A DNA stretch of 64,000 nucleotides from an uncultured bacterium. Its GTDB lineage: Bacteria; Patescibacteriota; Minisyncoccia; Phycocordibacterales; UBA11359. Location of the stretch: contig CAIKZC010000001.1 in NCBI GenBank assembly GCA_903831815.1, positions 149,502-213,501 of the forward strand, in the 5' to 3' direction. Of the stretch, positions 1 to 64,000 are shown in pieces. The first letter of the stretch is position 1, and every line of letters begins with the position of its first letter. Below the pieces are notes generated by a model. It did not search any database and had not been told where the DNA came from. It worked only from the letters and a program-made list of their open reading frames with translations. The translations under genes were made by a program, and so were the position numbers.

Positions 1-860
1 TACGCGGTGCAATCATAAAACCAATATCATCTTCCGTAATATTTGTTTGCGAAACATTCATCTTGCGCAACAATTTCATGAGACCAAGTCGCGGAGATTT
101 TCGCAAAACTTTTAAACCATAATGTGCGAACATTCTATTCTCGCCCTGGAGTGGCACCATGTCAGCACAAGTGGCAATGCCGACCATATCAAGCAACCAC
201 TTTTCCACACCTTCTTTTAAACCAAAACGGTTTTTTTGTAAAATCGCTTGAATTAATTTGTAAACGACGCCGGATCCGCACAACATTTTGTAAGGATAAG
301 TGCATCCATCTTGTTTCGCATCAAGAGTCGCATATGCTTTTGACGGACCATTCACCGGCAAATGATGATCAGTCACAATCACATCAATACCCAAAGATTG
401 CGCGTGAGCAATTTCTGCAACATCAGCGATACCACAATCAATCGTGATGAGCAACGTAACTTTTTTTTCTTTGAAAATATCGATTGCCTCTTTATTTAAA
501 CCAAAACCCTCAAGGTGTCGATGTGGAATATAAACCTCAAAATCTTTCACGCCAATTTTTTTAAAAAAATCCGAAAGCACTACTGCCCCAGGCACACCGT
601 CGGCATCATAGTCGCTAAAGATGACAATTTTTTCTTTATTTTCGATCGCCTGTAAAATGCGCGTGACCGCTTTATCCATATCTTTCATCAAGAATGGATC
701 GTGAGAATCATTTTCAAAATGCGGATTGAGGTATTTTTCAGCGGCAACAGCGGAATCAATACCGCGATAAAACAGCAAATTGCGCATAAATGCCGGATAC
801 GCAGAAAGTTCTTTTTCGGCAGACTCAGGAATTTTCTCTCTGACAGTATATTTCGACATT
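1..860 (-). CDS. recJ: Single-stranded-DNA-specific exonuclease RecJ (DHH family). The N-terminal part lies in the window, with the start codon at 860; the gene continues past the window edge.
   Basis: My translation of the minus strand gives MSKYTVREKIPESAEKELSAYPAF...VIFSDYDADGVPGAVVL...LLITIDCGIADVAEIAHAQSLGIDVIVTDHHLP. It carries the DHH-family motifs DxDxDG and DHH typical of RecJ. The ORF track omits it because it runs off the window edge. Confidence 0.8.
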
Positions 861-888
861 TAGTCATTATATACCAAGTATTAGCTTC

Positions 889-1003
889 AAAAATACGGAA
901 AAGTGTGTTGTGAGGGACTCACGGACGCCGACGGGCGGAGTGTGAAGGAAATTTCCAGCAGGAAATTTACCTGTGCCCGAACAACACACTTTTCCGTATT
1001 TTT
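889..1003. repeat. Copy 1 of an IR-flanked GC-rich core element. It is a perfect 23-bp inverted repeat, AAAAATACGGAAAAGTGTGTTGT (889-911 and 981-1003), enclosing a 69-nt GC-rich core.
   Basis: The arms and core are read directly from the sequence. The core GGGACTCACGGACGCCGACGGGCGGAGTGTGAAGG... is homologous to the cores at 9849-9905 (opposite orientation) and 17953-18013. It lies between the divergent recJ and HIT starts. Confidence 0.6.
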
Positions 1004-1020
1004 GATATATAATATCTGTT

Positions 1021-1383
1021 ATGAACGACTGTATATTTTGCAAAATCGTAAAAGGTGAAATTCCGGCCAATAAGGTCTATAAAGACGACAAATTCCTGGC
1101 TTTTTTGGACATCAATCCACTCTCTCCCGGTCACACTCTCGTCATTCCAAAAGACCACTACCGTTTCGTCTGGGACGTGCCAAACGCCGGAGAATATTTT
1201 GAAGTCACCAAAAAGATCGCCAAAGCACAACAAAAAGCTTTCGGGACTGATGTGATTTGGAGCAAAATCATGGGAGATGAGGTATTTCACGCTCACATTT
1301 GGGTCTTTCCTCACGCCAAACTCGCTCAGGGTGATAAAACCGATTTCGCCAAAAACGCCGAGAAAATAAGCCAAAATCTCTAA
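1021..1383 (+). CDS. HIT-family (histidine triad) nucleotide hydrolase
   Basis: The 120-aa ORF has an HxHxHxx-type motif (HAHIWVFPH) and a typical HIT N-terminus (CIFCKI...G.IPA..VYKDD). A TATAAT sits 7 nt upstream of the ATG, suggesting a near-leaderless transcript. Confidence 0.85.
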   Translation: MNDCIFCKIVKGEIPANKVYKDDKFLAFLDINPLSPGHTLVIPKDHYRFVWDVPNAGEYFEVTKKIAKAQQKAFGTDVIWSKIMGDEVFHAHIWVFPHAKLAQGDKTDFAKNAEKISQNL

Positions 1384-1489
1384 AATACGCCATTTTTAGG
1401 CAAAGCTCTTTACAAAGAACGCTATATATGCTTAAATACTTGCTGGTCTTTGAGTTCTTAACACTTATAACCTAGGAAGGACAGTCGCT

Positions 1490-1858
1490 ATGTCATCTAC
1501 ACAAGCGCGGGTTCTGCGCATTTTGGTACTGTGCCACGAGGATGCGGAACAAATGGTGAGGTATCGAGAGCTGCAAGCTCTGCTGGCACGGACATTCCCC
1601 AAGGAGGATGAGCCGCTCGTAACGTTTCTGCGGCAAAACTATCGATCGGCCAAATCAGAATTGGATGAAGATAAAGTCGATGCTATAATCGGCCTTTCTG
1701 AATACAACATGGATTGGCTACAGACCATTGCGCCGAGTTTTCAGGAAGTTCGGATGCTGGTAATAACCAAAACCAACCGGAAGGCCGCCCACGGAATCAG
1801 GGTCGTAGACCCTTTGACGCTAACTCCTGCATTCCTTCGCTCCCTGCTGGAAGGGTAA
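1490..1858 (+). CDS. Hypothetical protein (122 aa) in a GC-elevated single-gene cassette
   Basis: It has an AGGAAGG RBS and the ORF fills the span from a promoter-like region to an intrinsic terminator at 1888-1920. Its GC is clearly above the neighbouring sequence. I see no recognizable domain. Confidence 0.55.
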   Translation: MSSTQARVLRILVLCHEDAEQMVRYRELQALLARTFPKEDEPLVTFLRQNYRSAKSELDEDKVDAIIGLSEYNMDWLQTIAPSFQEVRMLVITKTNRKAAHGIRVVDPLTLTPAFLRSLLEG

Positions 1859-1887
1859 CAACATCCTCCAAGATCACAAACTACGCT

Positions 1888-1920
1888 CCGACGACCTAAA
1901 AATCGTCGGGGCTTTTTATT
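1888..1920 (+). terminator. Rho-independent terminator (CCGACGA...TCGTCGG + T-run) between the 1490-1858 ORF and the convergent pgk
   Basis: A hairpin followed by GCTTTTTATTT is read in the sequence. Confidence 0.6.
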
Positions 1921-1929
1921 TGGAATTTA

Positions 1930-3105
1930 TTATTTTGAATTTTCCAGAGCTTCGATACCAACCAGAGTTTCGTTGGCGAGAAAATCCAACATCGCGCCAC
2001 CGGCGGTGGAAATAAATGTAAATTTGTCGGACAATTTTAATTCTTCAATTGAAGCGAGGGTGTCACCGCCACCGACGATAGTTTCGACACCGACATCTGC
2101 AATCGCTTTTGCCAAAGCAAAAGTAGCTTCAGTGTAACCGGTTTCAAAAATACCGAGAGGACCATTCCACAAAATAAATTTGGCCGATTTGATGAAAGGT
2201 AAAAGTTCGGTAACCGTTTCGGCACCATCGTCACAAATTTTGTCACCAACTTGTATTTCATTAGCTTTTCTGGTCACTTTTTTCTCCGATACTCCGGTCG
2301 CGCCAGTTGCCGTTTGCACCATAACGTCTACCGGCAAAATAAGCTTTGGATTAGCCAACATTTCGGTAAAACCAAAATCGGCAGATGAGTGCGCGGAGTC
2401 CCCGATTTCATATCCACGAGCTTTGAAAAGATCGTTTGATAATGCGCCACCAACAAAAACATTGTCGGCAATTCCCAAAAACTTTTTTATGAGAGGCGCT
2501 TTGGTTTCAAATTTTGCCCCACCTAAAATAAATAAATATGGTCGCGGCGGATTGAAAGCCTTGCTCAAATTGGCCACCTCTTTTTCAAAATTATATCCGG
2601 CAAAACTCGGCAGGAATTTTGGTACACCAATTATGGAAGCGTGCGGGCGGTGTGCAACCGAAAAAGCTTCATTTACATAAATATCAGCCAGCGCCGCCAA
2701 CTTTTTGGCAAAATCTTCATCATTTTTTTTCTCACCTTCCCAATTGCGAATATTTTCCACGACCACAACTTGCCCATCAGCAAGGCTTGTCAACGTCGCT
2801 GCCCCTTCAACACTCCATGGATCCTTCACAAAACTGGCCGGAAAAAATTGTTGTGCATATTCACAAACAATATCTAGCGACGGATGCTCTTTATTTTCCA
2901 AATGCGCCACCACGATAATTTTCGCTCCGGCTTTTCGCAAATATTCAATCGTTTCCAAAGATTGTTTGATGCGGAAACCATCGGTCACCGCATCATTTTT
3001 AATCGGCACATTCAAATCAAGTCGCAGAAGCACGCGTTTGCCGGCAATCGCCCCAACCACCGACTCCACATCTCGCACGGCTTTAAACGAAAGTTTATTT
3101 TGCAT
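1930..3105 (-). CDS. pgk: Phosphoglycerate kinase
   Basis: The 391-aa translation has canonical PGK motifs (RLDLNVP, the hinge and C-terminal GGGDT...AGGAMLDFL). Confidence 0.95.
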   Translation of the reverse strand: MQNKLSFKAVRDVESVVGAIAGKRVLLRLDLNVPIKNDAVTDGFRIKQSLETIEYLRKAGAKIIVVAHLENKEHPSLDIVCEYAQQFFPASFVKDPWSVEGAATLTSLADGQVVVVENIRNWEGEKKNDEDFAKKLAALADIYVNEAFSVAHRPHASIIGVPKFLPSFAGYNFEKEVANLSKAFNPPRPYLFILGGAKFETKAPLIKKFLGIADNVFVGGALSNDLFKARGYEIGDSAHSSADFGFTEMLANPKLILPVDVMVQTATGATGVSEKKVTRKANEIQVGDKICDDGAETVTELLPFIKSAKFILWNGPLGIFETGYTEATFALAKAIADVGVETIVGGGDTLASIEELKLSDKFTFISTAGGAMLDFLANETLVGIEALENSK

Positions 3106-3121
3106 TTATTTTTTCTAAAAT

Positions 3122-3883
3122 TTATTTACCGTTGGCCACGGAAACTATGTACATGATATTTTCCGGTACCAAACTATCGCGTCCGACCAGCAAGCCGTCA
3201 ATCTCACCGTCTTTTACAATATCTTCCACATTATCAATATTAACGGCACCTCCATATAAAATCGAAATGGAATCGGAAATTTGTTTGTCATACAATTCAG
3301 TCAAAACTTTTCTTATATAAATAGTCATGCCATGAATATCCGAAGGTAACATGGCCTCGCGACCTCCAATAGCCCAAACCGGTTCATAAGCGATCATAAC
3401 ATGGGCCATCATGCGTTTATCGATCTTTTTTAAACATTCTCGTAAATCTTCCTTGATAGTCACCAGATATTCGGCATTGCGATCACGGACTTTTTCACCG
3501 GTACATAATATAACAGTCATTTGAGCTTCGATTCCAGCTAAAACTTTCTTGGCAATTATATCCGGAGTCTCGCCAGCTACGGATCGACGCTCTGAATGAC
3601 CTACGATCAGATATTTTGCCCCAACGCTTTCAGCCATCGTTGGGCTCAAATAGCCAGTTAATGAGCCATTATTTTGCCAATAGGCATCTTGTGAGCCAAA
3701 CATTATTTTCTTGCCTTTATACGAAGAAACCAGCGCGTGTAAGTACGTCGCAGGGGGACAAATAACCAACTGTCCGGTCACATCGCTAGAAATTTGCTTT
3801 ATTTTACTAAATATTTTCTTGGCTTCAGGCAAAGTTGCGGGATTCATCTTCCAGTTCCCGATCACTATTCGTTTCTTTTTCAT
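3122..3883 (-). CDS. tpiA: Triosephosphate isomerase. The start is set at MKKKRIVIGNWKMN; the ORF-track ORF extends 17 codons further upstream.
   Basis: It shows NWKMN, AYEPVWAIG and GGAV motifs. The upstream extension overlaps the preceding gene's stop region. Confidence 0.9.
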   Translation of the reverse strand: MKKKRIVIGNWKMNPATLPEAKKIFSKIKQISSDVTGQLVICPPATYLHALVSSYKGKKIMFGSQDAYWQNNGSLTGYLSPTMAESVGAKYLIVGHSERRSVAGETPDIIAKKVLAGIEAQMTVILCTGEKVRDRNAEYLVTIKEDLRECLKKIDKRMMAHVMIAYEPVWAIGGREAMLPSDIHGMTIYIRKVLTELYDKQISDSISILYGGAVNIDNVEDIVKDGEIDGLLVGRDSLVPENIMYIVSVANGK

Positions 3884-3900
3884 ACCGACATTGTAGCACT

Positions 3901-5199
3901 TTACTGTACCTCCTTCCAACTTGTGATATTCCAACCACCAGATGGACCGCTGGAGAAATTATAATTAGCTAAACCTGAATCATAAGTAACGGATCCGCCG
4001 CCATCAATGATAATTTGCTTTGCCGAGAGTGATCTGGCGCTCGTGCCACCCGATAGATGAAGAGTGCCGTTTTGAGCGACCAACACAACTGCGCCAACGC
4101 TACCATTTACCGTAAGAGCACTGCTACTATTACTTGTTGTAATAAGTAAAGGATAACTTCCAGCCGTACCTGATCCGGCAAAACTGGCACTTCCACCAAG
4201 GTTCATTATGCCATCTGAAATCAAAACTCCTCCTCCGGAACCATAACCAGGCGCCAAAGCTAAATCTCCGCCACCTGAAAACGTTACTGTGCCTGTCACA
4301 TAAATCGTTCCCGCTAAGGTCAAAAGCCCGCCACCATCCACCAACAAATTACCGTTAATTTTCATTGGACCGATTGTCGCACCCCTATAATCAACGTGAT
4401 AATTACCATTATATGTCGTACTGGCCGAACCATCAGCTTTCCAAGTTGCAATATTTTCATCAGTAATAGAAAAATCCTGAGCCGGAGGATCGGCACGAGA
4501 AGTATTACATGCTTTATTGTTAGTGGTGCCGGTTTGACAATATATCGTTCCTTGAGCACTAACTCCTTTTACCGTGTGACCCCACACGTCACCCACTCCA
4601 CTTGTGCCAACATTAAGTGAACCGACATAAGTTCCACCTCCAATAGTCGAAAAGGTGGAAGTGCTTAAATTTGCGGCTATAACCGAACCTGTAACAGTCA
4701 CTCCGTTATCTGCCGTCACTGATCCGTTAGAATATACGTTACCGTTAACCGTTCCTCCACCCGTGATTGAAAAACCTCCGATACCCGAAAGCACACCATA
4801 AAAGAAATCAACACCGACGCCGGCCACGATTACCGTGTGAATTTTTCTGAAATTATTATTAACGCTGCCGACCGCATCGATCGTTTTGGTTCCATTAGTA
4901 TTTGAAACTGTAGTCGTCGCGGTAAAACCGTTAATATTAAGATAAATCGGCACGGCATAATTTGTGATCATATTTCTTTTAACTCGAAAAACTGCATCCT
5001 CGGAACCAGAATCTGCCGCATACAAACTGGCTTTTGAACGTAAAAGATCGCTGGTCAAACGCAATTCGTTGACTATCGGATCGACGATTCCAAGTATAAT
5101 GGTCAACAATATCGAAGTACAAAACATGACGACGACCAAGATCGCTTGTCCCCTATTCCAGTTATCGTGATTTATATTTTTTCGTAAAAAATAATTCAT
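3901..5199 (-). CDS. Large Gly/Ser/Thr-rich pilus-associated protein with a pseudopilin-like N-terminus that lacks Glu+5 (GspK/PilX-like minor pilin or tip protein)
   Basis: The N-terminus is basic followed by a hydrophobic helix (NRG|QAILVVVMF...), then a long G/T/S/N-rich repetitive region. It is the last gene of the pilB-pilC-pilin operon. The TATCTTAAGATA palindrome lies 10 nt upstream of its ATG. Confidence 0.5.
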   Translation of the reverse strand: MNYFLRKNINHDNWNRGQAILVVVMFCTSILLTIILGIVDPIVNELRLTSDLLRSKASLYAADSGSEDAVFRVKRNMITNYAVPIYLNINGFTATTTVSNTNGTKTIDAVGSVNNNFRKIHTVIVAGVGVDFFYGVLSGIGGFSITGGGTVNGNVYSNGSVTADNGVTVTGSVIAANLSTSTFSTIGGGTYVGSLNVGTSGVGDVWGHTVKGVSAQGTIYCQTGTTNNKACNTSRADPPAQDFSITDENIATWKADGSASTTYNGNYHVDYRGATIGPMKINGNLLVDGGGLLTLAGTIYVTGTVTFSGGGDLALAPGYGSGGGVLISDGIMNLGGSASFAGSGTAGSYPLLITTSNSSSALTVNGSVGAVVLVAQNGTLHLSGGTSARSLSAKQIIIDGGGSVTYDSGLANYNFSSGPSGGWNITSWKEVQ

Positions 5200-5206
5200 A
5201 GAGAAT

Positions 5207-5220
5207 ACTATCTTAAGATA
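5207..5220. promoter_or_regulatory. Palindromic motif ACTATCTTAAGATA (copy 1), 7-20 nt upstream of the ATG of the 3901-5199 gene
   Basis: A perfect 12-bp palindrome TATCTTAAGATA. The same motif recurs at 5767-5779, 29331-29359 (split) and 43546-43558, always just upstream of a minus-strand start codon. Confidence 0.45.
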
Positions 5221-5223
5221 AAA

Positions 5224-5730
5224 TTAATATGAGCCGCGCAAAACTATGGTCGTGTAAAAATTCCTACTAGTACTTGCCGTGCCGACCGTACTCGATAGCC
5301 CTAAAATGATTTTAATGGCTTGTGAATTTGTGCTGGTAGATAATCTGAATTCTAAATTATTCACATTCACTCCGTTTAAAGTGAGCGGGCCGACATACGA
5401 ACCGCTCGAATCCACGCTGATTCTATTATTAGATAGATAAAATTTAATTGTTTGAGGATTTCCACTAACATCTGTCGTGTTAAGCGTCAGCGCTCCGGTG
5501 CTGGTAGCCAACGTACTCTGAGCGACGTTAACCGAAGAAGCATTGCGAATATCTCGCGATATGCGCTCGAGTGAAAAGATTGCGGATGATTCCAAGTTTT
5601 TGGTCGCTTGAATGGTTTGATAAGTTTTGGTCAAAGATATCACCAACGCGATCACAACTCCAAGCAAAATAACCATAAAAGCCAAATAAAATAGCGTTTC
5701 GACCATCGTGAACCCACCGTTTTTTTTCAT
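5224..5730 (-). CDS. Type IV pilin / pseudopilin (prepilin-type N-terminal cleavage/methylation domain)
   Basis: The N-terminus is MKKNGG|FTMVETLFYLAFMVILL, with G-1, F+1 and E+5. Confidence 0.8.
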   Translation of the reverse strand: MKKNGGFTMVETLFYLAFMVILLGVVIALVISLTKTYQTIQATKNLESSAIFSLERISRDIRNASSVNVAQSTLATSTGALTLNTTDVSGNPQTIKFYLSNNRISVDSSGSYVGPLTLNGVNVNNLEFRLSTSTNSQAIKIILGLSSTVGTASTSRNFYTTIVLRGSY

Positions 5731-5766
5731 TATTTTTTTAAAAAAAATCTTTTTTCATAGGGTACT

Positions 5767-5779
5767 CTATCTTAAGATA
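5767..5779. promoter_or_regulatory. Palindromic motif CTATCTTAAGATA (copy 2), in the 51-nt gap between two pilin genes
   Basis: It reads AGGGTACTCTATCTTAAGATA. On the coding (minus) strand the motif is followed by CCCTATG plus a 6-codon mini-ORF, and then the pilin ATG at 5730. Confidence 0.45.
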
Positions 5780-5781
5780 AA

Positions 5782-6297
5782 TCAATTGCTCCAAATATTT
5801 GTTAAATACACCGAAAGAGATTTGCTGGTAGTACCCGTTCCTCCATTCCAAGAAACTGTAGCCGTTATCAATGTCGTGCTAGCATCAAGTGTCGCTCCAG
5901 AAGTGCCATTTGGCACAATGTCCTTGGTGGCGTTTCGATATGTTGAACTGGCAATTATCGTCCGATCAAAAAATCCATCAATAAGCGATTGAGGGGTAAG
6001 GGTTGTAGACCATTTTGACGTTGTCGTATTGAAAGTTAAATAATATTTCGTTGAAGTGGCGGTTGAAAGCGTTGCTATGTTACCACTCCAGCTTTGATCT
6101 CGCAAAAGTTGCATGGATTCCAAACTCTCTTCCAACAAATATGCCGCTTGAATATTTGGCGTATTGTGGATCATGACCTGCAAATAATAATTGTAAGCGC
6201 CGATCAAACCCAAAATTCCGATCGTAATCATGGTGATGCCAATGAGAACTTCAACCATACCCATGCCTTTTTTATTTTTTAATGAAAAATATTTCAT
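5782..6297 (-). CDS. Type IV pilin / pseudopilin
   Basis: The N-terminus is MKYFSLKNKKG|MGMVEVLIGITMITIGIL, with G-1 and E+5 conserved. Confidence 0.7.
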   Translation of the reverse strand: MKYFSLKNKKGMGMVEVLIGITMITIGILGLIGAYNYYLQVMIHNTPNIQAAYLLEESLESMQLLRDQSWSGNIATLSTATSTKYYLTFNTTTSKWSTTLTPQSLIDGFFDRTIIASSTYRNATKDIVPNGTSGATLDASTTLITATVSWNGGTGTTSKSLSVYLTNIWSN

Positions 6298-6299
6298 GT

Positions 6300-6761
6300 C
6301 TAATTTGGTTGAATAAGTCCGGTTGAATAGATCGCCACCGTGCGAGTTACCGAATCATTGGCGACAAGAGAAAGAGTCGTTGTGCCCATTTGATTTGTTT
6401 CACCGCTCAATCGATTAAAAAGAATGTCTGAACCGCCGCCAACCAAAGTGATATTTGAAATTTGCACCCTCGGATTTAAAGTTGTCACCAGATTTGAAGA
6501 ATTTGCCGGATTGTAAGTCGTGCCGGTAAAAATAGTAACCGTACTAGTGGCAAAATGCACTCCATATTGTGAGCTATTATATGAATCAAGTGTAAGGGCA
6601 CGAGCTTTTTCCAACACAGAAACGACTCGCGCTTGATCTTTGGACAACGCTTCAGTCGAACTGTAATTAGAAAATGAAAAAAACATTATCATAGAGACCA
6701 TAACAGTGATCGCTACAACCATAAGAGTCTCAGCCAATGTAAATCCCAAACTTTTATTCAT
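6300..6761 (-). CDS. Type IV pilin / pseudopilin
   Basis: The N-terminus is MNKSLG|FTLAETLMVVAITVMV. Confidence 0.8.
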   Translation of the reverse strand: MNKSLGFTLAETLMVVAITVMVSMIMFFSFSNYSSTEALSKDQARVVSVLEKARALTLDSYNSSQYGVHFATSTVTIFTGTTYNPANSSNLVTTLNPRVQISNITLVGGGSDILFNRLSGETNQMGTTTLSLVANDSVTRTVAIYSTGLIQPN

Positions 6762-7982
6762 TTATTTTATGTTAGTCATAACTGAATACGTCGGCGAAAG
6801 CATTGATATAGCAAAGAATCCAACTCCGGCTCCGATTAAAACCATAAGAAGCGGTTCAACAATCGTCGACATGTCTTTGGTGCGCTGATCGACTTCATTT
6901 TCATAATAGATCGCAATTTCCATCAACATTGACGCGAGTTTTCCGGTTTCCTCTCCGACATTCATCATTTCACCGACAAAAGAAGGATATAGTTTTTGAT
7001 TCTCCAAAAATACTCCCGAGATGGCTTCACCGTTTTGAATGACCTTCTTAGCCTTAACAATAACTTCTTTAAAATAAGAATTTTGAATGACCTGCTCGGT
7101 TATTTCCATTGCCACGACCATATCCACACCGGAAGAGAGTAATGAAGAAAGTGTGCGAGTGGTGCGGGCAGAATTGATCTCCCTAACCAGCGTACCTACG
7201 ACCGGTATCTTTAGCCACATCGTGTCGATCGCCCTTTTCCCCCAAGAACTTTTTGCAATCGAACTCACGATCGCAAACAGAACGATAACGACGCCCAACA
7301 AAATAATTCCGTGATGAATGAACATGTCGCTGACAAATATAATGAGTTTAGTCGACCAAGGCAGATCGACGTGTAAATCGTTGAAAGTCGCCACCAAAGT
7401 CGGTACAACATAGACCATCATAAGGACGGCGATTCCACTCATAACGACCAAAATTACCGCCGGATACATCATCGCTCCGCGAATTTTCTTTTGCAGTGAT
7501 AAAGTTTTTTCCAATTGCTCGCCCACATTTTTAAGTGAATGAGAAATGTCCCCGCTTTCTTCACCAGAGTGAGTCATAGAAATGAAAAGTTGAGAAAAGA
7601 TTTTTGGATATTGCGACATAGACTCGCTCAATGTCTTACCTTTCTTTATACCGTCTCCTAAACTGGCGATTATTTTTTTGAATTTTTTATTTTTGGTTTG
7701 TCTTTGCAAAACTTCAAGTGCTCGAGCCATCGGCAGTCCCGCTTCGATCATAGCTCCCAAATTTTTGGCGAAAATGATTTTTTCTTGCGCTTTTATCCTC
7801 GAAGTAAAACTGGCAAAACTTTCATTTGCAAGCGAAAACCAATTATCTTTTTTTTCAGACGCAGTGATCATCATAAGTCCTTCCTTTTGCAGATCTTTAA
7901 AAAGAGTGATCTTGTCGACCGATTCTTTAATCCCCTCGACCGTCTCATTCGCTTCATTTGTCGCTTTGTATGAATATTTCAT
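6762..7982 (-). CDS. pilC: Type IV pilus assembly inner-membrane platform protein (GspF/PilC family)
   Basis: The 406-aa protein has duplicated T2SS-F type domains and three TM segments, and lies immediately downstream of the PilB ATPase. Confidence 0.9.
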   Translation of the reverse strand: MKYSYKATNEANETVEGIKESVDKITLFKDLQKEGLMMITASEKKDNWFSLANESFASFTSRIKAQEKIIFAKNLGAMIEAGLPMARALEVLQRQTKNKKFKKIIASLGDGIKKGKTLSESMSQYPKIFSQLFISMTHSGEESGDISHSLKNVGEQLEKTLSLQKKIRGAMMYPAVILVVMSGIAVLMMVYVVPTLVATFNDLHVDLPWSTKLIIFVSDMFIHHGIILLGVVIVLFAIVSSIAKSSWGKRAIDTMWLKIPVVGTLVREINSARTTRTLSSLLSSGVDMVVAMEITEQVIQNSYFKEVIVKAKKVIQNGEAISGVFLENQKLYPSFVGEMMNVGEETGKLASMLMEIAIYYENEVDQRTKDMSTIVEPLLMVLIGAGVGFFAISMLSPTYSVMTNIK

Positions 7983-8005
7983 ATTTCAAAAATTATTTAA
8001 ACAAA

Positions 8006-9757
8006 TTATTCCGCTACGACACGCAAAACTTCCTCGATCGTCGTTTCGCCTTGAACCGCTTTGAAAACACCGTCTTCCAACATTGTGATCATGCCTTCTG
8101 TTTTGGCTTGTGCTTCAATGGTGTCCGATGTTGCGCCTTTCATAACCAAATCTTTTATGGTCGTAGACATTTTCAAAACTTCATGAATGCCGATACGTCC
8201 CTTGTATCCATCCTCCGCATCGGAACTTCCGATCGGTTTATAAAAAGGAATTTCTTTCCAAGTCGCAGTAGGTGCAACGACTTTTTCTTCAATCAAAATT
8301 TTCAAAACACGATTTAGGTCAACTAATTTGTTAAGTGAAGTCATCTCAGCTTCATCTAAGAAATATTTTTCTTTCTTTTCGGCAAGTCGACGAACCAAAC
8401 GTTGTGCTATAACGATATTAAGAGTAGAAACAAGTAAAAATGACTCGACTTTCATATCGAGAAGTCGTGGCATTGCTCCCGAGGCCGAGTTGGTGTGCAA
8501 AGTCGAAAGCACAAGGTGGCCTGTGAGCGCAGCGTTGATCGCAAGAGAAGCCGTTTCGTTGTCGCGAATTTCACCGACCATTATAATGTCCGGATCTTGT
8601 CGAACCAAAGTACGCAGGCCTGTGACGAAAGAGAAACCGATCTCGGGTTTGACTTGCGATTGATTGACTCGGGCCAATTGATATTCGATCGGATCTTCGA
8701 TCGTGGAAATATTTACGTCCGGCGTATTCAAAATATCCAAAACGGTATACAAAGTCGTCGTTTTTCCCGAACCGGTCGGACCAGTCGTAAGGATCATGCC
8801 AACAGTCGCTTTCATGGCTTGATGAATACGTTCCAAATTTTCGCCATGAAAACCTAGTTTCTCCAAAGTGTATCCGGCGGCGCTTTCTCGCAGGAGTCGC
8901 ATAACGGTTTTTTCACCGTAATAAGTCGGCAAAGTCGAAACACGGAAAGAAACTTTCTCCCCATTCATCTCGATCTTGAAACGTCCATCTTGCGGCAAAC
9001 GTTTTTCATCCAACTTCAAATTGGAAAGGACTTTGATACGCGCCGTAATGCCGCTGGCCGCATTTTTTGGCAAGACCATGGCGTCACGCAAAATACCGTC
9101 GATACGATATCTGATGAGCATATCGCTTTCGAGAGGTTCCATATGAATATCTGACGCGCCTTGTAAAATCGCATGTTTCAAAAGTGTTTCCACTATACGC
9201 ACGACAGGCAGATCTTCCGCTTGTTTCTTTAAATCACTGACACTGACATCTTCCCCTCCATTTCCGGACAACGATGTGATAGCGGCGGCATCTTTTTGAA
9301 TGAGATCGCCGAACTCAGCCTTCAAACTTTTTTGATACAACAAAACCGCGCTCTTAAGCGATTCACTATCTGTAAGGCGTGGCAAAATTTTTAGATCGAC
9401 TTTTTTCTTGATGAAATCGATGGCGCTCAAGTCCTCGGTATCAAGCATAGCCACTTCGAGCGAATCCTCGTTCTTTTTGAAAGCCACAATGTTGTGATTG
9501 CGGGCAATTGGTTCCGGAATAAGAGAAAGGACATCAAACGGAATCTTGGCGCCTTTCAAATCCACAAAAGGAATGCCGACAATATAGGCTTCCATGCGTC
9601 GCAAATCATCTTCGGTCATTTTGCCGGTGGTCACCAAATATTTTCCCAGATGAACATCCTTCTTTTTGGCTTCGATTTCCGCAGCGTCAAGATCGGCTCG
9701 GGAAATCAGTCCAGAGTCAATGATAAATTCCTTTAATTGTTTCTCTTCAATGTGCAT
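8006..9757 (-). CDS. pilB: Type IV pilus assembly ATPase PilB (GspE family). I place the start at the ATG of MHIEEKQLKEF; the ORF-track start is a GTG 20 codons upstream.
   Basis: It has an N-terminal GSPII-like domain, the Walker A GPTGSGKTTTLY, Asp and His boxes, and a TGHLVLSTLHTN motif. Confidence 0.9.
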   Translation of the reverse strand: MHIEEKQLKEFIIDSGLISRADLDAAEIEAKKKDVHLGKYLVTTGKMTEDDLRRMEAYIVGIPFVDLKGAKIPFDVLSLIPEPIARNHNIVAFKKNEDSLEVAMLDTEDLSAIDFIKKKVDLKILPRLTDSESLKSAVLLYQKSLKAEFGDLIQKDAAAITSLSGNGGEDVSVSDLKKQAEDLPVVRIVETLLKHAILQGASDIHMEPLESDMLIRYRIDGILRDAMVLPKNAASGITARIKVLSNLKLDEKRLPQDGRFKIEMNGEKVSFRVSTLPTYYGEKTVMRLLRESAAGYTLEKLGFHGENLERIHQAMKATVGMILTTGPTGSGKTTTLYTVLDILNTPDVNISTIEDPIEYQLARVNQSQVKPEIGFSFVTGLRTLVRQDPDIIMVGEIRDNETASLAINAALTGHLVLSTLHTNSASGAMPRLLDMKVESFLLVSTLNIVIAQRLVRRLAEKKEKYFLDEAEMTSLNKLVDLNRVLKILIEEKVVAPTATWKEIPFYKPIGSSDAEDGYKGRIGIHEVLKMSTTIKDLVMKGATSDTIEAQAKTEGMITMLEDGVFKAVQGETTIEEVLRVVAE

Positions 9758-9828
9758 GGAGAATAAGTGTGTTAAGTATAACAAATTAAATTCAAAAAAT
9801 CTCCACAAGATATACACGACTTGCGTAC

Positions 9829-9925
9829 AAGAATACGGTTTTCAGGGTCCGGATAGTTTTTCCGCTGAAAAACTTCCTCACACTCGCGCCGTCGCGCTCC
9901 GTGAGCCCCTGAAAACCGTATTCTT
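9829..9925. repeat. Copy 2 of the IR-flanked GC-rich core element. The 20-bp arms are AAGAATACGGTTTTCAGGG(T/G), and the core is in opposite orientation to copy 1.
   Basis: Arms at 9829-9848 and 9906-9925 match 19 of 20. The reverse-complemented core GCTCACGGAGCGCGACGGCGCGAGTGTGAGGAAG aligns with the copy-1 core at about 75% identity by eye. It sits between the divergent pilB and 10032 ORF starts. Confidence 0.6.
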
Positions 9926-10031
9926 TCCCGCAAGTTATGAATAAATTATGTAAATTTGACACCAGTAATGTTTTGTGATATTAAAGTAGAGGAAACTAGT
10001 ATTACTTTACCCATGAAAAGGAGTCCGCACA

Positions 10032-10478
10032 ATGAACACAGTTGCTAAACTGGAAGCTGAATTGCTGGAAATTGCGATTAAACGTGTGATTGCCGCCGGT
10101 CTTACAGTGAATGAAGAGGATGTGACACTCATCCTTCGTGTCAAAGGGCATGGTAGACATCATGACGGGTGGTCGACGGTGATTTCGGACGACGATTGGA
10201 CCAAGATCCTCGCTCTACCCTGGAAGTCGAATGTGGAAATAATGTTTCGAGCCCTGCGAGCAAGAAACAATGAACCTCTGACCGGAGAAGAATTGGAAGA
10301 CACCTTTGATGTGGGCACCGAAAGTTACGCCCTCGCAACTGAGGTAAATCGCTTCTTTCAGCCAAATTTCCTTCCCTTCATCCTCTCGGCCGTAACAACA
10401 CTGCCTCGGCGGAAAAGGCGTCAGGAGGGTAGGTACCGTTTATTCAACAAGAGGCCTCTGGCTAGCCCCGCCAAATAA
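10032..10478 (+). CDS. Hypothetical protein (148 aa) in a GC-elevated single-gene cassette
   Basis: A TTGACA-N17-TATTAA promoter lies at about 9953-9981 and an AAAGGAG RBS precedes the ATG. A terminator hairpin follows at about 10485-10530. I see no recognizable domain. Confidence 0.55.
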   Translation: MNTVAKLEAELLEIAIKRVIAAGLTVNEEDVTLILRVKGHGRHHDGWSTVISDDDWTKILALPWKSNVEIMFRALRARNNEPLTGEELEDTFDVGTESYALATEVNRFFQPNFLPFILSAVTTLPRRKRRQEGRYRLFNKRPLASPAK

Positions 10479-10867
10479 GCCATCGCCCCCATCGAGCCGC
10501 CTCTGGCCAGACAGGGGCGGTTTTCTTTTACTCTATTTTTTTGGGAAATTTGACAAAAATAATAAGTTGATATAAATTAATAGACAGCCTAGTTCCCAAT
10601 ACCATTTGCCGAACATTGATTGCCAATTGCTCGTGCAATTTGCAATTTCCGATTCCGCGTTTCCCGTAGCTTGGGTGCCCACGCACCCCCCCTCCGAAGG
10701 CCGCGCTTTCCCTTACCCACCGGGAGGCGCGGCCACTTTTTTTACCTCAATTTGACTTATTTCGTCAGATAGCCTATAGTTAAGGAGTCCAAGTTCGCCA
10801 CCAGCGAACTTCTTTTTTTAGAAAAACCGGCGAAAAACGACAATTTGCCGGAATAATCACAAAAAAC

Positions 10868-12091
10868 ATGTTTGATCTAAAAGTTATCAATTCCGTACTC
10901 GAGCAGTTGCAAGAAGAGCGCGGAATTCCAAAAGAAAAAATTATTGAGGCTATTGAAGCCGCTTTGGCGACCGCCTACAAGAAAGAATACGGCAAAAAAG
11001 GCCAGATTGTTCGCGCTACTTTCAATTTAAATACCGGCGCTACCGAATTTTCTCAAGTCAAAATTGTCGTTGATGAAACTAAAGTCCTTTTTGAGAAAAA
11101 AGAAGGTGAAGAAGCCGAAAAAGAAGAAAAAACCGAAAAAGTTGTCAAAACTAAGAAATCCAAGAAAGCTGCCGAGGAAACTGAAACTCCGGTCAATCCT
11201 GACGATGAATTTAAGGTGCATTTCAATCCGGAACACCACATTTTGTTAGATGATGCCAAGAAAATTAAAAAAGACGCCAAAATTGATGACGAAATCGTTT
11301 TCCCACTTGAAGTTAAAGGAGATTACGGTCGCATCGCTTCTCAAACCGCAAAACAAGTCATTATTCAGAAAATTCGCGAAGCTGAAAAAGTTTCTGTGCT
11401 CGGCGAATACGGCAAACGCGAAGGCGAAATCGTTTCCGGAACCGTTCAGAGACTTGAAAGGGGCAATGTTTTCCTTGATATGGGGCGAACTACAGCCATT
11501 TTGCCATATGAAGAGCAAATTCCAGGCGAGCGATACCGACAAGGAGAACGCGTTCACGCTGTGCTTCTCAAAGTTGAAGACGGTGCTCGAGGCGTATTCA
11601 TTAAACTTTCACGTTCAAATCCAAAATTCTTGGAAAAACTTTTTGCGCAAGAAGCTCCTGAGGTTGTCGGCGGTACTGTAGTTATAAAAGGTGTGGTACG
11701 AGAAGCCGGTTCACGTTCAAAAGTGGCCGCTAGCTCAAATGATGAACACGTTGATCCTGTTGGATCACTAGTTGGTCAACGAGGCGTGCGTGTTTCGACT
11801 GTTATGAGTGAGCTCGGTGGTGAGAAAATCGATATTATTGAATGGTCAGCTGATCCTAAAAAATATATTGAGGAATCTCTTTCTCCGGCCAAAGTTCAGA
11901 GTGTAGAAATTGATGAGGCTGAACACAAAGCAACGGTGACTGTTGCCGAAGATCAGCAATCTCTTGCAATTGGTAAAGGTGGACAAAACGTGCGACTTGC
12001 CGCAAAACTTACCGGTTGGAGAATCGACATTCAATCAACAAAACCTGAAAAAGATACCAAAAAAGACGATGATGAAGATGAGAGTGAGTAA
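10868..12091 (+). CDS. nusA: Transcription termination/antitermination factor NusA, carrying a Lys/Glu-rich low-complexity insertion
   Basis: It has the NusA N-terminal domain, S1 and KH domains (LAIGKGGQNVRLAAKLTGWRIDI). The KE-rich insert is at about aa 75-105. Confidence 0.9.
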   Translation: MFDLKVINSVLEQLQEERGIPKEKIIEAIEAALATAYKKEYGKKGQIVRATFNLNTGATEFSQVKIVVDETKVLFEKKEGEEAEKEEKTEKVVKTKKSKKAAEETETPVNPDDEFKVHFNPEHHILLDDAKKIKKDAKIDDEIVFPLEVKGDYGRIASQTAKQVIIQKIREAEKVSVLGEYGKREGEIVSGTVQRLERGNVFLDMGRTTAILPYEEQIPGERYRQGERVHAVLLKVEDGARGVFIKLSRSNPKFLEKLFAQEAPEVVGGTVVIKGVVREAGSRSKVAASSNDEHVDPVGSLVGQRGVRVSTVMSELGGEKIDIIEWSADPKKYIEESLSPAKVQSVEIDEAEHKATVTVAEDQQSLAIGKGGQNVRLAAKLTGWRIDIQSTKPEKDTKKDDDEDESE

Positions 12092-12116
12092 GATTTAAAA
12101 AAACAAACCAGCAAAC

Positions 12117-12146
12117 AAAAAACTTCCCTCCGGAAGTTTTTTGTTT
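12117..12146 (+). terminator. Rho-independent terminator after nusA (AACTTCC...GGAAGTT + T-run)
   Basis: Read directly from the sequence. Confidence 0.7.
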
Positions 12147-12290
12147 GTGAAAGGTTATCCACCACTATTACTTTGACGCAGCAAATAAAATAACTATACT
12201 ATTAGCTAGATAAGATTTGCTGTTGGCACGGTGCCAAATAGCAATTGTTGAATTTTATCGGTAACAACCATTGGCGAAGGAGCAGATACC

Positions 12291-12461
12291 ATGGCGAAAG
12301 CGAAGCTATACGTTCCACCCAAAGTTCTGGGTGTAACTACAAGCCCCGATCTGACCAAGTGCATGCAAAACACTGGCGGGATCCAGCCGCGCTCGACGTT
12401 TCGGATTTATCGACAGCAAGTTGTACCTCAACGGCGAACTCTAAGCGCCTGCTTGAGATGA
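12291..12461 (+). CDS. Possible small ORF (56 aa) in a GC-rich micro-cassette. Its stop overlaps the ATG of a further 15-codon ORF (ATGA).
   Basis: A TTGACG-N16-TATACT promoter is at about 12174-12202 and an AAGGAG RBS sits 7 nt upstream of the ATG at 12291. A strong terminator is at 12507-12545. An alternative is a non-coding RNA; the ORF-track ORF 12245-12505 is in another frame and lacks an RBS. Confidence 0.2.
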   Translation: MAKAKLYVPPKVLGVTTSPDLTKCMQNTGGIQPRSTFRIYRQQVVPQRRTLSACLR

Positions 12462-12930
12462 CGAACGATCTGTTCGAAAATCTCGGCGGCATCACCAATA
12501 ACTAACCCAGACAGTCCCACATTGGACTGCCTGGGTTCGTTTTTTATGTAAAAATTATGTCCAAAAAAGTTATCCCCTTTTTACATTTGACCGAAATTAA
12601 TTAAATAATTATACTTTTACTTGGATGTACGAACGTGATTTGCTGGCGTATCCAGCCGTCACCGCGCGATTCCGCGCCTTATCCCCGTTGGCCATAGGCC
12701 AGAGGAGGAAGCATGCACCGCGTCGCTTTGATTGGGACTCATGGTCCGCCCCTGCGAAAAGCGCAGCGGGCGCTGAAGACCGCACGGAGATCCTGATCGT
12801 CAAGAAGACCGATCGAACGGCGTATGCCGGATAGACCTGAGCAATTTGCTGCTCGGGTCTGTTTTTTTGCAAAATTCCCATTTTTATATATAGTATAGGA
12901 CATATTCATTAATAGATAAGTAAAGAAAAT

Positions 12931-14958
12931 ATGAACGCGTATATCATTTTTGCATTAGTAAGTTCGGTGGTCGCTATTGTTTACGGTCTCGTTCTCGCTC
13001 GAATTATTATTAAAAAAGATGCCGGTAGCGAACGAATGCAAGAAATCGCTAGCGCTATTCAAAAAGGCGCCAAAGCTTATCTCAATCGCCAATACAAAAC
13101 CGTTGCCATTGTTGCCATTGTTCTCTTCGCAATTATTTGGCCACTTATCGGTTTCACAACTGCTCTTGGTTTCGTGGTTGGAGCTGTTTTCTCAGCGCTC
13201 GCCGGATATATTGGAATGAACATTTCTGTGCGTGCTAACGTTCGTACAACTGAAGCTGCCAAAAAAGGAATTAAAGAAGCACTTTCTCTCGCTTTCCGCG
13301 GAGGCTCTGTTACAGGTTTGCTCGTTGTCGGTCTCGCTCTCCTCGGCGTTACCGGGTTTTACGCACTTTCAAACGGTGACACCAAAGCTCTCATTGGTCT
13401 CGCTTTTGGTGCCAGCTTAATTTCTGTTTTCGCTCGACTTGGTGGCGGTATTTTCACCAAAGCTGCTGACGTCGGCGCCGATCTAGTTGGAAAAGTTGAA
13501 GCCAATATTCCTGAAGATGATCCACGAAATCCTGCTGTCATTGCCGACAACGTTGGAGACAACGTCGGAGATTGCGCCGGTATGGCCGCCGATCTTTTTG
13601 AAACATATGTTGTGACAGCTATCGCCGCAATTTTGCTCGGCGGAATTATTTTCAAAGATGCTACCAAAGAAGTTTCTGACGCTGTCATAATGTTTCCTCT
13701 CGTACTCGGTGGTGTTTCAATTTTCTGTTCAATTATTGGAACATGGTTCGTGCGACTTGGAAAAAGCGGAAATATTATGAACGCTTTGTACAAAGGTCTC
13801 GCAGTTTCTGGAATTTTGGCCGCAATCGCTTTCTACTTTGTGACTAAAATGATCATGGTTGGAAATGGTTTGTTCACTTCAAATCAATTATTTATCTGTT
13901 CACTCATCGGACTTTTGTTAACTGCTGCGCTTGTTGTCATTACTGAGTACTACACTTCGACAAAATACGCGCCGGTCAAATCTATCGCCAAAGCTTCTCT
14001 CTCCGGTCACGGCACCAACGTCATTCAAGGTCTCGCTATTTCAATGAAAGCTACCGCACTTCCTCTCATTGCGATTGTGCTCGCAATTCTTGGTTCATAT
14101 CATTTTGCCGGATTGTACGGTATCGCTGTCGCCGCTGTTGCTATGCTTTCAATGGCCGGAATTATTGTAGCTATCGATTCATACGGTCCAATTACTGATA
14201 ACGCGGGAGGTATTGCCGAAATGGCGGAGTTGCCACAAGAAGTTCGTGATGTTACTGATCCGCTCGACGCTGTTGGAAACACAACCAAAGCCGTTACCAA
14301 AGGGTATGCCATTGGTTCTGCTGGGCTTGCTGCTCTCGTTTTGTTTGCTTCATATACACAAGAATTTGCAAACATGGGACATTCTCTAGTTTTCAGTTTA
14401 AGTGATCCAAAAGTTATTGTCGGTTTGTTTATCGGCGGACTTCTTCCATACTACTTCGCGGCAATGTGCATGGAAGCCGTTGGTAAAGCAGCTGGCGCTG
14501 TCGTCGAAGAAGTCCGCCGCCAATTCCGCGAGATCGCCGGCATTATGCAAGGCACCGCAAAACCAGATTATGAAAAGTGTGTCGACATCGTTACCCTTGG
14601 CGCTATCAAAGAAATGATTTTGCCTTCTCTCATCCCTGTCGTCGCTCCAATTCTAGTTGGATTTATTTTGGGTCCTGTTGCCCTCGGCGGTTTGCTCGTC
14701 GGTTCAATCGTTACCGGTTTGTTCGTCGCTATTTCCATGACTTCAGGAGGAGGTGCTTGGGACAATGCCAAGAAATTTATTGAAAAAGGTGAACATGGTG
14801 GCAAAGGTGGAGATGCTCACAAAGCCGCTGTCACCGGAGACACTGTCGGCGATCCATACAAAGATACCGCCGGTCCAGCCATCAACCCAATGATCAAGAT
14901 CTTGAACATTGTCGCTCTCCTCATCGTGCCATTCCTCATTAAATTCTTGATTAAGTAA
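12931..14958 (+). CDS. hppA: Membrane-bound proton-translocating pyrophosphatase
   Basis: The 675-aa polytopic protein carries the H+-PPase signatures [20 protein letters not shown] and [19 protein letters not shown]. Confidence 0.95.
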
Positions 14959-15058
14959 TCGTAAAACGCAAAAGATTGACTTTAAAATCTGATTTGCTAG
15001 CATATTAGTACTCAGACGAAAAAGGATCCGAAAGGTGTAAGTGCCTTAGGAGCCTTTT

Positions 15059-15592
15059 TCATTTACGGCCAATATAGGTCTTAAGATTCTCCAAGTAATC
15101 ATATAATTCTGAACCCATTCCTCTATACAAAGAAGAAGCAAATTTTTTGTTGGGAAACAATATCTTTTTGAATCGTTTTTCTTCAATCAAAAATTCTACC
15201 AGCAATTTATAATCACCATCCCCAGAAACCAAAATTACTTTATCAAAATCTTCTTTTCTATAAAGCTTCTTCATCGCATAGAAAATAATATCCGAATCGA
15301 CATTTCCTTTTTTATTCCCTACCATCCCCTCAAGATGTCTCTTGAACACAACAATAAACCCGGCATTCTGAATTTTTTCATACAACTCTTGTGCCTTGTC
15401 CGTATCCTGAACATAACCTAAATGATAATAGGCTTTATCAACGCTATATTTTTCAGCAAGATAAACTCTGAATCTTTTCAAATCAATAGTCCAAGGATCA
15501 ATTTCCTTTTTCGTCGTGCCCATATACAAATTCTGTCCATCAATAAACGCGATATTTTTCATTTCTTCTAGAGCGTAGCAACAATTTTTCAT
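15059..15592 (-). CDS. NYN-domain (LabA-like) protein, a predicted RNase. An alternative start is at 15562 (MKNIAFIDG).
   Basis: Motifs FIDGQNLY, VDSDII and LVSGDGDY match the NYN/PIN-like fold (PF01936). Confidence 0.75.
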   Translation of the reverse strand: MKNCCYALEEMKNIAFIDGQNLYMGTTKKEIDPWTIDLKRFRVYLAEKYSVDKAYYHLGYVQDTDKAQELYEKIQNAGFIVVFKRHLEGMVGNKKGNVDSDIIFYAMKKLYRKEDFDKVILVSGDGDYKLLVEFLIEEKRFKKILFPNKKFASSLYRGMGSELYDYLENLKTYIGRK

Positions 15593-15814
15593 TTCATTCT
15601 GAAGTTATCCCCGTAAGAAGATACTGCCCAATACACAAAAAAATAACCCAGAAATACTAAATATCCCTAAAAATAAGGGTATTTTGTTAAAACAATCTAC
15701 TCAAACTGCAAAATTGCTTGACATTTGACTCAAAATCTGCTATACTATTAATGCGAGAGATTCGAATAACGCTGTGTTGTTTGAATACTCTTGGTTCTTT
15801 GAGTCAGGTGAAAT

Positions 15815-15928
15815 ATGAAGACCTTCATGAAAATCTGTATCGAAATTGCTACCGTGGTCTGTGTTGGTTTGGCGGTCGTCATCACTGGCTGGCGGTTCCT
15901 GCGGGGAACCTATCGCTGGCCATCATGA
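15815..15928 (+). CDS. Small hydrophobic peptide (37 aa, single predicted TM helix), MKTFMKICIEIATVVCVGLAVVITGWRFLRGTYRWPS
   Basis: A strong TTGACA-N17-TATACT promoter is at 15718-15746 and an AGGTGA RBS precedes the ATG. A terminator hairpin is at about 15965-15995. It is absent from the ORF track because it is under 60 aa. Confidence 0.3.
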   Translation: MKTFMKICIEIATVVCVGLAVVITGWRFLRGTYRWPS

Positions 15929-16073
15929 CACAGGAGTCGCTTTTCAGATAGCGTTTAATATCTGGAGCCCATGCGAAAGTGTGGGTTTTTTCTTGCAAAA
16001 TTTTTCATTTCCCGCTAAAGTAAGGCGACCAAATTAATATATTTATAAATCACGACGTTTAATTTACACAACC

Positions 16074-17105
16074 ATGAAACCAGAATACAAAATCACCGCT
16101 ACCAACAAACTTCCGCACAGCGAAGTTGAAATAACCGTTGAATTACCGGCCACCGCGCTTGATGAATATCGAAAAAAGGCTATCACTGCGCTTGGTAAAG
16201 AGGTGGCAATGGACGGTTTCCGTAAAGGTCATGTGCCGGAAAATGTTTTGGTTTCAAAGATTGGTGAAGGTCGCATTTTGGAAGAAGCTGCTGAACTTGC
16301 TCTGCAAAATGTAACTCCGGCAATTCTCGCCGACGAGAAAATGGATTTTATCACTCAGCCAAAAGTTGCGGTTACAAAATTGGCGACAGGAAATCCTATC
16401 GAATTCAAATTAACAATTGCTCTCATGCCTGAAGTTGGTTTACCTGATTACAAAAAAATTGCCAAAGAAGAGATGGCTAAAAAAGTTGAAGAAGTTGTGG
16501 TCACCGATGAAGACGTCGAAAAAGTTATTGAAGACATTCGCAAGCGCATGGCTCCCCTTCCGGAAAAAGAAGGTGAGGAGCCAAAATTGCCGGAACTCAA
16601 CGAAGAGTTAATCAAACAACTTGGAAAATTTGAAGACGTGGCTGATTTCAAAATAAAATTAAATGAAAACATTAAACAAGAACGTTTAAATCAACAGCGC
16701 GAGAAAAAGCGTATTGGTATCGCCGAAGATTTGGTTTTGGAATGCAAGATTGATTTGCCGGAAGCGTTTGTCGAACAAGAAATCGCTCTTATGCTCGCTC
16801 GTTTCAAAGACGATATCTCTCGCATGGGTCTAAAGTTTGACGAATATTTGAAACACATCAAGAAAACTGAGGAAGATCTCCGAAAAGATTGGCGAGTTGA
16901 TGCTGAGAAAAAAGCCAAATTGGAATTGGTTTTTGTGGAAATTGCCAAAGCTGAAAAAATAAAACCGGAAGAAGAAAAAGTTTCCAAAGAAGTCGAGCAC
17001 CTCATTGAACATTACCCAACCGCCGACAAAGACCGCGCGAGAGCTTATATCATAAAGCAACTGACACAAGACCTTGTCTTCGAATTCCTAGAGTCACAGA
17101 AATAG
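16074..17105 (+). CDS. tig: Trigger factor, short form lacking the PPIase domain
   Basis: The N-terminal ribosome-binding domain with GFRKGHVP is joined directly to the C-terminal arm domain, for 343 aa against about 430 typical. It lies upstream of clpP as in the canonical tig-clpP arrangement. Confidence 0.8.
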   Translation: MKPEYKITATNKLPHSEVEITVELPATALDEYRKKAITALGKEVAMDGFRKGHVPENVLVSKIGEGRILEEAAELALQNVTPAILADEKMDFITQPKVAVTKLATGNPIEFKLTIALMPEVGLPDYKKIAKEEMAKKVEEVVVTDEDVEKVIEDIRKRMAPLPEKEGEEPKLPELNEELIKQLGKFEDVADFKIKLNENIKQERLNQQREKKRIGIAEDLVLECKIDLPEAFVEQEIALMLARFKDDISRMGLKFDEYLKHIKKTEEDLRKDWRVDAEKKAKLELVFVEIAKAEKIKPEEEKVSKEVEHLIEHYPTADKDRARAYIIKQLTQDLVFEFLESQK

Positions 17106-17125
17106 AAAATAAAAATATAAGCAAC

Positions 17126-17152
17126 AAAAAACTTCCGATTGGAAGTTTTTTG
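17126..17152. terminator. Bidirectional terminator (AAAAAACTTCCGATTGGAAGTTTTTT) between the convergent tig and rsmE
   Basis: A perfect hairpin with A-run and T-run flanks. Confidence 0.7.
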
Positions 17153-17158
17153 TTGCCA

Positions 17159-17908
17159 TTACAAAAGAAAAAGTGTCGCTGCCACAATAGCGGCGGTTTC
17201 CGCGCGCAGTGTCGCATCACCGAGCGAAAGAATATTTACATCGCGTTTTTTAAATTGTTCTATCTCCGTATCGCTCCAACCGCCTTCCGGCCCAATGAAA
17301 ATTGCGATTTTTGTTGTGACCTGCCCCTTTCCACTCGCATCTGCAGAATTTTTTAATTTCTGTGCAATAAATTCTGCAGTTTCCATCAAGCCCTCTTCCA
17401 AATGGAAAGCAACGGCCGGTATTTTTTCTTTTTGAATTTCATTGAGCGCTTCATCAAGTGAAATAATCTGGCGAAGTTCCGGCAACGTTCCTCTACCCGA
17501 TTGCTCAGATGCTTCCTTCACAATTTTCAAACCGCGCTCATGATTAAAATTTGTTTTAACACTTCGTCCAGAAATTATCGGAATAAAATGAGTCACGCCG
17601 ATTTCCGTTCCCTTTTCCAAAATCCATTCAAAATTATCTTTTTTGATCATGGAAACATACAAAAATATTTCGCGCGATTGTTTTACCGAATTTTTTGTCA
17701 TTTCTAAAACTTCGAAAACTCCTTCGTCTTTAGAAAGCAAATCGACTCGCGAACGATATTGAAATCCGCTGTTGTCGAGCAAAATAATTTCATCACCTTT
17801 TTCCAAACGAAAAACATTTTTAAGTTGGTGCAACAAATCAGCATCATCTATTCGCACACTTTTCGCTTCTCCAATTTTCTGCTCAATAAAAAAGTTATGT
17901 AACCTCAT
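17159..17908 (-). CDS. rsmE: 16S rRNA (uracil1498-N3)-methyltransferase RsmE
   Basis: The 249-aa protein has a PUA-like N-terminus and a SPOUT C-terminus (GPEGGW...E). Confidence 0.8.
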   Translation of the reverse strand: MRLHNFFIEQKIGEAKSVRIDDADLLHQLKNVFRLEKGDEIILLDNSGFQYRSRVDLLSKDEGVFEVLEMTKNSVKQSREIFLYVSMIKKDNFEWILEKGTEIGVTHFIPIISGRSVKTNFNHERGLKIVKEASEQSGRGTLPELRQIISLDEALNEIQKEKIPAVAFHLEEGLMETAEFIAQKLKNSADASGKGQVTTKIAIFIGPEGGWSDTEIEQFKKRDVNILSLGDATLRAETAAIVAATLFLL

Positions 17909-17920
17909 GTAAATGATTTT

Positions 17921-18045
17921 ACACTAAACAAAACCGAAAACATACTTTTGAGTGCCTTGCGCAGCGCGACTGGCGCGAGCGGAGCGGACGGCCAGTAGGC
18001 CGGAACGCGTGCAACTCAAAAGTATGTTTTCGGTTTTGTTTAGTG
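17921..18045. repeat. Copy 3 of the IR-flanked GC-rich core element. A perfect 32-bp inverted repeat, ACACTAAACAAAACCGAAAACATACTTTTGAG, encloses a 61-nt GC-rich core.
   Basis: Arms are at 17921-17952 and 18014-18045. The core contains AGCGCGACTGGCGCGAG, matching AGCGCGACGGCGCGAG in copy 2. It lies 13 nt upstream of the rsmE start, in the divergent rsmE/clpP intergenic region. Confidence 0.6.
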
Positions 18046-18123
18046 TCACCATTTTTGAAGTTTTACGTCTACTCTGCTATACTCCCCGTGTAGCAATTAC
18101 AACCAATTTAACCCTTAAAATAT

Positions 18124-18696
18124 ATGAACCTTATCCCAACAGTTATCGAAAAATCTCAAAACGGCGAGCGGGCATACGATATTTACTCACGCTTGCTCAA
18201 AGAGCGTATTATTTTCCTCGGTGGTCCGATCGACGACGATAGCGCCAATATTGTCATCGCTCAATTACTTTTCCTTCAATCTGAAGATCCTAAAAAAGAT
18301 ATTTCCATGTACATCAATTCTCCTGGTGGATCCGTCACAGCCGCTCTCGCCATTCTCGACACCATGAATTTTATTAAATCAGACGTTTCAACCGTTTGTG
18401 TCGGTCTCGCTGCTTCTGCTGGCGCACTTCTCCTCTCAGCTGGCGTCAAAGGCAAGCGTTTTGCTCTCACCAATTCCGAAATTATGATTCACCAACCATC
18501 AGGTGGAGCTGAAGGGCGCGCTGCCGATATTGAAATCACCGCTAAACAAATTATAAAAATTCGAGAAAACCTCAACAAAATTTTGGCTGCCAACACTGGA
18601 CAACCACTTTCAAAAATCCAAAAAGACGTTGATCGCGACTTTTTCATGAGCGCCGAAGAAGCCAAAAAGTACGGCATCATAGACAAAATCCTATAA
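18124..18696 (+). CDS. clpP: ATP-dependent Clp protease proteolytic subunit
   Basis: The 190-aa translation has the Ser-His-Asp triad context ([19 protein letters not shown]). Confidence 0.95.
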
Positions 18697-18760
18697 TTAA
18701 GATAGTATCTCATTTTGGAAGTCATGTTCTCAATCACTGTTCTAACAAAGGAGTGTTCCC

Positions 18761-19177
18761 ATGTCTGTAAAAAAGAAATCGGATGACATCTCGGATGACA
18801 TCTCGGATGACAACAAGGAGCGGATGCCGCTTGCCATCGTGGTTCAAGGAATACCTTCAACTACAGACCCCAAGACCCTCAAACGCCTAGAGCGTGATCT
18901 GAAAAAGACATTCAGTGTGGTCGCAAACCATGCCAAGATTCACGCACATTTTCAGCCGGAATTTTTCGCCAAATCTCTCGGGAAAAGAAACGTGCAGATT
19001 ACCGCATTTGTTCTCGGCTGCAGCGCGAAGACTGCCTACGACAACATGTCACAGACCTTGCCAACGGTTAAGGTGAATGGGTGGAAAGATGTCCTTTCGC
19101 GCGAAGCGGAAAAAGTGATCAGAAAGCACTACCGGCATGCAAGTGCACTATGCATCATCACAGGCAGCGAGGAATGA
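18761..19177 (+). CDS. Hypothetical protein (138 aa) with an N-terminal DDISDDISDD repeat, in a GC-elevated cassette
   Basis: It has an AAAGGAG RBS and a 3x12-nt tandem repeat at 18780-18815. A strong terminator follows at 19208-19243. Confidence 0.55.
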   Translation: MSVKKKSDDISDDISDDNKERMPLAIVVQGIPSTTDPKTLKRLERDLKKTFSVVANHAKIHAHFQPEFFAKSLGKRNVQITAFVLGCSAKTAYDNMSQTLPTVKVNGWKDVLSREAEKVIRKHYRHASALCIITGSEE

Positions 19178-19207
19178 GGACTAGGAGAGGAACGAAACAG
19201 AACAAAA

Positions 19208-19243
19208 GGGCGGGTCTGCTGCGCAGACCCGCCCTTCTTTTTT
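19208..19243 (+). terminator. Rho-independent terminator (GGGCGGGTCTGC...GCAGACCCGCCC + T-run)
   Basis: A 12-bp perfect GC-rich stem followed by TTCTTTTTT. Confidence 0.8.
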
Positions 19244-19334
19244 ATACTTACCTAGACAAAACCGTTAAACAATGATATCTTCTCATCAGAAAAAACGTCG
19301 TAATCAATCACCAACCTGAATAAAAGGAGCTCCT

Positions 19335-19610
19335 ATGACATTTTCTCCAGCCGTCCTGTCATGGTTTGCCGAACACGTCTTTCAGCCAAGTGATAAGGAA
19401 GGATTTCTTAAGGTACTCCGCGAACAACCTGAAGTGGTAAAGGCATTTCTTATGAGGAACTTTTACTTCATGACACTATCCGCTGCTGCCGATACCAATG
19501 AAGTAATCTTAACAATCAACCTGGGTAACCCGACAGAAGAAGTGGACGCCATCATGAAGCACCTCCGCGAAAAGTTCCTCTCAGGAGAAACTGCCGCCAA
19601 TCCGGCGTAA
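19335..19610 (+). CDS. Hypothetical protein (91 aa) in a GC-elevated cassette
   Basis: It has an AAAGGAG RBS and a terminator at 19637-19667 (CCTCCGT...ACGGAGG + T-run). Confidence 0.5.
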   Translation: MTFSPAVLSWFAEHVFQPSDKEGFLKVLREQPEVVKAFLMRNFYFMTLSAAADTNEVILTINLGNPTEEVDAIMKHLREKFLSGETAANPA

Positions 19611-19833
19611 CCGATCAACTTGTGTCACCTAACACCGCCTCCGTATCCAAAACGGAGGCTTCTTTTTTATGCAGTAGACTTTTTTTCGAAATTGTTTTAT
19701 GATGTAGATGTTCATTATTTGTTAATTTCACCTTTCGTTTTTTAACCTTTTACGCAATGTTACACGTTGTTCTGTCTCAAAGTATAAACCTATAGCATTT
19801 TCTAAAAGCCCGGAGAACGAGGGTGCCTGAAAT

Positions 19834-21363
19834 ATGTCACCACAATTATTAGTTATAGTCGCCATATTGATTGCGATTGTTGGTGCTGCGATTGGATATT
19901 ACCTTCGATTGGTAATTTCTCTCGGCAAGCGCGGAACAATCGAAGTTGAAATGAAGGAAATGCTCCTCAAAGCCAAGGAGGAAGCAAAGCGCATCACTCT
20001 AGACGCCGAAAACAAGGCAGTCGAAGTCATGCAACAAACGCGCACCGAAGCTAAAGAGCGTGAAGAAAAATTAAAGAAAGCCGAAGAGCGTCTCATCAAA
20101 AAAGAAGACCAAATTGACGAGCGAGAGCAATCTGTTGTCTCGGAAATCGAATCGATCAAACAAAAAATCGCCGAGATAAAAGAAATTCGTGACAAAACCG
20201 AATTACTGCAAGCCGAAAAGCAAAAAGAATTGGAAAAAGTTGCTAAATTAGATGAAACTGAAGCCAAGGCGATTTTAATTCAAAATCTCGAGCAAAAATG
20301 CGAAGAGGATTTGCTTATTCGTATGCACAAACTCGAACAATTCGGTCAAGATAAAATCGAACAACGAGCCAAAAGTATTATCGCCACAGCCATTCATCGA
20401 CTTGGCAATTCCGTCTCCCCTGACCTCATGACCACTTCTGTGGCTATTCCTAACGACGAAATTAAGGGAAAAATTATCGGTAAGGAAGGCCGTAACATCA
20501 AAGCTTTTGAAAGAATGACCGGCGTTGAAGTTATTGTTGATGATACCCCGGGAATGATCACTATTTCTTCTTTCGATCCAATTCGCCGACAAATCGCGCG
20601 CATTTCTTTGGAATTATTGATTGCCGACGGTCGTATTCAACCCGCCAAAATAGAAGAGACGGTTGAAAAAGCAAAACTCCAGATCAACAAAACAATTAAA
20701 GAAAAAGGTGATGCTGCCGTTTATGAATGTGGTCTCTTCAACCTTGATCCACGAATCGTTTCTATTCTCGGTCGTCTCTGTTTTCGCACAAGTTATGGAC
20801 AAAATGTTTTGCAACACTCCGTAGAAGTTGCACACATTGCCGGCATGATTGCCGAAGAACTTGGTGCAGATGTCCAAATCGCCAAAGCTGGTGGACTTCT
20901 ACACGATATCGGCAAAGCTGTTGACCACGAAGTTCAGGGAACTCACGTTGAAATCGGTCGCAGAATTCTACAGAAATTTGGCGCTTCGGAAGAAATTGTC
21001 AAAGCTATGCAAGCTCACCACGAAGAATATCCTTACGAAACACTTGAATCCATCGTTGTTCAAGCCGCCGATGCTATTTCCGGCAGTCGTCCAGGTGCTC
21101 GTGTTGATAGTTTGGAAAATTATCTAAAACGACTTGGCGATCTCGAAGCTATTGCTAATTCATTTGAGGGTATTGAAAAAACTTACGCTATCGCTGCCGG
21201 TCGTGAAGTGCGAGTCTTCGTTACTCCCCTTTCTGTCAGCGACTTGCAAGCTCATGATTTGGCCCGAAATATTGCTATAAAAATTGAGCAGGAACTAAAA
21301 TATCCAGGAGAAATCAAAGTTACTGTTATTCGCGAGTCTCGTGTAATTGAATTCGCGAGATAG
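19834..21363 (+). CDS. rny: Ribonuclease Y
   Basis: It has an N-terminal TM helix, a coiled coil, a KH domain and an HD domain (HSVEVAHIAGMIA, LLHDIGKA). Confidence 0.9.
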   Translation: MSPQLLVIVAILIAIVGAAIGYYLRLVISLGKRGTIEVEMKEMLLKAKEEAKRITLDAENKAVEVMQQTRTEAKEREEKLKKAEERLIKKEDQIDEREQSVVSEIESIKQKIAEIKEIRDKTELLQAEKQKELEKVAKLDETEAKAILIQNLEQKCEEDLLIRMHKLEQFGQDKIEQRAKSIIATAIHRLGNSVSPDLMTTSVAIPNDEIKGKIIGKEGRNIKAFERMTGVEVIVDDTPGMITISSFDPIRRQIARISLELLIADGRIQPAKIEETVEKAKLQINKTIKEKGDAAVYECGLFNLDPRIVSILGRLCFRTSYGQNVLQHSVEVAHIAGMIAEELGADVQIAKAGGLLHDIGKAVDHEVQGTHVEIGRRILQKFGASEEIVKAMQAHHEEYPYETLESIVVQAADAISGSRPGARVDSLENYLKRLGDLEAIANSFEGIEKTYAIAAGREVRVFVTPLSVSDLQAHDLARNIAIKIEQELKYPGEIKVTVIRESRVIEFAR

Positions 21364-21399
21364 TAAAATCTATAAAAAGTTTAGAAAGAAAATAGAAAA

Positions 21400-21426
21400 G
21401 GCCCTTGCAAAACAAGGGTTTTTTCT
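21400..21426 (+). terminator. Rho-independent terminator after rny (GCCCTTG...CAAGGGTTTTTT)
   Basis: Read directly from the sequence. Confidence 0.7.
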
Positions 21427-21919
21427 TGGAAGATTACTTCGGGAGAAATTACTCAGACAACAAAAAACAGCTGCAGGACACCGTAACATTTGTTATTGTG
21501 CCAAACAGCTGTTTGGCTTCTTTCCCGAAAGAGGTTCGGGATATTTTATGATGCGCTGTCAGAGAGACTGCGCAATCTTTTCTTCTGTGTAAAGAACTCA
21601 TGTCAGCGGAACATATCCACCAACGGCTACAAAGAACTACTTCTCGTGATCAGTTTGTGGCCCACCGGTTCCACTCGCTGAAATTTGTCCCAAATACTTA
21701 CTGAGACTCTTACAGTTTACCAACGATAGTTAATGCGTGTCAAATTTTAATTTACACTGCGAAACATTATTTGCACTTGTGTCAACTATTGTGCGTAACC
21801 ACGGCTCTATTGCCTTAATAAAAACTTGTACTATAATTAATGTAAGCAAGTTTGAGGTTGACTCTTCAAACAAAAGCGATGAGGGTCGATCCTCAATTTA
21901 TACATAATCATAAAACATC

Positions 21920-22192
21920 ATGAATAAAGTTGATTTAATCGAAGCAGTTCACGGAGTAATTGGTGGTACCAAAGTACAAGCTGAACAAGCAGTAGAAAAA
22001 ATAATCGAATCGATCACTAATTCTCTCAAATCTGGTCAGGAAGTTTCAATTGCTGGTCTAGGTATCTTCTCAGCAAAGGAACGAAAGGCTCGAACAGCCC
22101 GAAATCCTCGCACCGGCGAGTCAATCCAGGTCCCAGCAATGCGCGTTCCAAAATTCCGCGCTGCAAAGGGTCTAAAGGATGCTGTAAAATAA
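21920..22192 (+). CDS. hup: HU-family DNA-binding protein
   Basis: The 90-aa protein has the HU signature (GLGIFS...RNPRTGE..I...P.F). A TTGCCT-N16-TATAAT promoter lies at about 21810-21838 and a terminator at about 22214-22247. Confidence 0.9.
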   Translation: MNKVDLIEAVHGVIGGTKVQAEQAVEKIIESITNSLKSGQEVSIAGLGIFSAKERKARTARNPRTGESIQVPAMRVPKFRAAKGLKDAVK

Positions 22193-22251
22193 CACTCTTA
22201 TTATCGAAGTCACAAAAAAACCGCCATAACAGGCGGTTTTTTTGTTTCGTG

Positions 22252-22322
22252 TGCGGGATGGGAGAATCGAACTCCCGCCTACAGTTTGGAAAACTGCAGT
22301 TCTACCATTAAACTAATCCCGC
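22252..22322 (-). tRNA. tRNA-Gly (anticodon UCC)
   Basis: I folded it by hand. The acceptor is GCGGGAU/AUCCCGC, the anticodon stem GCAGU/ACUGU with loop UUUCCAA, and the T-arm GGGAG-UUCGAUU-CUCCC, for 71 nt. CCA is not encoded. Confidence 0.85.
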
Positions 22323-22371
22323 AATATGACTGCAATGAAAAGACTATACCATACAACACAAAACCTCGCAC

Positions 22372-22689
22372 TTATTTCATCGTATCATTATTTATTTTCT
22401 CGATTTTCGACAAAACGCTACTCAAATCATCACCAGGCGCAGTTTTATTTCGTTTTATATAGCCACACACAACACATTTGTTGGAAAGAATAAATTCATC
22501 TTTTTCCATCTCGATTTTTATCGGCTCCATCATACCGCCACATTTTTCGGCCCGATCTCCCGGAAATTTATCGACATGTTTGCTCCACAAACAAGTCGGG
22601 CAGTGGTTGGTGTAGCCACTTCCCTTCACTTCGCGGCTGCAATGACCGCAAACGAAATCTTCTTTATTTTTCTGAAACTTTAGACTCAT
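22372..22689 (-). CDS. RNHCP-domain protein (Cys-rich zinc ribbon)
   Basis: It carries the GYTNHCPTCLWSKH motif characteristic of the RNHCP domain, plus multiple CxxC pairs. Confidence 0.65.
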   Translation of the reverse strand: MSLKFQKNKEDFVCGHCSREVKGSGYTNHCPTCLWSKHVDKFPGDRAEKCGGMMEPIKIEMEKDEFILSNKCVVCGYIKRNKTAPGDDLSSVLSKIEKINNDTMK

Positions 22690-23098
22690 GGGTGTTCAAA
22701 AAAATTTTCATTAATTCTACATCTCTCAGATCTTTTTCTCTTGCCAGTTCCGATTTAAATTTAATAAGTTCCGTTAATGGTAAAAATGGTAAACCCTCAA
22801 TGATATCTGCATTTTTTATCAATTCATCGGTATCCGGTCGATAATTTTTATATTTATAATTTGAAAACACCTCAGTATCGCCCTTAACCAATAGTTTACA
22901 ACGCAAAACTCGCCAGAAAAACCATTTTCTTTTCCAGCCGTCGTTTTTTAGTTGTTGAAACAACTCTTTATTTACCAACAGATCAACATCCCTGGCCGGT
23001 CTAATTCCATGAGCTTCCATGACACCCCCTATTATAATATATTGACCGAGAGGTAAATTTAGTGATTTTACCCTTTCGAAAATAGAAGGATTATTCAT
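22664..23098 (-). CDS. Putative minimal nucleotidyltransferase (NTase-fold) protein
   Basis: IIGGVMEAHGIRPARDVDLLV fits the G[GS]x9-13Dh[DE]h NTase motif. Its stop region overlaps the downstream RNHCP ORF by 26 nt. Confidence 0.45.
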   Translation of the reverse strand: MNNPSIFERVKSLNLPLGQYIIIGGVMEAHGIRPARDVDLLVNKELFQQLKNDGWKRKWFFWRVLRCKLLVKGDTEVFSNYKYKNYRPDTDELIKNADIIEGLPFLPLTELIKFKSELAREKDLRDVELMKIFLNTHESKVSEK

Positions 23099-23107
23099 AA
23101 CAAAATG

Positions 23108-23180
23108 TCGGAGTGCAGGGATTCGAACCCTGAGTCATCTGCTCCCAAAGCAGACATGTTAGCCGTTACACCACACTCCG
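23108..23180 (-). tRNA. tRNA-Pro (anticodon UGG)
   Basis: Hand fold: acceptor CGGAGUG/CACUCCG, anticodon stem UCUGC/GCAGA with loop UUUGGGA, T-arm CAGGG-UUCGAAU-CCCUG, 73 nt. Confidence 0.85.
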
Positions 23181-23325
23181 GTAGAAACAATACTATCACA
23201 CGTACATAAAAATAACTAGCAAAAAAACAGTTAATTTGGCTAATTTCTTCGAGAGAATTCTAAAGGACATTCCTAGTCAGAGAAATGTCCTTTAGAAAAT
23301 CCCAGTGACCTATTGCAAAAACCTA

Positions 23326-23700
23326 CTACAAAATTAGATTCTCAATAAACCTAACCTTAGCCTTCTTTGAAGCGGTGTCTACTCGTATAGCAATGAGCGC
23401 CGCCGACCATTCCATCTCATTAATTCCCTTTTCCTGCAAATAAGTCTGAATAACCCTGGTAAATTTCTTGATCTTGTTCGGACTCATGTTATCTTCCGGT
23501 CTGTAACCAGACCGACTATCATCTCCACCCGTTTCACACGAAACAGTCTTAACTTCCACAAAGCACAGCTTCTTGGCCTTTTTGGCCACAATATCCAATT
23601 CTCCCCACTTCCGGCTATAATTTCTTTCCAAGACCTTGAACCCATGTTTCTTGAGAAACACACAGGCAATATCTTCACCGAACCTCCCTATTTTGTTCAT
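23326..23700 (-). CDS. yraN: YraN-family (UPF0102) endonuclease
   Basis: The 124-aa protein has G.FGEDIA..FL...GF.VLERNY and GELDIVA....FVEVKT motifs. Confidence 0.8.
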   Translation of the reverse strand: MNKIGRFGEDIACVFLKKHGFKVLERNYSRKWGELDIVAKKAKKLCFVEVKTVSCETGGDDSRSGYRPEDNMSPNKIKKFTRVIQTYLQEKGINEMEWSAALIAIRVDTASKKAKVRFIENLIL

Positions 23701-24158
23701 TTTATTGGTTTTTTACTTAGAATTAATAATTTACGCTCGATTCATCACACAAATTTACCCAGACGCACATTGCTTTTATCGCTAAGTTTCATGAATAACA
23801 ACACTCTCTATGTTTCACATGAAACCTTTTAGCTGAAAGTACGACAAAAGGTCTATTTTTAGGCACATTTCACCAAAATGTCTATAGTTTTATAGCCATT
23901 TATTGGACATTTTTGACTGTCTTTTATACACATGTCCCCAGAGTTATCCACATAATTGTTGAAAAATATAGGTATTTCTGTTTACAGAAACCTAAAGGAC
24001 ACATCGATTTCAAAGACTTCCTCAAGCCTAGCAAATAGAGATAAAATATTTATAAAATTTTCTATTTTCTTTTTAGAAAAATTTTAGACCTACTTTAGAC
24101 AACAAAAATCGCCATTTCATTGGCGATTTTTGTTTTGCTCTAATTTTTGTTTTCTTTG

Positions 24159-24232
24159 TGGTGCGGCCAGGGAGAATCGGACTCCCATCTCATCCTTGGC
24201 AAGGACGTGTTCTACCACTAAACCATGGCCGC
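24159..24232 (-). tRNA. tRNA-Gly (anticodon GCC), with an encoded 3' CCA and an unusual T-loop UCCGAUU
   Basis: Hand fold: acceptor GCGGCCA/UGGCCGC, anticodon loop UUGCCAA, T-stem GGGAG/CUCCC, then ACCA at the 3' end. Position 55 is C rather than U. Confidence 0.75.
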
Positions 24233-24352
24233 AAATATCCAACTGAATATTTATCAATCGATTATACAGAAAAATCAGAAAAACACAAAATCAGTTCGCC
24301 AAATATTTATTCATTTTGGTTTTTTGACAATTTGCGCTATGATTGTGTTACT

Positions 24353-24424
24353 GCACCCGTCGTTCAATGGATAGGACAATAGTCTTCGGAACTATTGATG
24401 TGGGTTCGATTCCTGCCGGGTGCA
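24353..24424 (+). tRNA. tRNA-Arg (anticodon UCG)
   Basis: Hand fold: acceptor GCACCCG/CGGGUGC, D-arm GUUC/GGAC, anticodon stem AUAGU/ACUAU with loop CUUCGGA. The T-arm GUGGG-UUCGAUU-CCUGC has two G-U pairs. Confidence 0.75.
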
Positions 24425-24483
24425 CAGTAAAAATCGCTTTTATTTAGCGATATCTTAGTAGATAATAAAGTCGCACCAAGCAA

Positions 24484-26067
24484 ATGACTAAAAAAGAGGC
24501 TGAAAATAACACATTTTTGATACCTCCAGAGGTTTCATATGTAACTAAAACCCTTGAAAAAGGCGGTTTTGAAGCGTATCTAGTCGGAGGATGCGTGCGT
24601 GATCTGCTGTTACACAAGAAACCTAAAGATTGGGATGTCACCACAAATGCCGTGCCCGAACAAATTCAAGTTATTTTTCCTGAAACTTTTTACGAAAACA
24701 CTTTCGGCACGGTTGGAGTCAAAACCAAAGCCATGAATGAGAACGGGGAAGCGGATAAGAAAGATGCTGCTGGGGCAGATAGCAAAACAGGTGTAGTAGA
24801 TCCGACTTTGGAGATCGTAGAAGTGACTCCATACCGCACCGAAGCAGAGTATTCCGACAACCGACGTCCTGACGCGGTCACCTTTGCAAAAAATCTTTCT
24901 GACGACCTAAGACGCAGGGACTTCACTATAAATGCGCTAGCACTCAAAATTGAGCCTTTGGAGGGGGATTCTACAGGGTTTGTTTATAAAGGACATTTGA
25001 CTGACCTTTATAAAGGACAAGAAGATTTGGAGGCTAAGATTATACGTACTGTAGGATCGGCTGACGAACGCTTTGGCGAGGACGCTTTGCGCATGTTGCG
25101 TGCTGTGCGTTTTGCGGCTGAATTAAACTTTGAAATAAATTCGGATACAAAAAATGCCATAAGTCAAAATGCGGCTCTATTAAAGAATATTTCTCAAGAG
25201 CGTATTCGCGATGAATTTGTAAAAATAATTTCTTCTGACAAACCGATGTTCGGTTTGCAACTTGCACACGATCTCGGAATTTTGAAATATATTTTACCTG
25301 AGCTCGAAGAGGGAATTGGAACTGAACAAAACAAAGCGCACGCTTTTGATGTTTGGGAACATCTTTTGCAAAGCGAACAACATAGCGCCGACAAAAAGTT
25401 TTCTTTGCGTGTTCGTCTGGCCGCGCTTTTTCATGATACCGGGAAACCAAAAAGTCGTCGCAAAGATCCGGAAACAGGGCAGTGGACTTTTTATGGCCAC
25501 GAAGTGATCAGCGAACGCATGGCTAAAAAAATTCTGGAGCGATTGAAATTTCCCAAAAAACTTTCTGATGAAGTTTTGAAACTTGTTCGATGGCACATGT
25601 TTTTTTCTGACACCGAACAAATTTCTCTTTCAGCCGTGCGTCGCATGGTCGCCAATGTCGGCAGTGACATGGTCTGGGATCTCATGAATGTCCGCGAATG
25701 TGATCGCATCGGCACCGGTCGTCCAAAAGCCAATCCGTATCGTTTGCGAAAATATAAAGCAATGATTGAAATGGTCATGCGCGACCCTGTGTCTGTTGGC
25801 ATGCTCAAGATCGACGGAAAGCGTTTGATGGAAATTACCGAAATGAAACCAGGACCACGTGTTGGTTTTATTTTGCATGCACTTCTCGAAGAAGTTTTGG
25901 AAGATCCGAAATTAAATACCGCCGAATATTTGGAAAGGGAAGCGCATACGCTCGCGGCGCTTCTTGACGCCGAACTAAAACAACGCGCCGAGCAAGCCAA
26001 AACTCGCAAGACACAAGAGGAAGAAAAACTGCTGAAAGAGATCACGGACAAATACCATGTGGAGTAA
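24484..26067 (+). CDS. cca: CCA-adding tRNA nucleotidyltransferase / polyA-polymerase-family protein with an HD domain
   Basis: It has the PolyA_pol head (GGCVRDLLL, RRDFTINA) and C-terminal HD motifs (HD...H, RWHMFF). Confidence 0.85.
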   Translation: MTKKEAENNTFLIPPEVSYVTKTLEKGGFEAYLVGGCVRDLLLHKKPKDWDVTTNAVPEQIQVIFPETFYENTFGTVGVKTKAMNENGEADKKDAAGADSKTGVVDPTLEIVEVTPYRTEAEYSDNRRPDAVTFAKNLSDDLRRRDFTINALALKIEPLEGDSTGFVYKGHLTDLYKGQEDLEAKIIRTVGSADERFGEDALRMLRAVRFAAELNFEINSDTKNAISQNAALLKNISQERIRDEFVKIISSDKPMFGLQLAHDLGILKYILPELEEGIGTEQNKAHAFDVWEHLLQSEQHSADKKFSLRVRLAALFHDTGKPKSRRKDPETGQWTFYGHEVISERMAKKILERLKFPKKLSDEVLKLVRWHMFFSDTEQISLSAVRRMVANVGSDMVWDLMNVRECDRIGTGRPKANPYRLRKYKAMIEMVMRDPVSVGMLKIDGKRLMEITEMKPGPRVGFILHALLEEVLEDPKLNTAEYLEREAHTLAALLDAELKQRAEQAKTRKTQEEEKLLKEITDKYHVE

Positions 26068-26262
26068 AAAGTTGCGCGAAAAACTTGACAGGTTCTAACG
26101 GTTTGATAACCTGTTTGAAGGATAGTTGTGATCTCCAAGTGAATCTTCCAGCAGCGAAGATCAACCTTCGGCAATCCATGTTCAATCTTCATGGGCTATG
26201 TCGCCACGGTTGTCTGTTCGTACGGACCACTGAGTTAATTGACTGCAAAACCGCAACGATCC

Positions 26263-26292
26263 TCGAGTCACTTATAGTGACTCGCTTTTTTA
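26263..26292 (+). terminator. Rho-independent terminator (GAGTCACTTATAGTGACTC + T-run) about 200 nt downstream of the cca stop
   Basis: A 9-bp perfect stem with GCTTTTTTAT. It is oriented for the plus strand only. Confidence 0.7.
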
Positions 26293-26301
26293 TAAAAAAA
26301 A

Positions 26302-27045
26302 TTAATTCAACGCGTTCCACATTATTTCAAATTGTTCTTTTTGCATTTGCACAATACTTCTATTTTCAATCACCACCGTCATTATTGGCGCAGCCATTTG
26401 AGTAATGATGACTCGATGAGGAGTGATGACCATGTTTGCCGACAACACAGTATCTTTCGGTAGAAATTTTACAGTCATTGTAGTATTTCTTTCTATCTCT
26501 TTATAATAATGCGCGTCACTTGTATCCTGCAAAATCGCTCGCAAATTTAAATTATATTTAACTCGGTTTTCAATAAACTTGGTAAAATAATCTCTGTCCA
26601 TACTCAAAAACTTTTCCATATCAGAAATAACCACGTAATCATCTCCGGGTTTCAGTCCATCAAGAATGTGATCATAAACAGTTCTAACACCTTGAACACC
26701 TTCATAATATTTTATAAAACTTTCTCCACCTTTTAAGTTGTACATTGCCGTAAGTTCCGGTAGCACTTTTTTAAACCGATCCTTTTTCTGTTCAAATATT
26801 TGTTCAAGTTTTTCCGGACCTTCAGCCGTATATAGAGTTTTGAGACCTTTCACTTCGTTAATGATCAAACCTCTCAGTTTAAGGGTTTCAAGCACAGAAT
26901 ATGCTGTCGTTCTCTTAATTTCAGCTTCTTTAGCAATCTTTAGAACCGTGGCAGGCCCGAGGGAAAGGGAAGAAAGGTAAACTTTAGACTCATTTTCCGA
27001 AAGCCCTAAATCCTGAATATATGATATAAAATCTATTTTTTTCAT
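26302..27045 (-). CDS. TrmB-family transcriptional regulator (HTH plus C-terminal effector domain). The start is placed at MKKIDFISYI.
   Basis: It has the N-terminal wHTH LGLSENESKVYLSSLSLGPATVLKIAKEAEIKRTTAYSVLETL followed by a TrmB-like C-domain. Confidence 0.6.
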   Translation of the reverse strand: MKKIDFISYIQDLGLSENESKVYLSSLSLGPATVLKIAKEAEIKRTTAYSVLETLKLRGLIINEVKGLKTLYTAEGPEKLEQIFEQKKDRFKKVLPELTAMYNLKGGESFIKYYEGVQGVRTVYDHILDGLKPGDDYVVISDMEKFLSMDRDYFTKFIENRVKYNLNLRAILQDTSDAHYYKEIERNTTMTVKFLPKDTVLSANMVITPHRVIITQMAAPIMTVVIENRSIVQMQKEQFEIMWNALN

Positions 27046-27267
27046 ATAATTTTTACTATTTTGAATATATGTCAAACTATTTGACAACACTATTATTACA
27101 TAATCTGCATAATTAGCAAGCTAATTTACAGCCTATATGTGGATATGTCGTCATATTTGACATACTATACAATAATGTGCTATACTTGTAAATAGATAAA
27201 CAGTTCTTTGACTAAGGGTTCTTCACTTGTTGTGAGGGACAAATAGCCAAAAGGAAAGGAGATTGCG

Positions 27268-27867
27268 ATGAATAACGTGACGAAGTTTGCGAAGTGGTTT
27301 CTTGAGAATTTCCCCGTCGATTGCATGACATGCAGTTCCAAGGTGACATCCTCATCAACACGAATCGGCAGAATGCTGCTGAAATTGCAACTTCCATTGG
27401 AGAAATTGCAATATGTAGCCCGTTTCAAGAAAGAAGGAAACGACGAAGATGGTGATACTGTGTACACTGCCTGGTTTGTGGGTTGTAGTCGTGGACCAGA
27501 AGTGCCATCGCTGTACGGTCCGGAAGCGTTCATTGCCGAGCTTGAATACCTAACAGGCGAAAAGGCGGAGCTTTCAACCGAAAAGAGGGGGCGAGTTGAT
27601 ATGTTCGGACAAGCCCTACTGAAGGAGATCGAAAGGATTGCGATCCAAAGAAAGGAGAACTTAAAACTTTCTCAGAAATGGTCGATACTCAATACTGAGC
27701 TTACGACAATCGCAAAGGAACTTAAACCAACGTTTGAGGCAATAGCAATTAGAATAACCTCATCCGAATCTTGGGATGAAAAACTCCGCGAGATTTTTGA
27801 AAAGAAATGGGTTGAGCTCGGTCTCGACAAACTTCCGATCCCGAAAGCACCTAAGCCACAAAAATAG
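27268..27867 (+). CDS. Hypothetical protein (199 aa), GC-elevated, and a paralog of the next gene
   Basis: A TTGACA-N18-TATACT promoter lies at about 27155-27190 and the RBS is AAAGGAGATTGCG. The N-terminus MNNVTKFAKWFLENFPVDCMTCSS parallels MNNVTQFAVWLLIVTEDIKCLGCWS of the 27992 ORF. Confidence 0.55.
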   Translation: MNNVTKFAKWFLENFPVDCMTCSSKVTSSSTRIGRMLLKLQLPLEKLQYVARFKKEGNDEDGDTVYTAWFVGCSRGPEVPSLYGPEAFIAELEYLTGEKAELSTEKRGRVDMFGQALLKEIERIAIQRKENLKLSQKWSILNTELTTIAKELKPTFEAIAIRITSSESWDEKLREIFEKKWVELGLDKLPIPKAPKPQK

Positions 27868-27991
27868 GTACGGTCTGGCAGGTACCGATAAACCTGCTTG
27901 CTCTCCGCCACAGGCGGACTGATGAGTCTTCCGATAGCGTGTGCTACCGGCAAGACGAAAGCAGAAAGTTCTTTCACAAGAAGGAGATACG

Positions 27992-28495
27992 ATGAATAAC
28001 GTAACACAGTTCGCAGTATGGTTACTCATTGTAACGGAGGATATCAAATGTCTGGGTTGTTGGAGCATGAGCGATTCTCGGGTAGATTTCTTAATAAGAA
28101 TCACCAAAAAACTGTTAGCCCTTCAACTCCCGGTTGAAAAGATAAAGGTAACAGCAGAATTGTATAAGACCGGGAAAGGAGATACATTTATCAGGTTCGT
28201 GGAACCATGCAGTCAGTTTCAGTTTCTCGCTGAACTGGAGTTGGTCTCGGAACAAACCATTGAGAGTTTGACTGAGAAACAGCGGCAGGAAGTTGAGGCT
28301 GCGAAGGAGATAATCCGAAAGGAAATTCTTAGGCTCAAACTACAGGAAGAGAGACGTAAGACAATCGAAGCAGAAGTTACAAAATTCATTAACGAGTTAA
28401 TGAATTCGATGGACAACGAAAATGATTTACAACTTCTTCGAACTGAAGTCCCAGATCTTGTAAGCAAACTTCTCTACCAACAAAGAAAGGTGTGA
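27992..28495 (+). CDS. Hypothetical protein (168 aa), tandem paralog of 27268-27867. The start is set at the RBS-preceded MNNVTQ rather than the ORF-track upstream Met.
   Basis: The RBS AAGGAGATACG precedes the ATG. Conserved blocks are shared with the upstream paralog (LQLP.EK..V.A....G.GDT), and the C-terminus is coiled-coil-like. A terminator lies at 28500-28535. Confidence 0.55.
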   Translation: MNNVTQFAVWLLIVTEDIKCLGCWSMSDSRVDFLIRITKKLLALQLPVEKIKVTAELYKTGKGDTFIRFVEPCSQFQFLAELELVSEQTIESLTEKQRQEVEAAKEIIRKEILRLKLQEERRKTIEAEVTKFINELMNSMDNENDLQLLRTEVPDLVSKLLYQQRKV

Positions 28496-28555
28496 TCGAC
28501 AAAAACCCCGGCACTTTCGCTCGGGGTTTTCTTTTTGAATAAGTTTTTTTGAAAA

Positions 28556-29323
28556 TTATTTTATCTCCAGCGAAATAGGGCAATGGTCGGAACCATAGAT
28601 GTGCGACAAAATTTCGGTTTTATTTATGCGCGGCAATAAATCGGACGAAACAAAAAAGTAATCGATGCGCCAGCCGACATTGCGGTCACGAGCAGCGGTT
28701 TTCATATCCCAATAAGTGTACGCGTCAATTTTATTCGGATTTAAATGTCGAAATATATCGACGTAGCCATGATTAACGACTTCATCTATCCACGCGCGCT
28801 CTTCCGGCAAAAATCCGGTGTTCTCTTCATTCTCTTTTGGTCGAGCCAGATCAATTTCTTCATGTGCAGTATTAATGTCACCACAAAAAATAACTGATTT
28901 GCTTTGCTTGCGCAGTTTCTCCACAAATTTCAAAAACTCGTCATAAAATTCCAATTTATATTTCAAACGCTCCGGCCCGCCTCCGCCGTTCGGAAAATAA
29001 ACATTGAGCAAAACAAAATCTTTGTAATACGCAGCAATGAGTCGCCCCTCGATATCCAAATGGGGAAGTCCTAGCACGAATTCAACTTTCTCCGGTTTTA
29101 TTTTTGAATACAAAGCCACGCCGCTGTAACCTTTTTTCTCTTTTGGCGAATCGAAATAAGAAAAATAACCGTGAGGGTTTCTGATTTCTTCCGGCAATTG
29201 TTCGGCGGTCGCTTTCACTTCCTGCAAACAAAAAATATCCGGTCGCTCGATCATGAGCCATTGCCAATTGCCTTTTTTGACCACTGCACGCAGACCATTT
29301 ACGTTCCAAGAAATGATTTTCAT
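28556..29323 (-). CDS. xth: Exodeoxyribonuclease III (AP endonuclease, EEP family). The start is at MKIISWNVNG.
   Basis: Motifs WNVNG, QE.K, GD.N..H..ID and SDHCP are present. The split palindromic motif lies 8 nt upstream of the ATG. Confidence 0.9.
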   Translation of the reverse strand: MKIISWNVNGLRAVVKKGNWQWLMIERPDIFCLQEVKATAEQLPEEIRNPHGYFSYFDSPKEKKGYSGVALYSKIKPEKVEFVLGLPHLDIEGRLIAAYYKDFVLLNVYFPNGGGGPERLKYKLEFYDEFLKFVEKLRKQSKSVIFCGDINTAHEEIDLARPKENEENTGFLPEERAWIDEVVNHGYVDIFRHLNPNKIDAYTYWDMKTAARDRNVGWRIDYFFVSSDLLPRINKTEILSHIYGSDHCPISLEIK

Positions 29324-29330
29324 AGAATTC

Positions 29331-29359
29331 ACTATCTTAGGGTTACACCACTTAAGATA
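29331..29359. promoter_or_regulatory. Split copy of the palindromic motif, ACTATCTTA-GGGTTACACCA-CTTAAGATA, upstream of xth
   Basis: The half-sites are separated by GGGTTACACCA. The same AGGGTTACAC block flanks the intact palindrome at 43536-43558. Confidence 0.4.
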
Positions 29360-29483
29360 AGATACTGAAATGGTATCAATAATCGCCTCAAAATGAAACA
29401 GTTCTTCAATTTTTATTCTCTTGAATATTTTTGACATTTATTGTATAAGTTACGTCAGATCCTAACACTAACCTGGAGGAAAC

Positions 29484-29873
29484 ATGCAGTTAAGCGTAAG
29501 AATACGTTTTGTCGATTCCCGAAGTTTGGTTCCATTCGAAGCAGAAAGAGTGCCGTTTGGCCAGCTTTATGAGTTCCTTTTCCGAGTAGCCCAAAGAACA
29601 TCAGACTTGTTCGGTAACGAGCAGGTCCTTCATTTGGAGGCAACAACGGCAAGGCTTGCCGGCTCTCCCGGTCCATCCATTACTCATATCACGGAAATTT
29701 GGATCGGACGCACGTCGAGAGAGGTTTTGCCTGAAGCCAAGTTGTGTTCGTACTTTTGGCAATACCCCGCGCTCGACCAGATAGACGAGAAGCAAAGGGA
29801 CGAGTTGGTCGGTGAATTGTCGACGAACCTAAACATCGGTCTGAGCAGATGGATGCCTGAAATGAAAAGATAG
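29484..29873 (+). CDS. Hypothetical protein (129 aa) in a GC-elevated cassette
   Basis: The RBS is CTGGAGGAAAC, and a terminator at 29905-29950 (AACCCGACGAGCAAGAGTCGGGTTTTTT) follows. Confidence 0.5.
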   Translation: MQLSVRIRFVDSRSLVPFEAERVPFGQLYEFLFRVAQRTSDLFGNEQVLHLEATTARLAGSPGPSITHITEIWIGRTSREVLPEAKLCSYFWQYPALDQIDEKQRDELVGELSTNLNIGLSRWMPEMKR

Positions 29874-29947
29874 CGGCATTCCAAGACGACGAATCATGAC
29901 AACACGTGCAGCCGCACAAGCAACCCGACGAGCAAGAGTCGGGTTTT

Positions 29948-30973
29948 TTATTTTCTGTTCTTACCGTGAAATTTTTTGTGAATATCGCCGAGATGCTTGT
30001 CGGTGACGTGAGTGTAAATTTGAGTTGTGCCGATATTGGCGTGACCAAGGAGCGCTTGCACCGAGCGTAGATCGGCACCGTTAGACAAAAGATCTGTCGC
30101 AAAGCTGTGTCTGATGACGTGTGGCGTAACTTTTTTAGAAATTCCAGCTTTGACGGCGTAATGTTTGACGATGCGCTCCACCGAACGGCGAGTTAATGCT
30201 GAAATATCCGTGCCGTCGTCGCGGGTAGTCTTTTTTTTGTCAGGTTTTTCACTTTTTGTGTCGTTTTTTTTGGTTTCAGTAGTTTTTTCACTCTTTTCAG
30301 CCTTCACACTCTTTTGAAAACCGTTTTCACCACCAACTTTCACAAAAAGTGCATCTTCCATGTCTTTGCGCTTGTCCAAATAGGTTTTGAGCGCCATGCG
30401 AGCAGTTTCCGAAAGAAAAACCACGCGAACTTTGCCACCTTTGCCACGAATCGAGAAATGATCGGCGCGAATATCCAAATCGCGCGAAAGAGAACACAAT
30501 TCCGACACACGAAGCCCGGTCGAGAACAATAATTCCAAAATCGCGCGGTCACGCAGAGACCCAACGTCACTTCCGTCAGGCGCAGCAAGCAAACGTGTCA
30601 ATTCTTCGGCCGAAATAAAGTCGATTTGGCGTTCGTTGACCTTGGCTAGCTCGATGCGCTCGGCCGGCAACGACTCAATTTTCTGCCGAGTCAAATATTT
30701 TAGAAATGCCCGCAATGCAATCAGGTAATAATTCTGAGTTTTCTTGGAAAGAGTGAGTCCTAGAGCCTTATTATTCCCAGTGGACTGGCGATTTAGCCAC
30801 AAACGGAAAGTGCGAATTACTTCATCCGTGATTTTTTTCGGATCTTCCGTCTTGGCAAAATTTAAGAAAACATCCAAATAATGCTCATAGTTAGCCACCG
30901 TTTTGAGGCTTCGGCCTTTTTCGATTTCAGTATATTCGAGAAATTGACGTTTTAAATCTTGTAAATTTGCCAT
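29948..30973 (-). CDS. Tyrosine site-specific recombinase of the XerC/XerD family, with a Lys/Glu/Thr-rich insertion
   Basis: It has the N-terminal SAM-like core-binding domain and catalytic R..HxxRHSFAT...Y residues (GHANIGTTQIYTHV). A roughly 50-aa KE-rich low-complexity insert precedes the HxxR box. Confidence 0.85.
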   Translation of the reverse strand: MANLQDLKRQFLEYTEIEKGRSLKTVANYEHYLDVFLNFAKTEDPKKITDEVIRTFRLWLNRQSTGNNKALGLTLSKKTQNYYLIALRAFLKYLTRQKIESLPAERIELAKVNERQIDFISAEELTRLLAAPDGSDVGSLRDRAILELLFSTGLRVSELCSLSRDLDIRADHFSIRGKGGKVRVVFLSETARMALKTYLDKRKDMEDALFVKVGGENGFQKSVKAEKSEKTTETKKNDTKSEKPDKKKTTRDDGTDISALTRRSVERIVKHYAVKAGISKKVTPHVIRHSFATDLLSNGADLRSVQALLGHANIGTTQIYTHVTDKHLGDIHKKFHGKNRK

Positions 30974-31111
30974 TTTTAGCCTGTTTTAACCATTTCCAAC
31001 TTCTATTAAATCAGTGTGAGTATTTATTGTGCGACACGTATATTATAGTACATATCACCAGAACACGATACAGGGGTTGCGTAAATTTTCCTTTTATGCT
31101 ATTATTCCCGC

Positions 31112-31387
31112 ATGCTTACGAAACGAAAGAAATTGAATATCATCAAGGAAACAGCCGTCCATGACAAGGATACCGGTTCTCCTGAGGTGCAGATTTCATT
31201 ACTTACCAAACGAATTGAGGAACTTACCGATCATTTGAAGGTTCATGGTAAGGATAAGCACTCAAGACGCGGTTTACTTCAGATGGTAGCCAATCGCGCA
31301 ACCCATATGAACTATTTGCAAAAGAAAAACACTCGACGCTTTAACGGTTTGATGAAGAAACTCAATCTCAAGAAGCGAGCAGCTTAA
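31112..31387 (+). CDS. rpsO: 30S ribosomal protein S15
   Basis: It has GSPEVQISLLTKRIEELTDHLKVHGKDKHSRRGLLQMV. A terminator at 31388-31425 follows. Confidence 0.95.
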   Translation: MLTKRKKLNIIKETAVHDKDTGSPEVQISLLTKRIEELTDHLKVHGKDKHSRRGLLQMVANRATHMNYLQKKNTRRFNGLMKKLNLKKRAA

Positions 31388-31522
31388 CAAACAACGGGGC
31401 ACTCGCCCTGTTGTTTCGTTTAAGAAGTTTTTTTAAGGCATATAAAGTCGTTTCGTAGTATAGTTAGTAGGCGAGTGCAAATCGCAGCAGTTTTTTATAA
31501 ATAATCAGAAGCTCATTTTTTT

Positions 31523-32095
31523 ATGACAGTTATTAAACACAAAGATCAACGCGTCGGTATTTTTATTGATACACAAAATCTATATCACAGCGCAAAAAAC
31601 CTTTATCATGCTCGGGTTAATTTTGGAGCAGTAGTCAAAGAAGCTCTCGGCGGTCGTTCTCTTATTCGCGCCGTCGCTTATGTTATCACCACCGAATCAG
31701 GTGAAGAAAAAGCATTTTTTGATGCCTTGGAAAAAGTTGGAATTGAAACCAAGACCAAAGATCTGCAAATTTTTATGGGTGGATCAAAAAAAGCCGATTG
31801 GGACGTAGGACTTGCCGTTGATGCCATTAAACTCGCACCAAAACTCGACACAGTCATCCTCGCAACAGGGGACGGCGACTTCGTACCGCTTGTAGAATAC
31901 CTCCGAACTAATCAAGGTTGCCAAGTTGAAGTTATTTCCTTCGGCAAATCCACTTCCAGTATGTTGAAAGAAGCGACCGACGACTTCATCGATATGTGCG
32001 ATAATCCGAAAAAATATTTATTGGGTAATCAAAAACAACAAAATGGGGAGCGAAAACAGGAGCAGAAAACGGAAAACGGAAAAGAGGTTAAGTAA
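31523..32095 (+). CDS. NYN-domain (LabA-like) protein, the second copy in the window
   Basis: Motifs GIFIDTQNLY and ILATGDGDFVPLVE are present. It is inserted between rpsO and pnp. Confidence 0.75.
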   Translation: MTVIKHKDQRVGIFIDTQNLYHSAKNLYHARVNFGAVVKEALGGRSLIRAVAYVITTESGEEKAFFDALEKVGIETKTKDLQIFMGGSKKADWDVGLAVDAIKLAPKLDTVILATGDGDFVPLVEYLRTNQGCQVEVISFGKSTSSMLKEATDDFIDMCDNPKKYLLGNQKQQNGERKQEQKTENGKEVK

Positions 32096-32161
32096 TTTTA
32101 ATTTCTCTGTAAAATTTAAATTTAAGATGTAAAACAAGCCTATACTTGATATACTTTAAAT

Positions 32162-33079
32162 ATGCCAGAAAAATTTCATTTTGGTTTTTTAGAAAATCAA
32201 AAAAGATTTGATGAGTTACCAACCGAAGAAAAAGAGTCTTTAATTAATAAGGCTCATGAAGAGGCATTATTGCTAAATGAAAAAGTGGATAAGTATTCTG
32301 ATGAAGGTATGTCCAAGTCTGGTTTCGTCGAAAACCTAGTCAATAAGGAGGAGAATGTCGATTCCTTAATGAGTATTTACAAACACGGAATTATACCGAT
32401 TGTTGAAAAATTAAAAGATGATATTGAAAAAGGAGTGTTTGACACACTGATTAGTGACGATGCTGGTGCAAGATTGCCAACATTAATATTTAAAGACATT
32501 CTTAAAGCAAAAGGTCCAGAAGCCAAGGAAATAAAGGTACATTTTCTTGCATTGGGTCAAAGGTTACACGAAAGATTCGGTTCAAGTTATAGTTCTGAAT
32601 TAGAGGAGTATGTGCGAAATCATAAGGATGAATGGGGTAAGGTTCTACTTGTGACCGAGTATTCTGGAACAGGCGCAACACTGCGCCGTATTCATACGAT
32701 GTTTAAAAACACGGGTGTAACTAATTATGATGTTGCTGCACTCTACTCTAATTTTGAACTCGAGGGTCAGGTTACTGCACCTAATGGTGATATTCAGAGA
32801 ACATTTACAGGTGAAGTTGGTTCAAACGAACAAATAATCGGTAATACACTTAGTCGTCGCAGTAGACAGTTTAGTGGAGTTAAAAGACCTGAGAGTTCTT
32901 CTCCTTTTCCAATACGTCGTGATAAATCACCGAATGAACAATATCATGAAAAAGAAAAATTGATGATGCAAGAAATAATGAATATGGCGAGAAAATACGC
33001 ACAAAAGGCTGCTCAAGAAATTATCGACGAGGTTTGGAATAAAAAACAGGTCAATCAACAAAATACGCAAAACTCCTAG
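32162..33079 (+). CDS. Hypothetical protein (305 aa) with a possible PRTase-like nucleotide-binding motif
   Basis: VLLVTEYSGTGATL resembles the type-I phosphoribosyltransferase PRPP-binding loop (hhhhDDhhxTGxT) but has EY in place of DD. No other recognizable features. Confidence 0.4.
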   Translation: MPEKFHFGFLENQKRFDELPTEEKESLINKAHEEALLLNEKVDKYSDEGMSKSGFVENLVNKEENVDSLMSIYKHGIIPIVEKLKDDIEKGVFDTLISDDAGARLPTLIFKDILKAKGPEAKEIKVHFLALGQRLHERFGSSYSSELEEYVRNHKDEWGKVLLVTEYSGTGATLRRIHTMFKNTGVTNYDVAALYSNFELEGQVTAPNGDIQRTFTGEVGSNEQIIGNTLSRRSRQFSGVKRPESSSPFPIRRDKSPNEQYHEKEKLMMQEIMNMARKYAQKAAQEIIDEVWNKKQVNQQNTQNS

Positions 33080-33195
33080 AATTTGCTAGAATAAAGATGT
33101 TAATAGTAACCGAGGCCTTTGGATAGGTAGGTTTGAAGTACATTTGGAAAAATGTATTATTTCAAATCTGAAATCTGGAGGTCTCTAAAAATAAT

Positions 33196-35442
33196 ATGCA
33201 AACGAAAGAATATTCGTTGGAAATCGGTGGGACGACGATCACGGCGCAGTTTAGTAATTTGGCCGATCAGGCACACGGTTCATGTATCGTGAAGTCGGGT
33301 GGCACGGTAGTACTTGCGACCGCAGTCATGTCCGAAAAAGAAAAAGAGGGAAGCGACTTTTTTCCTTTGACCGTTGAGTATGAGGAACGTTTCTATGCTG
33401 TCGGAAAAATTCTCGGAAGCCAATTTGTGCGTCGCGAGGGCAAAGCTTCCGAAGAAGCCACTTTGACCGGCCGAATTGTTGACCGAACTATCCGTCCACT
33501 TTTCAATCAACAAATCAGGAATGAAGTACAGGTCATCATCACCGTCCTTGCTCTCGATGAACAAGATCCGGACACTCTCGCCGTTTTGGCAGCATCACTC
33601 GCACTTGGAACTTCAAATATTCCTTGGGGAGGACCAGTGAGCGCGGCTAGGATTTTGAACTTGAAAAATGCGGCTGGTCAGGCCGATGTAGGTTATTTGG
33701 TCAATCCAAATTATGTTTCGCGCAAACAACCGAACATCAATTTTGAAATGATTGCTTGCGGCAAGGATGGAAACATAAACATGATCGAAGTGGGCGGTTT
33801 TGAAGCTTCGGAAAAAGTCATGATCGAAGCTCTTGATCATGCATCAAAAGAAATTGAAAAGATCCAGGAATTCCAGAAAAATATCATCAAAGAGATCGGC
33901 AAAGAAAAGCGCGTTATAAAATTACCGGAAATTTTGCCAGAGGTCGCCGCTTTATATAAAGAAGTGATCGAACCGGAAATGGACGCTTCGCTTTTCACCA
34001 AAGGCAAAGCCGGCATGCACAATATGCAGAAAAAATGGTCTGAGCTTGTTAAAGAGAAATTTCCAGAATCAGATATTATGCTCGCCGAAGCTTATTGTGA
34101 TGAAAAAATAAATCAATATATTCACAAAGAGGCGATCGAGAAACAACGACGACCTGATGGCCGAAAACTAGACGAGATCCGACCACTTTTTGCTGAAGCT
34201 GGTGGAATTGCACCTGTACTTCACGGTACCGGAACATTCTATCGTGGCGAAACACATGTGCTCGGTGTACTTACACTTGGTGGCCCACAAGACACACAAA
34301 CTATCGACAGTATCGAAGACCCAGGCAAAAAACGCTTCATGCTTCATTACAATTTTCCTCCATATTCAAGCGGCGAAACCGGTCGCATGGGCGGAACAAA
34401 TCGTCGCATGATTGGACACGGTGCGCTCGCAGAAAAAGCTTTGTTTGCCGTTTTGCCTCCACTAACAAAATTCCCATACACGATTCGTATCGTCGCTGAA
34501 GCCATGGCTTCGAACGGTTCGACTTCGATGGCTTCGGTTTGCGCCGGAACAATCGCGATGATGGATGGAGGTGTGCCGATTTTGCGGCCGGTGGCAGGCA
34601 TTGCTTCTGGCCTCATGATGCAAAGCCCTGAAAAATACGTCGTGTTGACTGACATACAAGGACCGGAGGATCACCACGGTGACATGGATTTCAAAGTGGC
34701 CGGCACAACCGAAGGAATCACCGCGGTTCAAATGGACGTAAAAGTTGACGGTATTCCACTTAAAATTTTGGCCGAAGCTTTTGAAAAAGCTCGACTCGCA
34801 CGTTTGCAAATTTTGGATGTCATTACGAAAGCTATTCCAGCTCCACGTCCACAAATTTCTTCTCGAGCTCCACGCATTTTGGCGATTATGATCAAAGAAG
34901 ATCAGATCGGTCTCATTATCGGTCCTGGCGGAAAAACTATTAACGAAATTATCGACAAAACCGGTGCAGAAATAAATATCGAAGAAGACGGCACAGTTAT
35001 GATTGTCGGAAAAGGGGACAGCGTCGACAATGCCGCAAACATAATTCGCAACATGACGCGAGAATATTTGAAAGGCGAAAGATTTACCGCCGAAGTTATG
35101 AAAATTACGGACTTTGGCGCTTTTGTGAAAATTGGACCAAATACCGAAGGACTAGTCCATGTTTCCGAGATCGCGCCTTTCCGAGTTGATCGAGTCGAAA
35201 AATATTTGAAGCTTGGACAGCAAGTTCCTGTTATAATAAAAGATATTGATGAAAAGAATCGTCTCAGCTTATCAATCAAACTAGCCGACGCAAATTTCAT
35301 CAAACAAATTCCGGTTGCACCTATGGCAAGCGCAGCACCTAGACCGGCAACACCTACAACAACCGCACCGACTAGTGCACCGACAACTAATCCAACAACA
35401 AACGGAGTAAACAATGGACCCCAGAAACCAACCACAATTTAA
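33196..35442 (+). CDS. pnp: Polyribonucleotide nucleotidyltransferase (PNPase) with a Pro/Thr-rich C-terminal tail
   Basis: It has two RNase PH domains, a KH domain and an S1 domain (GGGDTL..., FGAFVKIGPNTEGLVHVSEI), and the tail APRPATPTTTAPTSAPTTNPTTN. Confidence 0.95.
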   Translation: MQTKEYSLEIGGTTITAQFSNLADQAHGSCIVKSGGTVVLATAVMSEKEKEGSDFFPLTVEYEERFYAVGKILGSQFVRREGKASEEATLTGRIVDRTIRPLFNQQIRNEVQVIITVLALDEQDPDTLAVLAASLALGTSNIPWGGPVSAARILNLKNAAGQADVGYLVNPNYVSRKQPNINFEMIACGKDGNINMIEVGGFEASEKVMIEALDHASKEIEKIQEFQKNIIKEIGKEKRVIKLPEILPEVAALYKEVIEPEMDASLFTKGKAGMHNMQKKWSELVKEKFPESDIMLAEAYCDEKINQYIHKEAIEKQRRPDGRKLDEIRPLFAEAGGIAPVLHGTGTFYRGETHVLGVLTLGGPQDTQTIDSIEDPGKKRFMLHYNFPPYSSGETGRMGGTNRRMIGHGALAEKALFAVLPPLTKFPYTIRIVAEAMASNGSTSMASVCAGTIAMMDGGVPILRPVAGIASGLMMQSPEKYVVLTDIQGPEDHHGDMDFKVAGTTEGITAVQMDVKVDGIPLKILAEAFEKARLARLQILDVITKAIPAPRPQISSRAPRILAIMIKEDQIGLIIGPGGKTINEIIDKTGAEINIEEDGTVMIVGKGDSVDNAANIIRNMTREYLKGERFTAEVMKITDFGAFVKIGPNTEGLVHVSEIAPFRVDRVEKYLKLGQQVPVIIKDIDEKNRLSLSIKLADANFIKQIPVAPMASAAPRPATPTTTAPTSAPTTNPTTNGVNNGPQKPTTI

Positions 35443-36391
35443 TCCGAAAATTCCAATATCAGAAGTTCTAAAACAAGAACAAACTGGTTTTGTTACTTCC
35501 GCACCAACAATTCCGAGATCCGGTTCCGGAGTTGTGCCGAAAGATAGTCAAAACAAAATAATTAAAACTTACAAAAGCGACGCGGCTGATGCTGTGAGAT
35601 CACAACAGCAGGTTTCTGTGGCGAAAATCGCTATAGCGCAAGAAAATCAGCGCCGAGCAGAAGGGGAGGAGATCGGCGCCGCGCCAAAAAAACGAACCGG
35701 ACTGATATTCGTCGCCATCATATTACTTCTGCTCGGCGCTGCCGCCATCCCAACTGTTAAATATATCCTTAACCAAAAAACCGTCGCAGTCCCTATTGCC
35801 GTCGAAAAAACGATCATTCCTTTCGATCACCAAGAAAATGCCTTATTGAATTATGCCACCCGCACCGAATTGCTTGCGGCGCTTGGCGTTGTAAAGGCCA
35901 AACCTCAAACAAATTTCTCGATCGAATACATAAAAATTTTGGAAAATATTTTTGACGCAAATCAGAAAAACGTACCAACAAAAATAGCGCCTGATATTTT
36001 TGCAGGTATCCTTGGTCCAAATATGCCATCCGCCCTCGCTCGCTCTTTTGATTCCGATTACATGTTCGGAATTGCAAATTCAAATAATCCAAAACCGTTT
36101 TTGCTTTTCATAACATCTTCATATGAACAAACATTCGCAAATATGTTGAAATGGGAAACTAAAATGACGACCGACCTCGCTCCTATCTTCAATCTCAATC
36201 TCAGCTCTACAACTGCGACCTTCACCGACCAAGTCATCATCAACAAAGATGTTCGAGCTATCACGGCTCCGGATGGCACTATCGTTTTCCTCTACGGATT
36301 TTTGGATAACAACACGCTTGTCATCACAACCGATCCTCAAACATTCCAAGACATCAACTCTCGTTACGTCGCCGCCCGTTTCGTGCAATAG
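35414..36391 (+). CDS. Hypothetical single-pass membrane protein (325 aa)
   Basis: It has one TM helix (LIFVAIILLLLGAAAIP) and overlaps the pnp 3' end by 29 nt, so the true start is uncertain. Confidence 0.45.
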   Translation: MDPRNQPQFNPKIPISEVLKQEQTGFVTSAPTIPRSGSGVVPKDSQNKIIKTYKSDAADAVRSQQQVSVAKIAIAQENQRRAEGEEIGAAPKKRTGLIFVAIILLLLGAAAIPTVKYILNQKTVAVPIAVEKTIIPFDHQENALLNYATRTELLAALGVVKAKPQTNFSIEYIKILENIFDANQKNVPTKIAPDIFAGILGPNMPSALARSFDSDYMFGIANSNNPKPFLLFITSSYEQTFANMLKWETKMTTDLAPIFNLNLSSTTATFTDQVIINKDVRAITAPDGTIVFLYGFLDNNTLVITTDPQTFQDINSRYVAARFVQ

Positions 36392-36412
36392 TCGATGTGA
36401 TATACTTTTCGT

Positions 36413-37102
36413 ATGTTTTCTCATTTGTATATTTGGTTAGCTTTATATTTTTTGTGTTGGTGGATATTTCTATTTTTATGGCGCAAAGATTATAGATCCG
36501 AAATGCTTACGATGGGTCTTATAGGGATAGTGCTCGGCCCATTAGTTGAATTCATGCATTTAACAGATTGGTGGCACCCCCTCTTTATTTTCAATAATTT
36601 TTTGATCAGACCTGAAGACGTAATTTTCGGATTTTCGATCGCAGGCGTCAGTGCCGTAATTTATCAGGAATTGCGGGCAATAAAAGAATTTCAGCAAAAT
36701 AAACTTATCCCGACCAAAAAATACGAACTATTGGTTTTGTTGATAGGATTATTTACACTTTTTGGTCTTTATATATTTTTCGGAGTCCATTCATTTTGGA
36801 CATCCATACTATGCCTGATCACAACCGCATTGCTTGTGCTCATAAAAAGGCGAGATCTTTTTTATTCCATGTTTTTCTCGGGAATCTTAATAACAGGAAT
36901 AGCAATACCTTTTTACATTTTTGCATTGCATATTAATCCTTTTTGGTTTCAGCAAGAATGGTTTTTGGGAAAATTGTCTGGAATATTTTTCCTGAACATT
37001 CCGATCGAGGAGCTAGTCTGGTATTTCTTCATAGGTTTAACATTCTCCGCTATGTGGGAATTTATGAACGGACTGAAATTTGTATTTAAAAAAAGAGTCT
37101 AA
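36413..37102 (+). CDS. Polytopic membrane protein resembling tandem lycopene-cyclase-domain (CrtYcd-like) repeats
   Basis: It has two repeats, each with a PxE[ED]hhF motif (IRPEDVIFGFSIAG and NIPIEELVWYFFIGL), and about 7 predicted TM helices. The assignment is by motif recall only. Confidence 0.4.
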   Translation: MFSHLYIWLALYFLCWWIFLFLWRKDYRSEMLTMGLIGIVLGPLVEFMHLTDWWHPLFIFNNFLIRPEDVIFGFSIAGVSAVIYQELRAIKEFQQNKLIPTKKYELLVLLIGLFTLFGLYIFFGVHSFWTSILCLITTALLVLIKRRDLFYSMFFSGILITGIAIPFYIFALHINPFWFQQEWFLGKLSGIFFLNIPIEELVWYFFIGLTFSAMWEFMNGLKFVFKKRV

Positions 37103-37136
37103 TTGCTTTTACTTCTTGTTTTGGTAAGATTGTTGT

Positions 37137-37496
37137 ATGACACAAAAAACAGAACACTACAAAAAACTTTTGGAGAACGAGTTAAAAGAATTGGAAAAAG
37201 ACCTTAAAACCGTTGGCCGAATTAATCCTGACAACCCAAAGGATTGGCAAGCTGTGCCATCGGATGCAGATGTTACTGTAGGCGCCGAAAAAGAAGAAGT
37301 GGCTGAGAAAATCGAAAGTTTCGAAAGCGATACAGCCGTTCTCAAGCAATTGGAAATAAAATACAACGAAGTTAAAGAGGCCTTGAACCGAACACACGAC
37401 GGCACTTTTGGATATTGCATCATTTGTAAAAAAGAAATTGAAGACGATCGACTTGAAGCCAATCCGGCAGCCAAGACCTGTAAAGACCATATGTAG
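37137..37496 (+). CDS. DksA/TraR-family C4 zinc-finger protein
   Basis: An N-terminal coiled coil is followed by a C-terminal CxxC-x17-CxxH-like finger (GYCIICKKEIEDDRLEANPAAKTCKDH). Confidence 0.65.
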   Translation: MTQKTEHYKKLLENELKELEKDLKTVGRINPDNPKDWQAVPSDADVTVGAEKEEVAEKIESFESDTAVLKQLEIKYNEVKEALNRTHDGTFGYCIICKKEIEDDRLEANPAAKTCKDHM

Positions 37497-37558
37497 AGAC
37501 CTGAAAACGACGTTTTAGATTTTATAAATATTTTAACTCATGCGCGTATAATGCGGGC

Positions 37559-39100
37559 ATGAGTTTTGCTAAAACCTACAGCGCCCAAATTTCATATTTA
37601 AAAGCCAAACTGGTAACAATGGAGGTTGACCTTTCACGCGGACTCCATGCTTTTTCGATTGTCGGGATGCCTGACAAATCGGTTGAAGAAGCTCGCGATC
37701 GTATTTCGGCGGCCATAAAAAATTCCGGATTTGATTCACCTAAAAGCAAAAATCAAAAAGTTGTGATTTCTCTCGCTCCGGCCGAACTACCTAAAGAAGG
37801 CGCCATGTTTGATGTTGGTATGGCCATTGTTTATCTTAAAGCGGCCGGAGAAATAGATTTTGATTCGGAAAAGAAAATGTTTTTCGGTGAGCTGGCGCTC
37901 GATGGCACAGTCAGAAAAATCAATGGCGCGATCACGTTAGTCCGCGAAGCCAAGCTGCTTGGCTTCGCGGAAATATATTTACCAAAAGAAAACGCCGTTG
38001 AAGCGGCGCTTATCGACGGAATAAAAATATTTCCAATTGATAATTTGCGGCAACTTATTGAACATCTCGATCCAAGGATCGGCAAAAAGAAAATAACCGC
38101 GCAACCGCCAACAAAAATTATTCCTGAAGAAACAATTTTCAATATCGATATTTCCGACATTAAGGGACAAGAGGGGAGCAAGCGAGGACTGGAGATAGCC
38201 GCATCCGGCGGACACAACATTGCATTTTATGGTCCGCCCGGCACAGGTAAAACTATGTTAGCCAAAGCGTTTTGTTCCATTCTCCCGCAACTTACGTTTG
38301 ATGAGATTTTGGAAGCAACCGCAATTCATTCCGTATCAGGAACACTTCAAAATAAATATATTTGCGAGCCCCCATTTCGCGCTCCGCACCACAGCGCTTC
38401 ATATATTTCAGTTATCGGTGGAGGATCCAATCCAAAACCGGGAGAGGTCACTTTAGCCCATCACGGAGTTCTTTTTCTGGACGAATTTCCGGAATTTGAT
38501 CGCCGTGTTTTGGAATCCTTACGTGAACCATTAGAAGAAAATATCGTGCGAGTTTCCAGAGCTAAAGGCTCCGCCGATTTTCCGGCTCAATTTATTTTAA
38601 TTGCCGCCATGAATCCGTGTCCTTGCGGGAATTATGGAAATAAAAACAAACCATGCACATGCGTAACCGGTTCTCTTTTGAGATATCGGCAAAGAATTTC
38701 CGGGCCAATAATTGATCGCATCGATTTGTGGGTCGAAGTTTCTCAGGTTAATTACAAAAGTTTAGCTACAAATGCACCAAGCGAAACAAGCGATATGGTG
38801 CGCAAGAGGGTGGAAGCGACTCGAACAATTCAATATATGCGATCCAAAAAAATTAATTTGCCACCAATGTTGAATAGTAAAATTCCATCTCGAATTCTCA
38901 CAAAATATGCCAAAATTTCCGATGAAGCCAGCGAGATCTTAACCATTTCAGCCGAAAAATTAAATATTTCCGCACGAGTCTATCATCGACTTATAAAAAT
39001 AGCCCGCACGATCGCGGACATGGAGAAAAGCGAAACAATTGAGAAACGTCACATGCTTGAAGCTTTGCAATACCGACCTCGACAACATTTAACCGGCTAA
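37559..39100 (+). CDS. comM: YifB/ComM-family Mg-chelatase-like AAA+ ATPase
   Basis: It has a Lon-like N-terminus, the Walker A GPPGTGKT, the VLFLDEFPEF motif, and a C-terminal ChlI-type domain. Confidence 0.9.
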   Translation: MSFAKTYSAQISYLKAKLVTMEVDLSRGLHAFSIVGMPDKSVEEARDRISAAIKNSGFDSPKSKNQKVVISLAPAELPKEGAMFDVGMAIVYLKAAGEIDFDSEKKMFFGELALDGTVRKINGAITLVREAKLLGFAEIYLPKENAVEAALIDGIKIFPIDNLRQLIEHLDPRIGKKKITAQPPTKIIPEETIFNIDISDIKGQEGSKRGLEIAASGGHNIAFYGPPGTGKTMLAKAFCSILPQLTFDEILEATAIHSVSGTLQNKYICEPPFRAPHHSASYISVIGGGSNPKPGEVTLAHHGVLFLDEFPEFDRRVLESLREPLEENIVRVSRAKGSADFPAQFILIAAMNPCPCGNYGNKNKPCTCVTGSLLRYRQRISGPIIDRIDLWVEVSQVNYKSLATNAPSETSDMVRKRVEATRTIQYMRSKKINLPPMLNSKIPSRILTKYAKISDEASEILTISAEKLNISARVYHRLIKIARTIADMEKSETIEKRHMLEALQYRPRQHLTG

Positions 39101-40069
39101 CTAAAAAGGATTTTTGGCACCACGAACCTCAACGTGAAGGTGAGGGCCAGTCGATTCGCCGGAAGAACCAACCAAAGCGATCTTTTGTCCTTGAGTTACA
39201 GTTTCACCCTCAGAAACAAGGAGTTTACTTGCGTGACCGTATACCGTTTGTGTTCCGTTATCATGTTGGATAACCACATAGTTTCCGTATCCACCATTCC
39301 AACCCATACGACTAATTATAACTTCGCCATCGGCGGCAGCCATAATCGGCGTTCCAACAGGTGCACCTAGGTCAACTCCGTTGTGACCATGAATTCCTTG
39401 TGTCTTGTGATAACCCGTTAATGGTTCGATAAAATATCCTACATCGTTGATCAATCCTGAAACCGAAGAATTCTGTATTCGACATAGACTGCACAAAGTT
39501 GGTGCCGTATGCGATGAAGATCTAGGAGTATTTGAGCTTGGCGAAATATCTGATGGAACAAAAACCGTATCACCGACTGCAAGCAGAGATGGATTATCAA
39601 AAGAGTTGTATTGCAAAATATCTTGAACTGAAACTTTGTAGGCCTTGGCAATACTGCCAATATTTTCTCCGGATTTAACCGTGTGCTCAACACCTGAAAC
39701 AGGCAAAATGATCAAACGCTGACCTTCGAGCAATTTCGAACTGGTCATATTGTTGGCGATCATGATGGTATTTGTTGTCACGCCAAAAGTTTTGGCAATT
39801 TGAGGTAGAGTGTCGCCGCTTCGAACCACGTATGTGGTGATTTGCGAGCTATCAAAGACCGGAGCCGTTGTGGTGCTGTTACCGGTTGGATCTATTTCAG
39901 CATACAAAGATGAGCCATCTACAATTACGGGCATTTGATCGACTTTGGTCGGATTGGGGTCAACGTTGACCGCAGCTTTAAGTAGGGCAAGGTTTTGCGA
40001 GTTCTGAACTATTGGCCGCTCCGAAGCGTCGGCAGGTGTATTAAAAAATCCCGATATAAAAGAAAACAT
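39101..40069 (-). CDS. Secreted M23-family metallopeptidase with two LysM domains
   Basis: It has LysM repeats (YVVRSGDTLPQIAKTFGV..., HTVKSGENIGSIAKAYKV...) and a C-terminal HxxxD...HLH M23 core (GVDLGAP...GPHLHVEV). Confidence 0.85.
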   Translation of the reverse strand: MFSFISGFFNTPADASERPIVQNSQNLALLKAAVNVDPNPTKVDQMPVIVDGSSLYAEIDPTGNSTTTAPVFDSSQITTYVVRSGDTLPQIAKTFGVTTNTIMIANNMTSSKLLEGQRLIILPVSGVEHTVKSGENIGSIAKAYKVSVQDILQYNSFDNPSLLAVGDTVFVPSDISPSSNTPRSSSHTAPTLCSLCRIQNSSVSGLINDVGYFIEPLTGYHKTQGIHGHNGVDLGAPVGTPIMAAADGEVIISRMGWNGGYGNYVVIQHDNGTQTVYGHASKLLVSEGETVTQGQKIALVGSSGESTGPHLHVEVRGAKNPF

Positions 40070-40351
40070 ACTGGCTGAGACAGTATGGGGATAGATAACG
40101 AGAGTTAAATAGACAAAAAATCCTATAAATAGGACCGTTTTAACGCGTCGGTTTATGGGTTGCTTATTAATAAGGCTAAGAGTTAGGTTATAATCAGTCT
40201 TTTCGGGAAATATGGCTCTGTTGAGCCATTTAAAAGCGGTCAGGAATGCTCAAATTTCTTGAGTGATAATAGTATATCTTGCTCAAAATCAATGTCAACA
40301 ATGAAAAAATTCAACTGTGGATAACCTTTTTCGTGCTATTATAGTGAAACT

Positions 40352-42316
40352 ATGGGTTCAGATACGCAAACGTACTTACAAGGCTTAAATGAGCGACAAA
40401 AAGAGGCTGTTTTACAAACGGAAGGTCCCGTTTTGATCGTGGCTGGCGCCGGTGCAGGCAAAACAAAAACCATTACACATCGAATCCTGAATCTTGTACA
40501 TAAAGGTGTTGCTCCAAACGAGATCTTGGCCATCACTTTTACCAATAAGGCCGCTCATGAGATGCGCGAACGCATGGACAAGCTTCTTGAGAATGACAAG
40601 ACTCTAAATTTACCTATTTCTTTCACCACACGTCCGCTTCTTTGCACTTTTCACTCACTCGGCGTGCTTATCCTACGAGAAAACGCCGCGATTCTCGGTC
40701 TTTCACGCAATTTTACCATTTTCGATAAAAGCGATTCCAAAAGAGCGATAAAAGAAGCGCTTGAAATTTGTAACATTGATCCAAAACAGTTTGACCCCGG
40801 GAAATTACAGAACATCATCTCCAGACAAAAGGGTGATGGAGTAACCCCCGAAACTTTTCGTGAAAAAATGGGTAAAGAGTACCTACAAAGTATTCTTGGC
40901 AGAGTCTGGGAACAATATGAGAGCATTTTGAAAAGAGAAAAATCTCTGGACTTTGACGATCTGCTTCTCAAAACACTTTCTCTCTTGCGAGAAAACGAAA
41001 GTGCTAGAGAGCATTATCAAAACAAATGGAAATATGTTCACATAGATGAATATCAGGACACCAACAAGGTACAATATTTGATCAGCAAGATTTTGGCCGA
41101 AAAAAGTCGAAATATTTGCGTGGTTGGAGATGTTGATCAAAATATTTACAGTTGGCGTGGCGCAGATATTCAAAACATGTTGAGTTTTGAAGAAGATTAT
41201 CCTGAAGCCAAAGTTGTGATGCTCGAAGAAAATTACCGTTCAAGCAAAAATATTTTGAGTCTGGCTAATACGGTTATCAAGAAAAATAAATTCCGTAAGG
41301 AAAAAAATCTATTCACCAACAACCCGACAGGGGAGAAGATCGGTTTGTTCCAAGGATATGACGAAAGCGACGAAGCCTATTTTGTGGCACATAAAATAAA
41401 TTCTCTAATCGAGAACGGCGCCAAGGCCGAGGAAATTGCCATCCTCTATCGTGCCAATTTTCAATCACGTATTATTGAAGAAGCTTTGTTACATTATGAA
41501 GTGCCATACCACGTCCTCGGCACACGTTTTTATGAACGAAAAGAAATCAAAGACGCTCTTTCATATGTGCGCGCCGCTTTAAACCCTGAATCACTCTCGG
41601 ATATTAAACGAATTATCAACGTGCCAACTCGTGGTATTGGAAAAGTTACGATAGTTAAAATGTTTTCCGGTCAAGAAGAATCTCTACCTTCCGCCACCCG
41701 CGCCAAAATCCAAAATTTTAAAAATCTGCTTTCTGAAATCGCGCAAAATATTCCAATTAAAAAACCTTCGGAGATATTTACCGATCTTATCAAGAAAACC
41801 GGTCTTGATACCGCCCTTGAAGATGGTACTGATGAAGGAGTTGAGCGAGTTGAGAACATAAAGGAACTCGTAACGCTCGCAACAAAATATGATGACATGC
41901 CATTTCCGACCGGTATTGAAAAAATGTTGGAGGAAGCGGCACTCGCTTCAGATCAGGATTCGCTCATCAAAAAACAAACCAATGCGGTTAAAGTCATGAC
42001 CGTCCATGCCGCTAAAGGTCTTGAGTTTGATTATGTCTTCATTACCGGTTTGGAGGAAAATCTTTTTCCGCACAAAAGAATGGGTGAGGAACGTAAGAGT
42101 GAGGAAGATGAAGAGGAAGAAAGACGGCTTTTTTACGTCGCCATTACTCGCGCTCGCAAAAAACTATATCTTTGCTATGCTTCGATACGAACAATTTTTG
42201 GTTCAAAACAAATGAACATTCCGTCGGAATTTTTGAGCGACATAGATGAATCGCTCGCCGAAGAAGAAATTTGGCAGAAGGACGCGGAAAGACCGTTCAA
42301 GACCATTCGTTTTTAA
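40352..42316 (+). CDS. pcrA: ATP-dependent DNA helicase, UvrD/PcrA family
   Basis: It has the AGAGAGKT Walker A, the TFHSLG motif and the DEYQDTN box. Confidence 0.9.
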   Translation: MGSDTQTYLQGLNERQKEAVLQTEGPVLIVAGAGAGKTKTITHRILNLVHKGVAPNEILAITFTNKAAHEMRERMDKLLENDKTLNLPISFTTRPLLCTFHSLGVLILRENAAILGLSRNFTIFDKSDSKRAIKEALEICNIDPKQFDPGKLQNIISRQKGDGVTPETFREKMGKEYLQSILGRVWEQYESILKREKSLDFDDLLLKTLSLLRENESAREHYQNKWKYVHIDEYQDTNKVQYLISKILAEKSRNICVVGDVDQNIYSWRGADIQNMLSFEEDYPEAKVVMLEENYRSSKNILSLANTVIKKNKFRKEKNLFTNNPTGEKIGLFQGYDESDEAYFVAHKINSLIENGAKAEEIAILYRANFQSRIIEEALLHYEVPYHVLGTRFYERKEIKDALSYVRAALNPESLSDIKRIINVPTRGIGKVTIVKMFSGQEESLPSATRAKIQNFKNLLSEIAQNIPIKKPSEIFTDLIKKTGLDTALEDGTDEGVERVENIKELVTLATKYDDMPFPTGIEKMLEEAALASDQDSLIKKQTNAVKVMTVHAAKGLEFDYVFITGLEENLFPHKRMGEERKSEEDEEEERRLFYVAITRARKKLYLCYASIRTIFGSKQMNIPSEFLSDIDESLAEEEIWQKDAERPFKTIRF

Positions 42317-42337
42317 CTTTATTCAAAAAATATTTTC

Positions 42338-43123
42338 ATGTTTGCCAAAAAATCACTCGGACAAAACTTTTTAAAATCTAAAGCGGCTCTGCGTGCCATG
42401 GTTGCGGCTGCAAAAATTGATACAAGTGAAAAGGGAACGATCGTTTTAGAAATAGGACCAGGTAAAGGCGTTTTGACTGAAGCCTTAATTCAAACAGGAG
42501 CTCGCGTAGTTGCCGTAGAAAAAGACGACCGATTGATCGCGGTTCTGCAGGAAAAATTTCAAAAAGAAATTACAAACAATCAACTTCAAATTATTCACGG
42601 TGACGCCCTGGAGTTTGATCCAAGTACTTTCTCCGCTGATTATAAAATAGTTGCCAACATACCGTATTACATTACCGGACAATTTTTCAAGCATTATTTA
42701 ACTGCGGAAAATCAACCAAAAAGCATCGTCGTCATGGTACAAAAAGAAGTTGCGCATCGAATCGTCGCTAGAGACGAAAAAGAAAGTTTATTATCGCTTT
42801 CAGTTAAGTGCTATGGCACACCGATTTACGTCATGACTGTTCAGAAAAAATATTTCTCACCTGAACCAAAAATCGATTCGGCGATCATCGCAGTCGAAAA
42901 TATTTCCAGAGATTTTTTTAATGTCATATTGGAAAATAAATTTTTTGACGTCATCAAAGCGGGTTTTGCTCACAAGAGAAAAGTGCTTATCAGCAACCTG
43001 GAAACGATCACGCCTCGTGAAAAATTAAAAAATGTTTTCCAAAAATTGAATATCTCGGAAAAGATCCGCGCCGAAGACATCACGCTAAACGACTGGAAAA
43101 ATATCTTGAAAGAATTGCAATAA
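42338..43123 (+). CDS. rsmA: 16S rRNA (adenine1518/1519-N6)-dimethyltransferase RsmA/KsgA
   Basis: It has LGQNFL, EIGPGKGVLT and NIPY motifs. Confidence 0.9.
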   Translation: MFAKKSLGQNFLKSKAALRAMVAAAKIDTSEKGTIVLEIGPGKGVLTEALIQTGARVVAVEKDDRLIAVLQEKFQKEITNNQLQIIHGDALEFDPSTFSADYKIVANIPYYITGQFFKHYLTAENQPKSIVVMVQKEVAHRIVARDEKESLLSLSVKCYGTPIYVMTVQKKYFSPEPKIDSAIIAVENISRDFFNVILENKFFDVIKAGFAHKRKVLISNLETITPREKLKNVFQKLNISEKIRAEDITLNDWKNILKELQ

Positions 43124-43125
43124 AA

Positions 43126-43536
43126 TTATATAGCCGTCGAACCGATTCCAATAATAGAATCGATTGTGCCTAGAGTTTGGCCAATCGGAGAACAACTTGG
43201 TGGCACCGTGGGCACTGTTTGTTGGCAAGATATTGGAGTCGGAACGTAAGAACCAAGGACTTGGGGGCCTGACTTCCAAATATTATAATTTGCGCGAACC
43301 AAAGAAGTTAGCGGATTGTAAAAAAAACTCTCAGGACTTCCTGCCGCAGATTTATCAAGAACTGTTATCATCGTTCCCGGATTGTAATAGCATGTACAAT
43401 ACACAACGTTAATTATCGGACCTCCGTAATATACGCCAACTGCCTTAGCTACTTTTCTCGGAAAAGGATATAAAAGACTGACTATTGCGACCACAACGGT
43501 AAGAATGCAAATAAATGAAATAATAATTTTTTTCAT
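43126..43536 (-). CDS. Small secreted Cys-containing protein (136 aa) with a signal peptide
   Basis: The N-terminus is MKKIIISFICILTVVVAIVSLL. On the coding strand TATCTTAAGATAGTGTAACCCT lies immediately upstream of the ATG. Confidence 0.55.
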   Translation of the reverse strand: MKKIIISFICILTVVVAIVSLLYPFPRKVAKAVGVYYGGPIINVVYCTCYYNPGTMITVLDKSAAGSPESFFYNPLTSLVRANYNIWKSGPQVLGSYVPTPISCQQTVPTVPPSCSPIGQTLGTIDSIIGIGSTAI

Positions 43537-43545
43537 AGGGTTACA

Positions 43546-43558
43546 CTATCTTAAGATA
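43546..43558. promoter_or_regulatory. Palindromic motif CTATCTTAAGATA (copy 4) with an adjacent AGGGTTACAC block, ending 10 nt upstream of the 43536 start codon
   Basis: It reads CATAGGGTTACACTATCTTAAGATAAT. Confidence 0.45.
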
Positions 43559-43560
43559 AT

Positions 43561-44328
43561 TTATTGATTGCGCGGGTCCAGCGCTTTGTTATGAATAATA
43601 TTATTTTGCGCTGAAATTTTGTCTAAAATATCGGATGAAACATTGCCGGCGATGACGAACATCGGGAAGTCAGCTCGCGTATCGCCATATTGGTCGCCAA
43701 CCCAAACCATCACAGCTCCGCTAATGTTCGGAACAACCGCGTCAATTTCAGTTGCGCTAACTTTAGTAAAATTCGTCGCATCAGTATCGCCGAAATGAAC
43801 ACTTGGCGTTCCATAAAATTTTCCATTTATAATCAGGATGTCACCGACCGAAATGGCGACTTTTGACACAGCCGAGATGAGAGGCATTTTATTTTGGTTG
43901 GCCGTAGTTTGATTGGAATTATTTTGATTTGTCTGCGCCGGAACGTTAGACGAAATATTATTTGTCGACGCGATCAAAGAATTAATCTTTTTAATCGTAG
44001 CCGGACCGACAAAACCGGTCGGGGAGGCGAGCCCGGAAGGCGTTAGTATCTCCGATTGAAATTTATTTTGAAAACGCATCACTGCATTTTTGGTCAATGC
44101 GCCAAAATATGTACTTTCATTTCCAATCGAGCCAAGTCCTGAAACAGCGATCTGCGTATCGGCGCTTTTATTTAAAAATTTTTGCAATTGCAAGACATCT
44201 TGACCGCTATCGCCGAGTTTTAAGTTTCTAACGAAATAATTCATCGAGATATTTTGTGCAGAAACTTCCACAGCAATAAAACAAATTATTCCTATCGTTA
44301 TTATTCTAAAAACTTTATTCATAAACAT
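43561..44328 (-). CDS. Secreted protein with a peptidoglycan-binding (PG_binding_1-like) domain
   Basis: It has a signal peptide followed by LKLGDSGQDVLQLQKFLN...YFGALTKNAVMRFQ, which matches the PG-binding helical repeat. Confidence 0.55.
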   Translation of the reverse strand: MFMNKVFRIITIGIICFIAVEVSAQNISMNYFVRNLKLGDSGQDVLQLQKFLNKSADTQIAVSGLGSIGNESTYFGALTKNAVMRFQNKFQSEILTPSGLASPTGFVGPATIKKINSLIASTNNISSNVPAQTNQNNSNQTTANQNKMPLISAVSKVAISVGDILIINGKFYGTPSVHFGDTDATNFTKVSATEIDAVVPNISGAVMVWVGDQYGDTRADFPMFVIAGNVSSDILDKISAQNNIIHNKALDPRNQ

Positions 44329-44352
44329 ATAATACCATGATACAATATATAA

Positions 44353-45300
44353 ATGTTACCGAGTAAGAGAACGGCAATCATATTGGCAATCCTGATTGTG
44401 ATCTTTGGCGGTTTTTTCGTCTATAGTTACACTAGAAATTCAACCACAAATTACACTAACACCAACAGTAATGCGCTCGTGGTTGCGACATCAACATTTA
44501 GTGTCGACAGCAGCGCCGCAAAAATAGATAGCGATAATGATGGTCTGCCTGATTGGGAAGAAGCTCTGTATGGCACAGACGCGCATAACCCTGATACCGA
44601 CGGCGACGGCACACCCGATGGAAAAGAGGTCACTCTTGGTCGCAACCCTTTAGTAAAAGGGCCAAAAGACTTGGTTAATCCAGACAATTCCGCCGATAAT
44701 TCTACGTCGACAAAAGAAAATCTGACACCAACCGACGTATTTGCTCGCGATTTTTTTGCTCAATACGTGAACTTAAAGGAATCCGGGGTGACCGTTACGG
44801 CTGATAATGCCAGTCAAATAGCCAGTAATTACCTAAAAAACGCTCCGCTTCCGACCATTCAGGCCAAACAATACACCACTAACGACATAAAAATTGTTGA
44901 AAACACGCCGGCCGGTCTTAGTGGTTATCAAGAGGCTTTTATCGCGGATTTTACCAAAAATTGGCCAAATGACCCTAATAATAACGAGATGTTGGTGCTT
45001 AAAAAGACATTTGGAGACAACAATCCGAGTGCCATCGACGGCCTTTCGGGTATTATTACCATTTACGAGAGAGCTCTCAACACTTTTTTGCTAATTCAAG
45101 TCCCAAGATCGGCGGTTACCCAGCACTTAAGCGTTCTAAATTCTTTAAGTACTTATATTCAGACTTTAAAAATGATCCAATCCGCATTTACGGACCCGAT
45201 GAGCGGTTACGTAGCCCTAAATTCATTCATGACAAACCAATCCAATCTGATCATCAGCATGGCCAATCTCAGAATCTTTCTTATCAACAGTTTGAAGTGA
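44353..45300 (+). CDS. Membrane-anchored hypothetical protein with thrombospondin-type-3-like Asp-rich calcium-binding repeats
   Basis: It has an N-terminal TM helix, then DSDNDGLPDWEE...DTDGDGTPDGKE. Confidence 0.5.
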   Translation: MLPSKRTAIILAILIVIFGGFFVYSYTRNSTTNYTNTNSNALVVATSTFSVDSSAAKIDSDNDGLPDWEEALYGTDAHNPDTDGDGTPDGKEVTLGRNPLVKGPKDLVNPDNSADNSTSTKENLTPTDVFARDFFAQYVNLKESGVTVTADNASQIASNYLKNAPLPTIQAKQYTTNDIKIVENTPAGLSGYQEAFIADFTKNWPNDPNNNEMLVLKKTFGDNNPSAIDGLSGIITIYERALNTFLLIQVPRSAVTQHLSVLNSLSTYIQTLKMIQSAFTDPMSGYVALNSFMTNQSNLIISMANLRIFLINSLK

Positions 45301-45363
45301 TTTTTATATAGCTCTTAAAAATATTTCGGTATATAATAAAGGGGTCTGGCTTCTAAAAAACCA

Positions 45364-47028
45364 ATGTCATTAAAAGTACATTTTAAAAAATACCAAAAAT
45401 GGCAAGCGGTTATACTTGTTATATGTTTTATAACAGTACCTTTGGCAACTTTAACGATAATTCCAGAAAAAGCACAGGCGACATGTATGCCTGCGCCAGC
45501 GATCACGACTTACAATCCGGCGACAGTGCCGGTTAGTGAGTCGATGGATATTGCATACGTCACTCAAAAGCAATATGAGTCTCAAATTTATTACAAAACT
45601 TGCGTTTCGGACGGCATCGCCACGATCATCGGCAAACAGATCATAAAAGCACTTACGCGAAGCATTGTGCAATGGATAAATTCCGGTTTCAAAGGCAACC
45701 CCTCATTCATTCAAAATCCGGGAAAGTTTTTTACAGGCATCGCTGACAAAGTTGCGGGAAATATTATCGAAAGTATCGCACCATTTCTGTGTAGTCCTTT
45801 CAGATTAAATATTCAATTTGCTTTATCTATGGGAGTTTCAGCTCCGGGCGATGATATCAGTTGTACTTTTTCCGATGTTCAAAATAATATACAAGATTTT
45901 GCCAACAATACTAAAAGTCAGGCAAATAATTGGCAAAACTGGTTTCAAATCACGCAAAATCCTTCAAACAATCCTTACGGTGCGATAGCGATGGCACAAG
46001 GTAAAATGAATATCGGTATTTCAAGCGCCAACGGTGAGCAAGCACAGATGCTCGGATGGGGTAGTGGATTTTTGAGTTCCGAAGAATGTCCTTCCGATAC
46101 TCAATCAGCAGCTGAAGCGGCATATCACACCAATAATCCAAATGACAGACAAATATATGATGCAAAAAATCAACCGGTTTATGGCGTACAAGTTGGTGAC
46201 AATAATTGTTTGATCAAGACACCTGGTGCCACGATCGAACAAGGGCTTAGCGACAACATCGGTAGCGACTTACGCGGACTGGAAATCGCTCAAAGCATCG
46301 ATCAAATTTTTGCCGCTCTCGTCGGTCAACTTATGACACAAGCCCTTGGTGCCACCGGTTTGTCACATTCCGGAAGTTACAGTTCATCTGGTAATACAAG
46401 TCCTTACGGCGGAGTTAATAACAACATAAATTATCCTATTAGCGGTTCATGTACTCCGGATAAATTTACTGCAGATATCGGCGAACCTGTAACATGGAGC
46501 GTGTTTGTCGCTAATGCAAATCAAGATGATACATATATGTGGAGTGGGGACGAAGTTCCGACAAACGCCGATCAAACGCTTCCAAACATCACCATGTCAT
46601 ATGCTTCAAGTGGTACAAAAAACGCCGGTGTACTTGTAACTTCTTTGAATGGTGGAAATATCGATACACAAACCATCAGCTGCGTGCCCGCCGTCGTTAT
46701 AAAAACCACTCAAGCTGCATCTTCAACCATTCCGTCGCAGCCATCAGCACCATCGTTAACTTGTGCTCCGACAGCTAGCACGACAACAAGAGTTAATGGC
46801 CAAGCTAGTGTTACCTGGACAGCCACTTTGAATAATGCGCCGGCAGGTACGAGCTTACTTTATGACTGGACACTAAATCCGGGTCCAAGTGAAGTAAATA
46901 TCGTGAACCAATCCAATACTCTAACTCATATTTATACCGGAACCGGTTGGAAAAATACCCACGTCACAGCTCACGGAGACGGAAAAGTCTACGATGCGCC
47001 AAATTGTAGCGTATATATCTCGTCTTAA
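45364..47028 (+). CDS. Secreted or anchored hypothetical protein (554 aa), the first gene of the T4SS-like cluster
   Basis: It has an N-terminal signal/anchor and Cys pairs, with no recognizable catalytic motif. Confidence 0.5.
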   Translation: MSLKVHFKKYQKWQAVILVICFITVPLATLTIIPEKAQATCMPAPAITTYNPATVPVSESMDIAYVTQKQYESQIYYKTCVSDGIATIIGKQIIKALTRSIVQWINSGFKGNPSFIQNPGKFFTGIADKVAGNIIESIAPFLCSPFRLNIQFALSMGVSAPGDDISCTFSDVQNNIQDFANNTKSQANNWQNWFQITQNPSNNPYGAIAMAQGKMNIGISSANGEQAQMLGWGSGFLSSEECPSDTQSAAEAAYHTNNPNDRQIYDAKNQPVYGVQVGDNNCLIKTPGATIEQGLSDNIGSDLRGLEIAQSIDQIFAALVGQLMTQALGATGLSHSGSYSSSGNTSPYGGVNNNINYPISGSCTPDKFTADIGEPVTWSVFVANANQDDTYMWSGDEVPTNADQTLPNITMSYASSGTKNAGVLVTSLNGGNIDTQTISCVPAVVIKTTQAASSTIPSQPSAPSLTCAPTASTTTRVNGQASVTWTATLNNAPAGTSLLYDWTLNPGPSEVNIVNQSNTLTHIYTGTGWKNTHVTAHGDGKVYDAPNCSVYISS

Positions 47029-47031
47029 TAC

Positions 47032-49488
47032 ATGAAAAAACTTTTTGTCACATTTTTCATAACTCTCGCTTTAGCCGGATTTGGTGTGCCGAAATTTGTT
47101 TTAGCGATGGGTCTAACTGATCCGGGCACAGGTCAATCAATATTTATCACCACTCCTCCAGAATCTGGGGTCCAAGTTCCGGTTGGACAAAATAACGTTA
47201 ACGTATCCAATGCCAGACTAAATTATCAACAAGTTATGTCTGACCCAAATGCCACTGATGCGGATAGGGAACGAGCCAGACTTCAATTGGGGGTAAATCA
47301 ATCAATGGCAGACAATAGTAATAATTGCGGCGCTATAGATATCTACTGCAACATTCTTAATCTCTTTTATTTTGTTGTCTCTCTCGTAGGCAATTTTGTT
47401 CTGGAACTTACTTCATGGTTACTGTGGGCTAGCGGAGTACTTTTAAACATGACCGTTGTCCAACTGGTCGTCAACATGAAAAACGTGTTAGAAAAAATAA
47501 CCGTTATTTATTCTTCATGGACTATACTCCGAGACTTTGCCAACATGTTCTTTATTTTTATTTTGTTGGTCATTGCTATTCAAACAATACTTCAAACCGG
47601 AGATTACAAAAAACTTTTAACGAGAGTGGTTTTGGTGGCGTTGTTCATAAACTTCAGTTTCTTCTTTACGGGAGTAATGATCGATTTTTCAAACACATTA
47701 GCATTGTTGTTTTACAACGGGTTCACCAGCGGTCAAAACTGTGGATCGATCGAAAATATGGATGGATGTCTTAGTTTGACTATTGTTCAACAAATGAAAC
47801 TTACAACGCTTTTTATACCACCTGTCGGGGCAGCGATGGCAACCTCAAGTGCAAGGGTAGTGAAAGATTTAGCCAGTTTTTCCAGTTTCTTGATAAGGGT
47901 AGTTCTTGGGTCATGGCTCATGATCGTTGTGGCTGGAGTATTTTTAGCTTCCGCCGTATTAATCATATACAGATTTGTGACTCTATTGATGCTTTTGATG
48001 TTTTCACCACTGGCATTTGCGGCAAAAATTTTACCCAACACCGAAAAATATTGGAAAAAATGGTGGAATTTACTGACCACGCAATTAATTTTTGCTCCGG
48101 TTTATTTTATGTTCCTTTGGATCACCATGAGGATAATCACCAGCGGAACATTGTCGAGCGCTTTGAATATTGATGGAAATTCCAACTTTGGAAACGCTTT
48201 TTCCGGAAATCCAACCAGTCTTTTTGGACTGACTGTAAATTATATTATCGTTATTTCCTTGCTTGGCTTTAGTTTGAAATTGGCAAGCGAACTTGGCGCT
48301 AGCGGAACAGAAGCTGCAGGTAAATTATCCAAAGGTTTGACGGGAACGATTGGAGGGTGGCTAGGTAAACACTCTTATGGCCGCTTAGCTGAAAACCTTG
48401 ATAAAAGATGGCAAAAAAAGACTGGTTTCATGGGGGGGACTGGATTTATTGGCAGTCACCTAAGAAACGTTACAACTAAACCGGCAATGAAGGCGGATAT
48501 GGGCTTTGGATCATGGGAAGATCGACAGAAATCTGAAAAAGAACGTCTCAAAGCAAACGCTGAGCAAATCAGAAAAAATAAAAACCAATCAACATATGAG
48601 ACCGGTATAGCTGCACTTGAAAATGCCCACCCTCCAATTGAGCCAGCACCCCTTCTCCCTGGGGCTTCAGCTGCAGATACAACACGATTCAATAGTGAAA
48701 TGTCCGCATACAATGCTTATCAAAAACAAATTCAGGATTTGGCAGATTTGGTACAAAAATCAAGCACTAAGGATTTGACTGAAATGAAAGCAAATGATAT
48801 CGAAAAGCTGGCAAATGCAGGAATGCTTATGTCTAATCAAGTTTCAGCTATTTTGGATGATAAGAATGAAAAGCATAATAGTGCTGAGAAAGATTCGATC
48901 CGAGAAAGTTATTCCGCAAAAGCTAAAACGGCGGTGGAAAAGTATCTCACAGATCCAACTAACCAAAACCTTGAACGCGCTGCAAAATCTGCAATTGGCG
49001 ACTTGGGCGAAGATGGAATAAAACTAATTAGTCCAAATCTAACCAGTGGCAAAGGAAGAACATCCGAAACAATTATTCAGATGTCTTCAGGAAAACAATA
49101 TCAGGAAATACTTAAGAAGACGTATGGGGATGGCAAAAAGATCATTAGAGACGCAAGATTTAAACCCCTAATCGATCCGTCATCAACAATAGAGAAAAAC
49201 TTAAAGCAGTTAGGTTCACTTGACGGAGCAGATCTTGCTTATCTATTTAAAAATGCAGCCCCTGGTTCTGCTTATGACACAACTATAAACCAATTATTAA
49301 ATGACCCTGGAATAGTTGATGCTTTGGAACCGGCAAAACTTGCAAAAGCTGTTGAAGAAGGACTCGATTCAACAAATTCTCAAAAGATTAAACAAGCGAT
49401 AACAGACCATGCAGCAGCGATAGGAAGAGGGAGATTGTCGCCAAAGCATAAAAAATTAATTGATTGGATGAGACATACCGCATTTTAA
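47032..49488 (+). CDS. Large polytopic membrane protein (818 aa), VirB6/TrbL-like T4SS channel component candidate
   Basis: It has a signal peptide, at least 6 TM helices in the N-terminal half and a roughly 400-aa soluble C-terminal domain. It sits in a cluster with the PrgI-like and VirB4 genes. Confidence 0.45.
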   Translation: MKKLFVTFFITLALAGFGVPKFVLAMGLTDPGTGQSIFITTPPESGVQVPVGQNNVNVSNARLNYQQVMSDPNATDADRERARLQLGVNQSMADNSNNCGAIDIYCNILNLFYFVVSLVGNFVLELTSWLLWASGVLLNMTVVQLVVNMKNVLEKITVIYSSWTILRDFANMFFIFILLVIAIQTILQTGDYKKLLTRVVLVALFINFSFFFTGVMIDFSNTLALLFYNGFTSGQNCGSIENMDGCLSLTIVQQMKLTTLFIPPVGAAMATSSARVVKDLASFSSFLIRVVLGSWLMIVVAGVFLASAVLIIYRFVTLLMLLMFSPLAFAAKILPNTEKYWKKWWNLLTTQLIFAPVYFMFLWITMRIITSGTLSSALNIDGNSNFGNAFSGNPTSLFGLTVNYIIVISLLGFSLKLASELGASGTEAAGKLSKGLTGTIGGWLGKHSYGRLAENLDKRWQKKTGFMGGTGFIGSHLRNVTTKPAMKADMGFGSWEDRQKSEKERLKANAEQIRKNKNQSTYETGIAALENAHPPIEPAPLLPGASAADTTRFNSEMSAYNAYQKQIQDLADLVQKSSTKDLTEMKANDIEKLANAGMLMSNQVSAILDDKNEKHNSAEKDSIRESYSAKAKTAVEKYLTDPTNQNLERAAKSAIGDLGEDGIKLISPNLTSGKGRTSETIIQMSSGKQYQEILKKTYGDGKKIIRDARFKPLIDPSSTIEKNLKQLGSLDGADLAYLFKNAAPGSAYDTTINQLLNDPGIVDALEPAKLAKAVEEGLDSTNSQKIKQAITDHAAAIGRGRLSPKHKKLIDWMRHTAF

Positions 49489-49493
49489 TCAAT

Positions 49494-50252
49494 ATGAATG
49501 AAATAACCCTTAAACAAAAAATATTAAACTCTCCAGATGATATAAAACAAATCATCAACTCTTTTGATATTGCCGATTTTATTGACATGTTGACCACAAA
49601 ATATAAACTTTCCGAAGATCAATCTGGTAAAGTTTGGGATGAAATTATTTATGTTTTAGTTGGTTTATCAAAAAAATCTGATTTAACGAACCGAGTTGCT
49701 GCAATAGGAATTCAGCAAAACATTGTTGGAAATATCGTGAAAGCAATTGATGAAATAATATTCAGCAAAGTTAGGATTAGTTTGGAAAAAATTCAGTCAA
49801 CTATTTCTAATGATGCAAAAGTTGCGACTGCACTACCAACCACATCAACTCCATCACACGAAGAAGAGAATATAAACATGAATGATGTTTTAGCGGAAAT
49901 AGAAAATCCGACACCCACGAAACCGGCCGTGCAAAATCCGATAGGGAAGAATGTTATTTTGGATGCCCAACATAATCTGCCGGAGCAGGAAAAGAAAGTA
50001 TTAATCGGCAGCTCTGCTGTGCCTTCTCGCGGACCGATGCTTGGAAATTTTAAAGTTCAACCTATTTCTCGACCAATTCAACCTGTTTCTCAATCAATAC
50101 AGCCTATAATTCCTGTCACACCACCTCTGCAACCGACTCCGCAACCAGTTCAAGCGCCGAAAGCACCTCAGGCTCCATCAGCTCCAGCTCCATCGGTTCC
50201 AAAAGCCCCGAGTAAATATACTGTCGATCCGTACCGCGAGCCGTTGGAGTAA
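49494..50252 (+). CDS. Hypothetical protein with a Pro-rich C-terminal tail. The start is set at MNEITLKQ.
   Basis: The C-terminus is PIQPVSQSIQPIIPVTPPLQPTPQPVQAPKAPQAPSAPAPSVPKAP. Confidence 0.45.
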   Translation: MNEITLKQKILNSPDDIKQIINSFDIADFIDMLTTKYKLSEDQSGKVWDEIIYVLVGLSKKSDLTNRVAAIGIQQNIVGNIVKAIDEIIFSKVRISLEKIQSTISNDAKVATALPTTSTPSHEEENINMNDVLAEIENPTPTKPAVQNPIGKNVILDAQHNLPEQEKKVLIGSSAVPSRGPMLGNFKVQPISRPIQPVSQSIQPIIPVTPPLQPTPQPVQAPKAPQAPSAPAPSVPKAPSKYTVDPYREPLE

Positions 50253-50271
50253 TTTGTGATACAATATAAAA

Positions 50272-50682
50272 ATGCGATATCAAGTTCCCCAATTTATTGA
50301 AATCGAGGACAAGATCTTTGGACCACTTACGATCAAGCAGTTCGTATATCTCGCTGGCGGGGCAGCACTGTCATATCTCGTCTATGCGCTTTTGAGTCCA
50401 TATTTGCCATTTTTTATCGTTATCATTCTGATGTTACCGACCGCCGCATTTGGTGTGGCGTTGGCATTTTACAAGATCAACAACAAACCGTTCATCAACG
50501 TCGTTGAAGCTGCCATAAAATATTATATCGGAAGTAAATTGTATCTTTGGAAAAAAGAGGCCAAACAAGTCACGAAACAGGAAGTCACTGCATCTGCAAA
50601 CGCAACAATAGTTCCAAAACTGGCCGACAGCAAGCTTAAAGATCTGGCCTGGAACCTAGATATTTCGGAGAAAAAAATATAA
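50272..50682 (+). CDS. PrgI-family (VirB3-like) small membrane protein of a Gram-positive-type T4SS
   Basis: The N-terminus MRYQVPQFIEIEDKIFGPLTIKQFVYLAGG is followed by two TM helices, matching the PrgI family from memory. Confidence 0.6.
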   Translation: MRYQVPQFIEIEDKIFGPLTIKQFVYLAGGAALSYLVYALLSPYLPFFIVIILMLPTAAFGVALAFYKINNKPFINVVEAAIKYYIGSKLYLWKKEAKQVTKQEVTASANATIVPKLADSKLKDLAWNLDISEKKI

Positions 50683-50696
50683 AATTAACCAACATT

Positions 50697-51338
50697 ATGC
50701 CCGTATCAGCCAAAGCAACACAAGATTTTGTTCCCATCAAAGAAATTCGTGATGGTGTAGTTATTTTGAAGGATGGATCGATGCGATCCATTTTGTTGGC
50801 TTCATCACTCAACCTGGCCCTAAAATCCGCCGATGAACAACAAGCTATCCTCATGCAATTTCAAGATTTTCTTAACTCCTTGGATTTTTCCGTACAAATT
50901 TTTGTTGAATCTCGCCGTTTAGATATTCGACCGTACATGGCCCTTCTCGAACAGCGATATAAAGAACAAACAACGGATCTAATGAAACTGCAAACGCGAG
51001 AATATATTGAATTCATCAGGAATTTTACGGAAAGCGTCAGTATTATGACCAAAAGCTTTTTTGTGGTCATTCCTTATATGCCTCCGATTCTTACGAGCGG
51101 CAGTAGTTTAAATATTTTGAGCAAGAAAAAGAGCACTGCCGCATCAAAAGTTTTAGATGCTACGGCTCAATTTGAAGAGAATCGTAGCCAATTGGATCAG
51201 CGTATTTCGGTTGCCGAACAAGGTTTAATGCGATGCGGGATCAGAGTCATAAAACTAGGAAGCGAAGAAATGGTTGAGCTTTATTACAAACTGTTCAACC
51301 CCGGTGAGACCGAGAAACCTATCCAACTAAGCAATTAA
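50697..51338 (+). CDS. Protein resembling the extreme N-terminal region of VirB4/TrbE ATPases; possibly a split-off VirB4 N-domain
   Basis: VPIKEIRDGVVILKDGSMRSILLASSLNLALKSADEQQAILMQFQDFLNSL parallels the conserved VirB4 N-terminus (for example, TrwK TIISTKNAEYLSVWKIDGRSHQSASEADVFQWIRELNNTL). It ends 1 nt before the VirB4 ATPase ORF, in a different frame. Confidence 0.35.
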   Translation: MPVSAKATQDFVPIKEIRDGVVILKDGSMRSILLASSLNLALKSADEQQAILMQFQDFLNSLDFSVQIFVESRRLDIRPYMALLEQRYKEQTTDLMKLQTREYIEFIRNFTESVSIMTKSFFVVIPYMPPILTSGSSLNILSKKKSTAASKVLDATAQFEENRSQLDQRISVAEQGLMRCGIRVIKLGSEEMVELYYKLFNPGETEKPIQLSN

Positions 51339-51339
51339 T

Positions 51340-53175
51340 ATGGGAATTTTAAATAATTTATTCGGCAATAAAGATAGCGCTCCGATTCGAACGGCTCTGC
51401 CTCAAGAGTTGTACGATTCGAGCGCGCTAGAACTCAAAGACATCATCGCGCCATCTGCTCTCAAAGTTTCTCCTCGAGAACTCAGTTTGGGTGACAAGAT
51501 AGTCAGAACTTTTTTTGTCATTTCCTACCCAAGATTTTTGGCGGAAAGTTGGTTTTCGCCGATCATCAACCTCGATAAAGCTTTCGATATTTCCATTTTT
51601 ATTCATCCGATTGAAACCGCAAAAATCCTCCGACAATTTCAAAAGAAAGTTGCCGAAGTCCAAAGCCAGATCCAGGTCAGGGCAGACAAGGGTTTGGTGC
51701 GTGACCCGATGCTTGATACGGCCTATCAGGATCTGGAAGATCTACGCGATAGACTTCAACAGGCTCAAGAAAAACTTTTTGATGTTGGTCTTTATATTTC
51801 CATTTACGGCAATACCACCGACGAGTTGGACAAAGCCGAGTCGGAAATCAAATCGATTTTGGAAGCAAAGTTGGTCTATGTAAAACCGGCCCTCTTTCAA
51901 CAAGAGCAGGGTTTCAACAGTATCGCTCCAATTTGCACCGATGTATTACAAGTGCATTCAAAACTAAATTCATCTCCGCTTTCCAGCCTTTTCCCATTTA
52001 TTTCCTTCGATCTTACTTCAGAGAAGGGGATTCTATACGGCGTCAATCGCCACAATTCAAGTCTCATTTTATTCGATCGCTTCTCGCTCGAAAACTACAA
52101 CTCGATCATTTTCGCAAAATCCGGTTCCGGAAAATCCTACATGACCAAGCTGGAGATTCTACGTACATTGATGTTTGACGTTGATGTAATCGTCATTGAT
52201 CCGGAAAAAGAATACGAAACTATGACCGAGGCCACTGGCGGAAAATATTTCAATATTTCTCTAAACTCCGACAACCACATCAACCCATTTGACCTGCCAC
52301 TCCCTGGAGAAGATGAGTCCAGCGCCGATGTCCTAAGATCCAACACGATCCATCTGGTCGGGCTATTCCGAATTATGTTGGGCGGACTTTCACCGGAAGA
52401 AGACGCAATCATCGACCGCGCCATCACTGAAACCTATGCACTCAAAGACATTACCCCTGAATCAAATTTCACCAATACCGAACCGCCGCTAATGTCCGAC
52501 TTTGAAATGGTTCTAGGTGGCATGCAGGGTGGGGAATCGCTAGCGCAGCGCCTCACTAAATACACCAGAGGCACTTGGTCCGGTTTCATTAACCAACCAA
52601 CCTCCGTTGATATCAACAATAAGTTCGTGGTCTTTTCTCTACGAGACATGGAAGACGAGCTGAAAACGGTGGCAATGTATATTGTCACTCATTATATATG
52701 GAATGCCGTGCGTCGAGTTCATAAAAAACGTTTGCTTGTTATTGATGAAGCTTGGTGGCTCATGAAATCCGAAGACACTGCCTCTTTCCTTCTAAACATG
52801 GCAAAACGCGGACGTAAATATTTCCTCGGACTCGCAACGATCACTCAGGACGTCGACGACTTTTTGAATTCTCCTTACGGTCTTCCGATTATCACCAACT
52901 CTTCAATCCAAATTTTGCTCAAACAATCTCCAACCTCGATGGATAAGTTACAACAAACATTTAATCTTACTGATGAAGAAAAATATTTGTTGTTGGAATC
53001 AGATGTGGGAGAGGGGATCTTCTTTGCCGGCTTGAAACACGTAGCTATAAAAGTTATTCGTTCGTACACCGAAGACCAGATCGTCACTTCCGACCCTTCA
53101 CAAATTCTTTCAATCAAAAAAGCTAAAGAAGATCTCGAAAAAGCCGGAACAAATACCACTACTAGCGGTCAATAA
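51340..53175 (+). CDS. virB4: VirB4/TrbE/CagE-family T4SS ATPase
   Basis: It has the Walker A AKSGSGKSY, the Walker B LLVIDEAWW and the conserved YP...WF N-domain block. 213 + 611 aa gives the usual ~800-aa VirB4 length. Confidence 0.85.
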   Translation: MGILNNLFGNKDSAPIRTALPQELYDSSALELKDIIAPSALKVSPRELSLGDKIVRTFFVISYPRFLAESWFSPIINLDKAFDISIFIHPIETAKILRQFQKKVAEVQSQIQVRADKGLVRDPMLDTAYQDLEDLRDRLQQAQEKLFDVGLYISIYGNTTDELDKAESEIKSILEAKLVYVKPALFQQEQGFNSIAPICTDVLQVHSKLNSSPLSSLFPFISFDLTSEKGILYGVNRHNSSLILFDRFSLENYNSIIFAKSGSGKSYMTKLEILRTLMFDVDVIVIDPEKEYETMTEATGGKYFNISLNSDNHINPFDLPLPGEDESSADVLRSNTIHLVGLFRIMLGGLSPEEDAIIDRAITETYALKDITPESNFTNTEPPLMSDFEMVLGGMQGGESLAQRLTKYTRGTWSGFINQPTSVDINNKFVVFSLRDMEDELKTVAMYIVTHYIWNAVRRVHKKRLLVIDEAWWLMKSEDTASFLLNMAKRGRKYFLGLATITQDVDDFLNSPYGLPIITNSSIQILLKQSPTSMDKLQQTFNLTDEEKYLLLESDVGEGIFFAGLKHVAIKVIRSYTEDQIVTSDPSQILSIKKAKEDLEKAGTNTTTSGQ

Positions 53176-53177
53176 TC

Positions 53178-53888
53178 ATGGAACCAAATACGCCTCAACC
53201 AGGCAGAATAGCTCCAAAAGCGTCTTCGATGTCTGCAACACAAAACTTCGGAGGCATTCAAAAAGCACTGCATCAATTGCCGGAACAAACTAAAGCAGAT
53301 ATAGACAAAGGTTTTGCCAAAATGTTAAGTCCGGCAACTGGTATGGCAGTAAACGCCGGCAAGTCAAAGGATGTTGAGATTGCCGTTACAAACAGAAATA
53401 AATTAAATGATTTCGCAAAAAACCGCCAAATGGGCGGAAACATGGAAATCCCATCTTCAGAAAAAAGACTGACCCCATTCGGACGGGTCGCATTTATTGG
53501 ATTTGCCGCCTTGGTTGATGCCACAGAATTTGTTCTCGACGGTTTTGCTGTAGGAGTAGTAGTTAACCGAATCATAGACATGACCGTCGGTGCAATTTTT
53601 TTAGCATATTTTTTTTACAAAGGACTTTCTATTGCGGACAACTCATCTGTCTTTGGATCAATCATCGGCACAATCGCCGGTGAATTTATTCCATTGGTCG
53701 ATATTGCACCTTTTTTCGCACTAGATGCATGGTATATAACTCGTGCCATAAAAATGAAAGATAAAGCCAATCAAACGGCAATTGATTCGGAAGTCAAAGC
53801 CGTAATTGAAGAACAACAACGTCAGGCATGGATTCAAAACTATCAAGAACAAAATATGATGGAACAAGCAGAAGAACTGGAAGAATAG
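53178..53888 (+). CDS. Membrane protein (236 aa), unknown T4SS-cluster component
   Basis: It has 3-4 TM helices in the central region and an acidic C-terminus. Confidence 0.5.
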   Translation: MEPNTPQPGRIAPKASSMSATQNFGGIQKALHQLPEQTKADIDKGFAKMLSPATGMAVNAGKSKDVEIAVTNRNKLNDFAKNRQMGGNMEIPSSEKRLTPFGRVAFIGFAALVDATEFVLDGFAVGVVVNRIIDMTVGAIFLAYFFYKGLSIADNSSVFGSIIGTIAGEFIPLVDIAPFFALDAWYITRAIKMKDKANQTAIDSEVKAVIEEQQRQAWIQNYQEQNMMEQAEELEE

Positions 53889-53916
53889 ATGTTAATAATG
53901 GTATAATAAAATAGAC

Positions 53917-54951
53917 ATGTTTAGATATCTAAAAATAAATATTTTTATCTTTTCACTACTTTTTTTAAGTATTTTTTCTTTTAATTTTTACGCTAATGCC
54001 CAGTCTGCCCAAGAAATTATCAATGGGGTGCAAAACAATATCCAGATCTCTCTCAGTCCTCAATACCCCAAAGCAGGGGATATGGTGAACGTTCATTTGG
54101 AAAGTTACAGTACTTCGCTTAATGCCGCAAAAATTTCATGGATGATTGGAGGAATTGTGCAAAAAAGCGGATTTGGTTTGGTTGATTTCTCCACAAAAGC
54201 GGGATTAGTTGGCAGTGTGACTAAAGTAACTGCTCAGATCGTAACATCCAATGGATCAACGGTTGAAAAAACAATCACAATCCAACCGGTTGATATAGAT
54301 ATTTTATGGCAAGCCACATCTTATGTGCCGCCATTTTATCAAGGAAAAGCTTTATACCCTCATCAAGGGTTGATTACTTTAACGGCAGTGCCAAATGTTT
54401 CGGCAAACGGCAATATCGCGAAATCAATCGGTTCGTATATTTATACTTGGAAAAAAGACGGCGATGTCCTCGGTGATTTTTCGGGTTATGGCAAAGACAC
54501 TTTTACTCTGAGAGGCACGATCATATCTCGACCTTTTACGATCGAAGTTGATGTCAGTTCAACCGACGGCGCTTCTCTCGGTTCCGCAAGCGTTCTCGTA
54601 AACCCACAAGTTACGCAAGTCGCTTTTTATGAAAAAAATCCATTGCTTGGTGTTTTATATAACAAAAAACTTTCGAATTTCACAATGACCGGAAAGGAAC
54701 TTACCATCTCCGCTGCGCCATTTTACTTTAATACGGGCAGCGAGCCGGCCAATTTGCAATATCTCTGGTCAATGAATGGCAATAGTATCACTTCGCAAAA
54801 CGATCCATCACTTATTACCGTTCGAAACACTTCAGGAGTAAGCGGCAGTGCCACAATTGGACTTCAAGTCAGCAATCTCCTAAAATCTTTGCAATTTTCT
54901 TCAAATTCAATGACGGTAACCTTTGGTAAAAGTAACCAATCCAGTATATGA
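53917..54951 (+). CDS. Secreted hypothetical protein (344 aa) with a signal peptide
   Basis: The N-terminus is MFRYLKINIFIFSLLFLSIFSFNFYANAQS, followed by beta-rich repeats. Confidence 0.5.
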   Translation: MFRYLKINIFIFSLLFLSIFSFNFYANAQSAQEIINGVQNNIQISLSPQYPKAGDMVNVHLESYSTSLNAAKISWMIGGIVQKSGFGLVDFSTKAGLVGSVTKVTAQIVTSNGSTVEKTITIQPVDIDILWQATSYVPPFYQGKALYPHQGLITLTAVPNVSANGNIAKSIGSYIYTWKKDGDVLGDFSGYGKDTFTLRGTIISRPFTIEVDVSSTDGASLGSASVLVNPQVTQVAFYEKNPLLGVLYNKKLSNFTMTGKELTISAAPFYFNTGSEPANLQYLWSMNGNSITSQNDPSLITVRNTSGVSGSATIGLQVSNLLKSLQFSSNSMTVTFGKSNQSSI

Positions 54952-55370
54952 AACAATTTGTAATTATTTTTTTAATAATAGTTGCCGCGGTTGGCATTAA
55001 GATCAACTTTACATCAGCGGTGGGATGTGGAGGATCGTTAGATTCTAATTCTGGATGTTACCAACCCTTGGCCCCAATAACCGACCCTGAAACACATCAA
55101 ACCCTTACGGCAACTAATTTCCCTGATTATCTCCAAGCAATATATCGTATAGGAATCGGTGTTTGTTTTGCCTTGGGAGTGATCATGTTCACATGGGCTG
55201 GGATTGAATACATCGTCAGTGAAGCTATGAACACCAAAGCTGATGCTAAAAAACGAATGCAAGCGGCACTTATAGGACTTGCTATAGCGCTTGTTTCTTA
55301 TATTCTCCTAAATACGATTAATCCTGACCTTCTGAAATTACAAAATATAAACGTTAGTACTTCACCATAA
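54948..55370 (+). CDS. Small two-helix membrane protein, VirB2/TrbC-like T4SS pilin candidate
   Basis: It has a signal peptide followed by two hydrophobic helices of about 20 aa each, for 140 aa, and sits in the T4SS-like cluster. The call rests on architecture only. Confidence 0.3.
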   Translation: MKQFVIIFLIIVAAVGIKINFTSAVGCGGSLDSNSGCYQPLAPITDPETHQTLTATNFPDYLQAIYRIGIGVCFALGVIMFTWAGIEYIVSEAMNTKADAKKRMQAALIGLAIALVSYILLNTINPDLLKLQNINVSTSP

Positions 55371-55413
55371 TAATGAGGTTATGGTATTGAAGTAATTGGT
55401 AATAAACAAAAAC

Positions 55414-56655
55414 ATGTCAAGAAAATACACAGTCATTTTAATAATAGTTATAGCCGCAATCGTTTTGGCTTTGGGTATTTTCTTACTGTTCTTTACATCA
55501 CCTGCAATCCAAAATACGACAGGACCAAGTTCTAATTCACCATTTGGTAGTTACAACGGGTCATCTTCAACGACACCCATAACTTCTGCAGACGGAAATA
55601 ACTCAACGGCATCATCTTCATCGGATGTTCAATATATTAACAATCCAACCTCTCAACTTCTGAAAATTTCGACCGTGCCAATCGCCGGAGCGGAAGTATT
55701 TGATCGTAAAATTAATGCAACCACCTCAGTTAGTATCGTTAGATATATTGAACGCGCAACAGGTCACACAGACGAATATAACCACTCGACCGGCGCACTT
55801 TCAGCCTCTTCAAACACTACAATCCCGAGTATTTATCAAGCGTGGTGGTCTAGCAACACTGTATTAGCTCAATTCATTGGCCAGAGCAAAGATCTGGTGA
55901 AAACTTTTACAGGTAATTTACCGGCTTCAACCTCACCGGCCACACAACTAATTGGAGGTTTTCTGTCGGATAACATTTCAACGCTTGCGATTTCACCAAA
56001 AGGAAATCGAGTCTTCACGATTCAAAAAGGGGACAGCGCTCTTGGTTATATTTCCAATCTTGATGGTTCAAAAAAGACCTCTGTACTGAATTTCCCATTC
56101 AATGAATGGGTTGCTCAATGGCCAAATGAAAATACGATCACCCTTACCACAAAACCTTCATCTGGCGCGCTAGGTTTTATGTATTTCCTCACAACAGGCG
56201 GCGCAATGACCAAAGCGCTTGGTAATATCACAGGTCTTACCACCCTCACCAATCCAAGCCTAAGTTATACGATTTATTCCTCGTCTCAAAACGGAAGTAT
56301 TTCCGCAGGTATTTATAATTTTAGTAAAAATACATACCAACAATTCACAAGCAATCCTACTTTACCCGAAAAATGCGTTTGGAGTAAATTAAATAAAACA
56401 ACGGCTTATTGCGCCGTACCTACAACAATCCCAAGCGGAAATTATCCCGATGATTGGTATCAAGGCAGCGTTTCTTTCGTCGATAATATTTATAAAATAG
56501 ACATGTCCATACCGACTGTGCAGTTATTGTATCAACTGCCGACAGATCAATCGATTGACGCCATCAATCTATTTCTTGATGCAAAAGAAGAAAATTTGTA
56601 TTTCACCAATAAGAGCGATTACTATCTCTGGGGTTTAACGATCAAAGGTCTTTAG
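55414..56655 (+). CDS. Membrane-anchored hypothetical protein (about 413 aa, Ser/Thr-rich)
   Basis: It has an N-terminal TM anchor, MSRKYTVILIIVIAAIVLALGIFLLFF. Confidence 0.5.
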   Translation: MSRKYTVILIIVIAAIVLALGIFLLFFTSPAIQNTTGPSSNSPFGSYNGSSSTTPITSADGNNSTASSSSDVQYINNPTSQLLKISTVPIAGAEVFDRKINATTSVSIVRYIERATGHTDEYNHSTGALSASSNTTIPSIYQAWWSSNTVLAQFIGQSKDLVKTFTGNLPASTSPATQLIGGFLSDNISTLAISPKGNRVFTIQKGDSALGYISNLDGSKKTSVLNFPFNEWVAQWPNENTITLTTKPSSGALGFMYFLTTGGAMTKALGNITGLTTLTNPSLSYTIYSSSQNGSISAGIYNFSKNTYQQFTSNPTLPEKCVWSKLNKTTAYCAVPTTIPSGNYPDDWYQGSVSFVDNIYKIDMSIPTVQLLYQLPTDQSIDAINLFLDAKEENLYFTNKSDYYLWGLTIKGL

Positions 56656-57383
56656 GATTGTCTTTTGTGATGCCAACGCACGAAAAGCTCTTGGCAAATA
56701 CTAAAAGTATTGCTGACGATCCAATATAAGGATACAGCGGCTGAAACTGCGAAGGCGATAAAAAAGATCATGATAGGCAAAACATATTTGCTTTGAAAGG
56801 TCATACTTCGAGCTAGATCATTACCAATAGATTTTTGCGCGCCAGCAACGACCGGTGGGGCCGGAGGAGTAATGATCTGCGCTTGAATGAATTGCGTGAT
56901 AGCCGCAAGAAGAGCAAAAATAATGTTCTTGCTTGTTAGACTTATAAAACCTAAAAACATCATGCTAACTGCATGACTTGGTACATGAATGAAACTGTAA
57001 AGTAAACCTGGATCGATCTTGCTAATGCCGCTTCCCAAAAAGATACGATAAAGAGCGATAATGATAGGGAATTGAATTAAAATGGCAAAAAAACCGGAAA
57101 AAGGATTGACTCCTTTCTGTTTGTAAAAAGCCATAGTTTGTTTGGCTTGTTCTTGTTTGTCATTAACGTATTTTAGTTTAATCGCTTCAAGTTCCGGACC
57201 AATATCGCGCATTTTAAGCTGGGTTCTGATAGATTTTTGGGAAAGAGGGAATAGAATGAAACGAACAAGCAACGTCACGAGAATAATAATGACGCCGGCA
57301 TCCGCCCAAGGCAACACATTAATTAAAAAGACTAAAACGTTGTAAATAGGTTGATAAAAAACAGCAGTGAAAAATGAAATCAT
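56652..57383 (-). CDS. yidC: Membrane protein insertase YidC (short Gram-positive/Oxa1 type)
   Basis: The 243-aa protein has 5 TM helices and typical conserved blocks (GWAIILLTLL-like). It lies adjacent to rnpA-rpmH. Confidence 0.9.
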   Translation of the reverse strand: MISFFTAVFYQPIYNVLVFLINVLPWADAGVIIILVTLLVRFILFPLSQKSIRTQLKMRDIGPELEAIKLKYVNDKQEQAKQTMAFYKQKGVNPFSGFFAILIQFPIIIALYRIFLGSGISKIDPGLLYSFIHVPSHAVSMMFLGFISLTSKNIIFALLAAITQFIQAQIITPPAPPVVAGAQKSIGNDLARSMTFQSKYVLPIMIFFIAFAVSAAVSLYWIVSNTFSICQELFVRWHHKRQS

Positions 57384-57393
57384 CTGAAGAATT

Positions 57394-57747
57394 CTACCTC
57401 ATTTTTGCCCTCTTTTCAAGCAAATCTTTGACTTCTTTAACGACTTCCTCGTAAGAAATCTTGGAAACATCAGTTTTTACACCAAAAATCGTCATATGAT
57501 TGGTTTGATTTGAAAAAACACCTCCTTTATCGAGAGTTTCGATAGCTGTATAGACAATTCTCTTGATTCTGTTACGTAAAACGGCCGTTTTAGCTATTTT
57601 TTTAGGTATAGCTACCGCGTAACGACTAGGAAGACTCTCGAGCAACGAGAACGATCTAATCCAAAAATTATGACCATGCAAAACCTTGCCAACTTTGAAA
57701 ACTTGGTCAAATAGGCCTGTAGTTAGCCTTTTTTTCTTTGGAAGCAT
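57394..57747 (-). CDS. rnpA: Ribonuclease P protein component
   Basis: The 117-aa basic protein has the RNR.KR motif (LRNRIKRIVY). Confidence 0.85.
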   Translation of the reverse strand: MLPKKKRLTTGLFDQVFKVGKVLHGHNFWIRSFSLLESLPSRYAVAIPKKIAKTAVLRNRIKRIVYTAIETLDKGGVFSNQTNHMTIFGVKTDVSKISYEEVVKEVKDLLEKRAKMR

Positions 57748-57752
57748 GCTAG

Positions 57753-57887
57753 CTAAACCGTGAGTTTTTTACGCCCTTTTGAACGACGTCGTGAAATAAC
57801 ATTGCGTCCGGTCTTACTGCGCTGGCGGACTAAAAATCCGTGAGTTACGTTTCGCTTTTTTTTCTTTGGTTGATATGTTACTGACAT
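57753..57887 (-). CDS. rpmH: 50S ribosomal protein L34
   Basis: I translated [44 protein letters not shown], 44 aa. It is not in the ORF track because it is under 60 aa. Confidence 0.85.
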
Positions 57888-57991
57888 AAAAATGGCTTAA
57901 TTTGGTTGTTAACAATTTATACACACATTATAAACATATTTTGGCATTATCCACAAGTTCTTAATTTTTCAACAGGTTATATAATAGGTAA
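57888..57991. promoter_or_regulatory. rpmH/dnaA divergent intergenic region carrying a perfect DnaA box TTATCCACA (57947-57955); part of oriC and the dnaA promoter
   Basis: The consensus box is read directly, in the classic rpmH-dnaA context. Confidence 0.6.
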
Positions 57992-59356
57992 ATGCAACCA
58001 ACACAAACACCGGATTACGTAGGTCTCTGGAATAAGGTCCTAACTGAAATAGAACTATCTATTTCCGGCGCTAACTTTAAGACTTGGTTTAGAGACACTT
58101 ACATCGATAGACAGGAAGAGGGGACGGTTTTCCTTGCCGTGCCAAATCCTTTTGTTAAGACATGGCTTTTGGATAAATTTCACAAAACAATTTTAAGATC
58201 TCTCCGAAATTTCGATGAAAATATTCGAGCTATCGAATATCTCATTGTAAAAAATGAGAATAAAGCTAAACCGGAGCAAACTCAACAGAAACAAACTACG
58301 CCCACCAAAGAACTTCCTCTTGCTGATTTCTATATTAACAAAGATGACAACTTAAATCCTCGATACACTTTTGAAACTTTTGTAGTCGGTCCTTTCAACG
58401 AACTCGCTTATGCCGCTTCGCAGGCCATCATCAAAAAACCTGGCGTTGTTTACAATCCACTTCTCATTTACGGCGATACGGGTCGAGGCAAAACACATTT
58501 AATCCAAGCTTTGGGTAATTACATCAAAACAACTTACAAAAATAAAAAAGTTTTTTACTTAACTTCGGAAAAATTTGCCTTAGATTACATCAGTTCCGTT
58601 CATGATCCGCAAAAAGTAAATTCTTTTAAGGAAAAATATCGCAAATATGATGTCTTGATCATGGATGACATCCAGTTTTTGGCCGGCAAGGAAAAAAGTC
58701 AGGAAGAACTCTTCCATCTCTTCAATAATCTATACGACAACAACAAACAGATTATATTTTCTTCCGATAAGCACCCCAACTATATTCCAAACCTTGAAAA
58801 CAGATTGCGCTCACGTTTCGCGGCCGGTATGATCGTCGATATTTCAGCACCGGATCAGGAGTCACGAGCGGCTATTGTAAGAGCTAAAACACTTCTTCAT
58901 AACCTTAATTTAAGCCCTGAAATTATTGATTATATCGCTACCACCGTCGATTCCAACATCCGCGAACTTGAAGGCACTTTAAATTCAATTGTCTGCCAAG
59001 TTGAATTAAAAGGAAAAGATCTGAATATTTCCGATGTTAAAAATATCGTGAAAGGAAGCGCAAAACCAAAAAAGGCGGTCTCAGTTATGGATGTCGTTAA
59101 GGTCGTCGCAGGATTTTATAACATCGAAGAAGACAGTATGTGTAAAAAAACTCGCCACAAAGAGGTAGTGAAACCTCGTCAGCTCGCTATGTATATCTTG
59201 CGAGAAGATTTTAACATCTCTTATCCGACGATCGGTCAAAAAATGGGTGGTCGAGATCACACCACAGTCATTCATTCTTATGAAAAAATAAAAGAGGAGT
59301 TAAAAATTAATAGTATTTTGGCTGAAGAGTTGGCGCAGATCAGATCGATGATTTAG
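57992..59356 (+). CDS. dnaA: Chromosomal replication initiator DnaA
   Basis: It has the AAA+ Walker A GDTGRGKTHL and a C-terminal DNA-binding domain (HTTV...). Confidence 0.95.
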   Translation: MQPTQTPDYVGLWNKVLTEIELSISGANFKTWFRDTYIDRQEEGTVFLAVPNPFVKTWLLDKFHKTILRSLRNFDENIRAIEYLIVKNENKAKPEQTQQKQTTPTKELPLADFYINKDDNLNPRYTFETFVVGPFNELAYAASQAIIKKPGVVYNPLLIYGDTGRGKTHLIQALGNYIKTTYKNKKVFYLTSEKFALDYISSVHDPQKVNSFKEKYRKYDVLIMDDIQFLAGKEKSQEELFHLFNNLYDNNKQIIFSSDKHPNYIPNLENRLRSRFAAGMIVDISAPDQESRAAIVRAKTLLHNLNLSPEIIDYIATTVDSNIRELEGTLNSIVCQVELKGKDLNISDVKNIVKGSAKPKKAVSVMDVVKVVAGFYNIEEDSMCKKTRHKEVVKPRQLAMYILREDFNISYPTIGQKMGGRDHTTVIHSYEKIKEELKINSILAEELAQIRSMI

Positions 59357-59565
59357 TTGTGGATTACTTGTGAATAGGTAGAGGATTGTTTGTTAATATA
59401 AAGTCAAGAAAAAAATTATGAAAAAATATACCCAGATCGGAGATCGAACTTTCCACACTATCCACACAAAGAATTATATTAATAAAGGTTGTTATTCAAC
59501 ACTGTTTACGAGTTACCCACATATCAACAGTCTTAGTAGTAGTAATAATTTTAATATATAAATAT
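59357..59565. promoter_or_regulatory. dnaA-dnaN intergenic oriC candidate: DnaA-box variants TGTGGATTA (59358-59366), CTATCCACA (59458-59466) and TTACCCACA (59513-59521), plus an AT-rich unwinding stretch at 59535-59565
   Basis: The boxes are read by eye, each 0-1 mismatch from TTATCCACA. A near-pure AT run lies immediately upstream of dnaN. Confidence 0.55.
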
Positions 59566-60666
59566 ATGAAAATAGAGTGCACAAAGAATAAACTACTACA
59601 GGCTGTTTCTAAGGTTGAAAAGATCACAAGTAAACATCCAACACTCCCAGTTTTGCGTTGTGTACTTATTGAAGCTAAAAATGGAAATGTAATTTTAAGA
59701 TCAACTAATTTGGAATTGGGGATTGAGGTAAAAGTTCCAGCCAAAGTTTATACCGAGGGTGTGGTGGCTGTGCCGGCTAATATTCTTTATAGTTTTATAT
59801 CTCAAGTCTCCGAGGATGGAAGTGTTGTTTTGGAGGTTTCCGAAAAAAACCTAATTGTTTCAAGTTCGGGAAGTAAAGCGGTGATAAACGCCTATAATTA
59901 TGAGGATTTTCCAACATTACCAGTTGTGCCTAAAGAAAAAACTTTTAAAATTCATGCTAAGGATTTGGTTAAAGGGTTTAAGTCGGTCTGGTATGCCGCT
60001 TCTATTTCGAGCATGAAACCTGAGTTAGCTAGCGTTTATGTTTATGGGGATGAAAGCGAGGTGTGTTTTGTGGCCACAGATTCATTTAGGTTAGCTGAAA
60101 AAAAGATCTATACCAAAAAACTCAGAGAAATTGGGGCGATCCTCATACCATTTAAAAGTGTTATTGAAATAGTTAGGATTATTGAAGATGTATCCGAAGA
60201 GATTGAAGTTAATTTAACTAAAAATCAAATCTCATTCTCTTTTAGCACAACTTACATCACTTCAAGAGTGGTTGAAGGGGTTTTTCCTGATTACAAACAG
60301 ATCATTCCAAAAGAATTTACTACTGAGGTGGTTGTTTTGAAACAAGATATTGTTCAGGCTCTCAAATTAGCAACGATTTTTTCCGATGCTTTTCACCAAG
60401 TATCGATAAAAGTCGACCCAAGCAAAAAACTTTTTGAAATTTCAACAAGAAACACAGAGGTGGGGGAACATGTCCACTCTTTATCTGCCGCTATCTCTGG
60501 TGAGCCTGTTGCGATTAATTTTAATTTTAAATATATCGTTGATTGTTTTCAATCGGTTGAGGCCGACAGTGTTTCTTTGCAGTTTAACGGTCTAAATCGC
60601 CCCATGGTCGTGCGCGGAGTGTCTGATGGTTCGTTTACCTACCTAGTGATGCCAATGAACAAATAA
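59566..60666 (+). CDS. dnaN: DNA polymerase III beta sliding clamp
   Basis: The 366-aa protein has a three-domain clamp architecture and a typical N-terminus. Confidence 0.95.
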   Translation: MKIECTKNKLLQAVSKVEKITSKHPTLPVLRCVLIEAKNGNVILRSTNLELGIEVKVPAKVYTEGVVAVPANILYSFISQVSEDGSVVLEVSEKNLIVSSSGSKAVINAYNYEDFPTLPVVPKEKTFKIHAKDLVKGFKSVWYAASISSMKPELASVYVYGDESEVCFVATDSFRLAEKKIYTKKLREIGAILIPFKSVIEIVRIIEDVSEEIEVNLTKNQISFSFSTTYITSRVVEGVFPDYKQIIPKEFTTEVVVLKQDIVQALKLATIFSDAFHQVSIKVDPSKKLFEISTRNTEVGEHVHSLSAAISGEPVAINFNFKYIVDCFQSVEADSVSLQFNGLNRPMVVRGVSDGSFTYLVMPMNK

Positions 60667-60671
60667 AGACC

Positions 60672-60917
60672 ATGTTCAACATCGCTGATTTTTTAGAAAA
60701 ATTTAAAAAATTCGACCAGAATAAAACCGTTCGGACTGAAAATATAATAAATAGTGTCGAAAAGATCATCGGAATTAAAATTGATAAGAAAAACATCACA
60801 ATCAAGAATGGTGTTTTGTACATTCAAGGATCCCCAACACTAAAACAGGAGATATTTTTGAAAAAAGAAAACCTTCTGACGCTTATCGCGGCAGAAGGAG
60901 TCTTTGATGTTAGATAA
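60672..60917 (+). CDS. Small protein (81 aa), possibly DUF721/DciA-like, immediately downstream of dnaN
   Basis: The C-terminal IKNGVLYIQGSPTLKQEIFLKKENLLTLI resembles the DUF721 block (L.v.v.s..w.qEL..l...il.kl). Its position beside dnaN is typical for DciA. Confidence 0.3.
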   Translation: MFNIADFLEKFKKFDQNKTVRTENIINSVEKIIGIKIDKKNITIKNGVLYIQGSPTLKQEIFLKKENLLTLIAAEGVFDVR

Positions 60918-60919
60918 TC

Positions 60920-61888
60920 TTAAATATTGGTTAGACAACCTTGATAGGTACAAAATGCGCAGTTAAAAGTGGTTGTTTTGCAATTGGATGTTTGCGTCCA
61001 GTGTGTATTTGGTGCAACCTGTTTGGTTCCTATGCATGGTGTGCCGTTGCCTGGACTTATTACAACGTCTTGTCGACACTCCACGGAGAAATACTTACAG
61101 ACATTTGGAGTGACGGCACATTGATTTGTGATAAGCATGTATTCGTTGATTATATCTCCGCTTGCCCAACTTACGTTGTTTGTCGTTGGGTTTTGAACCG
61201 TGTCTGGGCAAGCCAACATACCTTGAGGTATTGAGCCGAGACATGAATATGTTGTGGTTGCGTTATTACCGCCACCACCGCCGATAGTTTTTGAAATATC
61301 ATCAATGTTTTCGAGTTTGTAGGTTATGGTGTTACCGCTTGAAAATACTGGAGTTGCCAACCATGCGCTTCCATTAGCACAAAGTTTGTTTGAAGGCACT
61401 CCGCTGTCTTGCGAGCAGTAATAATAAACCGGGGTTTTCATATTGACGTTATTGAATTTTTGAAAAGTAACGGTTGATGAAGCGGCTTCAGCTGTTTTAA
61501 TATTCAATAACGACCAGAATGTATTTTCAGTTTTTGTGGGCTCAGCAAGAGCTAGTTGAGTTCCGCTGGTATTGCCTGAGATGTCTAATCCAGGAAAAAA
61601 ACCTTGAGTTTGATTTTGAAACAACTGACATATATCAGTCGAGCTTATACAATACATTGAAAAATCCTTGCCGGTCGGGTTTGGATAAGCTCCTGTATCA
61701 AGGTAATACAGAGACATTTGATTTTTGATTTGGACCGATTCAGCCAGAACATAGGCGTTGGTGGCACTTTTTTTGGCAGACTGCACAAAAACTAAAGTGA
61801 TACTGGCAAGGACGCCAATTATCGAAACTGCGACCAGAAGTTCGATCAAAGTGAAACCTGATTGTTTATTGTTGTCATGCGTTTTCAT
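60920..61888 (-). CDS. Large type IV pilin (major pilin candidate) with a Cys-rich C-terminal domain
   Basis: The N-terminus is MKTHDNNKQSG|FTLIELLVAVSIIGVLASI, the canonical prepilin class-III signal. It is 322 aa. Confidence 0.8.
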   Translation of the reverse strand: MKTHDNNKQSGFTLIELLVAVSIIGVLASITLVFVQSAKKSATNAYVLAESVQIKNQMSLYYLDTGAYPNPTGKDFSMYCISSTDICQLFQNQTQGFFPGLDISGNTSGTQLALAEPTKTENTFWSLLNIKTAEAASSTVTFQKFNNVNMKTPVYYYCSQDSGVPSNKLCANGSAWLATPVFSSGNTITYKLENIDDISKTIGGGGGNNATTTYSCLGSIPQGMLACPDTVQNPTTNNVSWASGDIINEYMLITNQCAVTPNVCKYFSVECRQDVVISPGNGTPCIGTKQVAPNTHWTQTSNCKTTTFNCAFCTYQGCLTNI

Positions 61889-62147
61889 TTCTTTTGACGT
61901 ATTTTTGATTTTTTAAATGTGCCTTATCCACCTGAATTTTTAGTTCTTCGGGCACAACATATGTAACTACTGGGTTGTTCCCCACACCAAAAAGATAATG
62001 GGCGAATGTAATAGCTGAAATGGTTAAAGATATTAGAGAAACGCTAATAATGAGCGCTTTAGCTTGCGTCTCACCTGTAACGATCCCGGTTTTTAAAACA
62101 AAACTAACAACTCTATCTTTATGGGCATTTTTTTTATTGACAGTCAT
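61875..62147 (-). CDS. Small membrane protein (90 aa), hypothetical
   Basis: It has a single TM helix (ALIISVSLISLTISAITFAHYLF) and lies upstream of the pilin gene on the same strand. Confidence 0.4.
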   Translation of the reverse strand: MTVNKKNAHKDRVVSFVLKTGIVTGETQAKALIISVSLISLTISAITFAHYLFGVGNNPVVTYVVPEELKIQVDKAHLKNQKYVKRNENA

Positions 62148-62195
62148 ACTGCGTCTATTATACAGAAATTAGATATTTTTATCTACCCAATTTAT

Positions 62196-64000
62196 TTAAG
62201 GTGTGGTTGGGATCGCGTTGGTAGTTGTTGAGGTTGGAATTATTAACGCAGAGCCGTGTGTGGAAAACCAATTTCTGACGCCATATTCCCAATTTTGAAA
62301 TTGAGAGTCGTTTTCAGGATGGATCGGTGGCGGGCCTAACGGGTCTTTGCGATCTACATAATATAAAAGTGAATGTTGTTCTGCTACACCAAATTGATTG
62401 ACGAAAGGAGTTGAGCTGGAAGTTGGATAAGGCAAATTATAAGTGTACGACGAACTTTGGATAGTTGGCCAAACACCTCGGAGTATTGGTTTTATTGTTT
62501 GATCAACAGGGTCCGGTGCTTTAAATTGCTCGTCTGGAAGTGTTGGTAGAACAGTGTCCATGAAAGCACGCCAGAAAGGTGCAACAATAAAACCGGCGAT
62601 TTTCTTGGCCATTGGTGTACCGTCATTGTTTCCGGCCCAAGCTGTGACCACAATATTTGGTGTGTAACCGATAATCCAAGCATCAACGAAATTGTTGGTG
62701 GTCCCTGTTTTCACAGCCACGTCTTTACCAGGGAAATAGAGAGGGGAGTTGAGACCATACTCGGAAGAACGAGCGACGTTGTCGTTTAATATATCGGATA
62801 TTTCCAAAGCTGTTTGTTCCGGCAAAACCTGCGTGCTATTTGGAGTAAATTGTTCCAAAATATTTCCATCTGAGTCTTGAACCGAAAGAATCCCCGTATA
62901 CGGATTGCGAATACCTCCGGTTGCGAAAACTCCATAAGCGCTAGTCATATCGATAGGTGAGACTTCACCTCCACCAAGAACGAGCGTCAATCCATATTGA
63001 TTTGAATCGGTTAAGCTGGTGATACCCATGGCTTTTGAAAGTTCAAGAGCTTTATTAATCCCAACCATATAAAGCATTTCGACTGCGGGGACGTTGACTG
63101 AACCAGCCAAAGCATTTCGAACGGTAATTGGACCTTGGAAAGTTCCGCTGTAGTCGTTTGGAGAATAGCACGGCGGGGTGCTGGAAAGATCGTTAGGCTG
63201 GCAGTTTGTTGAGAATTGAATTTTCGCGTCAAACATAATAGTGTCGGGAGTGTAGCCTTCATTGAAAGCCTCGGAATAGATAAATGGTTTAAAAGTCGAG
63301 CCTGGTTGTCGGTTTGGAGCAGTGGCGACGTTAAAATTTCCACCAATTTTTGTGTCAAAATAATTTCGTGAACCAACCATGGTCAGAATCTGTCCTGTCT
63401 TTGGATCTAGGGCGACCAGCGCGTCGTTGCTGGCATTGAAATCTTTTTCATTTTGCAGGGCGTATTTTTTGGCCAAAGTTTCCGCGTTTTGTTGCATTGT
63501 ATAGTCGAGTGTGGTGATAACTTTTAGTCCGCCATTCAAAACTTTATCTTCTCCATATTTGTTTTCCAAATAATCTTTAATGAACATGACAAAATGAGGA
63601 GCTTTAATTCCTTGATTTCCTCCAGTCTGGAACGTAACTTTTTCTACCGAAGCTTTGGCAAATTCATCTTGAGAAATAAATTTATTTTCCAACATTTTTT
63701 TCAAAACCAAATTTTTTCTGTCTTCAAGATCTTTTAGATAATTTCCATATGGAGAGTAGTGGGTTGGAGCTTGTGGGATCGCGGCCAGATATGCGGATTC
63801 GGCGATATCTAGATCGGCGGCGTGTTTACCCAAGAAGGCTTCGCAGGCTTCTTCGATGCCAAAATGGTTGCCTCCGTAAGAAATGCTGTTTAGATAGAGA
63901 TTGAAAATGGTGTCTTTGTCGGCAATTTGCTCCAAACGAATCGAAAGGACCCACTCTTTAATTTTTCTTGAAATAGTTTTATCAGAACTGAGTAAAGAAT
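62196..64000 (-). CDS. Class A penicillin-binding protein (glycosyltransferase plus transpeptidase); 5' end beyond the window
   Basis: It has the GT51 C-terminal motifs (RKIKEWVLSIRLE, extending in frame upstream of the ORF-track TTG, and YLNSISYGGNHFGIEEA) and the transpeptidase SxxK (GSTFKP) and SxN motifs. The in-frame reading continues to the window end. Confidence 0.85.
   Translation of the reverse strand, partial: SLLSSDKTISRKIKEWVLSIRLEQIADKDTIFNLYLNSISYGGNHFGIEEACEAFLGKHAADLDIAESAYLAAIPQAPTHYSPYGNYLKDLEDRKNLVLKKMLENKFISQDEFAKASVEKVTFQTGGNQGIKAPHFVMFIKDYLENKYGEDKVLNGGLKVITTLDYTMQQNAETLAKKYALQNEKDFNASNDALVALDPKTGQILTMVGSRNYFDTKIGGNFNVATAPNRQPGSTFKPFIYSEAFNEGYTPDTIMFDAKIQFSTNCQPNDLSSTPPCYSPNDYSGTFQGPITVRNALAGSVNVPAVEMLYMVGINKALELSKAMGITSLTDSNQYGLTLVLGGGEVSPIDMTSAYGVFATGGIRNPYTGILSVQDSDGNILEQFTPNSTQVLPEQTALEISDILNDNVARSSEYGLNSPLYFPGKDVAVKTGTTNNFVDAWIIGYTPNIVVTAWAGNNDGTPMAKKIAGFIVAPFWRAFMDTVLPTLPDEQFKAPDPVDQTIKPILRGVWPTIQSSSYTYNLPYPTSSSTPFVNQFGVAEQHSLLYYVDRKDPLGPPPIHPENDSQFQNWEYGVRNWFSTHGSALIIPTSTTTNAIPTTP

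Follow-up and report, generated by a model that had tools for sequence, protein, structure and literature searches.

The inverted-repeat element at positions 9829–9925 of the window (the whole 64-kb stretch of DNA analyzed here) belongs to a family of structured palindromic repeats, confined to Patescibacteria (CPR), that occurs as many copies in intergenic DNA. Comparison of its members shows a three-way-junction fold on which purifying selection acts in the core-sense strand alone, at individual loci and over long evolutionary times. Alignment of related genomes shows a family that is dynamic at the DNA level: gained, lost, and flipped in place. A description of the family was not found in the literature.

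Copies of the element in the window

A first-pass annotation had described an inverted-repeat-flanked, GC-rich element at 9829–9925, and this element is real. Two perfectly complementary arms of 19 bp (9829–9847, AAGAATACGGTTTTCAGGG; 9907–9925, CCCTGAAAACCGTATTCTT) enclose a GC-rich core of 59 nt, an arrangement far beyond chance. The inverted repeat extends imperfectly to 9797–9957, with 51-nt arms that are 78% complementary; in the sense orientation, this outer part comprises an internal loop (GGAA/UGUA) and then a 7-bp outer helix (ACUUGCG/CGCAAGU). The parts of this copy (copy 2), the other copies in the window, and two predicted promoter features that provide context are listed here by position.

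887..1005, plus strand: copy 1 of the family; covariance model score 89.5 bits
9775..9780, minus strand: predicted pilB −10 box TATACT within TTTGTTATACT; conserved block, given as context and outside the element
9797..9957, minus strand: copy 2, full hairpin with imperfect outer arms; from inverted-repeat analysis, with the strand from cmsearch
9829..9847, minus strand: copy 2, 3′ arm of the closing stem; minus-strand reading CCCUGAAAACCGUAUUCUU
9851..9877, minus strand: copy 2, hairpin B, GGA-A-GUUUUUC-AGCG-GAAAAAC-UA-UCC
9878..9905, minus strand: copy 2, hairpin A, CUCACGGA-GCGC-GACG-GCGC-GAGUGUGA
9907..9925, minus strand: copy 2, 5′ arm of the perfect 19-bp closing stem; minus-strand reading AAGAAUACGGUUUUCAGGG
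9956..9984, plus strand: predicted promoter of the rimP-like/nusA/infB operon, TTGACA, 17 nt, TATTAA; a sequence reading, given as context
17921..18046, plus strand: copy 3, diverged subfamily member; covariance model score 30.4 bits, E ~1e-6

The 5′ arm of copy 2 contains the family's proximal YUUUU-NN-GGGG segment. Hairpin A rises from a base stem of C-G, U.U (a conserved mismatch), C-G, A-U, and C-G, the register of which was set by the A-U/U-A/G-C covariation at the W:W pair; above this base come a 3x2 internal loop of purines (GGA/GA), a covarying stem of 4 bp, and a loop, GACG, that is invariant. Hairpin B consists of a 3-bp base, a bulge, an upper stem, and the tetraloop AGCG, which is AGCA in most family members. 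The small hairpin that the first-pass annotation had noted within the core (AGTTTTTCCGCTGAAAAACT, 9855–9874) is indeed present, but it is part of hairpin B and is not incidental, being one of the two conserved hairpins of the three-way junction.

Copy 1 has 30-nt arms (887–916 and 976–1005) that are 93% complementary, with 25 bp of perfect pairing, around a core that is also 59 nt long and carries the core motif at 918–945. It stands between a minus-strand gene starting at 859 and a HIT-family gene at 1021–1383. The core of copy 2 is the reverse complement of that of copy 1, and the earlier statement that palindromic arms enclose a reversed core is thereby confirmed: a 28-nt block, CTCACGGA-N4-GACG-N4-GAGTGTGA, occurs at 918–945 on the plus strand and at 9878–9905 on the minus strand, where the chance expectation is 0 matches. 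When the two copies are aligned as reverse complements, they share conserved unpaired blocks and have stems that differ by compensatory changes, the inner stems being CGCC/GGCG and AAATTTCC/GGAAATTT in copy 1 and GCGC/GCGC and GTTTTTC/GAAAAAC in copy 2. In each, a long closing stem leads to a three-way junction from which two hairpins arise, with fold z-scores from −8.5 to −11.7, and the core-sense strand is 5–6 kcal/mol more stable than its complement.

Copy 3, at 17921–18046, was not listed by the first-pass annotation. It has 33-bp perfect arms, a spacer of 60 nt, and a core reading CUUGCGCA-GCGC-GACUG-GCGC-GAGCGGAG followed by a GC-rich hairpin B, and it lies between a minus-strand gene at 17159–17908 and clpP at 18124–18696. 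Copies 1–3 are the three strongest inverted repeats in the window for spacers of up to 150 nt, with spacers of 59, 59, and 60 nt, respectively. Their arms are unrelated to each other, save for an AATACGG common to copies 1 and 2, and no arm has a match elsewhere in the window beyond chance, as might have been found if the arms were guides for another locus. A candidate fourth copy at 35648–35741 was rejected because it lies inside an ORF and lacks the core.

Distribution and consensus of the family

An initial search of 185,579 species genomes with an exact 20-base core pattern recovered 27 loci, 26 of which fold alike, from nine CPR MAGs (four Saccharibacteria, one Paceibacterota, one Taylorbacteria, and three unclassified); the highest number in any one MAG was copies on 11 contigs. 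A match in Succinivibrio (L006) is unstructured and was rejected as a chance occurrence. With W allowed at the covarying pair, the pattern matched 115 stretches of metagenome sequence (groundwater, lake, and sludge) and had 0 matches among 2.9 million viral contigs. From 27 copies we built a covariance model, which gave 168 matches in Patescibacteria MAGs and metagenomes, 144 of them distinct and with complete flanks, and also recovered members that the pattern had missed, including copy 3 of the window. Homologues of the PilB protein place the window itself in Patescibacteria, near Paceibacteria/Parcubacteria. The only matches to Rfam 15 in the whole window at gathering thresholds were four tRNAs, and E-value scans of copy 2, copy 3, and eight family loci returned generic long-hairpin and miRNA noise far under threshold. 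Several copies are located at contig ends, and the repeat may help explain fragmented MAG assemblies.

The family consensus begins with a long variable arm, followed by YUUUU, a small internal loop, GGGG, and an optional A. Hairpin A then reads CUCWCGGA-[4 bp]-GACG-[4 bp]-GAGWGUGA, and hairpin B reads [3 bp]-A-[5–7 bp]-AGCA loop, (U)A bulge, [3 bp]; the 3′ part closes with G(U/G)N, CCCC, a loop, AAAAR, and the second arm. Elements are about 90–160 nt long, with a median of 112 nt for the contiguous hairpin, and the near-perfect closing stem has a median of about 23 pairs and reaches up to 44. Some lineages carry a second conserved internal loop farther out (GUYGA/GAGAAAG or GAGCGA/GAGCGA), beyond which pairing resumes. 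The arms are locus-specific across the 144 elements; within the MAG CAYSZI they are homologous among copies and have diverged with compensation.

Covariation and strand specificity

RNAalifold predicts the three-way junction from the first 27 copies, with compensatory changes in 22 of 28 pairs. Variant members fix the base of hairpin A as C-G, a conserved Y.Y mismatch, C-G, W-W, and C-G, where the W-W pair occurs as A-U, U-A, or G-C; one member alters all three pairs. Covariation statistics were calculated over 87 distinct metagenome members in this corrected register. Standard pairs occupy 95.0% of cells, compared with 62% in shuffles and 36–58% when partners are slid by 1–3 columns; double-sided changes are present in 29 of 30 pairs, and the covariation score is 0.808 versus 0.194. 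The concerted evolution of the arms could be partly mechanical, reflecting quasi-palindrome correction, rather than selective.

The fold is strongly strand-specific. For copy 2, the covariance model gives a score of 98 bits to the minus strand and one of 11.5 bits to the plus strand. Across 110 elements, the core-sense strand is the more stable one for the core in 101 and for the arms by themselves in 77 (p ~1e-6). Wobble pairs in the arms follow the same pattern, with 180 G.U pairs on the sense strand versus 52 on the opposite strand, and the bias persists when the 48 elements lying antisense to their abutting gene are taken alone (70 vs 18). The arms beyond the modeled region contain 1165 Watson–Crick pairs, 54 G.U pairs, 6 A.C pairs, and 41 other mismatches.

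This concentration of wobble pairs on the core-sense strand indicates that the fold is selected on one strand and that its function is not symmetric. The first-pass annotation had proposed a hairpin repeat whose core may stand in either orientation and whose function is symmetric. The former holds, given that whole elements are flipped between orthologous loci; the latter does not agree with the scores of 98 and 11.5 bits for the two strands. A hairpin RNA readable from either strand, one of the forms that had been suggested, is not supported by the better fold of the core-sense strand (101 of 110) or by the G.U counts. The other form, a DNA-level cruciform or double-stranded protein site, predicts no such strand asymmetry, and the wobble pairs (180 vs 52) argue against it. 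The asymmetry instead points to a functional form that is single-stranded, made of RNA or of just one of the two DNA strands; an intermediate of single-stranded DNA would also account for it.

Retention, loss, and inversion at orthologous loci

Copy 1 has orthologous copies in L100, in the same orientation, and in L127, inverted. The L100 locus retains flanks that are about 75% identical and a core that is about 88% identical to those of the window, and its 4-bp stem has been swapped in a compensatory manner, from CGCC/GGCG to GGAC/GTCC. The pilB locus has kept the element, in sense orientation to pilB, in the window, L147, and L152, in which pilB is 75–80% identical at the nucleotide level; the arms at this locus are homologous, and their middles have changed with compensation (ACGG/CCGT, GCTA/TAGC, and TGGTT/AACCA). 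At the same locus, L148, L149, L150, and L151 are without the element. A single sequence homologous to the 3′ arm, including the family-consensus ACCCTGGAAA, remains in L148 and L150, which indicates that the 5′ arm and core were deleted there. From nusA to clpP, L063 and L020 share the gene order of the window, but their copies occupy other intergenic regions.

Inversion in place is most clearly illustrated by L038 and L140, in which the element occupies the same site with both flanks conserved but in opposite orientations, the breakpoints falling inside the symmetric outer arms. Further in-place inversions separate L050 from L108, the window from L127, and L050 from L054, the last with 95% flank identity. 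About 9 diverged orthologous pairs are inverted and about 13–15 are not. Thus, the reversed core between copies 1 and 2 reflects a process that is real and recurrent. In the window's own strain, four independent contigs have one orientation throughout.

The arms might be thought to derive from an inverted duplication of the target flank, as hinted by a different hairpin in L050, but the "empty" pilB sites speak against this origin: they keep the family-consensus arm and so appear to be deletion remnants rather than ancestral sites. A search for target-site duplications recovered no consistent direct repeat; filled and empty sites are too diverged to align, or else the "empty" ones are deletion remnants. 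In one lineage, the GAGCGA...GAGCGA repeats belong to a longer stem, in which they form a paired internal loop.

Genomic context

Each of the window's three copies is flanked by divergently oriented genes, and the position that had been claimed for copy 2, in the upstream region of pilB, is borne out. Relatives conserve the block GATTTTTTnAATTTAnTTTGCTATAAT whether or not they carry the element, and a TTTGCTATAAT-type block is likewise found downstream of the element in relatives that carry it and in relatives that do not. The predicted pilB −10 box, which a consensus scan did not flag, is downstream of the element; this would place the element upstream of the pilB core promoter rather than in the pilB mRNA. 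The predicted promoter of the rimP-like/nusA/infB operon is directly outside the element's other end; it too went unflagged by the scan, which demands T at position 6 of the −10 hexamer. We infer that copy 2 lies between the divergent core promoters of pilB and rimP-nusA-infB, oriented as pilB is, and outside both mRNAs.

The 251 proteins that neighbor family members form 191 clusters and represent unrelated housekeeping genes, including those for EF-Tu/EF-G-type GTPases, GyrA/B, DnaK, S1, and MurB; no neighbor family recurs, and no recurrent transposase, RAYT, integrase, reverse transcriptase, or recombinase is found among them. When one element was counted per locus cluster, elements with co-directional neighbors were antisense in 37–39 cases and sense in 19–20, while 14–17 elements stood between convergent genes and 10–11 (about 12–13% of the family) between divergent genes. 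There is no significant replication-strand bias, the GC skew in element orientation being positive for 42 and negative for 59.

Spacing to neighboring genes is asymmetric (p = 6e-5). From the stop codon of a convergent gene to the 3′ end of the hairpin, the median distance is 6 nt (n = 81), and 48 of the 81 distances are 10 nt or less; the gap on the 5′ side is about 58–73 nt whatever the neighbor, with a co-directional upstream gene ending a median of 73 nt before the element. The gap between a sense-orientation upstream gene and the element often contains a canonical terminator, a tRNA gene, or another element. A canonical terminator as a constant 5′-side component was considered and rejected, being present in 10–16 of 142 elements. 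Where two elements are adjacent, they are head-to-head in five of six pairs.

Analysis of upstream regions for a sigma-70 promoter belonging to the element itself recovered no positional enrichment of −10 or −35 motifs and no excess of the sense over the antisense direction. TATAAA is slightly in excess upstream of elements, without a fixed position. A terminator scan found no terminator at any of the three window copies, and arm ends across the family (73 T-rich vs 53 A-rich) have no U-tract polarity. The ordinary terminators of this genome, such as those at 12112–12147 and 17121–17156, are simple 16-bp hairpins with 4-nt loops. The possibility that the element is an intrinsic terminator was therefore rejected, as it has no consensus match and no U-tract polarity and is unlike the genome's real terminators.

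Comparison with known systems

Like REP/BIME sequences (with RAYT) and ERIC/IRU, the family consists of multi-copy intergenic palindromes that occur in either orientation, are often head-to-head when neighboring, are found at gene ends, would form an RNA hairpin if transcribed, and have no enzyme in cis. However, REP and ERIC conserve the sequence of the palindrome itself, whereas here the stem is locus-specific and only the three-way-junction tip is conserved. A REP/RAYT system requires an imperfect palindrome of ~20–40 nt with conserved sequence, a 5′ GTAG-like tetranucleotide, and a genomic RAYT (Y1 transposase) gene, which REPs often flank; the present elements are 90–160 nt long, 3–4 times longer than REP, have a variable stem, occur in another phylum, and have no RAYT-like gene or other transposase-like cluster among the 251 neighboring proteins. 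Correia (NEMIS) elements and MITEs offer a different resemblance, being inverted-repeat elements of ~100–160 bp beside genes with presence/absence polymorphism, and Correia transcripts form long hairpins that are cleaved by RNase III in Neisseria. In MITEs, the terminal inverted repeats are conserved and the target site (TA, for example) is duplicated. In contrast, this family has variable arms (locus-specific in the 144 elements, rather than conserved in sequence), no consistent duplication, strong core covariation, and strand-specific selection.

Integron attC sites share the conservation of structure over sequence, a single folded functional strand, conserved mismatches or extrahelical features, and a similar size (57–141 nt), and some have a branched central structure. 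Yet attC sites have R″/R′ boxes (RYYYAAC/GTTRRRY) at their ends, occur in cassette arrays beside an integrase, and lack a conserved central core; arm ends in this family have no GTTRRRY-type consensus, and its neighbors are housekeeping genes rather than cassettes. The phi29-type pRNA resembles the element in that its two ends pair as a long helix, which a three-way junction closes, and in its two hairpins with conserved loops. However, pRNA is a single phage gene with two loops that are complementary between molecules, while the GACG and AGCA loops are not complementary, the copies are many and chromosomal, and no viral or Rfam pRNA match was recovered. Intrinsic (bidirectional) terminators are likewise stable hairpins right after stop codons, and some arms of this family do start A-rich and end T-rich; but there is no systematic U-tract, and the window copies stand between divergent genes, where no terminator is needed.

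A riboswitch or cis-regulatory leader, which would stand in a constant sense orientation ahead of a recurring gene set, is not what the context describes: the elements occur in both orientations, antisense being commoner, beside 191 unrelated neighbor clusters. The hammerhead and twister-sister cores are not represented either, as no Rfam ribozyme matched at E up to 10, and the CUCWC and GWGUG stretches are paired to one another with covariation, unlike the hammerhead's unpaired catalytic core (CUGANGA...GAA...UH). A K-turn in hairpin A was rejected on inspection alone, the 3x2 GGA/GA loop being without the 3-nt bulge and tandem G.A geometry. As for invertons, which combine inverted repeats around a promoter-bearing segment with an invertase gene close by and with both orientations in one population, inverted repeats and evolutionary flips are present, but the core is without promoter-like hexamers and no recombinase is nearby.

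Interpretation

The explanation that we tentatively favor, with a confidence a little short of even, is that the element is a structured, REP/MITE-like repeat whose folded form is single-stranded RNA, recognized by a trans-acting factor. The element would act in single-stranded form, most likely as RNA from the core-sense strand, and the invariant unpaired nucleotides of the junction tip would be where a trans-acting protein or RNP docks. The long stem may form a very stable duplex at the edges of transcription units and serve as a barrier, processing site, or insulator, much as REP/BIME, ERIC, or Correia elements do. The inverted-repeat arms, through recombination or template switching between them, could drive the flipping in place and help to maintain their own complementarity. 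Several findings count against this reading: no conserved sigma-70-like promoter lies at a fixed upstream distance, copy 2 is apparently outside both neighboring mRNAs, and orientation is mixed, with antisense commoner and without U-tract polarity.

A rival possibility is that the family is a non-autonomous mobile element acting through single-stranded DNA (an IS200/IS605-derived PATE, or a REP/RAYT- or attC-like element), in which a trans-encoded HUH or tyrosine enzyme recognizes the core-sense DNA junction and the strand asymmetry reflects selection for mobilization rather than RNA function. A strand-specific fold with conserved mismatches and bulges is what attC sites and IS608 ends have, and differing intergenic positions in relatives, loss and gain, a patchy spread over CPR classes, orientations independent of neighboring genes and GC skew, the lack of a dedicated promoter, and the BIME-like head-to-head arrangement of most adjacent copies (five of six pairs) would all be in keeping with mobility. 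We nevertheless consider it unlikely, as no transposase, RAYT, or integrase appears among the 251 neighboring proteins, the terminal arms are not conserved among copies as terminal inverted repeats or REP would be, no consistent target-site duplication or viral-contig match was found, and old orthologous copies keep their fold by compensatory changes, which would be unexpected under selfish decay. It is improbable to a similar degree that the elements are independently transcribed small RNA genes of ~100–160 nt each, working in a CPR-specific RNP with the three-way junction as a protein-binding platform and the hairpin ending transcription. Such genes would be in keeping with the sense-strand selection that holds even where an element runs antisense to its abutting gene (G.U 70 vs 18), with the asymmetric spacing, which has a 5′ gap of ~58–73 nt that would leave room for a promoter, and with the terminators, tRNA genes, or elements that often separate a sense-oriented element from the gene upstream. 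But −10 and −35 motifs are neither enriched upstream nor in excess over the antisense direction, most copies have no U-tract after the hairpin, and tens of paralogs with unique stems of 20–45 bp would be unusual for a trans-acting RNA.

Explanations at the level of double-stranded DNA or of catalysis fare worse. An element acting only as DNA, either as a cruciform or double-stranded protein site between promoters or as an inverton that redirects a promoter, would suit the three window copies between divergent genes, the near-perfect arms, and the frequent in-place inversions of the family's history. We judge it very improbable: four internal helices covary and the wobble pairs are asymmetric between strands, while cruciforms need both strands folded; only ~12–13% of the family is in divergent intergenic regions; and an inverton is further opposed by a core without promoter-like hexamers, by the absence of recombinase genes nearby, and by the spacer, which at 59 nt falls short of what classical invertase synapsis needs. 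A new self-cleaving ribozyme, or other catalytic or ligand-binding RNA, carried on the repeat seems to us scarcely credible. The three-way junction and the invariant unpaired purines flanking a helix (GGA...GA) are loosely like the tandem G.A core of the hammerhead, and the family, which is absent from Rfam, is multi-copy and orientation-indifferent like many bacterial ribozyme loci. However, no ribozyme model matched with E-values of up to 10 allowed, covariation shows the hammerhead-like stretch to be base-paired, the junction strands are 1–4 nt long and poorly conserved, and there is no link to phage or ribozyme-associated genes.

Implications

A more specific proposal, which we regard as decidedly unlikely, is that the family is a Patescibacteria-specific functional RNA or RNP module of a new class (for example, a hairpin on which a lineage-specific RNA-binding or processing enzyme docks, or a new ribozyme) whose orientation is toggled by arm recombination, making it a short-spacer flip element with no dedicated invertase. 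If this were true, the orientation of an element, and hence its activity on the neighboring transcript, would be set by recombination between its own arms.

The Patescibacteria represent a very large and almost uncultured bacterial diversity, with tiny genomes and few known regulators or non-coding RNAs. A many-copy repeat that is conserved over class-level lineages with near-textbook covariation is an entry point to RNA or single-stranded-DNA biology in this group, and the covariance model built from 27 copies is usable for its annotation. The combination of locus-specific arms, an invariant junction tip, selection on one strand, and frequent inversion falls outside the classical REP, ERIC, Correia, and attC paradigms; for that reason, the family could show how long palindromes stay perfect and how they are flipped.

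Genomic arrangement of the elements

Across the 144 distinct covariance-model matches with complete flanks, the main palindromic repeat family is positioned asymmetrically relative to neighboring genes (5' and 3' being defined on the core-sense strand). Where a convergent gene adjoins the hairpin 3' end, its stop codon is a median of 6 nt away and overlaps the hairpin in 22 of 81 cases; on the 5' side, a gap of ~58–73 nt is retained irrespective of the neighbor. This spacing, abutting at the 3' end and gapped at the 5' end, is compatible with a promoter upstream of the element; it is alternatively compatible with selection against sense-oriented elements in 3' UTRs. Adjacent elements are almost always arranged head-to-head, with their 5' ends facing (5/6 pairs).

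Adjacent main-family pairs, by carrier locus
L003, 3700-3910
L103, 8803-9023
L005, 5991-6284
L091, 2192-2452
L093, 10414-11086; flanks a 91-codon ORF with no assigned function

Putative tRNA genes also occur near the elements. At 2007-2348 of L065 (the same locus as L139), two main-family members in the same orientation flank a putative tRNA gene with anticodon CAU, as read by eye, and at L073 a putative tRNA occupies the gap separating a gene from the element. The window itself contains a cluster of four tRNA genes at 22252-24424 (three minus-strand and one plus-strand), beside which no copies of the main-family repeat were found.

Many members lie within ~100 nt or less of a contig end (L007, L014, L026, L027, L049, L054, L060, L077, L105, and L143), which suggests that the repeat interrupts metagenome assembly of the genomes that carry it.

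Other hairpin families

A second, distinct family of hairpins flanked by inverted repeats was observed at L050 (about 1530-1620), L135, L081, and L014, with arms of ~23 bp and a core of ~38 nt (GTCCTCGGGTTTCCT...GGCCAGAC). The L050 copy immediately adjoins a main-family member and is absent from the orthologous loci L054 and L108; its 5' arm is similar to the ancestral flank at this locus. Within the window, two near-identical simple hairpins, (C/G)AAACAAAAAACTTCC-N4-GGAAGTTTTTTGTT, form a small repeat family of their own at 12112-12147 and 17121-17156, one located 3' of nusA and the other between convergent genes. By appearance, these look like the ordinary bidirectional terminators of the genome.

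Structural diversity within the main family

The closing stem varies among lineages. In some (L055, L107, L087, L086, L091, L069, L111, L035, L070, and L109), a second conserved internal loop lies ~20 bp out along the arms, with pairing resuming beyond it; its forms (5' versus 3') are GUYGA versus GAGAAAG, GAGCGA versus GAGCGA, and ACGGCGAGU versus CGAGACAAG. The complete RNA of such lineages may thus-extended measure ~170–200 nt. The core varies as well, as seen in a window copy absent from the first-pass annotation:

17921-18046, plus strand, main-family copy 3; arms perfect over 33 bp, core diverged

This copy is flanked by a minus-strand gene on one side and clpP on the other. Its core reads CUUGCGCA-GCGC-GACUG-GCGC-GAGCGGAG, and its hairpin B is GC-rich. 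The copy suggests that the main family is divided into subfamilies.

Follow-up and report, generated by a model that had tools for sequence, protein, structure and literature searches.

Several described systems place palindromes between bacterial genes. Bidirectional intrinsic terminators have an A-tract, a stem and a T-tract that give the same polarity on both strands, sit after stop codons or between convergent genes and are closed by loops of 3-8 nt; their stems contain only Watson-Crick (WC) pairs, as would be expected if both transcripts must fold. The REP/BIME and REPIN sequences of Proteobacteria are multi-copy extragenic palindromes, found mostly at the 3' ends of genes, that can fold as single-stranded DNA or RNA, pass from ancestor to descendant at orthologous sites and are also proposed targets of structure-specific proteins, with a conserved stem and a variable centre. 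MITEs such as the Correia elements of Neisseria and the enterobacterial ERIC/IRU are intergenic palindromes of about 100-150 bp near promoters or terminators, polymorphic in presence or absence between relatives, with family-wide terminal inverted repeats and target-site duplications. The attC sites of integrons (the VCRs of Vibrio) keep their structure while the stem sequence varies; they follow an ORF directly and in fixed orientation, fold on the strand antisense to that ORF and show R''/R' boxes (GTTRRRY) at the base of the stem, extrahelical bases and a variable tip. A repeated terminator motif of Mycobacterium tuberculosis, TRIT, was reportedly described by Gardner and colleagues in 2011 in the RNIE paper; it is a lineage-specific, multi-copy intergenic hairpin resembling a terminator, simple and extended in form and conserved in its stem sequence.

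We analysed a 64-kb stretch of DNA (the window) in which a long inverted repeat lies between the divergent genes rsmE (17159-17908, minus strand; 16S rRNA methyltransferase, PF04452, 5e-41) and clpP (18124-18696, plus strand; PF00574, 3e-84). The initial annotation had read it as copy 3 of a GC-rich element flanked by inverted repeats, with a perfect stem of 32 bp (17921-18045) placed 13 nt upstream of rsmE. The repeat search showed that the stem is indeed perfect and upstream of rsmE, but that the arms measure 33 nt each (17921-17953 and 18014-18046, 100% complementary), with the right arm ending at 18046, 78 nt from the clpP ATG (18124), and the left arm 12 nt from the rsmE ATG (17908). The 60-nt spacer between the arms is a GC-rich core (17954-18013), and the whole unit spans 126 nt (17921-18046). 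Copy 3 is also the longest perfect inverted repeat of the window, as had been claimed; the sole longer pair (9797-9957) is 78% complementary and part of copy 2. By our own estimate, the expectation for a perfect 33-nt inverted repeat within 300 nt is below 1e-10 in 64 kb.

Arms and core form one fold, and the extreme stability attributed to it was borne out. The plus-strand RNA reached -77.5 kcal/mol, compared with -36.2 +/- 3.3 for shuffled sequences (z = -12.6; 0 of 200 as stable), with values of -77.5 to -78.8 kcal/mol for the plus strand and -73.3 to -78.5 for the minus strand; as DNA, the fold was worth -54 kcal/mol on the plus strand (z = -13.2) and -51 on the minus strand. The A-rich left arm and the T-rich right arm pair as the outer stem P1, and the core folds as a three-way junction on the plus strand, which is the motif strand, as supported by the covariance model, the folds and the covariation of the family. 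Its P2 arm (17958-17981) consists of P2a, TGC (17958-60) with GCG (17979-81), an internal loop GCA / GA, and P2b, GCGC (17964-67) with GCGC (17973-76), closed by GACTG. The P3 hairpin (17984-18008) reads GCG..CGGCC AGTA GGCCG..CGC in the fold and has an AGNN-type loop. All helices of the family model were thus found in copy 3, both in the folds and in the orthologue alignment. The inner hairpin GGCCAGTAGGCC and the shared block AGCGCGACTGGCGCGAG noticed at the outset were located at 17990-18001 and 17963-17979, respectively, and the block has counterparts in the other two copies: copy 2 carries AGCGCGACTGGCGCGAG on its minus strand without the T, and copy 1 has the covarying version ACGCCGACGGGCGGAG in its place.

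The other two copies are inverted repeats at 887-1005 and 9797-9957 that share a spacing of 59-60 nt; the cores of copies 1 and 2 can be aligned with the copy 3 core, each of the three folds as the same three-way junction, and the arms are largely unrelated in sequence. A covariance model (A2 and R1) was built from 22 copies. Run on the window with filters off, it found exactly three copies, in agreement with the numbering of the initial annotation, and the next match reached only 21 bits. Copy 1 (plus strand; arms of 30 nt, 93% complementary, 59-nt spacer) scored 94.9 bits and copy 2 (core on the minus strand) 95.5 bits, both belonging to the subfamily named A below, and copy 3, itself one of the 22 training sequences, scored 54-55.3 bits (E about 1e-15 to 1e-16). 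An orthologue of copy 2 is present in the close relative L020 (20355-20442).

We also looked for the element in other genomes. Scanning one genome per species with the pattern ACGGA-SSSS-GACG-SSSS-GAGTGTG returned 18 loci, 17 of them in Patescibacteria MAGs (Paceibacterota, Taylorbacteria UBA11359 and several Saccharibacteria), with at least 9 supplied by a single Saccharibacteria MAG; the lone outlier, in Phycisphaerales, is without the family architecture. True copies in a metagenome scan numbered 10, roughly half of which come from duplicates of a single Saccharibacteria MAG, and the covariance model found no family copy among chance pattern matches from other metagenomes. Viral contigs scanned with the core patterns contained zero copies. 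Overall, the scanned DNA yielded 40 matches to the model, from Paceibacteria, Taylorbacteria and Saccharibacteria MAGs. A search of the whole window against Rfam 15 at the gathering threshold returned 4 tRNAs and no match to the element, ARAGORN found no tRNA-like gene, and full-text literature searches found no account of such an element. At E<=10, the surroundings of copies 3 and 1 gave, on either strand, sub-threshold matches to plant miRNA precursors only; such matches are those of generic long hairpins. The family is specific to the Patescibacteria (CPR), matches no Rfam family and is apparently uncatalogued. Some copies are related beyond the core. In one Saccharibacteria MAG, near-identical cores and inner arms form a unit of about 105 nt (GATAC...core...GTATC) nested inside differing, short outer palindromes that resemble terminator stems, which is the pattern expected from insertion into terminator loops. 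Moreover, the copies within L003/L005 and those within L023 have arms in common, and in some MAGs the inner 10-20 nt of the arms alone are common to copies.

Elements of the family are about 110-130 bp long and combine a variable stem with a conserved cap. The outer stem, of 20-45 bp, is site-specific and almost perfectly Watson-Crick; its 5' arm is 52% A and 18% T, so that the 3' arm is T-rich whichever strand is read. The cap is a GC-rich three-way junction of about 60 nt with two hairpin arms, P2 and P3, and the consensus order on the motif strand is outer stem, GGG, junction, P2a, P2b, P3, G-K-R and CCC. P2 consists of a 3-bp P2a, a loop (5'-G-S-A / 3'-G-A), four G/C pairs in P2b and a GACG loop, and P3 of 3 bp, a bulged A, about 7 bp and a tetraloop that is mostly AGNN. 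The loops are conserved, with GACG/GACTG and the loop residues invariant or almost so across the family, and the stem sequences vary between loci. In 36 distinct sequences, standard pairs occupied 95.5% of cells compared with 65% in shuffles, 26 of 28 pairs showed double changes and 285 cells were compensated; none of 500 shuffles reached the observed values, and slid registers paired only 36-53%. Two subfamilies are set apart by covarying P2a sequences, CUCAC...GUGUGA in A and UUGC...GCRG in B, the latter including copy 3. Comparison of orthologous sites indicates that A and B interconvert: the slot 3' of the H+-PPase gene, which is filled by different subfamilies in L020, L021 and L023, is of A-type in L021 and of B-type in L023, and the arms of these two elements are homologous.

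We asked whether pairing tells which strand is under selection. The 592 cells of the core helices comprise 576 WC, 3 G.U and 4 A.C cells (141 WC of 143 in P2b), and the 440 arm cells outside the model comprise 434 WC, 1 G.U and 2 A.C. RNA selected as a single strand normally has several per cent of G.U, and the near-pure WC pairing points to a constraint on both strands. Such a constraint would fit cruciform DNA or transcripts from both strands; the alternative is hairpin-templated correction of the arms. As P2 and P3 each form a small palindrome, almost all bases would be paired on either strand, and the two strands of copy 3 fold about equally (RNA -78.8 vs -78.5 kcal/mol, DNA -54 vs -51). 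A tally of G.U against A.C in a loose, noisy arm alignment (87 vs 55) was tried as a strand test and rejected, because the strict count is nearly free of wobbles and the tally thus does not settle the functional strand.

Orientation is nonetheless biased. Where the stem adjoins a single gene's stop codon, the motif strand runs antisense to the gene 19 times and sense 4 times, and at L003 two back-to-back elements between convergent genes are each antisense to their own gene. Folding energies favour the motif strand in 30 of 36 copies (mean difference 5.5 kcal/mol), and the U.G pair of P2a is kept in all four subfamily B orthologues, both hinting at one preferred strand. Replication direction was rejected as the source of the bias: all of the window falls to the same side of dnaA (57992-59356) and of the minimum in cumulative GC skew, and orientations are mixed within it as well as within loci of 8-20 kb, so that the bias follows local transcription and not replication. 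WC-only pairing and orientation bias are left unreconciled by any of the readings weighed here.

Most copies belong to tandem or convergent gene pairs and begin within a few nucleotides of a stop codon, with the boundary of the covariance model 3-34 nt from it, and at several loci the arms reach right up to the adjoining start and stop codons. About seven independent copies sit between divergent genes, all three window copies among them: recJ and a HIT-family gene (copy 1), pilB/T2SSE and orf148 (copy 2), and rsmE and clpP (copy 3). The convergent gap between rsmE and tig allowed a direct comparison. In the window, a plain 16-bp perfect hairpin (17121-17156; A6-CTTCC-loop-GGAAG-T6) directly follows the rsmE stop codon, and this plain perfect form (A6-CTYCC-loop-GGRAG-T6), that of an ordinary bidirectional terminator, is also present in L021; in L023, a family element stands at the place of the hairpin, directly after the same TAA. 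Plain terminator hairpin and family element are therefore interchangeable at this site. No conserved promoter boxes were seen 5' of the motif strand among 36 copies.

The initial annotation had suggested that copy 3 would form a 5' structure if transcribed with rsmE or clpP. A clpP promoter was predicted by consensus match at 18055-18083 (plus strand; TTGAAG-N17-TATACT), 9 nt beyond the right arm, and its -10/discriminator block is kept in every orthologous spacer: GGGGAGTATA(G/A)CA, the reverse complement of the -10 and discriminator, occurs in the window and in L020, L021, L023, L050 and L051, with a minor variant, CAGGGGAGTATAGCA, in L051. On the rsmE side we read by eye a -10-like TAAAAT (17916-17921, minus strand), 7 nt before the ATG and overlapping the first base of the left arm, which the promoter scan left uncalled as it is without a -35. 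A -10-like hexamer (TATACT, TATAAT, TACAAT, TATATT or TATAGT) stands 6-8 nt before the rsmE ATG in all relatives, with or without the element, suggesting that the rsmE mRNA is leaderless or nearly so; for TATACT, TATAAT and TACAAT the distance in orthologues is 6 nt. Both predicted core promoters are outside copy 3, placing it upstream of each, and it is thus probably in neither 5' UTR, contrary to that suggestion. Other candidates were rejected at this locus: the arm as the -35 of the rsmE promoter (the spacing from arm end to -10 ranges over 0-16 nt among orthologues), inward promoter-like sites in the arms (TTTACA/GTGACA-17-CATACT, whose CATAC and spacing are unconserved in L021 and L023), a CIRCE/HrcA operator, for which clpP was the cue (the inner-arm GAGTGC reads GAATGC in orthologues), and, by inspection, K-turn, loop-E, hammerhead and twister cores, whose sequence requirements are unmet.

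The clpP/rsmE locus is syntenic in every relative examined, and comparison of its spacers, as the initial annotation had advised, was informative. The close relatives L021 and L023 and the Taylorbacteria UBA11359 relatives L051/L052 (RsmE about 67% identical) carry a homologous element with recognisable core and inverted repeat in the same orientation as in the window, whereas the spacers of the close relative L020 (88 nt) and of L050 (85 nt) are without arms and core together. The case that would have told against the initial annotation, an orthologous spacer with the same sequence but no recognisable core or repeat structure, thus did not occur. These empty lineages nest among carriers in a neighbour-joining tree of RsmE, which indicates that copy 3 was ancestral at the site and was cleanly deleted twice, a history that does not support a recent insertion and is of modest weight, as it comes from a single-gene tree. 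Across the four orthologous copies, both partners have changed in 17 of 45 pairs; the outer stem varies at 12 of its 26 pairs, all compensated to WC and none half-changed or broken, and P3 covaries fully (GGCC/GGCC in the window, AAAGUC/GACUUU in L021, AAAGCC/GGCUUU in L051). The unpaired core is nearly invariant among these orthologues, and the flanking spacer DNA is unalignable. Pairing and core could have been maintained at the site by selection, by concerted evolution with other copies or by hairpin-templated correction.

Considering these results, our preferred reading, held tentatively and at somewhat less than an even chance, is that the family is a strand-symmetric hairpin or cruciform module, repeat-like in its genomic behaviour, that usually occupies the terminator slot between genes and probably stops or insulates transcription there, with copy 3 acting at the DNA level if at all. 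Where the stem starts at the stop codon, in the slot of a plain hairpin, the element would probably stop or insulate transcription; at copy 3, between outward-facing promoters, it might, if active at all, keep the two promoters apart as a spacer or insulator, or be bound by a structure-specific protein. The family would multiply and turn over as a non-autonomous repeat, single copies being long inherited vertically, and the arms would stay perfectly paired through selection on both strands or hairpin-templated correction. Several observations sit poorly with this reading. The conserved GSA/GA, GACG and AGNN loops and the junctions go beyond a purely symmetric hairpin, which also leaves the 19:4 orientation bias and the L003 back-to-back pair unexplained; a GC-rich centre of 60 bp disfavours cruciform extrusion; and the location of copy 3 where no terminator is needed counts against a terminator-type explanation.

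A selfish origin is one alternative: the family would be mobile but non-autonomous, and a transposase or recombinase would act on its folded single-stranded DNA, as for REP/REPIN with RAYT, the PATEs of IS200/IS605 or attC, its structure and unpaired bases being kept for recognition with no host function, and hairpin loops and intergenic DNA being filled as the only sites where it is tolerated. The near-identical units of one MAG inside site-specific outer palindromes would fit it, as insertion into terminator loops, as would the presence or absence of arms and core as one unit, the different subfamilies in the same H+-PPase 3' slot, and conserved loops on variable stems. In attC it is the recombinogenic bottom strand that is antisense to its gene, and the motif strand, which is competent to fold, has this relation to the upstream gene. 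However, the 20 window ORFs scanned, a limited test, contain no transposase, RAYT or HUH gene, no target-site duplication or conserved terminus was seen, and no copy occurred in the viral contigs scanned. Insertion specific to the lagging strand fails to explain the bias, given mixed orientations in one replichore, and the core of copy 3 is intact down to 67% RsmE identity amid unalignable flanks, a persistence unexpected for an inert parasite unless gene conversion or self-correction operates. We consider this explanation unlikely. The motif strand could instead encode a structured ncRNA, trans-acting or protein-binding, in which the stem joins the ends and the junction carries the function. 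The very strong covariation, together with purine-rich loops and junctions that are conserved, is typical of functional RNAs, and AGNN-type P3 loops, the stabler motif strand and the U.G of P2a in subfamily B agree with it; the T-rich 3' arm could end such a transcript, and a Ro60/TROVE gene near rsmE in one relative might supply a partner as for Y RNAs. On the other hand, G.U pairs are nearly absent (3 of 592 core cells and 1 of 440 arm cells), which would be unusual under single-strand selection, as dozens of copies with unrelated stems would be for a trans-acting RNA. No conserved promoter precedes the 5' arm, arms touching start or stop codons at several loci leave no room for one, the motif-strand promoter-like matches at copy 3 are weak and unconserved in orthologues, and Rfam, Y RNA included, gave no match. 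We judge such an RNA improbable.

Two readings place the function in the mRNAs of the neighbouring genes. An orientation-specific 3'-UTR or intercistronic element, read from the mRNA strand, which is complementary to the motif strand, would terminate, process or stabilise the upstream mRNA through a factor recognising its pyrimidine-rich loops. It would account for the 19:4 bias relative to the gene whose stop codon is adjoined, for the two L003 elements, which stand in like orientation to their respective convergent genes, and for stems starting at the stop codon, but it is inapplicable to copy 3 and the other 6-7 copies in divergent spacers (all window copies among them), most copies fold less stably on the mRNA strand and the WC-only pattern stays unexplained; we hold it to be quite improbable. 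A stable 5'-UTR structure regulating rsmE or clpP (riboswitch, thermometer or attenuator) is what the proximity of copy 3 to both start codons (12 and 78 nt) and its retention at the locus in four lineages might suggest. We regard it as very improbable, given the conserved predicted clpP -35/-10 downstream of the element, the positionally conserved -10-like box between the element and the rsmE ATG, the complete absence of the element in two relatives, the family members that follow stop codons of unrelated genes and the lack of any match to an Rfam cis-regulatory family. No rival accounts for WC-only pairing, orientation bias and conserved loops together. Possible but doubtful is a further idea, that the cap is the recognition module of an orientation-dependent system, specific to Patescibacteria, that reads folded nucleic acid. 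Two forms of it could be conceived: a dedicated device for ending or insulating transcription in place of ordinary terminators in these minimal genomes, or a new kind of mobile element that targets the loops of terminator hairpins and, by folding on itself, would leave the terminator still working. In either form, upkeep of the structure on both DNA strands would be expected and would account for the WC-only covariation.

The family has a bearing on how transcription units are delimited in organisms with a minimal regulatory apparatus and on the upkeep of long palindromes in bacterial DNA. CPR/Patescibacteria genomes are tiny and densely packed, and the cultivated Saccharibacteria TM7x has no validated small RNAs according to a 2022 preprint. 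The element occurs in several classes, with several copies per 10-60 kb, and is among the few conserved non-coding features visible there. Its spread across Patescibacteria, its usual position after stop codons and its covarying three-way junction go beyond what had been noticed from the window, and the family is ready for Rfam-style curation. The trio of perfectly paired, site-specific arms co-evolving without wobble, an asymmetric conserved cap and a strong orientation bias relative to the upstream gene is unusual.

With bidirectional terminators the family has in common the A-tract/stem/T-tract polarity on both strands, the placement after stop codons or between convergent genes and the WC-only stems. 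It differs in that its "loop" is a structured GC-rich three-way junction of about 60 nt, that its core has an orientation preference and that some copies, copy 3 included, are placed between divergent promoters, with no transcript there to be terminated. Copy 3 itself is between two start codons and not 3' of a stop, unlike most members, and its arms are without GC clamp or clean U-tract; its T-rich 3' arm is interrupted (GTTTTCGGTTTTGTTTAGTGT), and a terminator scan left it uncalled. TRIT resembles the family as a lineage-specific repeated hairpin but has no three-way-junction cap. Inverton features are not present either: the 60-bp core is without a promoter-like site and all four orthologues have the same orientation.

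The likeness to REP/BIME and REPINs lies in the multi-copy extragenic palindromes mostly at gene 3' ends, the folding and the vertical inheritance at orthologous sites. However, REP hosts belong to another phylum, and the Patescibacteria family reverses the REP/REPIN rule of conserved stem and variable centre, its stems being nearly perfect over 20-45 bp; it is without conserved REP stem sequence or 5' GTAG-like tetranucleotide, and the 20 window ORFs scanned against Pfam include no RAYT/Y1 (HUH) or other transposase. MITEs are similar in size and intergenic location and in their presence/absence polymorphism, but neither of their hallmarks was found: no target-site duplication at copies 1-3, at the Saccharibacteria copies or between filled and empty clpP/rsmE sites, and no conserved termini between copies. 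As in attC, structure is kept while stem sequence varies, and the element directly follows an ORF with its folding strand antisense to it; in contrast to attC, the base is variable, the stem perfect and the tip conserved, copy 3 has no RYYYAAC ... GTTRRRY box at its stem base, and in all relatives the flanks hold housekeeping genes in synteny (clpP, rsmE, tig, H+-PPase, rny) and not cassettes. In conclusion, the family is a structured intergenic palindromic repeat that fails the defining tests of terminator, MITE, REP and attC; by analogy, it seems most like a bidirectional terminator with a structured cap in its working, and as a genomic population it appears to behave most like REP/REPIN or MITEs.

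In all six lineages compared, a -10-like hexamer lies 6-8 nt 5' of the rsmE ATG (window positions 17906-17921 and the orthologous loci L020, L021, L023, L050 and L051). The gap between hexamer and ATG is too short for a Shine-Dalgarno sequence, and this arrangement, with the hexamer so close to the start codon, suggests from sequence that the rsmE mRNA may be leaderless. Similar -10 boxes were found 6-7 nt upstream of the recJ and HIT start codons, which flank copy 1 of the palindromic repeat family.

Two near-identical plain, perfect hairpins, following the pattern (C/G)AAACAAAAAACTTCC-NNNN-GGAAGTTTTTTGTT(T/G)(G/C), occur at two different loci of the window (12112-12147 and 17121-17156), and their half-site has 5 matches where 0.5 would be expected. 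A near variant is present in the orthologous rsmE/tig gap of the relative's locus L021. The pair may represent either a preferred bidirectional terminator design or a second small repeat family. At L020, the 3' region of the H+-PPase gene (12380-12430) carries a plain imperfect hairpin (GCAACAAAAAACTCACGAAG...) immediately adjoining a degenerate family element (46.5 bits), and therefore both hairpin types are able to coexist in tandem. At another locus, L003, a single convergent gene pair has two family elements back to back in the space between its genes (5991-6077 on the minus strand and 6200-6284 on the plus strand). They are separated by about 120 nt, and each is antisense to its adjoining gene.

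In the window, a perfect 16-nt inverted repeat (CAGCGCCGAGCAGAAG, 35648-35741, within ORF 35414-36391) has a 62-nt spacer and thus the same spacing as the family, but it gives no match to the family covariance model and is therefore probably unrelated. The top sub-threshold match to this model (31711-31795, 21.4 bits, 35% GC), which falls within ORF 31523-32095, is probably due to chance.

Concerning the wider gene context, dnaA (57992-59356; Pfam Bac_DnaA, DnaA_N and DnaA_C) adjoins the minimum of cumulative GC skew at about 56-58 kb, which places the replication origin probably near 57-58 kb; with an origin there, many genes between 24 and 57 kb would run head-on to replication. The PrgI-family and T4SS-pilin-like small proteins encoded at 50272-55370 point to a cluster of type IV secretion or conjugation-like genes at about 47-56 kb. 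At 22252-24424 four tRNA genes are clustered, all but one of them on the minus strand and the remaining one on the plus strand.

In one relative (P0020, contig ERZ1426827), the insert between rsmE and tig holds a TROVE/Ro60 (vWA_Ro60) gene and a STIV_B116-like gene (genes at 14882-16501), with the Ro60 gene about 4 kb from rsmE. Ro60 has Y RNAs among its partners, and these, like the family elements, have long terminal stems.

Follow-up and report, generated by a model that had tools for sequence, protein, structure and literature searches.

A probable core chromosomal type IV secretion system of the Patescibacteria clade in a Paceibacteria genome

Introduction

CPR/Patescibacteria account for a large part of bacterial diversity and, it appears, live on other microbes. 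The original prediction for the DNA described here held that VirB4-centred type IV secretion systems (T4SSs) without a relaxase are known from CPR bacteria. This is correct, and such systems have been published in detail (PMC12102498, PMC10633639). Briefly, Quinonero-Coronel et al. 2025 (PMC12102498) described a T4SS of Paceibacteria with TrsD, PrgI, VirB6 and PF18895 pilins, no relaxase, and a position near dnaA, dnaN, rnpA and ksgA. In Saccharibacteria, epibiotic growth depends on a counterpart of this system, which has no recognisable coupling protein (T4CP) or relaxase (Wang et al. 2023, PMC10633639).

More distant systems are found on plasmids. In Staphylococcus, the Trs system of pSK41/pGO1 (MPF_FATA, pGO1 subclass) encodes VirB4 as two proteins, TrsD and TrsE, with a small VirB3-like protein, TrsC, upstream. 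The system also includes TrsB, a small protein of two helices that is annotated as CagC family, and a member of the TrbL family. The Trw system of R388 is a VirB-type T4SS with solved structures (7o3v, 8rt9).

Here, we describe a gene cluster within a 64-kb window, by which we mean the whole stretch of DNA analysed, from a Paceibacteria (CPR/Patescibacteria) genome. We put the probability at roughly 85% that positions 44353-56655 hold the core chromosomal T4SS of this genome, a member of the Patescibacteria T4SS clade derived from monoderm MPF_FATA (pGO1/pSK41-like) conjugation machinery, with a role in host interaction rather than conjugation.

Results

The cluster consists of 11 genes, g03 to g13, all on the forward (+) strand at window positions 44353-56655. 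Ten ORFs had been listed earlier at 45364-56655. All ten were found there, on the + strand and intact, and encode, in order from g04 to g13, proteins of 554, 818, 262, 136, 213, 611, 236, 344, 140 and 419 amino acids. Translocon and motor parts are an extended VirB6 (g05), PrgI/VirB3 (g07), a TrsD-like N-domain (g08) and the body of the VirB4 ATPase (g09). A lineage-conserved envelope set comprises a protein with TSP3 Ca-binding repeats (g03), one with helical and Ig domains (g04), one with Ig repeats (g11) and an anchored TolB-like propeller (g13). Of the remaining products, g12 is a VirB2-like pilin, g06 is soluble and has a Pro-rich tail, and g10 is a small membrane protein.

Gene g09 (51340-53175, +; 611 aa) encodes the VirB4 ATPase, with its central and C-terminal P-loop domains. 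The product matches the NCBIfam model conju_CD1110 (8.6e-114, 381 bits against a cutoff of 325), and is hence of the MPF_FATA/CD1110 type. It also matches Pfam P-loop_TraG (3e-27), and both the Walker A (AKSGSGKS) and Walker B (LLVIDEAW) motifs are intact in the translation. Immediately upstream, g08 (50697-51338, +; 213 aa) encodes a TrsD-like protein, the VirB4 N-terminal domain as a separate product. Here, NCBIfam matches are to VirB4_plasma (1e-11), TrsD/TraD (5e-7) and the N-termini of TrbE proteins, and the precomputed family assignment is PF26593 TraC-like. The HMM of the g08 family aligns to residues 25-197 of a full-length clostridial VirB4 (1.6e-9), and also matches TrsD of pSK41. 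That VirB4 was apparently in two ORFs had been suspected from the outset, and this is borne out. The gene is split in 75/75 related loci, with spacing and reading frames that vary between them, which rules out a frameshifted or pseudogenised VirB4. On this comparative evidence, the two-gene VirB4 is a real, conserved arrangement and the native state, as in TrsD/TrsE of pSK41.

The chromosomal setting of the cluster is conserved as well. In the window, the cluster is flanked by ksgA, yidC, rnpA, dnaA and dnaN, and the order ksgA, g03 to g13, yidC, rnpA, dnaA, dnaN is kept across 80 Patescibacteria (Paceibacteria) MAG loci. Except for g10, each gene is present in between 40/46 and 69/69 loci. 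DnaA boxes, and a cumulative skew minimum, lie beside dnaA. The VirB4 ATPase is 57-81% identical to its counterparts in the best 80 genome loci, every one of which is from Patescibacteria, and at most 35% identical to plasmid VirB4s (best of 2052 plasmid records). These identities place it with the VirB4s of Patescibacteria rather than those of mobile elements, as a proxy for a tree. Because gene order is conserved, and VirB4 is so much closer to Patescibacteria loci than to plasmids, the data point to vertical inheritance at a fixed site next to oriC. The cluster would thus be a core system, not a mobile element.

We considered whether the cluster could instead be a decayed, non-functional remnant of an ICE or plasmid, stripped of its relaxase and coupling protein. 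The closest relatives of VirB4, TrsD and PrgI outside CPR are indeed on Firmicutes conjugative plasmids, and both of the missing proteins are those such a remnant would have lost. Yet every ORF and Walker motif is intact, and the same 10-11 genes occupy the same chromosomal site, in the same order, in dozens of divergent Paceibacteria. Furthermore, VirB4 identity reaches 81% across orders, which indicates strong purifying selection. The cluster and its surroundings have equal GC content, and neither an integrase, a tRNA target nor a GC shift flanks it. Taken with the fixed synteny by oriC, across a bacterial class, these features do not fit carriage on a plasmid or ICE. Synteny essentially refutes a decayed remnant, which we regard as highly improbable. 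Separately, an XerC/D-like integrase is encoded at 29948-30973, 14 kb away and unlinked to the cluster.

Two genes preceding the ten ORFs had been proposed as possibly linked in function, and one of these belongs. The gene for a Ca-binding-repeat protein (g03, 44353-45300, +) is at the same position in 40 of the 46 related loci that cover it and is, hence, part of the conserved cluster. The other, a PG-binding gene (g02, 43561-44328, - strand), is at 5/46 loci, and synteny rules it out as part of the system. The same applies to g01, encoding a small Cys-rich protein (9/45 loci). Directly 5' of g03 is a promoter-like site with an extended -10 element (44318-44346); promoter and terminator scans were, overall, not above chance. 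In Rfam and tRNA scans, no hit was associated with the cluster.

Three further genes encode recognisable T4SS components. One is g07 (50272-50682, +; 136 aa), present at 68/68 loci, which was assigned to PrgI/VirB3. The protein matches Pfam PrgI (8.3e-14, 52 bits against a gathering score of 27) and has two TM segments (24-42 and 47-65). The 818-aa product of g05 (47032-49488, +; 51/52 loci) is an extended, polytopic VirB6/TrbL-like membrane protein. It has 7-8 hydrophobic segments, with a TM bundle at residues ~104-422, and a cytoplasmic C-terminal domain of helical repeats at ~547-815. As a single sequence, the protein has no Pfam match. The family profile, compared with the PDB, matches TrwI, the VirB6 of R388 (7o3v_F, E=5.3e-5). 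Similarly, Pfam TrbL is matched by 4/44 orthologues, and by the g05 consensus (0.0012, covering positions 27-208 of 215). An AF2 model (pLDDT 80) resembles TrwI in Foldseek searches with a probability of 0.97-1.0 and a TMt of 0.45, but a weak E of ~0.1. Profile, orthologues and predicted fold therefore agree on the VirB6/TrbL-like assignment first made for this protein. Finally, g12 (54948-55370, +; 140 aa), at 63/64 loci, encodes the VirB2-like two-helix protein. It has a signal peptide and two hydrophobic helices, the hydrophobic segments being 4-22, 68-86 and 106-124. The match to PF18895 T4SS_pilin (9e-6, 26.1 bits) is 0.5 bit below the gathering score of 26.6. Among orthologues, 35/45 match PF18895 (best 1.4e-15) and three match TrbC/VirB2, consistent with a T4SS pilin.

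These matches bear on another alternative, in which the VirB4-like ATPase is the one real T4SS component and its neighbours are unrelated membrane or secreted proteins. Such a reading draws on 6/11 cluster proteins having no T4SS-family match in Pfam, NCBIfam and consensus searches. It is already refuted, and we give it next to no weight, since PrgI, TrsD, VirB6 and the pilin are each independently supported and all eleven genes co-occur in a fixed order. Failure of the searches for PrgI, VirB6 and VirB2 had been set beforehand as the outcome that would overturn the T4SS reading. This did not occur; all three assignments have HMM or profile support.

No T4CP, relaxase or VirB11 was detected among the ORFs scanned in the 64-kb window (all of at least 229 aa, plus several shorter), in agreement with the original prediction that VirD4/TraG, relaxase and VirB11 are missing here. 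Otherwise, the scanned ORFs are housekeeping genes, type IV pilus (T4P) genes or have no family match. The sole ATPase of the VirB11 superfamily is PilB, from another cluster (8006-9817), for a type IV pilus. The scanned ORFs do not include the relaxase and VirD4/TcpA-type coupling protein of conjugative MPF_FATA systems (pGO1/pSK41, pCF10 and CTn2 types), both of which are found in pSK41, pCF10 and pCDC3875. Note that a T4CP is commonly encoded elsewhere in Patescibacteria genomes (PMC12102498), and that a relaxase could here also sit outside the window.

A machine with neither relaxase nor T4CP in cis might take up DNA rather than transfer it. In this scenario, comparable to archaeal Ced and H. 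pylori ComB, VirB4 and the pilin would bring in DNA or nucleotides from the host, to supply a bacterium unable to make its own. CPR bacteria do lack nucleotide synthesis (PMC10633639), and T4SS genes of the class ABY1 adjoin comF/recG/radA (PMC12102498). VirB4 also matches CedB and CedD, weakly and partially. However, the CedB score is 40 bits against a cutoff of 700, and confined to the P-loop region, while CedD scores 21.6 bits against 600, so VirB4 is not of the CedB equivalog type. The window also has its own, separate T4P cluster. In Southlakia, competence needs ComEC and type IV pili, and deletion of comEC leaves viability intact, whereas the T4SS is essential (PMC12857230). We consider DNA uptake unlikely, and a role in host interaction the better reading.

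The other cluster genes encode envelope and accessory proteins. The g03 product is anchored by an N-terminal TM segment (7-25) and has TSP3 repeats (Pfam TSP3_bac, 1e-9). Its C-terminal domain, of ~200 aa, has no known fold and no Pfam or PDB match. As a candidate for a VirB8-like protein (NTF2 fold), g03 found no support; hhalign to VirB8/TrwG gave a probability of 0.2%, and the profile matches only Ca-binding repeats in the PDB. Next, g04 (45364-47028, +; 40/47 loci) encodes a 554-aa surface protein with an N-terminal TM/signal anchor. This is followed by a Cys-containing helical ectodomain (~63-330) and two C-terminal Ig/PKD-like domains (~360-554). The AF2 model has a mean pLDDT of 71 (above 90 for the Ig domains, 50-75 for the helical domain), and Foldseek matches come from the Ig domains only. 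The helical domain has no match in Pfam or the PDB, and hhalign found no similarity between g04 and TrwJ/VirB5. In orthologues, the C-terminal modules are swapped (F5/8 type C, Big_7).

Two of the accessory genes lie among, or next to, the translocon genes. Between VirB6 and PrgI, in 64/65 loci, is g06 (49494-50252, +), encoding a soluble protein without a TM segment. The product is 262 aa long from a TTG, and 252 aa from the ATG at 49494 that public gene callers use. A conserved N-domain of ~110 aa is followed by a disordered tail rich in Pro, and the C-terminus has a conserved DPYREP motif. Pfam and PDB searches with the single sequence, family members and consensus gave no match. The same searches also found nothing for g10 (53178-53888, +; 236 aa), which encodes a small polytopic membrane protein with a disordered N-terminus. 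The hydrophobic segments are within residues 111-176, and the alignment has an invariant Asp (D114) in the first TM segment. Homologues of g10 directly follow VirB4 in 27/74 loci, making this a variable component.

The last two envelope genes flank the pilin gene. The 344-aa product of g11 (53917-54951, +; 62/67 loci) is a secreted protein with a signal-like N-terminus and about three Ig/PKD-like beta-sandwich repeats. The profile matches Hoc Ig-like domains (1.8e-5), and also PKD, while the consensus matches Ig_3, BiPBP_C and PKD_3. The product of g13 (55396-56655, +; 57/62 loci) is membrane-anchored (TM segment 13-31), with a Ser/Thr-rich linker and a TolB-like (PD40) beta-propeller. The family profile matches TolB structures (9e-12) and the consensus matches PD40 (2e-5). 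Note that g13 encodes 419 aa from a TTG, and 413 aa, the length given previously, from the ATG at 55414.

Components resembling VirB8 or VirB1 were not detected in the cluster, and Pfam, NCBIfam and consensus searches found no wall hydrolase domain (VirB1-like, or of the TrsG/PrgK/CD419 kind) in g03 to g13. The nearest hydrolase is an M23+LysM peptidase encoded outside the cluster, at 39101-40069.

Discussion

The locus is an ordinary, well-supported example of a kind of T4SS described between 2023 and 2025. It shares with the Patescibacteria clade (PMC12102498) a VirB4 of MPF_FATA ancestry, a separate TrsD, PrgI/VirB3, VirB6, a VirB2-like pilin (PF18895) near virB4, and the dnaA/dnaN/rnpA/ksgA site, with no relaxase or T4CP in cis. 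We find no essential difference. Every feature that marks the clade is present, namely a CD1110-type VirB4, its grouping with Patescibacteria VirB4s (by the identity proxy), TrsD, PrgI, VirB6, a PF18895/PF04956 pilin and a site without relaxase or T4CP within the 64-kb window. The published account leaves the other neighbours unannotated, as grey genes. Here, 5-6 of these are shown to be syntenic, and some are given folds (TolB-like propeller, Ig repeats, TSP3, helical plus Ig).

The T4SS of Southlakia epibionticum ML1 (SEML1_0006-0019; PMC10633639) has the same order of VirB6, PrgI, TrsD-like protein and VirB4. Also alike are the extended VirB6, with a C-terminal domain of helical repeats, the VirB2-like pilins and the location at the start of the chromosome. 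The Southlakia locus differs in having a six-pilin array, two VirB6-like proteins, both large, and, after VirB4, a gene for a lysozyme/glucosaminidase, whereas the window has one pilin, one VirB6 and no hydrolase. Instead, our cluster encodes the TolB-like, Ig-repeat and TSP3 proteins. Essentiality is known for the Southlakia system only.

With pSK41, the cluster shares all of the Trs features outlined above. Unlike our cluster, pSK41 is a mobile plasmid with a relaxase, T4CP (TrsK), CHAP hydrolase (TrsG) and topoisomerase. Family HMMs detected no counterparts of g03, g04, g06, g10, g11 and g13 in pSK41, and none of g04, g06, g10 and g11 in pSK41, pCF10 or pCDC3875. The likeness to R388 Trw is in the profile and model of g05, which match TrwI/VirB6, in a pilin of the VirB2-like superfamily and in the common VirB3-VirB4 module. 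In contrast to Trw, our cluster is from a monoderm and lacks the outer-membrane core (VirB7, VirB9, VirB10) and VirB11, and VirB5 and VirB8 are undetectable by sequence.

The solved architecture of R388, and Tn-seq of Southlakia, suggest how the machine may work. By analogy, VirB4, tethered by VirB3 and TrsD, would sit beneath a VirB6 platform and pull pilin out of the membrane, to assemble a short pilus or a conduit that crosses the wall. Scaffolding across the wall, and contact with the host, may be the task of the Ig, propeller and Ca-binding proteins. Such a machine would serve host interaction, either by protein export or by contact and transfer with the host cell, and not conjugation.

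Speculatively, g03, g04, g06, g11 and g13 could together form a module, not described before, that spans the wall and contacts the host in a monoderm T4SS with a pilus, functionally replacing VirB5, VirB8, VirB1 and the outer-membrane core. In this tentative scheme, g04, encoded directly upstream of VirB6 and with swappable C-terminal binding modules, might be a VirB5-like tip adhesin that sets host specificity.

Among T4SSs, that of Patescibacteria is the first found to be required for its bearer to grow, as shown in Saccharibacteria. Our locus is no new kind of system. Rather, it defines the Paceibacteria version cleanly, as 11 genes in full synteny. Folds are now assigned to several conserved, formerly unannotated genes, whose products are the extended VirB6, the TSP3 and Ig-repeat proteins and the TolB-like propeller. 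Each is a specific candidate for one of the missing parts of the envelope or of host contact.

Core components of the secretion system

The original prediction described a type IV secretion system (T4SS)-like cluster at 45364-56655 (+), with VirB4 apparently in two ORFs. Our ORF scan reproduced its ORF list. Genes g04-g13 are closely packed or overlap their neighbours, and the cluster has the base composition of the remaining window. The product of g07 (50272-50682, +; 136 aa) matches Pfam PrgI (E=8e-14). That of g09 (51340-53175, +; 611 aa) is a CD1110-family VirB4, passing the NCBIfam equivalog cutoff (381 bits versus 325); in translation, Walker A (AKSGSGKS) and Walker B (LLVIDEAW) are both intact. 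The intervening g08 (50697-51338, +; 213 aa) matches TrsD/TraD, and the N-termini of the VirB4, TrbE and Mbov_0397 families, in NCBIfam. The g08 family HMM aligns to full-length clostridial VirB4 (residues 25-197) and also to TrsD of pSK41. VirB4 is therefore in two ORFs, as predicted: a TrsD-like part and an ATPase. In related loci (T4SS loci of other Patescibacteria MAGs, found via g09) holding both parts, these are separate ORFs in 75/75 cases, with gaps of -28 to +426 nt and varying relative reading frames. Hence, the two-ORF VirB4 is the native state, as it is for TrsD/TrsE, the separate ORFs of pSK41, and we reject a sequencing error or pseudogene.

The g12 product (54948-55370, +; 140 aa) scores 26.1 bits on PF18895 T4SS_pilin, below the gathering score of 26.6. 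PF18895 is matched by 35 of 45 positional orthologues (best 1.4e-15), and TrbC/VirB2 by three of the 45. Note that many relatives encode longer products of 190-625 aa (e.g. L002:13512-14441, L025:5928-7763 and L029:12726-14513; L-numbers are single loci). These have a Cys-containing C-terminal extension, or a pilin domain ~250 residues past the signal peptide. One orthologue contains a VanY domain, and some loci (L034, L078, L079) have two pilin gene copies.

As a single sequence, the g05 product (47032-49488, +; 818 aa) matches no family. The family profile (44 sequences) matches TrwI, the R388 VirB6 (7o3v_F; E=5.3e-5). Four orthologues in this family match Pfam TrbL, against which the family consensus gives 0.0012. 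An AlphaFold2 model (pLDDT 80) has a TM bundle (104-422) and a helical-repeat C-terminal domain (547-815). TrwI chains were its only specific Foldseek matches (probability 0.97-1.0, TMt 0.45), with E only ~0.1. The HMM and profile tests thus uphold the predicted PrgI, VirB6 and VirB2 assignments for g07, g05 and g12. Given the results for these genes, g08 and g09, there is almost no chance that only an isolated VirB4-like ATPase is real.

Accessory proteins

The g13 product (55396-56655, +; 419 aa, or 413 if translation starts at the first ATG) carries an N-terminal anchor and a TolB-like (PD40) beta-propeller; its profile matches TolB structures (9e-12). The g11 product (53917-54951, +; 344 aa) is secreted and, by profile and consensus searches, has about three Ig/PKD-like repeats. 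An invariant Asp marks the g10 product (53178-53888, +; 236 aa), a small polytopic membrane protein. In g03 (44353-45300, +), TSP3 Ca-binding repeats precede a conserved domain without a match in profile search; g03 has no sequence similarity to VirB8/TrwG. The g04 product (45364-47028, +; 554 aa) comprises a TM anchor, a helical ectodomain that contains Cys (moderate model confidence) and two Ig-like domains with confident models; it has no sequence similarity to VirB5/TrwJ. Orthologues have its C-terminal modules swapped for discoidin or Big domains; such exchange is a pattern typical of adhesins. The soluble g06 product (49464/49494-50252, +; 262/252 aa) combines a Pro-rich tail with two conserved elements, an N-domain and a C-terminal DPYREP motif. 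The motif follows the Pro-rich disordered tail in the family alignment (A5; start 49494) and looks like a candidate docking peptide. Family HMMs detected no counterparts of g03, g04, g06, g10, g11 or g13 in pSK41, pCF10 or pCDC3875.

Conservation and location

Scanning one genome per species found 257 g09 relatives. All of the top 80 come from Patescibacteria MAGs (57-81% identity), mostly of Paceibacteria or Parcubacteria lineages; among 2052 plasmid records, none exceeds 35% identity to g09. According to tblastn and iterative HMM searches, related loci have a fixed gene order: ksgA, g03, g04, g05, g06, PrgI, TrsD, VirB4, (g10), g11, pilin and g13, followed by yidC and rnpA on the opposite strand, then dnaA and dnaN. 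Among loci covering each gene's position, presence is 40/46 (g03), 40/47 (g04), 51/52 (g05), 64/65 (g06), 68/68 (PrgI), 69/69 (TrsD), 27/74 (g10), 62/67 (g11), 63/64 (pilin) and 57/62 (g13). Two upstream genes had been proposed as functionally linked. Of these, the Ca-binding-repeat gene g03 is syntenically conserved; the PG-binding protein gene g02 (43561-44328, -), present in 5/46 loci, is ruled out as a conserved part. So is g01 (43126-43536, -; 9/45 loci), located between ksgA and g02 and encoding a 136-aa secreted Cys-rich protein with no family match. We conclude that the T4SS locus is inherited vertically, as a core system, and is not a mobile element; that it is a decayed ICE is highly improbable.

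Clusters of DnaA boxes flank dnaA on either side (perfect at 57947; near-perfect at 57917, 59358, 59458 and 59513), and cumulative G-C is lowest at 58997. Hence, in the region 57747-59566, oriC appears to lie beside dnaA, abutting the T4SS cluster. Note that the 12-kb operon is transcribed toward the origin and, therefore, head-on to replication. Its orientation relative to yidC/rnpA/dnaA is the same in related loci. Published discussion of T4SS location concerns gene dosage only.

Other genes of the window

As predicted, no coupling protein (VirD4/TraG), relaxase or VirB11 was found among scanned window ORFs (all of at least 229 aa and several shorter). Those outside the cluster are mostly housekeeping or belong to a separate type IV pilus cluster (3901-9817, -), and a few lack a family match. 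The pilus genes include a PilB-like ATPase (8006-9817, -; T2SSE 3e-122) and PilC (6762-7982, -; T2SSF). Downstream are ORFs of 153-171 aa and one of 432 aa; the three of these that were scanned (432, 168 and 171 aa) have no Pfam match. Type IV pili and T4SSs are both thought to be active in CPR host attachment. Directly after dnaN, across the origin from the T4SS, 60920-61888 (-) encodes a protein of 322 aa whose N-terminus bears a prepilin methylation motif (N_methyl 1.5e-9). Four tRNA genes (22251-24425; Gly-TCC, Pro-TGG, Gly-GCC, Arg-TCG) lie apart from the cluster, as does a tyrosine recombinase of the XerC/D type (29948-30973). A LysM and M23 peptidase protein (39101-40069, -) is encoded ~5 kb upstream of the cluster. 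Since VirB1-like proteins bearing M23/LysM are noted in Patescibacteria (PMC12102498), it is a candidate wall-remodelling partner.

Relation to known systems and proposed function

A survey of 3,035 Patescibacteria genomes (Quinonero-Coronel et al. 2025, PMC12102498) described a VirB4 clade that is monophyletic and nested in MPF_FATA. Abundant near virB4 were TrsD (adjoining), PrgI/VirB3, VirB6 and PF18895/PF04956 pilins; relaxases were almost absent, and T4CP homologues mostly distant from virB4. In Paceibacteria, the T4SS adjoins dnaA, dnaN, rnpA, ksgA and rpmH. Our locus is this arrangement. The Saccharibacteria T4SS (SEML1_0006-0019), essential for epibiotic growth by Tn-seq (Wang et al. 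2023, PMC10633639), likewise has the order VirB6, PrgI, TrsD-like, VirB4, a VirB6 extended by a helical-repeat tail, and pilins, and is without recognisable T4CP or relaxase. Both studies bear out the original prediction that relaxase-less, VirB4-centred systems are known from CPR.

In pSK41 (L083), 25115-25432 encodes TrsB, a CagC-family (VirB2-like) T4SS protein in RefSeq, just upstream of TrsC-TrsD-TrsE. The Paceibacteria pilin HMM matches it marginally only (E 0.23). Gram-positive T4SSs are commonly stated to be without pilin genes, and the TrsB annotation is at odds with this view.

Beyond the established gene set, conservation, domain content and location, a mode of action can be proposed. 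VirB4, tethered via TrsD and VirB3, would operate beneath the VirB6 platform and pull out pilin, from which a short pilus or conduit would be built. Wall-spanning or host-contact roles may fall to the Ig, propeller and Ca-binding proteins. A DNA-import machine is an unlikely alternative: comEC deletion abolishes competence and spares viability (PMC12857230, a 2025 FEMS review), which speaks against DNA uptake being what makes the system essential. The observation behind the original prediction is confirmed and its interpretation supported. This kind of system is already known, from recent description, and our locus is an added member. Its output would be host-cell interaction, through protein export or contact-dependent exchange, rather than conjugation.
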